26,960 bases of DNA, taken from positions 1 through 26,960 of the forward strand of contig NIVC01002169.1 of NCBI GenBank assembly GCA_002269645.1, given 5' to 3'. Under the pieces are notes generated by a model. It worked only from the letters and a program-made list of their open reading frames with translations. It was not told the origin of the DNA and did no database searches. Every line of letters starts with the position of its first letter. Within the stretch, counting starts at the first letter, position 1. A program made the position numbers and the translations under genes. This document shows positions 1 through 26,960 of the stretch, one piece after another. The stretch comes from Macrostomum lignano. Taxonomy: Eukaryota.

Positions 1-770
1 GGCTGGCCCAGCAGCTGAGGGTCTGGGAGGCTGGCCCAGCAGCTGACCGAGAATCTGGGAGGCTGGCCAGAGACCGAGAATCTGGGAGGCTGGCCCAGCA
101 GCTGAGGAACTGGGAGGCTGGCACAGCAGCTGAGGAACTGGGAGGCTGGCACAGCAGCTGAGGGTCTGGGAGGCTGGCCCAGCAGCTGAGAATCTGGGAG
201 GCTGGCCCAGAGACCGAGAATCTGGGAGGCTGGCCCAGCAGCTGAGGAACTGGGAGGCTGGCACAGCAGCTGAGGAACTGGAGGCTGGCACAGCAGCTGA
301 GGGTCTGGGAGGCTGGCCCAGCAGCTGAGAATCTGGGAGGCTGGCCCAGAGACCGAGAATCTGGGAGGCTGGCCAGCAGCTGAGGAACTGGGAGGCTGGC
401 ACAGCAGCTGAGGGTCTGGGAGGCTGGCCCAGCAGCTGAGAATCTGGGAGGCTGGCCCAGAGACCGAGAATCTGGGAGGCTGGCCCAGCAGCTGAGGAAC
501 TGGGAGGCTGGCACAGCAGCTGAGGAACTGGGAGGCTGGCACAGCAGCTGAGGGTCTGGGAGGCTGGCCCAGCAGCTAAGGAACTGGGAGGCTGGCACAG
601 CAGCTGAGGTTCTGGGAGGCTGGCCCAGCAGCTGAGGATCTGGGAGGCTGGCCCAGCAGCTGAGGGTCTGGGAGGCTGCGCCCAGCAGCTGAGGATCTGG
701 GAGGCTGGCCCAGCAGCTGAGGATCTGGGAGGGCTGTGGTGGCCCAGCAACTGAGGGGCTGAGAGGGCGG
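1..770. repeat. G-rich minisatellite, ~28-bp unit (CTGGGAGGCTGGCCCAGCAGCTGAG+GGT/GAA/AAT), truncated by window start
   Basis: Direct tandem copies with variant units; the GAGGGT variant recurs at 17, 160, 299, 410, 550; degenerates after ~700. The ORF at 576-818 is a by-product. Confidence 0.95.
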
Positions 771-1775
771 CTGGGAGGGAAGCAGCAATAAAAGCAGCTT
801 ATAGAAGGCGAAGGTCACAAAACATTGTCTTAAACCAGTTGTCCATCAAAATGGCCTGGATCGATCAGTTTATTGAAAAGTGCATCACAAGAAGCGGATT
901 GTCAATCAGACAAAAGCAAGCACAAACGGTCACAGGAAAAGATGAAAGAGAAAGCGTTTTAAAAGAAGCAGAGAGAATAATTAAAAGATTGGCGCGGACA
1001 CTACAAGAGAGAATACTGCCGCGAGGCACAAAAAACAGCATACCTGGGACCTCACTACTAATTACATAGTCGTAATTAGATAGACCCTAACTTCATATTG
1101 TTAGCTTTTTAGAAATGCTACAGCTTTTAAGCTCTTTCCCTAAATATCAGGGGTCGGCAAACTCTGGTCTGCAGAGGCCTTAGTTCCTTTGAAACATCAC
1201 AATACTCGAAGCGCTTATGTTTGCGTCTCTTAGATTCTCTCTTAACTATTCTATTTTCCTCTCATCAGACCTGCAAAGGCGAATAAGTTTGCCTACCCCT
1301 GCCCTATACCAACAAAGAAATTTCCAAGGACCGAACAAACTATATATTAATGGATATTTACACACAAAATCGAAAGCGTGGGGAAAAAGTATAACAAAAA
1401 TAAGATCAAATAATGCACCAATAAATTTATGAAAATTGCATTATTTAGGACAGCTCAACAAGACTGACGGACTTGACACAACAAGAATTTCGCAGAATGC
1501 ACACGATAAAATGGAACGCAACGAGAAGTTTAAACATTTATAAACGGGCGGCTCGCTTGAAACAAACTGATCAAAATAAATGGCGGCCTGTCCAAAAGTT
1601 GAAATGTCCGCATGGGGATACAGAAATAAAATACCAACTATACGATTAATTGTTGAGCACAGAACGACACAATTGATATTGATACAACAGGTGCTTTAAA
1701 TCAATCATGACAAGCCAACGTTCACATCATAGATATTGATTACCTATTGAGTCTTGACAGAACCGCATAACTTGC

Positions 1776-4700
1776 TTCTTCACTGGGGATTGAGGGCGAT
1801 TCTTCACTGGGGATTTGGGGGCGATTGTTCACTGGGGATTGGGAGAGCGTTTCTTCACTGGGGATTGAGGGCGATTCTTCACTGGGGATTTGGGGGCGAT
1901 TGTTCACTGGGGATTGGGAGAGCGATTCTTCACTGGGGATTGAGGGCGATTCTTCACTGGGGATTTGGGGCGATTCTTCACTGGGGATTGAGAGGGCGAT
2001 TCTTTACTGGGGATTGAGAGCGATTCTTCACTGGGGATTTGATTGGGGCGATTCTTCACTGGGGATTTGGGGGCGATTCTTCACTGGGGATTGAGGACGA
2101 TTCTTCACTGGGGATTGAGGGCGATTCTTCACTGGGGATTGAGGGCGATTCTTCACTGGGGATTGAGGGCGATTCTTCACTGGGGATTTGAGGGCGATTC
2201 TTCACTGGGGATTGAGAGCGATTCTTCACTGGGGATTGAGAGGGCGATTCTTTACTGGGGATTGAGGGCGATTCTTCACTGGGGATTGAGAGCGATTCCT
2301 CACTGGGGATTGAGGGCGATTCTTCACTGGGGATTGAGAGCGATTCTTCACTGGGGATTGAGAGCGATTCCTCACTGGGGATTGAGGCGATTCTCACTGG
2401 GGATTGAGGGCGATTCTTCACTGGGGATTGAGAGGGCGATTCCTCACTGGGGATTGAGGGGGCGATTCTTCACTGGGGATTGAGAGGGCGATTCTTCACT
2501 GGGGATTGAGAGGGCGATTCTTCACTGGGGATTGAGAGCGATTCCTCACTGGGGATTGAGGGGGCGATTCCTCACTGGGGATTGAGGGCGATTCTTCACT
2601 GGGGATTGAGAGGGCGATTCCTCACTGGGGATTGAGGGGGCGATTCTTCACTGGGGATTGAGAGGGCGATTCTTCACTGGGGATTTGGGGGCGATTCTTC
2701 ACTGGGGATTTGGGGGCGATTCTTCACTGGGGATTGAGGACGATTCTTCACTGGGGATTGAGGGCGATTCTTCACTGGGGATTTGAGGGCGATTCTTCAC
2801 TGGGGATTGAGGGCGATTCTTCACTGGGGATTGAGAGCGATTCCTCACTGGGGATTGAGGGGGCGATTCTTCACTGGGGATTGAGAGGGCGATTCTTCAC
2901 TGGGGATTGAGAGGGCGATTCTTCACTGGGGATTGAGAGGGCGATTCTTCACTGGGGATTGAGAGGGCGATTCTTCACTGGGGATTGAGAGGGCGATTCT
3001 TCACTGGGGATTGGGAGAGCGATTCTTCACTGGGGATTGAGGGCGATTCTTCACTGGGGATTGAGGGCTATTCTTCACTGGGGATTGAGGGCGATTCTTC
3101 ACTGCGGTTGAGGGCGATTCTTCACTGGGGATTGAGGGCGATTCTTCACTGGGGATTGAGGGCGATTCTTCACTGGGGATTGGGAGAGCGATTCTTCACT
3201 GGGGATTGAGGGCGATTCTTCACTGGGGATTGAGGGCGATTCTTCACTGGGGATTGAGGGGGCGATTCTTCACTGGGGATTGAGAGGGCGATTCTTCACT
3301 GGGGATTGAGTGGGCGATTCTTCACTGGGGATTGAGAGGGCGATTCTTCACTGGGGATTGAGAGGGCGATTCTTTACTGGGGATTGAGTGGGCGATTCTT
3401 CACTGGGGATTGAGTGGGCGATTCTTCACTGGGGATTGAGAGGGCGATTCTTTACTGGGGATTGAGTGGGCGATTCTTCACTGGGGATTGAGAGGGCGAT
3501 TCTTCACTGGGGATTGAGGGCGATTCTTCACTGGGGATTGAGAGGGCGATTCTTCACTGGGGATTGAGAGCGATTCCTCACTGGGGATTGAGGGGGCGAT
3601 TCTTCACTGGGGATTGAGAGGGCGATTCTTCACTGGGGATTGAGAGGGCGATTCCTCACTGGGGATTGAGGGGGCGATTCTTCACTGGGGATTGAGAGGG
3701 CGATTCTTCACTGGGGATTTGGGGGCGATTCTTCACTGGGGATTTGGGGGCGATTCTTCACTGGGGATTGAGGACGATTCTTCACTGGGGATTGAGGGCG
3801 ATTCTTCACTGGGGATTTGAGGGCGATTCTTCACTGGGGATTGAGGGCGATTCTTCACTGGGGATTGGGAGAGCGATTCTTCACTGGGGATTGAGGGCGA
3901 TTCTTCACTGGGGATTGAGAGCGATTCTTCACTGGGGATTGAGAGGGCGATTCTTTACTGGGGATTGAGGGCGATTCTTCACTGGGGATTGAGAGCGATT
4001 CCTCACTGGGGATTGAGGGCGATTCTTCACTGGGGATTGAGAGCGATTCTTCACTGGGGATTGAGAGCGATTCCTCACTGGGGATTGAGGGGGCGATTCT
4101 TCACTGGGGATTGAGAGGGCGATTCTTCACTGGGGATTGAGAGGGCGATTCTTCACTGGGGATTGAGAGGGCGATTCTTCACTGGGGATTGAGAGGGCGA
4201 TTCTTCACTGGGGATTGAGAGGGCGATTCTTCACTGGGGATTGAGAGCGATTCTCACTGGGGATTGAGGGGCGATTCTCACTGGGGATTGAGGGCGATTC
4301 TTCACTGGGGATTGAGAGGGCGATTCTTCACTGGGGATTGAGAGCGATTCCTCACTGGGGATTGAGGGGGCGATTCTTCACTGGGGATTGAGAGGGCGAT
4401 TCTTCACTGGGGATTGAGTGGGCGATTCTTCACTGGGGATTGAGAGGGCGATTCTTTACTGGGGATTGAGTGGGCGATTCTTCACTGGGGATTGAGTGGG
4501 CGATTCTTTACTGGGGATTGAGTGGGCGATTCTTCACTGGGGATTGAGAGGGCGATTCTTCACTGGGGATTGAGGGCGATTCTTCACAGGGGATTGAGAG
4601 GGCGATTCTTCACTGGGGATTGGGAGAGCGATTCTTCACTGGGGATTGAGGGCGATTCTTCACTGGGGATTTGGGGGCGATTCTTCACTGGGGATTTGGG

Positions 4701-5225
4701 GGCGATTCTTCACTGGGGATTGAGGACGATTCTTCACTGGGGATTTGGGGGCGATTGTTCACTGGGGATTTGAGGGCGATTCTTCACTGGGGATTGAGGA
4801 CGATTCTTCACTGGGGATTTGGGGGCGATTGTTCACTGGGGATTTGAGGGCGATTCTTCACTGGGGATTGAGGGCTATTCTTCACTGGGGATTGAGGGCG
4901 ATTCTTCACTGGGGTTGAGGGCGATTCTTCACTGGGGATTGAGGGCGATTCTTCACTGGGGATTGAGGGCGATTCTTCACTGGGGATTGGGAGAGCGATT
5001 CTTCACTGGGGATTGAGGGCGATTCTTCACTGGGGATTGAGGGCGATTCTTCACTGGGGATTGAGGGCGATTCTTCACTGGGGATTGAGAGGGCGATTCT
5101 TCACTGGGGATTGAGGGCGATTCTTCACTGGAGATTGAGGGCGATTCTTCACTGGGGATTGGGAGAGCGAGTCCTCACTGGGGATTAAGAGGGCGATTCT
5201 TCACTGGGGATTTAAAGGGCGATTT
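1776..5225. repeat. Minisatellite, 23-26-bp unit (TTCTTCACTGGGGATTGAGGGCGA), roughly 140 copies
   Basis: Continuous tandem copies; variation concentrated in the GAGGG segment (GAGAG, GAGTGGG, TGGGG, GAGGA). All ORFs in 1754-5016 are repeat translations. Confidence 0.97.
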
Positions 5226-5461
5226 TTCTAGGAAGGCTAGCAAGTGCCTTATGCAGTCCGTCGAAGTTGAATAAAAATTTAGCGCAGAATAACAGCAATC
5301 ATTTCGACGAACAAACAGGTCTAATGATCTAAGAAGCTTACAAAAATGACTTCAATTCAGCCAAAAAAGTCAATTTCCTGGATTGTTTTTTGTAAAATAC
5401 ATTACGTAGCTTAAAAACCTCATTCTCCTACTAACAGTAGTAGTAGGAGACCTAAAAGCGG

Positions 5462-5574
5462 CTATTTTCCAGCAGCGTCTCCATCGGGAGGCAGCAGTTT
5501 CTCAACTCCGCCATCAAACTTGCCAACATAAACGGCGCTCGCTTTGCCAATAAACAGGCCGGTCTCGACTAGAC
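5462..5574 (-). CDS. RPIA: RPIA coding exon 6 (GLVETGLFIGK...AAGK stop)
   Basis: Acceptor TGCCAG, VETGLF motif, TAG at 5464-5462. Confidence 0.93.
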
Positions 5575-8500
5575 CTGGCAAATTTAGATAATTAGGAAAA
5601 ACGGTATGGAAAAACTGTTACTACTACTTAGGCTCGATACTCGTAGTAGCTCACCAGGCATCATGTGCAGTTCCCGATCAACCTGTTCCCATTTCTGTTG
5701 AGCATCGAACTGCCAGTCTATTAGGAAATTGCCATTGTCTGTCACTACCGGACCCTGTTGGTGAAAGTGTAAGAGGTGCAAGGCAGATGACGGTTCAGAA
5801 TAATCAAATTCGTCTTTTGAGTTGCATCTCCTTTTTCAGAGGCCTGGCATTGCCCTTCTGCGAAGGCATTGCTCTGGGCTGCATGAGAGACATAAATACA
5901 TTTTAGTACCTTTATTCTAGCCTCACATTCTACTTGCTTAGAGTTTTTGACCAAATTATGTACTTGTTTGAATCAAGTGATCTAGAAGCTCAACTATTAA
6001 AATATATGAATAACTGAATCTATGGGTAAGGATAATGTAATTTGTGTCATGCAGAAGTGTCTTACAATAATTTGTATTTTCCTACATATTATAGTGCAAA
6101 AGAGCTTCACTTTTGTAGCATATCTACCGTTTGCTATGTTAGATGCCTGCTCCAATATGATAATGCATTTTATCACAATATTAAATATTGAATTGCAGCT
6201 TTAGCCAAGGAAGCGCCGGATATACGCCGCCCCCCCCCCCAGGCCAGAGAACCTTCATCGTGTTCTGCACCTCGGCAGGGGTGGTGAAGCCAACGACACC
6301 CCAGGACACAAATGCCGCAAACCAAGAGTTCCTGTTTCCACAACTTAACAGCAACGGCCTTCGCAGCCGCATTACGTAACTAATCTCCCGGCTAGACACC
6401 GCGCGCCCTGCGTTCGTCTTTCTTCAAGAGACCAAACTCAGAACATCCGAGGACTTCCACCCACTGCCGGGCTTGTCATCGCCGCCCCGTTGTGACGGAG
6501 TGCCATACGATTCCAATCCGCAGGGCGCAGACCCGGCCAACCGGCATCCTATCCAGCCGCCGTTCACCGAGCAGCCCGTCACACCGCGCGGCCCCGACTG
6601 CTGGCGCGCTGTCTGACCTGGAACGAATCGGACAGGGACACCTGGTGCAGCGGCTGCAGATCCCGTCGCACCGCCTGCACCAATCGTCACCCACCCAGCG
6701 AGACAGAACCAGTGACAGCCGCAAACGCCACCCCCGCGCCCGCCCCTCTACTTGAGCAAGGCCTAGGACCTACCTGCATGCGACGCACCCCCAACAACCG
6801 CGACTACTGCTGCAGCGGCTGCCTTGGCCACCGCAAATGCAGTAGGCGAGGCAGCTTACAGAAAACGAGCGTGGCGGCTAGCCAGCCTGGAAACCAACAT
6901 ATATAAGTGACATCTGCAAGTGTAATAAATATAAACTTTTCACGATTGTTTCCATCTACTATTTTCAGTGGTTTGGAAATGTTTCATTTTGTTGTACATC
7001 TTTTCGTATAATCGTATTTCTGTATGTTCTCCAAATTATCTAGTGGCGCAATCGAACCTATTGAAAGAAAATGTGCATTACATTATCTCAATATTTAATC
7101 AACATTACTTTAATTATTTTAATAATACTTGGCTTTAGTTATAACTTGAAAAGATGCTATTTGCACTTCTGTGTCCCGTCCTTGCACAATCTCGAAATTC
7201 TTCCTACTTTTCTTATTTTCTACTCATTTTGAGAGGCACAAAAAGCGTTGACACCCTGTAATATACATGTTGATGCTAGGACCCTGAATTCAAGATACAC
7301 CGACATTTAAATATGTAGCTAATACAATTTGTAAAAAATGTAAAAAATGAAGCTATACATTTAAATAGCTACAGAGAGGACGCCAGCTACAGATGGGGCG
7401 CCAGCTACAGATGGGCGCCAGCTACAGATGGGCGCCAGCTACAGATGGACGCCAGCTACAGATGGGCGCCAGCTACAGATGGGGCGCCAGCTACAGATGG
7501 GGCGCCAGCTACAGATGGGCGCCAGCTACAGATGGGCGCCAGCTACAGATGGACGCCAGCTACAGGGAGGACGCCAGCTACAGATGGGGCGCCAGCTACA
7601 GATGGGCGCCAGCTACAGATGGGCGCCAGCTACAGATGGGGCGCCAGCTACAGATGGGCGCCAGCTACAGATGGGGCGCCAGCTACAGATGGGCGCCAGC
7701 TACAGATGGGGCGCCAGCTACAGATGGGGCGCCAGCTACAGATGGGCGCCAGCTACAGATGGGCGCCAGCTACAGATGGACGCCAGCTACAGGGAGGACG
7801 CCAGCTACAGATGGGGCGCCAGCTACAGATGGGCGCCAGCTACAGATGGGCGCCAGCTACAGATGGGCGCCAGCTACAGATGGACGCCAGCTACAGGGAG
7901 GACGCCAGCTACAGATGGGGCGCCAGCTACAGATGGGCGCCAGCTACAGATGGACGCCAGCTACAGGGAGGACGCCAGCTACAGATGGGGCGCCAGCTAC
8001 AGATGGGCGCCAGCTACAGATGGGCGCCAGCTACAGATGGGCGCCAGCTACAAATGGGGCGCCAGCTACAGAATTGGCGCCGCTAAAAACTCCTGCTCTT
8101 TCCTAAATCACCGCGTCAGCGCTAACCATTTTGCCAGCGGACTCTCGCAGCACAGCTCGTCCGCCAAATCGCGTCTCAATTTGCCGCTTAACCAGAGCCC
8201 AGGCCATCGGCACAACTTCTATTGGGACGCCGGCGCGCCAGCGTTCGCCAAATTGCCTACTAATTTTAGCTTCATCGCAGACAATTACTAACGAATTCGC
8301 GGCGGTGTCGACGATTTTTTCTTGCAATAGGCAGCCGCCGCCGCCTTTAATTAAGGCCAAATTGGCGTCGACTTCGTCGGCTCCATCGACGGCCCAGTCT
8401 AGAGGTGCGGTGCAGTATTCCAGCTCAGCCAGCGGCATGCCGTGCTCTCTGATTAGCTGCTTTGCCTGCGCAGGGCCAAGAGGGTGGATAAGACACAATG

Positions 8501-9316
8501 AATGCGCGCGTACGAGTACTAGAAGTATGCAGATCCTGCATTCTATAATTTACTCTGATTAAGTACACGAACACGTTACACGTTAAAAGTACCGCCTTAG
8601 CACTTTAAGTGTTGAGGTACACGAGCACTTGGATTAGTTAAGTACACGCGCACTCTAAGCAGTAAATTACACGCGCACTTCAAATATTTAAGTAACACGA
8701 GCACTTGGACTATTTAATCGTAAGTACACACGCACTCTAGGAGTTTAAGTACACGCGCACTTTGAGTGTTTGGGCATACGAGTACTTTAAGTGCTTAAGT
8801 ACACGCGCACTCAAACCTTAAAGTACAACTCAACACTACACTCAATCACAATTAGGACAGAGGAATGAAGAAGTCGTTAATGAATTTGATTTTTATTCAC
8901 AGACCTGATAAGAAGTTGGCACGCATTTAACTGACCAGCTTTTCTGCTTCAAAAGCTCAGCTAAAATAATAGAAGAAAATGAACATTATTAACTTTGAAG
9001 AAATATGCTAAAAATGCGACTTAATATTTGAGCACTTACCAATGCGCTCAACAACAAACACCATGGTTCTACCAGATCCAATACCAATAGTTTGGCAGTT
9101 CTGAAATTATATAGAACACATTGATCAAATTCAACTGAAATGAATCACTTTCCAAACCTGAACTTTGATAACTCATAGCAATAAAACACATTCAGACATA
9201 AAAAAGCAACCAACCTGTAGATTCTCATCCACAGCCATGTTGGCAGCAAGCCGCCTGGCACTGTCTTTCCTGCTAGCAAGTTCACCATTTGTATAACTGC
9301 TATTTGTTGTAGTCAT
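5462..9316 (-). CDS. RPIA: Ribose-5-phosphate isomerase A, 6 coding exons, 256 aa
   Basis: Exons 9316-9215, 9100-9040, 8960-8905, 8465-8127, 5754-5655, 5574-5462; all introns GT-AG with matching phases (0,1,0,0,1); total 771 nt. Motifs GIGSG(R)T, CVPTSYQA, AVDGADEVD, LIKGGGGCLLQEK, GVPIEV, GPVVTDNGNF, PGLVETGLF. An acceptor at 9391-9392 suggests a further upstream exon or leader. Confidence 0.95.
5655..5754 (-). CDS. RPIA: RPIA coding exon 5 (GPVVTDNGNF...LHMMP)
   Basis: GPVVTDNGNFLIDW motif; acceptor CAACAG, donor GTGAGC. Confidence 0.95.
6190..6900 (+). mobile_element. Decayed non-LTR retrotransposon fragment (APE endonuclease N-terminus) in RPIA intron 4
   Basis: GC-rich island; reading 6329-6440 gives FLFPQLNSNGLRSRIT*LISRLDTARPAFVF then, after a 1-nt frameshift, LQETKL, matching the QxNxNGL...LQETK pattern of LINE endonucleases. 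Boundaries approximate. Confidence 0.6.
7367..8084. repeat. Minisatellite, 17/18-bp unit (GGGCGCCAGCTACAGAT[G]), about 40 copies, in RPIA intron 4
   Basis: Direct tandem copies with recurring ACAGGGAGGACGCC variant; ORFs 7393-8291 are repeat translations. Confidence 0.96.
8127..8465 (-). CDS. RPIA: RPIA coding exon 4 (AKQLIREHG...ESAGKM)
   Basis: DGADEVD and IKGGGGCLLQEK catalytic motifs; acceptor GCGCAG, donor GTTAGC. Confidence 0.96.
8561..8830. repeat. Degenerate 25-bp-period array with conserved core AAGTACACGCGCACT in RPIA intron 3
   Basis: Core copies start at 8615, 8640, 8665, 8690, 8722, 8747, 8797 with weaker copies at 8561, ~8772, ~8821. Confidence 0.8.
8905..8960 (-). CDS. RPIA: RPIA coding exon 3 (AELLKQKSWSVKCVPTSYQ)
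   Basis: Acceptor TTTTAG, donor GTCTGT, conserved CVPTS motif, phase fits both neighbours. Confidence 0.92.
9040..9100 (-). CDS. RPIA: RPIA coding exon 2 (NCQTIGIGSGRTMVFVVERI)
   Basis: Acceptor TTTCAG, donor GTAAGT, GIGSG motif; too short for the ORF track. Confidence 0.92.
9215..9316 (-). CDS. RPIA: RPIA coding exon 1 (MTTTNSS...AANMAVDENLQ)
   Basis: ATG at 9316, RpiA-like ARRLAANMAVDE helix, donor CAG|GTTGGT at 9214; start codon choice is inferred. Confidence 0.8.
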
Positions 9317-9910
9317 TTTGAATTGGCCAGTAGTGAAAGCCACAGATATTTGGACTTTAGACTTTGATAAAAATGGTGCTACTGTACCACCTGAAAAAGC
9401 AATCAAGTAACTTAACAAAGTAGCTAAGAAAGTCACTTCTAGGCAAAAATATAAATTATAATAGCTAAAAGTCATAATTTTTTAAAAACTTACTAATCAC
9501 TTTCTTAAACATCTTATATCCTAAAGCCTGAAAAAAGAAAGCAAAACTAATTATTTGATAAATTAAAAAATTGGAAACTTAGACTAAAAATTTAGAAAAT
9601 TAGGCAAGGAAGTAGCTTTTCTGATTAGAACAAACAAGAATCTATATAAACAGTATCCTATCCTATAAAGATAAGATCAATTGGTACACCTATATAACTT
9701 GCTTATATATGCTAGAGATCATAGAAAGATAAATATAGAGGGGGCAAAAAGGCCATGACTATCCTCTTAGCTATGGCCAAAATTTGGGCCATACTTTTTT
9801 GTCTATGTCTATGTAACTATGCATCTTTTCTAATATATAAATTTTGGCCTTGGGTTGTAGTTGTAGTTGCTTAGTATTGTAGCTTGCCTATCTCTCCTAC
9901 ACAATTTTGC

Positions 9911-10024
9911 GGCAATCTTCAAGTTTCGTTCGTTTAATTAATTCCGGAATTATTTCACCCTCTATTCAAGGGTGGTGGGGGGTGGGTGGGTGTTGGAATT
10001 AAACGAACGAAACTTGAAGATAAC
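9911..10024. mobile_element. MITE-like element: 25-bp perfect inverted repeats flanked by a 9-bp direct repeat
   Basis: ATCTTCAAGTTTCGTTCGTTTAATT (9915-9939) and its exact reverse complement (9997-10021); CAATTTTGC at 9902-9910 and 10025-10033. Confidence 0.7.
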
Positions 10025-10874
10025 CAATTTTGCTACCAAGGGGTCACTCTCTAAGGTACATAGGCCACATGAAAGAGTCACCCAGTGTGTGCCAGGGCTC
10101 AGGAGATGTTGCAATAAGGGACCTTTTTTCCAATTGCTATAATAAAATATCATTTTGGCACTCTACATTGCTTTGCCAGTGGTGACATTGTTACATATAT
10201 AGATAGACCATGCCAAATAACTTTGCCAACTTATTTTTAATGTACTGGATTAAGAATAATTTAACTTGAGTTAAAAACTAATTTTATCTTTACTACTAAG
10301 TTTTAGAAATTTCAGTACAAATAGATCTAGGGCAGGCCTAACTAGTCTTGAATGAGAATGACTAAGTCATGAGGTCATTTCAACCAGTTAGGATTGTCTA
10401 TATTTAAATAACAAAATAACACAAGTTAATTTTAACATTGTAAATCGGTGTTAAAAAGCTAGCCATGATTGTTAACATTGAGATTTGATAGGAGTTTTAG
10501 GTCGTAAAATACTTCAAATAAGAAACCTGGAAATTTATGCTTGTCACGTTTTAGAATCGCTGTTTGGTAAAACAAAAGCCGAATAGCCTGGATAGGACTG
10601 GTGAGGTAGTTTGGCGGGAAACGTTTTTGAATAAAAATTTTGAAAAAAAATGTTTTTTCAGAAATCTATCGCATACCCACAAACAACTCATTTTTAGTAT
10701 ACTCAGCAACATTGAAAAGTCGCCACTGTATGTGCGTGAGCAGCTAGTTTCTCTCGGACTCTGAAATAGAGGCTCTTCATGGCAATCGATTCTAGAACCA
10801 GAATCGGTTCGGATTTCCAAGAAAAAAAGCAGTATAACTTTTTAACTTTGTTGAATGTTTGACTGCCTTAACAG

Positions 10875-10882
10875 CCTCACTT
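10875..10882 (+). repeat. Target site duplication, left copy (CCTCACTT)
   Basis: Identical 8-mer directly abuts both TIR ends; does not extend to 9 bp. Confidence 0.93.
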
Positions 10883-11129
10883 ACTCCCGTAAATCTAGCC
10901 GCATGCCATCCTCATAAAAAATTTAAATGCTTGCGACAGCTATAAATCTGGATATTTTGCAAAGATTTAGACACTTTATTTATGCAACAGAAGGTTCAAA
11001 GCATTCCATGTACTTGGCTTGTCTGTGGGGAGGCGTTAAAAATTAGTTACGTGCGGATAGCGTGCGGATGGCTTGTTTTTTGGGCTTAGGAATTTTAAGC
11101 TTTGGGCAATTCTTGCGACAGTTGCTGAT
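10883..11129 (+). repeat. Left terminal inverted repeat (247 bp)
   Basis: Begins ACTCCCGTAAATCTAGCCGCATGCC; reverse complement of 25174-25420 with one mismatch seen (10930). Confidence 0.97.
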
Positions 11130-11817
11130 TCTTATAGTCCATCAAGTCCTGTAACCAAGGACAAATTCTCACAACTGGAAGTTCAATGGTTCGGTCAGCA
11201 GAGGACTTTAAAACTTAAAAAAATGTCGAATTTTTTATTTCGCTTGCGACACTCGACTTTTTCAGAGCTGTACATTGCGACAGCTGGCTTTTTCAATTGC
11301 CAGATGTCCAAAGAGTATAATTGAGAAACTGGCACATTTGCGACAGCTTCTTTTGCAAGGATATAAAGTTTTTTGTTTGAACCATAGAAGTCTCCCGGTG
11401 TTACAATTTTTTGTTTTTATTTATAACAACATAGCTATAATTTAATAAAGAAACAGAAAGTACTTTAATGTTTTTATCTTTAGCTCAGTTAAAAATTTGT
11501 TTTATAAAACTAATAAATCAAGTAGTTATATATTATTGCTCTTATTAAAGGATAATTGAAGAAGTGCTAAAATTTAACTTGCAATTGAATGATAACGTAA
11601 CTTTAGAATTACTGCACGTGCTTTCATTTGAGCTATGGGCTGTGACATTAACAGTAGGCTAATTGGCCACTTAGTTATTGACTGTACAATATCGAGTAAC
11701 AAACATTGCTTGATACGTGTTTCTAGGTCTAGCTAGCAGTATTATGATTCATATTTTGTGTTACACTCAATCCACTTTGTAACACATTAACACACGACAC
11801 AATTAAGATAATAATCT

Positions 11818-11862
11818 TTAGTCTAGTCTAGTCTAGTCTAGTATAAGCCTCTTTAGTCTAGT
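11818..11862. repeat. Short (AGTCT)n microsatellite
   Basis: TAGTCTAGTCTAGTCTAGTCTAGT plus one further copy. Confidence 0.7.
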
Positions 11863-12466
11863 GTACACTTTAAAGAGAATATTCAGATTGACTTTTGGAT
11901 TTTTGAAAGTTAAAAGTGATTCACTTTGTAGCTACTCATTTAGTATCGTGGCATGGTACCAAAGACTCCAAAATTTTATAGAGTGCTAAAATATTCTGCC
12001 TTAGTAATATGCTAGCAATATTTTCCTAATCAGCTGCAGACAAGTCACAAAAGATGGCATACAAAGATATTATATAATTGTTTGTTTTTTCTAAATTCAT
12101 ATTGGTTGAATACACTTAGCTCGTAGCTATTCAAAGTAAATAAAATTATCTAGATTGTGTGCTGTGCTCTCTATTATTTTTTCGAATTATTCCAGTCCTA
12201 CATAGATCTAATTTCGTTTTGATGACTTACCAAAAAAGTTTATACTTTTTAAAAACAGATTTATTATTCTCATTATAATTTAGAAATATAGAACTATAAT
12301 AATTGGCAATTGCAGTATTCAGCTCAGTCTGTTATATACAATTTCTCATTAATTGTATATTTATGCGAAACATGGAAACATTTGAAATAATTTAATATTA
12401 TTTGAAAATTAAAAAAATTCAATGAGCCCTCGATAAAACACAACTAACAAAGGGATATTTTTTCCA

Positions 12467-15400
12467 ACTGTGTTTGTGTGCTTATCAAGCTTGTGTCGAT
12501 CTGGAAACAGTTTGCATGCCAAAGCGCAGTAGCACACTCGACTGTGTTTGTGTGCTTATCAAGCTTGTGTCGATCTGGAAACAGTTTGCATGCCAAAGCG
12601 CAGTAGCACACTCGACTGTGTTTGTGTGCTTATCAAGCTTGTGTCGATCTGGAAACAGTTTGCATGCCAAAGCGCAGTAGCACACTCGACTGTGTTTGTG
12701 TGCTTATCAAGCTTGTGTCGATCTGGAAACAGTTTGCATGCCAAAGCGCAGTAGCACACTCGACTGTGTTTGTGTGCTTATCAAGCTTGTGTCGATCTGG
12801 AAACAGTTTGCATGCCAAAGCGCAGTAGCACACTCGACTGTGTTTGTGTGCTTATCAAGCTTGTGTCGATCTGGAAACAGTTTGCATGCCAAAGCGCAGT
12901 AGCACACTCGACTGTGTTTGTGTGCTTATCAAGCTTGTGTCGATCTGGAAACAGTTTGCATGCCAAAGCGCAGTAGCACACTCGACTGTGTTTGTGTGCT
13001 TATCAAGCTTGTGTCGATCTGGAAACAGTTTGCATGCCAAAGCGCAGTAGCACACTCGACTGTGTTTGTGTGCTTATCAAGCTTGTGTCGATCTGGAAAC
13101 AGTTTGCATGCCAAAGCGCAGTAGCACACTCGACTGTGTTTGTGTGCTTATCAAGCTTGTGTCGATCTGGAAACAGTTTGCATGCCAAAGCGCAGTAGCA
13201 CACTCGACTGTGTTTGTGTGCTTATCAAGCTTGTGTCGATCTGGAAACAGTTTGCATGCCAAAGCGCAGTAGCACACTCGACTGTGTTTGTGTGCTTATC
13301 AAGCTTGTGTCGATCTGGAAACAGTTTGCATGCCAAAGCGCAGTAGCACACTCGACTGTGTTTGTGTGCTTATCAAGCTTGTGTCGATCTGGAAACAGTT
13401 TGCATGCCAAAGCGCAGTAGCACACTCGACTGTGTTTGTGTGCTTATCAAGCTTGTGTCGATCTGGAAACAGTTTGCATGCCAAAGCGCAGTAGCACACT
13501 CGACTGTGTTTGTGTGCTTATCAAGCTTGTGTCGATCTGGAAACAGTTTGCATGCCAAAGCGCAGTAGCACACTCGACTGTGTTTGTGTGCTTATCAAGC
13601 TTGTGTCGATCTGGAAACAGTTTGCATGCCAAAGCGCAGTAGCACACTCGACTGTGTTTGTGTGCTTATCAAGCTTGTGTCGATCTGGAAACAGTTTGCA
13701 TGCCAAAGCGCAGTAGCACACTCGACTGTGTTTGTGTGCTTATCAAGCTTGTGTCGATCTGGAAACAGTTTGCATGCCAAAGCGCAGTAGCACACTCGAC
13801 TGTGTTTGTGTGCTTATCAAGCTTGTGTCGATCTGGAAACAGTTTGCATGCCAAAGCGCAGTAGCACACTCGACTGTGTTTGTGTGCTTATCAAGCTTGT
13901 GTCGATCTGGAAACAGTTTGCATGCCAAAGCGCAGTAGCACACTCGACTGTGTTTGTGTGCTTATCAAGCTTGTGTCGATCTGGAAACAGTTTGCATGCC
14001 AAAGCGCAGTAGCACACTCGACTGTGTTTGTGTGCTTATCAAGCTTGTGTCGATCTGGAAACAGTTTGCATGCCAAAGCGCAGTAGCACACTCGACTGTG
14101 TTTGTGTGCTTATCAAGCTTGTGTCGATCTGGAAACAGTTTGCATGCCAAAGCGCAGTAGCACACTCGACTGTGTTTGTGTGCTTATCAAGCTTGTGTCG
14201 ATCTGGAAACAGTTTGCATGCCAAAGCGCAGTAGCACACTCGACTGTGTTTGTGTGCTTATCAAGCTTGTGTCGATCTGGAAACAGTTTGCATGCCAAAG
14301 CGCAGTAGCACACTCGACTGTGTTTGTGTGCTTATCAAGCTTGTGTCGATCTGGAAACAGTTTGCATGCCAAAGCGCAGTAGCACACTCGACTGTGTTTG
14401 TGTGCTTATCAAGCTTGTGTCGATCTGGAAACAGTTTGCATGCCAAAGCGCAGTAGCACACTCGACTGTGTTTGTGTGCTTATCAAGCTTGTGTCGATCT
14501 GGAAACAGTTTGCATGCCAAAGCGCAGTAGCACACTCGACTGTGTTTGTGTGCTTATCAAGCTTGTGTCGATCTGGAAACAGTTTGCATGCCAAAGCGCA
14601 GTAGCACACTCGACTGTGTTTGTGTGCTTATCAAGCTTGTGTCGATCTGGAAACAGTTTGCATGCCAAAGCGCAGTAGCACACTCGACTGTGTTTGTGTG
14701 CTTATCAAGCTTGTGTCGATCTGGAAACAGTTTGCATGCCAAAGCGCAGTAGCACACTCGACTGTGTTTGTGTGCTTATCAAGCTTGTGTCGATCTGGAA
14801 ACAGTTTGCATGCCAAAGCGCAGTAGCACACTCGACTGTGTTTGTGTGCTTATCAAGCTTGTGTCGATCTGGAAACAGTTTGCATGCCAAAGCGCAGTAG
14901 CACACTCGACTGTGTTTGTGTGCTTATCAAGCTTGTGTCGATTGGAAACAGTTTGCATGCCAAAGCGCAGTAGCACACTCGACTGTGTTTGTGTGCTTAT
15001 CAAGCTTGTGTCGATCTGGAAACAGTTTGCATGCCAAAGCGCAGTAGCACACTCGACTGTGTTTGTGTGCTTATCAAGCTTGTGTCGATTGGAAACAGTT
15101 TGCATGCCAAAGCGCAGTAGCACACTCGACTGTGTTTGTGTGCTTATCAAGCTTGTGTCGATCTGGAAACAGTTTGCATGCCAAAGCGCAGTAGCACACT
15201 CGACTGTGTTTGTGTGCTTATCAAGCTTGTGTCGATCTGGAAACAGTTTGCATGCCAAAGCGCAGTAGCACACTCGACTGTGTTTGTGTGCTTATCAAGC
15301 TTGTGTCGATCTGGAAACAGTTTGCATGCCAAAGCGCAGTAGCACACTCGACTGTGTTTGTGTGCTTATCAAGCTTGTGTCGATTGGAAACAGTTTGCAT

Positions 15401-18400
15401 GCCAAAGCGCAGTAGCACACTCGACTGTGTTTGTGTGCTTATCAAGCTTGTGTCGATCTGGAAACAGTTTGCATGCCAAAGCGCAGTAGCACACTCGACT
15501 GTGTTTGTGTGCTTATCAAGCTTGTGTCGATTGGAAACAGTTTGCATGCCAAAGCGCAGTAGCACACTCGACTGTGTTTGTGTGCTTATCAAGCTTGTGT
15601 CGATCTGGAAACAGTTTGCATGCCAAAGCGCAGTAGCACACTCGACTGTGTTTGTGTGCTTATCAAGCTTGTGTCGATCTGGAAACAGTTTGCATGCCAA
15701 AGCGCAGTAGCACACTCGACTGTGTTTGTGTGCTTATCAAGCTTGTGTCGATCTGGAAACAGTTTGCATGCCAAAGCGCAGTAGCACACTCGACTGTGTT
15801 TGTGTGCTTATCAAGCTTGTGTCGATTTGGAAACAGTTTGCATGCCAAAGCGCAGTAGCACACTCGACTGTGTTTGTGTGCTTATCAAGCTTGTGTCGAT
15901 CTGGAAACAGTTTGCATGCCAAAGCGCAGTAGCACACTCGACTGTGTTTGTGTGCTTATCAAGCTTGTGTCGATTGGAAACAGTTTGCATGCCAAAGCGC
16001 AGTAGCACACTCGACTGTGTTTGTGTGCTTATCAAGCTTGTGTCGATCTGGAAACAGTTTGCATGCCAAAGCGCAGTAGCACACTCGACTGTGTTTGTGT
16101 GCTTATCAAGCTTGTGTCGATCTGGAAACAGTTTGCATGCCAAAGCGCAGTAGCACACTCGACTGTGTTTGTGTGCTTATCAAGCTTGTGTCGATCTGGA
16201 AACAGTTTGCATGCCAAAGCGCAGTAGCACACTCGACTGTGTTTGTGTGCTTATCAAGCTTGTGTCGATCTGGAAACAGTTTGCATGCCAAAGCGCAGTA
16301 GCACACTCGACTGTGTTTGTGTGCTTATCAAGCTTGTGTCGATCTGGAAACAGTTTGCATGCCAAAGCGCAGTAGCACACTCGACTGTGTTTGTGTGCTT
16401 ATCAAGCTTGTGTCGATCTGGAAACAGTTTGCATGCCAAAGCGCAGTAGCACACTCGACTGTGTTTGTGTGCTTATCAAGCTTGTGTCGATCTGGAAACA
16501 GTTTGCATGCCAAAGCGCAGTAGCACACTCGACTGTGTTTGTGTGCTTATCAAGCTTGTGTCGATCTGGAAACAGTTTGCATGCCAAAGCGCAGTAGCAC
16601 ACTCGACTGTGTTTGTGTGCTTATCAAGCTTGTGTCGATCTGGAAACAGTTTGCATGCCAAAGCGCAGTAGCACACTCGACTGTGTTTGTGTGCTTATCA
16701 AGCTTGTGTCGATCTGGAAACAGTTTGCATGCCAAAGCGCAGTAGCACACTCGACTGTGTTTGTGTGCTTATCAAGCTTGTGTCGATCTGGAAACAGTTT
16801 GCATGCCAAAGCGCAGTAGCACACTCGACTGTGTTTGTGTGCTTATCAAGCTTGTGTCGATCTGGAAACAGTTTGCATGCCAAAGCGCAGTAGCACACTC
16901 GACTGTGTTTGTGTGCTTATCAAGCTTGTGTCGATCTGGAAACAGTTTGCATGCCAAAGCGCAGTAGCACACTCGACTGTGTTTGTGTGCTTATCAAGCT
17001 TGTGTCGATCTGGAAACAGTTTGCATGCCAAAGCGCAGTAGCACACTCGACTGTGTTTGTGTGCTTATCAAGCTTGTGTCGATCTGGAAACAGTTTGCAT
17101 GCCAAAGCGCAGTAGCACACTCGACTGTGTTTGTGTGCTTATCAAGCTTGTGTCGATCTGGAAACAGTTTGCATGCCAAAGCGCAGTAGCACACTCGACT
17201 GTGTTTGCGTGCTTATCAAGCTTGTGTCGATCTGGAAACAGTTTGCATGCCAAAGCGCAGTAGCACACTCGACTGTGTTTGTGTGCTTATCAAGCTTGTG
17301 TCGATCTGGAAACAGTTTGCATGCCAAAGCGCAGTAGCACACTCGACTGTGTTTGTGTGCTTATCAAGCTTGTGTCGATCTGGAAACAGTTTGCATGCCA
17401 AAGCGCAGTAGCACACTCGACTGTGTTTGTGTGCTTATCAAGCTTGTGTCGATCTGGAAACAGTTTGCATGCCAAAGCGCAGTAGCACACTCGACTGTGT
17501 TTGTGTGCTTATCAAGCTTGTGTCGATCTGGAAACAGTTTGCATGCCAAAGCGCAGTAGCACACTCGACTGTGTTTGTGTGCTTATCAAGCTTGTGTCGA
17601 TCTGGAAACAGTTTGCATGCCAAAGCGCAGTAGCACACTCGACTGTGTTTGTGTGCTTATCAAGCTTGTGTCGATCTGGAAACAGTTTGCATGCTAAAGC
17701 GCAGTAGCACACTCGACTGTGTTTGTGTGCTTATCAAGCTTGTGTCGATCTGGAAACAGTTTGCATGCCAAAGCGCAGTAGCACACTCGACTGTGTTTGT
17801 GTGCTTATCAAGCTTGTGTCGATCTGGAAACAGTTTGCATGCCAAAGCGCAGTAGCACACTCGACTGTGTTTGTGTGCTTATCAAGCTTGTGTCGATCTG
17901 GAAACAGTTTGCATGCCAAAGCGCAGTAGCACACTCGACTGTGTTTGTGTGCTTATCAAGCTTGTGTCGATCTGGAAACAGTTTGCATGCCAAAGCGCAG
18001 TAGCACACTCGACTGTGTTTGTGTGCTTATCAAGCTTGTGTCGATCTGGAAACAGTTTGCATGCCAAAGCGCAGTAGCACACTCGACTGTGTTTGTGTGC
18101 TTATCAAGCTTGTGTCGATCTGGAAACAGTTTGCATGCCAAAGCGCAGTAGCACACTCGACTGTGTTTGTGTGCTTATCAAGCTTGTGTCGATCTGGAAA
18201 CAGTTTGCATGCCAAAGCGCAGTAGCACACTCGACTGTGTTTGTGTGCTTATCAAGCTTGTGTCGATCTGGAAACAGTTTGCATGCCAAAGCGCAGTAGC
18301 ACACTCGACTGTGTTTGTGTGCTTATCAAGCTTGTGTCGATCTGGAAACAGTTTGCATGCCAAAGCGCAGTAGCACACTCGACTGTGTTTGTGTGCTTAT

Positions 18401-18461
18401 CAAGCTTGTGTCGATCTGGAAACAGTTTGCATGCCAAAGCGCAGTAGCACACTCGACTGTG
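12467..18461. repeat. Tandem array of a 74-bp unit, 81 copies, inside the transposon
   Basis: Unit ACTGTGTTTGTGTGCTTATCAAGCTTGTGTCGATCTGGAAACAGTTTGCATGCCAAAGCGCAGTAGCACACTCG; 8 variant units noted; degenerate partial copy to ~18482. No spacers, so not CRISPR. The many 66/68-aa ORFs are artefacts. Confidence 0.98.
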
Positions 18462-18651
18462 CTTATGTGCTTTATCAATCTTAATATGAACCTTCTCAGA
18501 GCAGGCTTCTTTTTAGTGTGTTTTTATCTAAACTTCATTCTTTATACTGGTATTACAATTGGTTATTGTCAATTCTATTCCATGTAATTGGTTATTGTCA
18601 TCACAAATCAGACAGCTTATTACTTTAAAAATTGTGGCCTTTTCTTTTCAG

Positions 18652-19488
18652 GCCTTTATCAAGTATCCGTTCGTTGTTTTTGAGGGCAACGGCCCTTTGC
18701 CTGACAATGCTCCCGAGCTCGATTTGGTTGTCGGCGTGTTGGTCGATGTTTCAGATGTTCGTGAAGCAGCAAAAGTATTGAATCTTGAATTGCAAAAGGC
18801 GCCGATTCGGTGTGTTCGAGGGATGGACGTGAAGTATCTTTCTGAAGATGGAATTGCCCTGGCACTTTTTAACGGCGTTGCCGTTTTCCGAAAGCGGCTG
18901 GTGGAAGGAGAGAACAGGTTAGATAAAACAAAACGCTTACAGGCGGTTGAGGCTGGTCGTGTTTGGTTATTAGAGCAAAATTGGAAAATTTCACCTGGCA
19001 ATTTTTCAGCGGATTATCTCGCCAAGGAGCACATTGAAAAGGCCTTAAAGCATTTTGAGCTTGCGGCTTCTATGGCTTCACCTGAAATGGTGCGCAGCGT
19101 AACGTTTGGAATCATTTGTGCTCGACAAGCCTTGCATGATTTTGAAGCATGTCTTAAGGGCATTACTCCGAAAGTTGTTGATCAATGCTACGAGGAAAAT
19201 GGTTCCTTGTATGCCAGTGCTGCAAATAGCGACGTGCAGGATAAGGAAAAGAGGCGCAAGGAGGAGGAGGAGGAAGCAAAGCGCAAGGAGGAGGAAGCAA
19301 AGCGCAAGGAGGAGGAAGCGAAGCGCAAGGAGGAGGCGGGGGCGAAGCGTAGAGTTGCAGGAAAGCAAAGCATGGAGCAAGCAAAGAATTCAAAGGCTAG
19401 TTCCAGCACGAAGCGTACTCGTAAATGTATGAATATAGTCAGCAAAGGCAGCACAACCCGGTCAAGTAAAAGGATACGACAAGATTGA
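18652..19488 (+). CDS. Transposon-borne second gene, unknown protein (exon of 278 codons; upstream exon not located)
   Basis: Long open frame 18559-19488; strong acceptor TTTTCTTTTCAG at 18640-18651, phase 0; globular-looking N-part, (EEEAKRK)n charged helix, basic C-tail. No family recognised. Confidence 0.65.
   Translation, partial: AFIKYPFVVFEGNGPLPDNAPELDLVVGVLVDVSDVREAAKVLNLELQKAPIRCVRGMDVKYLSEDGIALALFNGVAVFRKRLVEGENRLDKTKRLQAVEAGRVWLLEQNWKISPGNFSADYLAKEHIEKALKHFELAASMASPEMVRSVTFGIICARQALHDFEACLKGITPKVVDQCYEENGSLYASAANSDVQDKEKRRKEEEEEAKRKEEEAKRKEEEAKRKEEAGAKRRVAGKQSMEQAKNSKASSSTKRTRKCMNIVSKGSTTRSSKRIRQD
19251..19340 (+). repeat. 21-bp coding repeat (GAGGAGGAAGCAAAGCGCAAG) giving EEEAKRK
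   Basis: Three to four in-frame copies; explains the overlapping shadow ORFs at 19078-19454. Confidence 0.85.
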
Positions 19489-20719
19489 TCAATTTAATCT
19501 CCGGTGAGTTGCAAATATGCTTTAATTTTCAGGTATTGTAAACTGCAGTTTTTCTTTTAATGTTAACCGATTAGCTGTTAACTATGTAGTACAATAGGTT
19601 ACGAAAAACTGTTTCCCTCTCATGGATGAAGAAATATAATGGATTGCCAATCGGACCCAGTTACTTTTGGTTCTTCGTCGCTTTGTTTCCACTCCCCACA
19701 GTGCCTTTTCATTGTCTGAGAGCGGCTGGTCTTCGATTTTCTATCCTTGATTTTGGAATCATTGGAAAGCTAAATCTGAGTCCATTTCTCTAGTGCAAAG
19801 TCACGTGATGATGTATGGACGCATTGCCTCAGTCCATGAAAAAGCACGGAGGAGCGGAGGCAAAGCGGCTAAAAGCGAGAAAAGAACTGAGTTCGATTAC
19901 AAATCCAGTCTATTCCATCATCGATGTTCCAGCTAAGTAAATACAGTTTGTCGACGACAGTCGGCAAAACATCACAAATGACAAACCCAATTTGATCATT
20001 CTTCATTTACCAAGTCCTGATTGCTACGAGTGATACGGCTCGTATGAAAACTTTATTTACGAGATTTTGATGTACATCATTGCTAGAACATGTGTTTGTA
20101 TAAGATTTACTAAAATCACGCCATCACAAAACCATTCCAGTGCGACGATACGATGCGATGAGAAGTGTTACAAAAAAGCTACGATTCATCAGTTTTTTCT
20201 GGAATTAAAAACAATTGCAGCCATAACAAAAACAAACCTTTGAAGTTTTGATTTGGGATTTGTGAAAGCCTCAGCGTTTGTTTGATAGTGCTATGAAAAA
20301 CTATGGTTATTAATGCTTGAGTAATCGACTATCAAATTAAATTTTCATTCTTCCTAAAATTAAATATTCTTCTTAAGTTTTTTACCCCGCTTTTCATTTT
20401 TAATTAGCAATTTATAATAATATACATGATATTCTGCACATCTTGGTCTGTAGTCAATACAAAAAATGTGCGTCTATGGAAAGGAAAAGAGATACAAGTC
20501 CAATAACAATTCCTTCAAAAAATAACGATAATAGTAAGATTATAAGCACCTACCTACTGTTGTTAGTCTTTGTATTTCTTTAACTTTATTTTCCGTGATT
20601 CTTTAAACAAACTTTCACTTAAAAATCATAGTTCCGTGCTTCGTCAGACGTACGAATTGAAAAATTATTTACAAGGAACTCATAGGAGTAACTTTCGAAA
20701 ACATGTATTGGCAAACTCT

Positions 20720-20990
20720 GACCTCTGTCTCTGCCTCTCTCTACGTCCCTCGGATCCTTTAAAACTTTTATCTTCTCTTCTGTTTCCTATTTTCTCTCTC
20801 TCTCATCTCATCTCTTCTTTTATATCTTCTCTCTCCCCTGTTCTCTCGTCGATCTTCCCTCACCACCTCTCTTCTCTCTCGTCTCTACTCTCTCATATCT
20901 CCTTTTTTCCTCTTTCATCTCTCCCATCTCATCTGTTTTCTCCTCTCTCTCCTTCTCCCCTCTCTTCTCACTTCTCCTCTTCTCTCACAG
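20720..20990. repeat. CT-rich polypyrimidine low-complexity tract
   Basis: Irregular (CT)/(CTT) run between the two convergent genes; ORF 20570-21010 is its Ser/Leu/Pro shadow. Confidence 0.85.
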
Positions 20991-21093
20991 TAAAAATATG
21001 TATGAACTAACGGAGTTTTTTGACGAGGATCTGCCATTGAGTTTTTTCGTAAGTGATCATACATGCACAATGTTTTTCAACGAAACCGATCGT

Positions 21094-24000
21094 CTAATTG
21101 TTATTTGTTCTCGTAGCTCCGCACCCGCAAAATCCAAGAGTGTAAATCAAAAGACTTGGTCTTCCCCGGCTCCTTTGGCGATTTTCCTTAGAAAAGTGAA
21201 GCTGTCCTAGTTCGCTTGATGCAGCATCATCATAAATGTAACTAGAATCGCCTCGATTGAGACGCCCGAAGAAATGTCCTGTCACGGCTGTCGTACAGCA
21301 GAGATTGTAGCTGAAAAAAATTGGCAGGTACAATGAGTGTAGGGCACACAAAACATGTTGAAAGAAGTACATGCATGTACTTCAAGATATGTTTCAATAG
21401 TAAGCCCCTTCAAATGTTCATAGGAGTACATCAGAGTTTGGTGGTGCGCACGATGAACACTTACACTACACAGTACTACTAATACTGGATAAAAACTTCA
21501 ACAGTCCAAAGTCATCACACTTTCAAGAGCCAAAAATTCCTTACTGAATATTTCGCTCCTCTGGAAATGGATGCACGACGTCGTGTGGTGGAAGAATCTC
21601 CCGTCCGTTAGCTGCATCGGGGATGCCGATCACCAAAACCGGTGGCGGGAAATTGACAAACCGAGGGTGGTGTACGTAAAGCGACGCATAATCGCAAGTA
21701 CTGCATTCGACACATCTGTCACCCGAGGTAAAAAATTGCAGGAGAAAGTCCTCTGGAGACATAAAAGTCACATGGCTACTAAATGACGATAGACGTTCCG
21801 GCACGGGAAGAACGAGTTGATAAAAACGCCTCTCCTCGTTAGACGAGCAGTAAGGGCAAACAAAGCGTTGAGCGATTGCGACGATGTCTCCAAGCACCCA
21901 AGTACAGACATCCAGTGCTCCTTGGTACAGATTGATATCAATCTCTTTGGAAGTACTGGATCTACGCCTTGTGATGGCCCCATGTCGATGTAGTTCTAGA
22001 CATCGCAATAGCAGCCTAGCTCGAGCGAAATGGGCGCTTTCTTGAGTAAATTATTGTACAGCTGCATGCAAAAAGTCCACCAACGGAGAAAAATTATCCG
22101 GAAGTTGCTGAACTGCTTGGCGAAAATGCTGATCATCTCTCATTGCGAATGTGAGGGCCGTCAATAAGTGATCCACAGTGCATGCGTTGTACACATGAAC
22201 TGTAAGTACTTCATCATTAAATGGAACCTTTCGAGAAGTTGAATAATTTTTCATTAGAGAAAAGTTACTTGATACCCGTAGAGATGGAGCACATACCGAA
22301 GCTCGTGCATTTAAGGTGGGACATGTTGAATAACGAACTTTCCGCCTTTTGTTAGTGACGACAGAAAAATGAGAACGGTCATCTGTTATATTCTCTTCCT
22401 CCTCCATGGGAGTGAATGGACTTTCAGGTTTTCGCTGTACAGGCGGCCTTGAACTGTCGTAAGGCGGTCTTGACCTGTCAGGCGGCCGTGAACTGCCGCT
22501 GCCAGGCGGCCGTGAACTACCGCTGCCAGGCGGCCGTGAACTGGCGCTAACAGGCGGCCCTAAACTGCTGCTGCCCGGCGGCCCTGAAACGTCACTGACT
22601 GGCGGCCTTGAATTGCCGCTGCCAGGCGGCCGTGAACTGGCGCTAACAGGCGGCCGTGAACTGTCGTCAGGCGGCCCTGAACTGCCGCTGCCCGGCGGCC
22701 CTGAAGCGTCACTGACTGGCGGCCTTGAATTGCCGCTGCCAGGCGGCCGTGAACTTCCGCTAACAGGCGGCATTGAACTGTCGGCTGGAGGCATTGAACT
22801 GTCGTCAGGCGGCACTGAACTGTCGGCTGGAGGCATTGAACTGTCGTCAGGCGGCACTGAACTGTCGGCTGGAGGCATTGAACTGTCGTCAGGCGGCATT
22901 GAACTGCCGACAGGCGGCATTGTACTGCCGGCAGGCGGCACTGAACTGCCGGCAGGCGGCATTGTACTGTCGTCAGGCGGCCCTGAACTGCCGCTGCCCG
23001 GCGGCCCTGAAACGCCACTGACTGGCGGCCTTGAACTGCCGCTGCCAGGCGGCCGTGAACTGTCGTCAGATGGCCCCGAACTGTCATTTATCTCCGAACT
23101 GCCTTCTGATTCATCAAGACATTGATAATCTCGCTGTTGCATAAAAACTCCGAGAGGACGCAGAAATTGATTGTAGGTTCCAGGAAGAACACTGTGCAGT
23201 TTCCTGATGAAAACGTGTGTGCTTAAGCAATGCCCCTCGAGTAGATGGTTTGTTACTATTCCGACACAGCGCTCTGTTCCTCCTTCTTGAAAGCAATGTG
23301 TCGAGCGATCGACAACGGAAAAACTCTCCTCGCGAGCATATCTGCACGGCTCTGACATGATGCTCGTAAAAAGTGGCAAATACGGCAACATAACGTCGAA
23401 AAGCTTGCGTGACAATTCAGGGCAGTAAAATGGATTGGGCATAGAGCGAAAGTTTTCTACTGCGGAAGCAGAAAATTTATTCTCCAGGTCCTGATGCACT
23501 TCCTGGAACATCTGCCAAAACGGTGATGACCTTTTGATTGTTTCGTCTGGCTTTGCGTACAGCCATTCCTCTCGAGGAATAAATTCTCCGCTTTCATTCA
23601 GCTCGCCGGCGATGGTAGCATCCAAATACACTTTTGGAGATACTGCTTCACCTTCAATCCGTAGTTCTTCTATTAGAGCACTCATTTCCTCCAATGTCGG
23701 TGCAAGAAGAACAGCAAAAAAGGCTGTAACAATGTTCTTAGTCTCGCTGAGACTGGTTGAATGCACTAGAGAACGAAATGCGTCTTTCCAAAAGAGCGAA
23801 ATTCGATTGTCGCGACAAGCCTTAACAACGGACCAGCTGCAAAACTCGTGAACGATATGGCTTCTACCAAGTCCGACGAGTGGAAATTTACGCAGCTCCC
23901 GTACTGAAAATGAACGACGAAGAATGGAACAGCATAGTCTCAGAAATGGGAGAATGTCCATTCCATGAAGACCGTAGATAAGAGCAGACAGACTTGGAAT

Positions 24001-25098
24001 GTTGAAGTCTGTGACTGCCTGCCGAACTACGAGGCCTGTGACAGATTTCCTTACCGAAGTTAGGAACGTGTCGACAGCAAATTTCAGCGTTGATTTCGTC
24101 TGCGAGGATGTGACTACAAGAAGAATCGGTACTGGCGCTTCTCCATTAACAGGGTGTCGCAGAGCTAGTATGTGGAGATAAGCTCCATGACCATCCACAA
24201 GAGGAGCTCCTGTAGAGTCCAGACCAATTTCAATCGGCAAACTGCGGCGGTGTAGTATTTTGAGCAGAGTGATTGCCTGGTCGAAATACAGAACGGCAAA
24301 GCGCACATGGCCAAGTCCTGGCTCAACATTAATATGTCTCACAAAGGGGGGATCTAACTGTTCTCCTTGTACGATTATGTCCAAAATAGGATCGCAAAAC
24401 AGCTTTTCTCTAAGTCGTTCTTGAGATGCTGCGGTCCTCAGAACGCTCGAAGACGGAACTTCAGGAGTTAGTCCCCCGGCAGCTAGTCTTGCTGAAACTA
24501 GATAGGCATTACTATCATCTACTCTTTTAGCCAAGTCTTTTCGCCGTTCACCTCTGAGAGGGCGTGGTTCTATAACATGCGGTACAATTGGTTGAAGTGG
24601 TTTCAGAATCCAAACAAGCCGATTCTCTTTTGACTTTAGTTTGAACGAAGTCTTGCATGTTACAACACGGCAGTATAAATCTGCAGAAACCTCGCCAGTA
24701 CTTATTGTAATTCTACTTCGCTGCATGCATAAACAACAAGACAACATCGAGGAAAAGTTAGGCAGGACTTTATCCTGCCAGTTAGGGCACAACTGACCAT
24801 TGTCGCCCAGCAAATCTGATTGCACTTTTACGGTGAAAATAGGCACATTTTCTCTACAATTGGATGTACAAGGCGTCGCCCTAAAACTCAACATTCGAGT
24901 AATTGCTATGAAAGAAAATGCACACATAAAACAGTACAAAATAGTAAGAGCTTACTCTTCAGGATCTTCATCTTCATCCGCTTCACACTCCTGATTGTCA
25001 GGGCCGACAGTGTGCAACTGAAATGCGTTTCTTCGAAACTGGTCGTATAGCCAACGTCTGTTAGAAAAAGTGTCCTCAAAACCAAGCAAACGGCACAT
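21094..25098 (-). CDS. MULE/NOF-like DDE transposase fused to USP(C19)-like cysteine protease domain; 3 exons, one internal in-frame TAA
   Basis: Exons 25098-24956, 24880-21545, 21310-21094 (3696 nt, 1232 codons); introns GTAAGC..TTTTAG and GTAAGG..TTTCAG, both phase 2. Putative D (LDSTG, 24219), D (VTDF, 24009), xxxH (GRSH, 23859), YLPLFT, E (GGTER, 23274). Protease motifs NAC (22182), two CxxC, PPPVLVI, GHF (21276), YDD (21231). TAA at 22053-22051. Confidence 0.8.
22440..23085 (-). repeat. In-frame 24-bp-based repeats encoding Pro/Gly/Ser/Asp linker (SSRPPGSG, SSMPPADS)
   Basis: All unit lengths preserve frame within the transposase ORF; shadow ORFs at 22560-23125. Confidence 0.88.
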
Positions 25099-25173
25099 TC
25101 TGGACCAAACAGTTTCAGCTGTTCTCGGGCCGGGTAGGGGCCCCTCAAGTTCTGATCGCAAAATGCTACCCTG

Positions 25174-25420
25174 ATCAGCAACTGTCGCAAGAATTGCCCA
25201 AAGCTTAAAATTCCTAAGCCCAAAAAACAAGCCATCCGCACGCTATCCGCACGTAACTAATTTTTAACGCCTCCCCACAGACAAGCCAAGTACATGGAAT
25301 GCTTTGAACCTTCTGTTGCATAAATAAAGTGTCTAAATCTTTGCAAAATATCCAGATTTATAGCTGTCGCAAACATTTAAATTTTTTATGAGGATGGCAT
25401 GCGGCTAGATTTACGGGAGT
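25174..25420 (-). repeat. Right terminal inverted repeat (247 bp)
   Basis: Ends GGCATGCGGCTAGATTTACGGGAGT, immediately followed by the TSD. Confidence 0.97.
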
Positions 25421-25428
25421 CCTCACTT
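25421..25428 (+). repeat. Target site duplication, right copy (CCTCACTT)
   Basis: Identical to 10875-10882. Confidence 0.93.
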
Positions 25429-25866
25429 TGCACAATTTTTCACTTTCTTCTTGGCTATTGCCATCCAATAATCAAAATTTTAAAGCACTAATATCTCTCT
25501 AGTTTAGGAGACAAAAAGTTATACTTTACAAATTGGTTCTGGTTCTAGAACCAGAACAAGCAATATGAAGAGCCTCATAGAAGATACGAGAAAACTGATC
25601 GGGTAGCTTTCATTCGTTGAACCCTCGCACACCGCTCCCCCCACTTCATTCCTCAACTCAAGTCTGACGCGGCGTAGCTATAAAGTTGCGTCACTCGCAA
25701 AGATTGAGAGACTTCACCGGCCTGCACTTCTCAAAGGTGCCACCGAATTCGTCAACTCTGTATTTATAGGCCACCCTCAATGGGTATGTGGAAATATAAT
25801 AGTTCATGTTGTTCTCAATCTCATTCCTCTACAGTTTTATCTAATGTGCCTAAGCCTAAGTGCTTT

Positions 25867-25958
25867 CAGGTGCGGATCCAGAAAATTTTGAACGGGGGGC
25901 ACAGACTTCTAAAGGTACACATATATATTGTACAATATAAAGCTACCCGATTGTATAT

Positions 25959-26007
<49 letters not shown>

Positions 26008-26076
26008 CATATAAAAATATAAAAAAATCAAACTTAACGGGGGCGCGACTGTGCGCCCCCCCCTAAATCCGCTAGT
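25867..26076. mobile_element. Short non-autonomous element candidate with GCGGAT..AG/GGGGGG termini and internal (TA)n(TG)n
   Basis: Left CAGGTGCGGATCCAGAAAATTTTGAACGGGGGG, right CCCCCCCTAAATCCGCTAGT; imperfect inverted ends; no clear TSD. Confidence 0.45.
25951..26002. repeat. Compound (TA)n(TG)n microsatellite
   Basis: Seen directly. Confidence 0.95.
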
Positions 26077-26541
26077 CGCTACGAGTGCTTAATTTGGTGT
26101 TTTGCCCTTTTACTTTTAATTGGCGTCTCTGATCGACATTCCGAGTCTGCCAGACAGTCTGATGCTGCCGCCGGATGTGCCATTGCCGGCAGCAAAGAGT
26201 TTCAGCCTGGCAGGAGTCACCACAGCCGACATTGATACTCGTATTTCCGCATTGATTATACATGTATATTCCGGAAATATATCATTCTTGCACGCTTCAA
26301 TCAAACAAACACTGCTTAAGAAACGGCCCATTCTCTGCCGATATCGGGCTGGGCCATAGACGAAGCTGAAACAATTATTTAAAACGTTAAAAGTGCAACA
26401 TTACAAAGAGGACAACAGTAACGATCTAATAGTCTTGTGGTGCAACCCACACCGTCTTTACAGTACATAGGGTAGTGCAATGCCAAGTGGCGTTCAGAGG
26501 TACTCACTTATAGGAAAAATAGAACACGGATCCATTATTCT

Positions 26542-26960
26542 CTAGCACTGCAGTCGGCCGAACTCCATTAAAGTCCCTTTGTTCGCAGTCAACAAGCAGA
26601 TATTTAGGTGGCCACGCTCAACGCTAAAACCAGGCGATTGAAGTGGGACGTCGCTCGTGACTCGTTTAACGATTGGACCAGCGGTGAAGAATCCATTGTC
26701 AGAGCATCGGACAGTTGACGCTTCTTCCCTGGCGAGATCCCTGTCATTCTCCACATCCAAAATGGCGCTCACTTCATCACTTGTTAGCTCCCGGAGTTAT
26801 TGTTGCTTCTCGCTTCAGCAGAAAGATCGTTTACTAAAGCATCCAACAGGCCGTTGTGAGCCTTGCTGAATCCAATTCCAGGCACAGGCAAGCCTGTGTA
26901 CTGATTGAACATTCGCCCACGGCCACGGAGTTGGCATACAAAGTCGATTTCTTCACGCTG
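26542..26960 (-). pseudogene. Possible frameshifted coding relic running off the window end
   Basis: Open frame from 26960 (QREEIDFVCQLRGRGRMFNQYTGLPVPGIG...) stops near 26785; a second frame overlapping it continues LRELTSDEVSAILDVE...RLQC to 26542. No family recognised. Confidence 0.25.

Follow-up and report, generated by a model that had tools for sequence, protein, structure and literature searches.

Positions 10883–25420 of the Macrostomum lignano contig NIVC01002169.1, which we analysed over a stretch of 26,960 nucleotides (hereafter the window), very probably represent one inserted copy of a cut-and-paste DNA transposon of the Rehavkus type. The 14.5-kb insertion is bounded by TIRs and a TSD and contains a spliced minus-strand transposase gene, a convergent plus-strand second gene (gene 2) and a ∼6-kb tandem array (Table 1), all between the TIRs, as an earlier note on this DNA had described. 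Sequence comparison places the transposase in the Rehavkus clade and not in canonical MuDR, and its C-terminal part, interrupted in this copy by a premature stop codon, resembles a cysteine protease.

Table 1. Coordinates of the features of the transposon insertion in the window
Feature	Position	Strand	Remarks
Left TSD	10875–10882	.	CCTCACTT, 8 bp, identical to 25421–25428; adjoins TIR tip
Left TIR	10883–11129	+	247 nt; 3′ TIR relative to transposase gene; tip ACTCCCGTAAATCTAGCCGC
Subterminal motif TTGCGACA(G/C)	10931, 11113, 11244, 11275, 11338 (10931..11346)	+	Five direct copies
AT-rich non-coding spacer	11130–12466	.	From left TIR to array; 34–37% GC, no long ORFs
Minisatellite	12467–18482	.	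74-bp unit, 81.4 copies, 99% matches (TRF); before 3′ TIR
Gene 2	18652–19488	+	Convergent with transposase gene
Gene 2 alternative 3′ exon	20141–20161	+	CDDTMR then stop; joined from 19437
Transposase exon 3	21094–21310	-	Includes stop codon; USP-like His box (YNLCCTTAVTGHFFGRL..YIYDD), His codon 21274–21276
Intron 2	21311–21544	-	GTAAGG...TTTTTTCAG, 234 nt; flanking exons collinear with P0096
Transposase exon 2	21545–24880	-	Zinc finger, DDE core, linker, first part of USP-like domain
Premature in-frame TAA	22051–22053	-	Codon 1015 of 1255; only internal stop in conceptual CDS
USP-like domain, first part	22227 downwards	-	Exon 2; Cys-box Cys codon 22180–22182
S/P-rich repeat linker	22440–23085	-	Exon 2; TRF
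DDE core	∼23215–24267	-	Exon 2
Core residue codons	D 24217–24219, D 24007–24009, H 23857–23859, E 23272–23274	-	
WRKY-like zinc finger (predicted)	∼24565–24738	-	Exon 2
Intron 1	24881–24955	-	GTAAGC...TTTTAG, 75 nt; holds the other in-frame stop
Transposase exon 1	24956–25170	-	tblastn HSP begins at 25170; first in-frame ATG 25096–25098
Right TIR	25174–25420	-	247 nt; 5′ TIR relative to transposase
TTGCGACAG motifs in right TIR	25182, 25364	-	
Right TSD	25421–25428	.	CCTCACTT, 8/8 matching left copy; adjoins TIR tip

Limits of the element

The two TIR arms are complementary at 246 of 247 positions, with a single mismatch at position 48 (C at 10930 versus T opposite 25373), and their similarity ends sharply at position 248. 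This pair is the sole long inverted repeat within the window. A 9-bp TSD does not fit the window copy. A DNA transposon with 247-bp TIRs, one mismatch between them and a perfect 8-bp TSD was confirmed. The subterminal motif had seven matches in the window against 0.5 expected by chance, all seven of which were located in the element ends, on the plus strand at the left end and on the minus strand at the right. These TTGCGACAG-type motifs are candidate transposase-binding sites.

The insertion had also been called young. TIR identity gives no basis for this, because a cut-and-paste element does not regenerate its TIRs when it inserts, so that they do not date the event, and the sole sign of recency is the perfect 8-bp TSD, a weak one.

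A sister family was found in the same species, with three copies (L001, L006 and L007) at independent loci, each with its own TSD. These copies have long TIRs, 89-bp arrays that vary in copy number and the same arrangement of a transposase gene with a convergent gene 2, while their TSDs are perfect 9-bp duplications in 3/3 copies as compared with 8 bp in the window copy. Since all three TSDs are perfect, the lineage was recently active. The left TIR tip of the window element has ACT...CCGTA..AGCCGC in common with the tip of the sister-family TIR (ACTGACATGTCCGTAGCCGCC). A true foldback-like structure, in which each of the two TIRs contains an array, was seen in the sister family (L001) and in a metagenomic relative (L004).

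The abundance of tandem repeats in the window, together with the known difficulty of M. lignano assemblies (PMC10468722), could suggest that misassembly of a satellite-rich region produced the inverted repeat and its flanks. We consider this extremely improbable, given that the TSD adjoins both tips exactly, that the interior is coherent and coding, and that the same architecture recurs at the three sister-family loci.

Minisatellite array

The 6-kb array lies between the genes and the TIR located 3′ of the transposase, on one side only and outside the 247-bp TIR. In a unit census, ∼75 of the 81 units were identical except for a few 1-bp deletions. The 74-bp unit and the 89-bp unit found in the sister family are unrelated. 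In the published layout of Rehavkus, the 3′ TIR is preceded by a minisatellite or by subterminal tandem repeats (PMC6446971; bioRxiv 10.1101/2024.12.02.626372), and both its position and the sister family show the 74-bp minisatellite to be the Rehavkus subterminal tandem repeat. The array that the earlier note had regarded as the element's own satellite is real, but an array together with long TIRs is a layout already described for Rehavkus (PMC6446971) and not a new combination.

Transposase gene and protein

Splicing of the transposase gene removes two GT..AG introns (75 and 234 nt) and preserves the reading frame, giving a conceptual CDS of ∼1255 aa that is collinear with the M. lignano protein P0096 by tblastn. 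Homology begins right after an in-frame acceptor (gatcag) at the inner TIR edge. As no other element sequence is present upstream of the gene, the right TIR is the likely transposase promoter. In the spliced product, RRWLYD and W.D lie 62 aa apart, as compared with 59 aa in P0096.

The DDE core of the window copy is uninterrupted and has no frameshift. Residues D241, D311 and H361 are invariant across the family and E556 is ∼90% conserved, with a spacing of ∼245 aa from the second D to E and a first-D block of DxTG. The second D is followed by a (C/D)xxH motif, and an E..N/F...K block is also present, for which the family consensus sequences are LCxSHxxK and TNxxVExWFxxVK; the window copy reads GRSH where the family has CxSH.

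In an AF2 model of the transposase (pLDDT 87), residues 70–114 form a four-stranded unit with a C-x4-C...H pattern. Foldseek matched WRKY domains (6j4e, 7z0r and 2ayd) with a probability of 1.0 and TM of 0.64–0.69 but with E-values of only 0.12–0.27, which lends modest support to a predicted WRKY-GCM1-like zinc-finger fold at the N-terminus. RNase-H-like matches were also obtained with this model, among them the IS256-family ISCth4 transposase. A PHD finger was detected by Pfam in 8 of 95 family members and in neither the window protein nor P0096.

Affinity of the transposase

We retrieved 94 homologues of the transposase, the best of which was M. lignano PAA87906 (40% identity, E = 1e-111). 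The HMM search of the spliced protein proposed in the earlier note gave no Pfam match at all, while an HMM of six Rehavkus DDE domains, for which the alignment published in PMC6446971 was used, matched the window protein with an E-value of 1.8e-15 (63 bits, Z = 1e6). The same HMM matched 94 of 101 proteins, namely the window protein and all 100 retrieved, with E-values reaching 3e-70. Alignment of the transposase family with Rehavkus by hhalign had a probability of 100 and an E-value of 6.9e-53 over 292 columns, and was collinear over the D, D, H, SPF, NPYFCP, PLW and E blocks. The Rehavkus references were Rehavkus-1_TC, -3_TC, -1_HR, -2_NVi, -1_DY and Rehavkus1_AP (Repbase; PMC6446971, bioRxiv 10.1101/2024.12.02.626372).

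We weighed three other affiliations against this result. A canonical MuDR-clade or FB-NOF-type Mutator element, with two TIR-driven convergent genes akin to mudrA/mudrB, would agree with the convergent two-gene layout and long TIRs, which resemble MuDR, with an 8-bp TSD inside the MULE range, with the predicted N-terminal WRKY-like finger, and with Pfam MULE (PF10551) matches in 4 of 95 relatives, all of which were sub-threshold (best E = 2e-3, 18.9 bits versus a cut-off of 27.6). On the other hand, five canonical MuDR DDE domains, as small profiles, matched nothing (hhalign probability 0.1, E = 0.6; 0 targets by hmmsearch) where Rehavkus gave an E-value of 7e-53 in the same test, and relatives of gene 2 were detected in the two M. 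lignano families only, which leaves this affiliation with a small chance of being correct.

Zisupton (KDZ) elements generate 8-bp TSDs (PMC12730594), and the TSD of the window copy and the C-terminal cysteine protease on its transposase could both be read in their favor. True Zisuptons match Pfam PF18758 (PMC9297572), which matched 0 of 95 family members even at E = 0.05; given also the strong Rehavkus match and the 9-bp TSDs of the sister family, a Zisupton is highly implausible. We give the same very low weight to a hAT or P-type element, which would share the 8-bp TSD and the large spacing of ∼245 aa between the second D and E seen in both superfamilies, because hAT, BED, THAP and Tnp_P matched 0 of 95 relatives, the first-D block is DxTG and not the D.W of hAT, the top 50 fold matches included ISCth4 (IS256) but neither Hermes nor P-transposase, and the window protein matches Rehavkus.

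By convention, Rehavkus is assigned to the MULE/Mutator superfamily (Yuan and Wessler, as cited in PMC6446971), and a WRKY-like N-terminal finger is typical of MULE transposases (PMC1702500). With the small profiles built here, Rehavkus could not be linked to canonical MuDR, so that the label ‘Mutator superfamily’ is used because of this convention, the sub-threshold MULE matches in 4/95 relatives and the predicted WRKY-type finger. The description of the element as Mutator/NOF-like held to the extent that the Rehavkus clade is grouped with Mutator-like elements, but its affinity by hhalign was to Rehavkus and not to MuDR.

Protease-like domain and the premature stop

The C-terminal domain contains, in order, a Cys box (NACTVD), a CxxC...CxxC zinc ribbon and a His box (GHFF...YIYDD). 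A Cys box of N[AT]C and a His box of GH[YF]...YD[DG] are conserved across family members, in which the Cys and CxxC are invariant, and the His boxes of the form GHY..W.YDG in these proteins are the counterparts of the window His box in the alignment. Of the 100 proteins retrieved, at least 17 have this domain. Although it had no Pfam match in the window protein, matches in relatives included UCH (E = 2.6e-9), C98/USPL1 (E = 1.3e-4) and DUSP. A PDB profile search of the domain returned USP12, USP21 and USP5 only at non-significant E-values of 0.6–2, and all of the top 50 Foldseek matches to a model of a paralogue's domain, itself of low confidence (pLDDT 57), were USP catalytic domains (E = 2e-3 to 0.1). 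This low-confidence paralogue model points to a USP-fold cysteine-protease-like domain (clan CA, C19/C98-like).

The transposase–protease fusion recognized in the earlier note was therefore borne out as a DDE transposase with a cysteine-protease-like domain, the fold of which is predicted to be that of USP, whereas fusions in MULEs are usually of the Ulp1 type. Reported transposase–protease fusions include Ulp1 in MULEs and OTU in Medicago MULEs (PMC1702500), and no report of a USP-fold domain on a transposase was found in the literature searched. The relatives nearest to Rehavkus-1_TC and -3_TC carry Ulp1/C48 instead, and a USP- or USPL1-like domain was found in a branch of flatworms, molluscs, fishes and echinoderms and in a Drosophila/aphid-like branch.

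The tblastn alignment with P0096 crosses the premature TAA, which the earlier note had overlooked, without a gap, and the homologue has ordinary residues there. The TAA lies between the Cys and His boxes, and the protease domain thereby loses its distal 241 residues, including the zinc ribbon and the His box. As the stop is inside the protease domain, the coding capacity of the window copy is incomplete, and its description as ‘unusually complete’ was overstated.

Alternatively, the window copy may be fully autonomous and currently active, with the TAA being tolerated, read through or a sequencing error. Its intact DDE core, perfect TSD and nearly identical TIRs, the DNA-binding and catalytic domains that survive in the truncated product, and the recent activity of the lineage indicated by the three sister copies would all suit such a copy. 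Yet the TAA sits in a family-conserved domain, where conservation implies importance, and TIR identity cannot date the insertion; we regard full autonomy as unlikely.

Gene 2

In the product of gene 2, a conserved N-terminal domain of ∼165 aa precedes a K/E-rich repeat (KEEEAKR) and a basic tail. The product shares 41% identity over 164 aa (E = 2e-35) with the product of the convergent gene of the sister element L001, and its segment MASPEM..KCMNI matches M. lignano UniRef A0A1I8IEQ5 at 100% identity. With the alternative 3′ exon, the C-terminus is exactly that of P0107, an annotated protein of M. lignano. This full identity to a UniRef protein of the species, spliced 3′ exon included, agrees with M. 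lignano as the host. The gene begins directly after an acceptor (ttttcttttcag), with the first Met codon being internal, ∼60 codons in, and in both families gene 2 opens at a conserved TTTCAG|GCyTTyATy acceptor that lacks an ATG. The product had no Pfam or PDB match, and no relatives were detected beyond the two M. lignano families. We propose that this conserved gene encodes an accessory protein with a novel N-terminal domain, a charged coiled-coil-like repeat and a basic tail. In the current annotation it is labelled ‘MNN4-like’, which needs to be corrected.

Proposed mechanism and significance

We propose that the transposase, comprising a predicted WRKY-GCM1-like zinc finger, an RNase-H-fold DDE core, an S/P-rich linker and a protease-like C-terminus of predicted USP fold, would bind the TIRs and subterminal TTGCGACAG repeats, excise the element and reinsert it via an 8–9-bp staggered cut, which would have produced the CCTCACTT duplication here. 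By analogy, gene 2 may have a MURB-like helper role. The minisatellite has expanded one-sidedly to 81 copies, and may serve in transposase binding or as a promoter or enhancer of gene 2. Because the nonsense codon removes the distal 241 protease residues, the window copy would be mobilised in trans, or might still be active if the protease is dispensable.

A further pair of linked proposals is put forward tentatively, as we think it somewhat doubtful: that Rehavkus transposases generally need a UBL-deconjugating protease, a module that would have been exchanged between unrelated folds, and that the element genes in M. lignano borrow the AUG of the spliced leader. If the former were true, a step of deSUMOylation or deubiquitination would be required, for example, in escaping SUMO-dependent silencing or controlling the transposase. 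In the latter case, the element genes would lack a start codon and would take the AUG from the end of the host leader (...TTGCATG), as suggested by the ATG-less acceptor of gene 2 and by the inner TIR edge, where the transposase homology starts exactly at an in-frame acceptor.

Few groups of eukaryotic DNA transposons have been studied as little as Rehavkus, which is known mainly from Repbase entries for insects and one annelid and serves in papers mainly as an outgroup. The USP-fold protease tail (as modelled), the conserved second gene, the 8-bp TSD and the flatworm host distinguish the window element from those described. The host range is widened to flatworms and, by protein homology, to molluscs, fishes and echinoderms, and the Rehavkus-type transposase appears recurrently with a C-terminal cysteine protease of Ulp1 or predicted USP fold. 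The array is a clear case of a transposon-borne minisatellite grown to satellite size and bears on the seeding and spread of satellite DNA, for which a role of transposons has been argued with Tribolium Rehavkus. Given that M. lignano is a model of transgenesis and regeneration, an endogenous and recently active cut-and-paste family with defined ends would be practically useful. These findings refine a known category and leave major concepts unchanged.

Comparison with known systems

Published Rehavkus elements are 5–18 kb long with TIRs of 26–412 bp, a PHD finger, a 9-bp TSD and one ORF in the tables (PMC6446971; bioRxiv 10.1101/2024.12.02.626372). The window element shares with them the homology of the DDE core, long TIRs, large size and a minisatellite with a variable repeat number before the 3′ TIR, and among the proteins retrieved, close relatives of the canonical elements also end in a cysteine protease, whether or not they have a PHD finger. 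It differs in its 8-bp TSD, in the lack of a PHD finger, in a predicted USP-fold protease where the nearest relatives of Rehavkus-1_TC and -3_TC have Ulp1/C48, in its second conserved convergent gene, in a flatworm host as opposed to the published insects and an annelid, and in its one-sided and much larger array (81 units, 6 kb).

Maize MuDR (mudrA/mudrB) likewise has long TIRs (∼200 bp), two convergent genes each starting beside an end, a TSD in the 8–11-bp range and a DDE transposase that binds DNA through a zinc finger at its N-terminus, such a finger being predicted in the window protein. The window DDE core has no detectable sequence relationship to canonical MuDR domains, and MuDR has neither the protease domain nor the minisatellite of the window element.

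Foldback-type MULEs (Drosophila FB/FB-NOF, Tetris, nematode Tm1 and mosquito Muta1), compared here by layout, have tandem repeats in or beside long inverted termini, whereas the window array is outside the TIR and on one side only. Zisupton (KDZ) shares the 8-bp TSD and a multi-exon transposase gene fused to a UBL-type cysteine protease in animals, but its protease is Ulp1 while that of the window element is USP-like, and the window DDE core is that of Rehavkus. With plant KI-MULEs and Medicago MULEs, the window element shares the link to a papain-like cysteine protease of the kind that deconjugates ubiquitin or SUMO, the domain here being predicted to have a USP fold.

Boundaries and gene structure of the element

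Only one long inverted repeat was found in the window, and a base-by-base comparison of its arms showed a single mismatch at position 48 and complementarity that stops sharply at position 248 (see the table of features). All 8 bases immediately outside each tip match, giving the target-site duplication (TSD) CCTCACTT, for which no 9-bp reading is possible. The tandem array between the terminal inverted repeats (TIRs) contains approximately 75 identical units and a few with 1-bp deletions. Since the TIRs, TSD and internal array are all beyond chance, the description of these features in the earlier note was correct. The subterminal repeat motif TTGCGACAG occurs seven times in the window against 0.5 expected by chance, and all of the occurrences are mirror-oriented within the element ends. 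The array unit shared only chance-level 9–11-mers with the TIR and subterminal regions, and an Rfam scan of the window gave no match.

The transposase gene contains a 962-codon open frame on the minus strand, and the same frame carries on past two in-frame stops, one on either side. The upstream stop falls in intron 1 and the last exon is linked by intron 2, with the frame kept across both splices. When the window was searched by tblastn with the M. lignano paralogue PAA68264, two collinear alignments were obtained (25170–23092 and 22434–21607), and the spliced minus-strand transposase described in the earlier note was thereby confirmed. As the second alignment spans the downstream TAA with zero gap, this codon (1015 of 1255) is a premature stop rather than part of an intron. 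A tiny intron around the TAA was considered and rejected, as the homologue is ungapped there and an intron between the sole GT..AG pair would be just 19 nt long. The TAA was the only defect detected in the transposase frame, which contains no frameshifts, and the element can hence not be called unusually complete, as had been claimed. The stretch that links the transposase core to the C-terminal domain is a coding minisatellite, whose units of ~21–24 bp encode S/P-rich heptad-like repeats; the same linker in a sister family consists of 63-bp units in 4–5 copies, the number of which differs between copies.

Features of the element, its surroundings and its relatives (window positions unless a locus is named)
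Feature	Position	Strand	Description
Tandem array	1–732		28-bp unit, 26 copies
Tandem array	1776–5228		26-bp unit, 138 copies (3.4 kb)
Ribose-5-phosphate isomerase A gene	5462–9300	minus	host gene
Isomerase exon, by eye	5462–5581	minus	PGLVETGLF
Isomerase exon, by eye	5584–5781	minus	GPVVTDNGNF
Tandem array	7367–8085		17-bp unit, 41 copies
Isomerase exon, Pfam	8106–8480	minus	PF06026, E 7e-36
Tandem array	8599–8811		~25-bp units
Isomerase exon, by eye	8896–8985	minus	VPTSYQ
Isomerase exon, by eye	9011–9106	minus	GIGSGRT
TSD	10875–10882; 25421–25428		CCTCACTT
TIR arms	10883–11129; 25174–25420		247 nt each
Internal tandem array	12467–18482		74-bp unit, 81.4 copies, 99% matches
Gene 2 acceptor	18640–18652 (L001 15955–15965)	plus in window	TTTCAG/GCyTTyATy
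Gene 2 CDS	18652–19488	plus	convergent; starts directly after acceptor ttttcttttcag
A0A1I8IEQ5 segments	19072–19437; 20141–20161	plus	gene 2 fragment
CT-rich low-complexity tract	20720–20990		
Intron 2	21311–21544	minus	234 nt, GTAAGG...TTTTTTCAG
TAA codon	22051–22053	minus	premature stop
Transposase open frame	22054–24939	minus	962 codons
Linker minisatellite	22440–23085 (L001 12070–12329)	minus in window	
Intron 1	24881–24955	minus	75 nt, GTAAGC...TTTTAG
Transposase acceptor	25168–25176	minus	gatcag/GGT
Sister-family copies	L001 7164–18343; L006 4760–18403; L007 6021–17321		full, 11.2–13.6 kb
Inverted arms, L004	6736–7430; 16517–17455		~200-bp tandem repeats

Assignment of the transposase to the Rehavkus clade

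The Pfam search proposed for the transposase left the window proteins unmatched, the sole entry being a spurious Erv26 (E 0.14). The full transposase ORF also found no match in a word-indexed protein search, where the S/P-rich repeat is suspected of swamping the index, and PDB sequence searches with the ORF and with the family profile gave nothing significant. Using the repeat-free N-terminal 605 residues as the query, an exhaustive HMMER search retrieved 94 relatives, headed by M. lignano PAA87906 (40% identity, E 1e-111) and including mussel, loach and sea cucumber proteins. KDZ, hAT, P and CACTA domains were absent from the 95 family members in Pfam, and the MULE domain was found below threshold in four (best E 2e-3). 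The other Pfam domains were a C-terminal Peptidase_C48/Ulp1 (7 members, best 9e-22), UCH/USP (6 members, best 2.6e-9), USPL1-like C98 and DUSP (one each) and PHD fingers (8 members). In the family alignment, D241, D311 and H361 are invariant and E556 is ~90% conserved, and the family motifs are DATG, DFSWA, LCxSHxxK and TNxxVExWFxxVK. The AlphaFold2 model of the window core was confident (pLDDT 87, pTM 0.80), and Foldseek matched it locally to WRKY DNA-binding domains (probability 1.0, TM 0.64–0.69) and to RNase-H-like folds, including the IS256-family ISCth4 transposase, with no strong whole-chain match.

Published descriptions of Rehavkus elements list 9-bp TSDs, a PHD finger and long TIRs, the 3' one of which is preceded by a minisatellite (PMC6446971; bioRxiv 10.1101/2024.12.02.626372). 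The comparison with Rehavkus suggested in the earlier note was positive: a profile of six DDE domains from the supplementary alignment of PMC6446971 scored 63 bits against the window transposase (E 1.8e-15 for a conservative database size of 1e6). The same profile matched 94 of 101 proteins (the window protein and all 100 retrieved) at up to E 3e-70, and single Rehavkus sequences matched the relatives down to E 2e-59. When the family alignment was compared with Rehavkus by hhalign, a probability of 100 and E 6.9e-53 were obtained over 292 columns, and all catalytic and signature blocks were in register in the joint alignment. From the profile, hhalign and block register, we assigned the element to the Rehavkus clade.

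The MuDR/NOF-like identity first proposed holds through the conventional grouping of Rehavkus with MULEs, but not as a match to canonical MuDR, since hhalign of the family against five canonical MuDR-clade domains (PMC6446971 supplement) gave a probability of 0.1 and E 0.6. Rehavkus itself was equally undetectable against those five domains, and 'Mutator-like' is thus correct only in the broad sense that lumps the two together. Zisupton (KDZ) elements likewise combine an 8-bp TSD with a protease fusion; however, genuine Zisuptons match PF18758 (PMC9297572) while no member of this family does, and this identity was therefore excluded. hAT and P, which were considered for the 8-bp TSD, were rejected because their domains are absent from the 95 members and the Rehavkus profile matches.

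Putative USP-fold domain at the transposase C-terminus

Starting from the conceptual C-terminus of the window protein, an iterative HMM search detected the domain in at least 17 of the 100 retrieved proteins. As for the distribution of protease types, Ulp1/C48 domains, with or without PHD, were observed in the relatives closest to Rehavkus-1_TC and -3_TC (P0061, P0047 and P0084), and USP- or USPL1-like domains in those closest to Rehavkus-1_DY/AP and in the flatworm branch (P0071, P0008 and P0019).

The domain alignment conserves, in USP order, a Cys box (NTC[TC]xDN in the family and NACTVD in the window), a zinc-ribbon element (CxxC...CxxC) and a His box (GH[YF]...W.YDG in the family and GHFF...YIYDD in the window). 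This alignment gave no match in the word-indexed protein search, and a PDB profile search reached USP12, USP21 and USP5 weakly (E 0.6–2). We modeled the domain of the M. lignano paralogue with the window fragments added to the alignment, and although the model was poor (pLDDT 57), its 50 best Foldseek matches were all USP catalytic domains (E 2e-3 to 0.1), with the top TM-scores for the SUMO isopeptidase USPL1. We consider with moderate confidence that the C-terminal domain is a USP-fold cysteine-protease domain. The stop codon interrupts this domain in the window copy, leaving the Cys box and removing the ribbon and His box. The protease was apparently swapped between unrelated folds of ubiquitin-like-protein proteases within the Rehavkus-like family. 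The literature searched did not mention any transposase with a USP-fold domain or any Rehavkus element with a protease; Repbase annotations may include them.

Second gene

The claimed convergent second gene on the plus strand was also recovered. Its product was 41% identical over 164 residues (E 2e-35) to that of the convergent gene of L001, the locus of PAA68264, and as this divergence between the families is about that of the two transposases, gene 2 has co-evolved with the element. No relatives of gene 2 were found in Pfam or PDB, and no homologues were found beside the more distant family members (L002–L005). A protein search identified the M. lignano UniRef entry A0A1I8IEQ5 ('Protein MNN4-like') as a fragment of gene 2, 100% identical over MASPEM...KCMNI, with its last six residues and stop encoded after a ttccag acceptor. 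This identity places the window in M. lignano or in a nearly identical genome. A spliced gene 2 isoform is already within the existing M. lignano gene set, and its 'MNN4-like' label probably derives only from the K/E-rich repeat. The spacer between the 3' ends of both genes contains a CT-rich tract, and similar tracts flank L001 (53–1073).

Sister family and age of the element

The three sister-family copies in the M. lignano assembly GCA_002269645.1 (L001, L006 and L007) follow the same plan as the window element, with a transposase gene followed downstream by a convergent gene, and their terminal sequence ACTGACATGTCCGTAGCCGC is similar to ACTCCCGTAAATCTAGCCGC of the window. Their TIRs exceed 2 kb and carry at both inner ends arrays of an 89-bp unit, in 5 to 15 copies that differ at every end. 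Because the 74-bp unit shows no sequence relationship to the 89-bp unit, conservation concerns the occurrence and location of the array and not its sequence. A PHD-bearing relative on an ENA metagenome contig (L004) also lies between inverted arms of tandem repeats, the right one of which ends at the contig end.

The element had been called young. However, insertion of a DNA transposon does not copy one TIR from the other, so the 246/247 match cannot be used to date it. The perfect 8-bp TSD, which has little resolving power, suggests little decay, and array turnover accounts for the homogeneity of the array. The nonsense codon shows that the window copy, or its source, was already hit by mutation. 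The sister-family TSDs are 9 bp long and perfect in all three copies (CAATCTTCA, CCTAGTCAG and CTCGAACGC), which together with the variable array copy number indicates that the lineage was recently active in the M. lignano genome.

Genomic surroundings

The left end of the transposon is ~1.5 kb upstream of the 5' end of the isomerase gene. MULEs tend to land near gene starts, and the position fits this habit. The four tandem arrays outside the element are mutually unrelated, and that of the 17-bp unit lies inside an isomerase intron; long 'ORFs' at 7393–8291 were dismissed as artefacts of this repeat.

Proposed transposition and expression

The DDE core is intact, the TIRs are paired and the TSD is present. 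We propose that the transposase would recognize the element ends through its N-terminal zinc finger, with the TTGCGACAG repeats as candidate sites, and that transposition would be cut-and-paste with an 8–9-bp stagger. Since no other part of the element lies upstream of the transposase gene, the right TIR would have to supply the promoter of this gene. The array, located 170 bp upstream of gene 2 in the window and 214 bp upstream in L001, may serve gene 2 as a promoter or enhancer, or may provide additional transposase-binding sites, a role proposed for foldback MULEs in work cited in bioRxiv 10.1101/2024.12.02.626372. By analogy, gene 2 may have an accessory role like that of MURB, and the protease may be a deconjugating enzyme directed at the transposase or at SUMO/ubiquitin-dependent silencing.

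In M. lignano, ~30% of genes are trans-spliced, and the last bases of the spliced leader are ATG (PMC8629364). Gene 2 begins in both families at a conserved acceptor without an ATG, and the homology of the window transposase begins exactly at an in-frame acceptor (25171/25170), which lies 3 bases inward of the TIR boundary and precedes the first ATG by 24 codons; the L001 transposase has an ATG of its own. The spliced leader possibly donates start codons to the transposon genes, which would explain the acceptor starts without ATG.

Comparison with Rehavkus

Rehavkus is the closest known kind of element. As in Rehavkus, to which its transposase is homologous, the window element has long TIRs and a minisatellite ahead of the 3' TIR; relative to the transposase, the 3' TIR here is the left one. 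In contrast, the window copy has no 9-bp TSD, PHD finger or single ORF. In sum, the element is a divergent flatworm variant of Rehavkus with a putative USP-fold domain and a second gene.

Follow-up and report, generated by a model that had tools for sequence, protein, structure and literature searches.

A candidate ubiquitin-specific protease-like domain at the C-terminus of the transposase of a Macrostomum lignano DNA transposon with long terminal inverted repeats

Results

Organization of the element and its genes

The window, i.e., the whole stretch of 26,960 nucleotides of Macrostomum lignano contig NIVC01002169.1 that was analyzed, harbors an element which probably represents a cut-and-paste DNA transposon and whose features are compiled in Table 1. 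Its terminal inverted repeats (TIRs) are perfect, which shows that the element moved recently, possibly mobilized in trans. Between the TIRs lie a large minisatellite array and two convergent genes. A Pfam scan of the product of the smaller one, the second ORF, remained without match. Searches for protein records identical to the products of the window's ORFs found none, and no second copy was found.

Table 1. Position of the features of the element within the window
Feature	Position	Strand	Description
DNA transposon, whole element	10883..25420	-	14,538 bp; basis: inverted repeat and reading of the flanks
Target-site duplication	10875-10882 and 25421-25428		CCTCACTT, 8 bp; basis: reading of the flanks
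Left TIR	10883..11129	.	247 bp, 100% complementary to right TIR
Right TIR	25174..25420	.	247 bp
Internal minisatellite	12467..18482	.	81 copies of a 74-bp unit at 99% identity; towards the left end of the element
Second ORF	18559..19488	+	309 aa, Lys/Glu-rich tail; convergent with the transposase gene
Transposase ORF	24939-22054	-	962 codons
Transposase core	23098..24939	-	residues 1-614; first ATG at 24927
Candidate acidic triad motif IGLDSTG	24228-24208	-	in the core
Candidate acidic triad motif AVTDFN	24018-24001	-	in the core
Candidate acidic triad motif EGGTERCVGIV	23286-23254	-	in the core
Low-complexity linker	22420..23100	-	Pro/Ser-rich, residues about 614-840; coding sequence a 21/24/42-bp minisatellite
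Minisatellite arrays coding for the linker	22440-23085		
Candidate Cys box	22153..22191	-	YNACTVDHLLTAL; candidate catalytic Cys920, codon 22182-22180
In-frame TAA	22051..22053	-	closes the 962-codon ORF, 42 codons past the candidate Cys
Exon 2 part of the domain	21545..22050	-	QESAHF, zinc-ribbon 'fingers' (CPYC ... CVEC), PPPVLVI
FTQESAHF	22050-22027	-	exon 2
FVCPYCSS	21864-21841	-	exon 2
CVECSTC	21714-21694	-	exon 2
PPPVLVI	21648-21628	-	exon 2
Predicted intron	21311..21544	-	234 nt, phase 2 (CA|C, giving His), GTAAGG...TTTTTTTCAG, canonical GT-AG
Last exon (exon 3)	21094..21310	-	72 codons, stop TAG 21096-21094; motifs HYNLCCTTAVTGHFFGRLNRGDSSYIYDD, YNL...TGHFF, YIYDD, PSLLIYTL
Candidate His1144	21276-21274	-	exon 3
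Candidate Asp1159/1160	21231-21226	-	exon 3

The core of the transposase contains three motifs that may constitute an acidic triad, and the catalytic residues of the enzyme would be those within these motifs. A word-indexed protein search retrieved a sole relative, P0001/L001 from a Logan assembly, which shares 29% identity with residues 54-600 of the core. Neither the 614 residues of the core nor P0001 were matched by Pfam, the MULE domain included, and nothing was found by a PDB profile search with a profile of the two. Modeling of the core by AlphaFold, based on an alignment of two sequences, resulted in a pLDDT of 37.6. Relatives of the transposase or of its C-terminal tail were found in none of the metagenome, viral and prokaryote genome collections searched.

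The transposase frame continues beyond an in-frame stop codon

Downstream of the core, the ORF runs through the low-complexity linker and the candidate Cys box before it is closed by the TAA. Beyond this codon the transposase frame is open for 168 further codons; as estimated from the base composition of the window, a stop-free run of this length in the frame of the upstream ORF is expected by chance with a probability of about 1e-4. The stop that closes the frame of exon 2 overlaps the donor of the predicted intron, the removal of which rejoins the frame and adds the last exon. An earlier note on this DNA had proposed a domain that is fused to the C-terminus of the transposase and hidden by a stop and a phase-2 intron. 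Translation recovered all the peptide strings and coordinates it quoted and bore out this gene anatomy, with one in-frame TAA and one predicted intron of canonical type within the extension.

Alignments to ubiquitin-specific proteases (USPs) cross the TAA without a break (DFLHAAVQ*FTQESAHF versus DFLTETGENFQHGRQEDAHEF), and alignments obtained by hhalign and with HMMs run on through the predicted splice junction NIH|YNL. We regard a nonsense mutation of this copy as the most likely origin of the TAA. As it ends translation, this copy yields at most the transposase without the tail domain, the production of which requires readthrough. Several other readings of the frame were rejected. A tiny intron excising the TAA would have to use candidate GT...AG pairs of 19-44 nt that have no pyrimidine tract, and the USP alignments pass through the stop. 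An alternative acceptor near 21381 preserves the frame, but its pyrimidine tract is weak and its use would insert a hydrophobic stretch. A TAA followed by T is a poor context for stop-codon readthrough, and a ciliate-type genetic code does not fit the base composition.

An intron within the domain and a premature stop might also be expected if the transposon had taken up part of a host USP gene in the manner of Pack-MULEs (transduplication) and the tail were this fragment in decay, non-functional and only accidentally in frame; the capture of host gene fragments in animals is known for DNA transposons of this general type (PMC8277862). We consider such an origin very improbable, as the Pfam family UCH, which would be expected to recognize a recent capture, gives no match, and as the 168 and 72 codons are open and connected in frame to the transposase ORF by a long linker, with one stop only. 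We rather favor an ancestral gene that would have encoded one protein of about 1,200 aa, in which a DDE-type transposase core was followed by a disordered linker rich in Pro/Ser and by a C-terminal domain of about 290 aa.

The C-terminal domain displays the motif order of USPs

The tail is known from one sequence only. As determined by phmmer, HMMER and hhalign, it shares its motif order with USPs (C19, PF00443; USP36/USP42, Ubp8, and giant-virus USPs), namely a candidate Cys helix followed by Q-x-x-A-H-F, two CxxC, PxVLxI, FP, YxL, GH[YF], DD, and LLxY. The 31 reference USPs share Cys, His and Asp without exception, and the tail has each of these residues at its proposed position. CPYC and CVEC of the putative fingers align with the zinc cysteines of USPs. 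In USPs the fingers are followed by the strand PxVLxhxLKRF, of which the tail has PPPVLVI, aligned with P-x-[VI]-L, but not the KRF motif. The His box (YNL...TGHFF...YIYDD) was aligned by both HMMER and hhalign, and the spacing from His to Asp, which the earlier note had given as 15, amounts to 15-16, against about 17 from the His to the catalytic Asp/Asn in USPs. The H-x-G loop ahead of GH is missing, and the stretch from YxL to GH falls short of the corresponding USP loop by about 6 residues.

The catalytic Cys of USPs lies at the start of helix 1 within G-x-x-N-x-G-N-T-C-[FY]-x-N-[SA]-x-x-Q. The candidate Cys box ranked 23rd among 26,226 six-frame windows when scored with a position-specific matrix (PSSM), which is the best position within the domain, at a log-odds of -3.3, and its Cys is preceded by N-x. 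MAFFT favors another register, KVPF at 22230, placing a Pro in the catalytic column, and the Cys box and thumb blocks were left unaligned by HMMER and hhalign. In addition, the conserved glycines (GLxNxGN), the Asn five residues ahead of the Cys and the Q of the Cys box are absent from the tail, and PROSITE-type patterns of the Cys and His boxes were not matched.

The profile methods back the part from the fingers to the palm only, and this, together with the unaligned Cys box and thumb, the Pro in the MAFFT register, the missing glycines and Asn, and the shortened loop before GH, would suit a catalytically dead module that is derived from a USP, has no true Cys box and serves in binding of ubiquitin or zinc or in protein interaction. 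Such a loss of catalysis appears rather unlikely to us, as an N-x-preceded Cys occurs at the top-scoring Cys-box position in the correct order, and His and Asp-Asp are kept at USP spacing. In the reading that we prefer, a very divergent relative of the USPs (peptidase C19), the domain would retain fingers with a zinc ribbon, the strand PxVLxI, a His box of the form GH[YF] with DD about 16 residues further on, and the terminal LLxY, and the Cys heading the first helix is probably retained as well.

The tail is probably a twilight-zone relative of USPs

An exhaustive HMMER search with exon 2 among 1.84 billion proteins gave two matches, a junk repeat and a triple USP42/36-like protein. The latter aligned on the zinc-finger region, with an E-value that derives from the summation of three weak stretches of about 14 bits each. 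A BLASTP comparison with one USP unit was collinear over 227 aa (32 bits, pairwise E 7e-6). An HMM built from 31 USP sequences aligned the fingers and the His box with a score that was reached by only 4 of 3000 shuffles, and hhalign against the profile of the 31 sequences covered 139 columns, from the first CxxC to DD and across the splice junction (P 5.3e-4). When all 733 six-frame fragments of the window were scored with USP block HMMs, the finger block placed exon 2 at rank 1 and the His block placed exon 3 at rank 4. Likewise, PSSMs placed motifs of the tail high among about 26,000 windows (His 3, ZnB 8, Cys 23, PxVL 37, end motif 40).

For an ordered chain of eight motifs the tail scored 17.5, far above shuffled and natural controls. 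Shuffled sequences had a mean of -22.5 and a maximum of 6.9 (0/3000 at 17.5), natural six-frame windows scored at most 9.8 (0/3792), and 17.5 was attained by one of 2000 permuted motif orders. This score is far below those of true USPs that had been left out (48-237), and the tail is therefore a twilight-zone relative that fails formal membership.

Other searches gave no support for a USP. Pfam scans at E up to 10 gave no match, be it UCH, Peptidase_C48 or OTU, to the spliced domain or to any of its three pieces, and neither PHD nor any other zinc-finger family was identified by scans of transposase and tail. From the PDB, phmmer retrieved no USP with the whole domain or with the three pieces, only chance matches at E 0.3-4. 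These chance matches were P2X, TCR, CTCF, NOD1 CARD, and gluconolactonase. A word-indexed protein search with the tail domain found nothing, and the tail scored no better than shuffles with a narrow HMM of bird USP42, in pairwise phmmer comparisons with USP36, Ubp8 and 6tbm_Q, and in a Smith-Waterman alignment with a simple BLOSUM-averaged profile. AlphaFold modeled exon 2 alone with a pLDDT of 38, and the papain-like thumb-palm-fingers fold of USPs was not obtained.

Could this transposase family instead possess a Cys-rich zinc-ribbon domain without relation to USPs, whose likeness to the USP motifs arose by chance? Neither Pfam nor the PDB detects a USP, several of the score tests are non-significant, the database match is inflated by tandem triplication, and C-terminal zinc fingers are frequent in transposases, e.g., the PHD finger reported for Rehavkus (PMC6446971). 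However, the likeness reaches past the ribbon to PxVLxI, FP, YxL, GH[YF], DD and LLxY, in this order, the chain score was attained by no shuffle and no natural window, and no other zinc-finger family was matched; a chance resemblance is thus quite improbable. The assignment to the USPs by the earlier note is supported for the stretch from the first CxxC to the Asp, which is collinear with USP catalytic domains in several independent tests. It is not supported with respect to family membership, as no family threshold was reached, nor to the Cys box, which matches at the level of the motif only.

Discussion

Possible function of the intact protein

We consider it probable that the tail is a very divergent USP relative. 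By analogy with Ulp1 in MULEs and Ginger1 and with OTU and VTD in Helitrons, the intact protein would remove ubiquitin or a ubiquitin-like modifier (Ubl). Likely substrates would be the transposase or, in its vicinity, chromatin and repair factors, and removal of the modifier might result in a stabler transposase or in easier transposition. The isopeptidase activity put forward in the earlier note is speculation, and so are the proposed roles in protection from silencing and in self-processing. A more far-reaching interpretation, which we regard as possible but doubtful, is that transposons of one lineage, with long TIRs and minisatellites, encode a USP-type deubiquitinase or Ubl protease of their own which is highly diverged yet active, is fused to the transposase and acts on it or, where excision takes place, on ubiquitinated chromatin or repair factors. 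This would be the fourth independent class of Ub/Ubl proteases recruited by DNA transposons, after Ulp1, OTU and VTD.

Relation to known transposon-borne proteases

Ubiquitin and Ubl proteases have been described as Ulp1/C48 in MULEs and Ginger1, as OTU in Ginger1 and Helitrons, and as VTD in Helentrons, and have been proposed to shield transposition proteins; the VTDs are proven active deubiquitinases and the only class for which activity has been shown (PMC2836005, PMC9741609). The candidate tail would resemble Ulp1, OTU and VTD in being a C-terminal or accessory Ub/Ubl cysteine protease on a DNA transposon. It differs in the protease family and in the order of the catalytic residues, which is His-Asp-Cys in Ulp1, involves an Asp-x-His motif in VTD, and would be Cys...His...Asp in the tail. 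In contrast to USPs, the tail remains under every family threshold and is fused to a transposase.

Such a fusion is less unprecedented than the earlier note implies: in Trichomonas vaginalis, XP_001314237.1 carries a peptidase C19 domain fused to a transposase_11 (IS5-like) domain (PMC2836005). Compared by description, this protein likewise combines a USP-type domain and a DDE transposase on one polypeptide. Its C19 domain is recognizable by CDD, whereas the tail studied here is not recognized by Pfam. The transposase families differ as well: the core described here is without a Pfam transposase match and belongs to an element whose TIRs are long and whose target-site duplication measures 8 bp.

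DNA transposons have repeatedly acquired proteases of the ubiquitin/SUMO system (Ulp1, OTU, VTD). If the assignment is true, USPs would be a new type among the ubiquitin/SUMO-cutting enzymes borne by transposons, and a USP-type domain on a different, poorly described transposase family would strengthen the view that cut-and-paste and rolling-circle elements generally depend on deubiquitination. Such a domain would provide a further system for testing the substrate of these proteases, the practical value of this copy being limited because its reading frame is broken. As the tail has diverged enough to escape Pfam, similar domains may go unnoticed in transposon annotation.

Relation to Rehavkus and foldback-type elements

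With regard to its overall architecture, the element resembles Rehavkus and the foldback-type, MULE-related transposons, with which it shares long TIRs and a large internal array of tandem repeats (PMC6446971; bioRxiv 10.1101/2024.12.02.626372). Unlike in Rehavkus, as compared by description, the array is one-sided and lies outside the TIRs, Pfam detected no PHD finger, and the target-site duplication comprises 8 instead of 9 bp (PMC6446971). Further traits that the element shares with Rehavkus are an animal-type gene with introns and, as its product, one large transposase whose C-terminal part is encoded by repeats.

Structure of the transposon and its transposase

Two terminal inverted repeats (TIRs) and a flanking direct repeat delimit a DNA transposon of 14,538 bp (see table). 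The arms of the TIRs are identical, which points to a very recent insertion. The element resembles descriptions of Rehavkus and foldback-type transposons in its long TIRs, internal tandem arrays and repeat-encoded C-terminal part (PMC6446971; bioRxiv 10.1101/2024.12.02.626372), but has a target-site duplication of 8 bp, whereas 9 bp are reported for Rehavkus (PMC6446971). Pfam scans found no PHD finger in the transposase. The 74-bp array, 6 kb long, is confined to the left side of the element, and no inverted copy of it occurs on the right. The left TIR and the adjoining subterminal region together contain four occurrences of the 9-mer TTGCGACAG, a candidate transposase-binding motif. The second ORF, which ends in a Lys/Glu-rich repeat and has no Pfam match, may be a second transposon gene.

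The transposase ORF is flanked by the TIRs and the target-site duplication and contains D...D...E-like motifs (IGLDSTG, AVTDFN, EGGTERCVGIV). One relative, with 29% identity over residues 54-600, was identified in a Logan assembly (protein P0001 and the ORF immediately upstream of it on L001). Neither the core nor P0001 matched a Pfam family, a PDB search with their joint profile matched no solved structure, and AlphaFold modeling of the core with the two-sequence alignment yielded a pLDDT of 37.6. At the N-terminus (~24560-24650, minus strand), the Cys, Cys and His of a C-x4-C-x25-H pattern align with the relative (L001 133-741); this pattern, seen in two sequences only, is similar to the WRKY/GCM1-type zinc fingers of MULE transposases. 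A linker of about 230 residues of SSRPPGSG-like low complexity joins the core to the C-terminal tail.

Coordinates of features within the window
Feature	Position	Strand	Remarks
Minisatellite, 28-bp units	1-732		outside element
Minisatellite, 26-bp units	1776-5228		138 copies; outside element
Minisatellite, 17-bp units	7367-8085		outside element
Ribose-5-phosphate isomerase A, host exon	8103-8498	minus	PF06026, E 7e-36
Target-site duplication, 8 bp	10875-10882 and 25421-25428		CCTCACTT; direct repeat read at both flanks
Left TIR, 247 bp	10883-11129		fully complementary to right arm
9-mer	10931-10939, 11113-11121, 11275-11283, 11338-11346
Minisatellite, 74-bp units	12467-18482		81 copies, 99% identity; inside element
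Second ORF, 309 aa	18559-19488	plus	within element, convergent with transposase gene
Transposase ORF	24939-22054	minus	962 codons, ends at TAA 22053-22051
Transposase core	residues 1-614 of ORF	minus
Pro/Ser-rich linker	residues ~614-840	minus	encoded by 21/24/42-bp coding tandem repeat, 22440-23085
Right TIR, 247 bp	25174-25420		fully complementary to left arm

The C-terminal tail is interrupted by a stop codon and a predicted intron

The last ~100 residues of the transposase ORF include YNACTVDHLLTAL (22191-22153). Past the terminating TAA, the frame stays open for 168 codons to position 21545 and encodes FTQESAHF, FVCPYCSS, CVECSTC and PPPVLVI. From the base composition of the window, we estimate the chance that the upstream ORF's frame would stay open this long at ~1e-4; therefore, the region was once coding sequence of the same protein. 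A 234-nt intron is predicted from a donor GTAAGG at 21544, overlapped by the stop codon of the exon-2 frame, from an acceptor TTTTTTTCAG ending at 21311, and from alignments to ubiquitin-specific proteases (USPs) that continue over the junction. Phase-2 splicing would result in ...ERNI-H-YNLCCTTAVTGHFFGRLNRGDSSYIYDD...RPSLLIYTL..., followed by TAG at 21096-21094. Translation confirmed all peptide strings and coordinates of the earlier note, which had proposed a USP/C19-like deubiquitinase-type domain fused to the transposase C-terminus.

The USP alignments also pass straight over the TAA (DFLHAAVQ*FTQESAHF against DFLTETGENFQHGRQEDAHEF), and in the simplest reading this codon is a nonsense mutation in the present copy. 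No plausible intron excising it was found, the alignments running through the stop. As the TAA is located 42 codons past the candidate catalytic Cys and ahead of every other motif, making the domain from the present copy would require readthrough, for which a TAA with a following T offers a poor context. The present copy is defective.

Similarity of the tail to ubiquitin-specific proteases

The domain is not a recognised USP by any family threshold. Neither the joined domain nor its pieces matched Pfam at E values up to 10, no USP turned up when the domain and each of the three pieces were compared with all PDB sequences by phmmer, and a word-indexed search of 5.8 billion clusters with the domain returned nothing. 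With an HMM from 119 bird USP42-like proteins, the domain scored no better than shuffles; pairwise phmmer against USP36, Ubp8 and 6tbm_Q did not exceed shuffles, and a simple averaged-BLOSUM profile alignment gave z = 1.2. Searches of proteins (including 1.84 billion representatives), of metagenome, viral and prokaryote genome collections and of exact-protein records recovered neither a further copy nor a relative of the tail. It is very improbable that the tail is a decaying fragment of a captured host USP, as Pfam would still recognise a recent capture and the reading frame is preserved too well.

HMMER with exon 2 against the 1.84 billion representative proteins gave two matches only, one of them a translated tandem repeat. 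In the second match, P0003, three USP42/36-like catalytic domains stand in tandem; it was aligned on the zinc-finger region with an E-value of 2.2e-4, which is not significant alone because three stretches of ~14 bits were summed, inflating the value. The only real protein family retrieved was, however, the one named beforehand in the earlier note, and USPs form a very small fraction of the library. BLASTP of the domain against one P0003 unit produced a collinear alignment of 227 residues (32 bits). The P0003 gene model, whose three domains are nearly identical, is most closely related to bird USP42-like proteins and probably merges the members of a tandem gene array; such repeats inflate full-sequence HMMER E-values.

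A reference set of 31 USPs was compiled from one P0003 unit, USP36, 6tbm_Q and Ubp8 (from PDB alignments), and 27 giant-virus USP genes obtained as single-gene loci. Unfiltered hmmsearch with the corresponding HMM aligned the fingers as well as the His box (GGHYtaivk...WyeynD in the HMM, TGHFFGRLN-RGDSSYIYDD in the tail), and 4 of 3000 shuffles scored as high. When the single sequence was aligned to the 31-sequence profile by hhalign, P was 5.3e-4 over 139 aligned columns, spanning the first CxxC, PPVLVI, FP, YNL and GHF to DD over the splice junction. As a null of real sequence, block HMMs were run on all 733 stop-to-stop six-frame fragments of the window; the exon-2 fragment ranked first for the finger block (6.5 bits, runner-up 2.3) and the exon-3 fragment fourth for the His block. 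Among ~26,000 six-frame windows scanned with ungapped motif PSSMs, the His window ranked 3, the second zinc knuckle 8, the Cys box of the earlier note 23, PxVL 37, the terminal motif 40 and QESAHF 216. An ordered score of eight motifs (dynamic programming, USP family order) was 17.5 for the domain. Shuffles reached at most 6.9 (n = 3000, mean -22.5, s.d. 8.0), concatenated six-frame fragments 9.8 (3792 windows) and the reversed sequence -4.7, and only 1 of 2000 random motif-order permutations reached 17.5. Held-out true USPs scored 48 to 237, well above the domain, placing its similarity to USPs in the twilight zone. Motif set and block boundaries were picked after the alignments had been viewed, which biases the block and motif tests somewhat. 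Next to these controls, an unrelated zinc-ribbon tail showing the motifs by chance appears improbable. We consider the USP identification plausible, not proven; the alignments suggest that the tail is probably a true, highly diverged USP relative, at least in its fingers-palm part.

This support is concentrated in fingers and palm. Of the USP-type domain proposed in the earlier note, the alignment from the fingers to the Asp and a motif order beyond the controls held up; a Pfam match was missing, and neither HMMER nor hhalign aligned the Cys box and thumb, which make up the N-terminal third. The proposed Cys-box register is the best-scoring one in the domain, with negative log-odds, and MAFFT global alignment favours a register 13 residues upstream with Pro at the catalytic column. 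AlphaFold modeling of the exon-2 piece alone gave a pLDDT of 38. All 31 reference USPs carry the Cys, the His and the Asp at +17 without exception; in the tail, the proposed positions are occupied by Cys, His and Asp-Asp. That the tail is a USP-like but catalytically dead module is rather unlikely; that intact copies would encode an active Cys-His-Asp isopeptidase we consider roughly half as probable as the USP relationship itself.

Relation to known systems and possible function

Ubiquitin and ubiquitin-like (Ubl) proteases on DNA transposons are a known theme, comprising Ulp1 domains on MULEs and Ginger1, OTU domains on Ginger1 and Helitrons, and VTD deubiquitinases with demonstrated activity on Helentrons (PMC2836005, PMC9741609). 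One fusion of a C19 domain to a transposase, of a different transposase family, has been described before, in Trichomonas vaginalis (PMC2836005). In the literature searched, no USP-like tail was found on a long-TIR, minisatellite-bearing element. Such proteases are usually proposed to strip ubiquitin or a Ubl modifier from the transposase, or from chromatin and repair factors, and thereby to stabilise the transposition machinery. By analogy, the tail might act in this way. Self-processing of the polyprotein, also suggested earlier, found no support.

Host surroundings

The DNA of the window is eukaryotic. A further piece of the ribose-5-phosphate isomerase A gene is possibly located at 9173-9475 (minus strand), and the transposon lies ~1.4-2.4 kb upstream of the host exon(s). 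Minisatellites are numerous across the window, and the three outside the element display strong GC skew.
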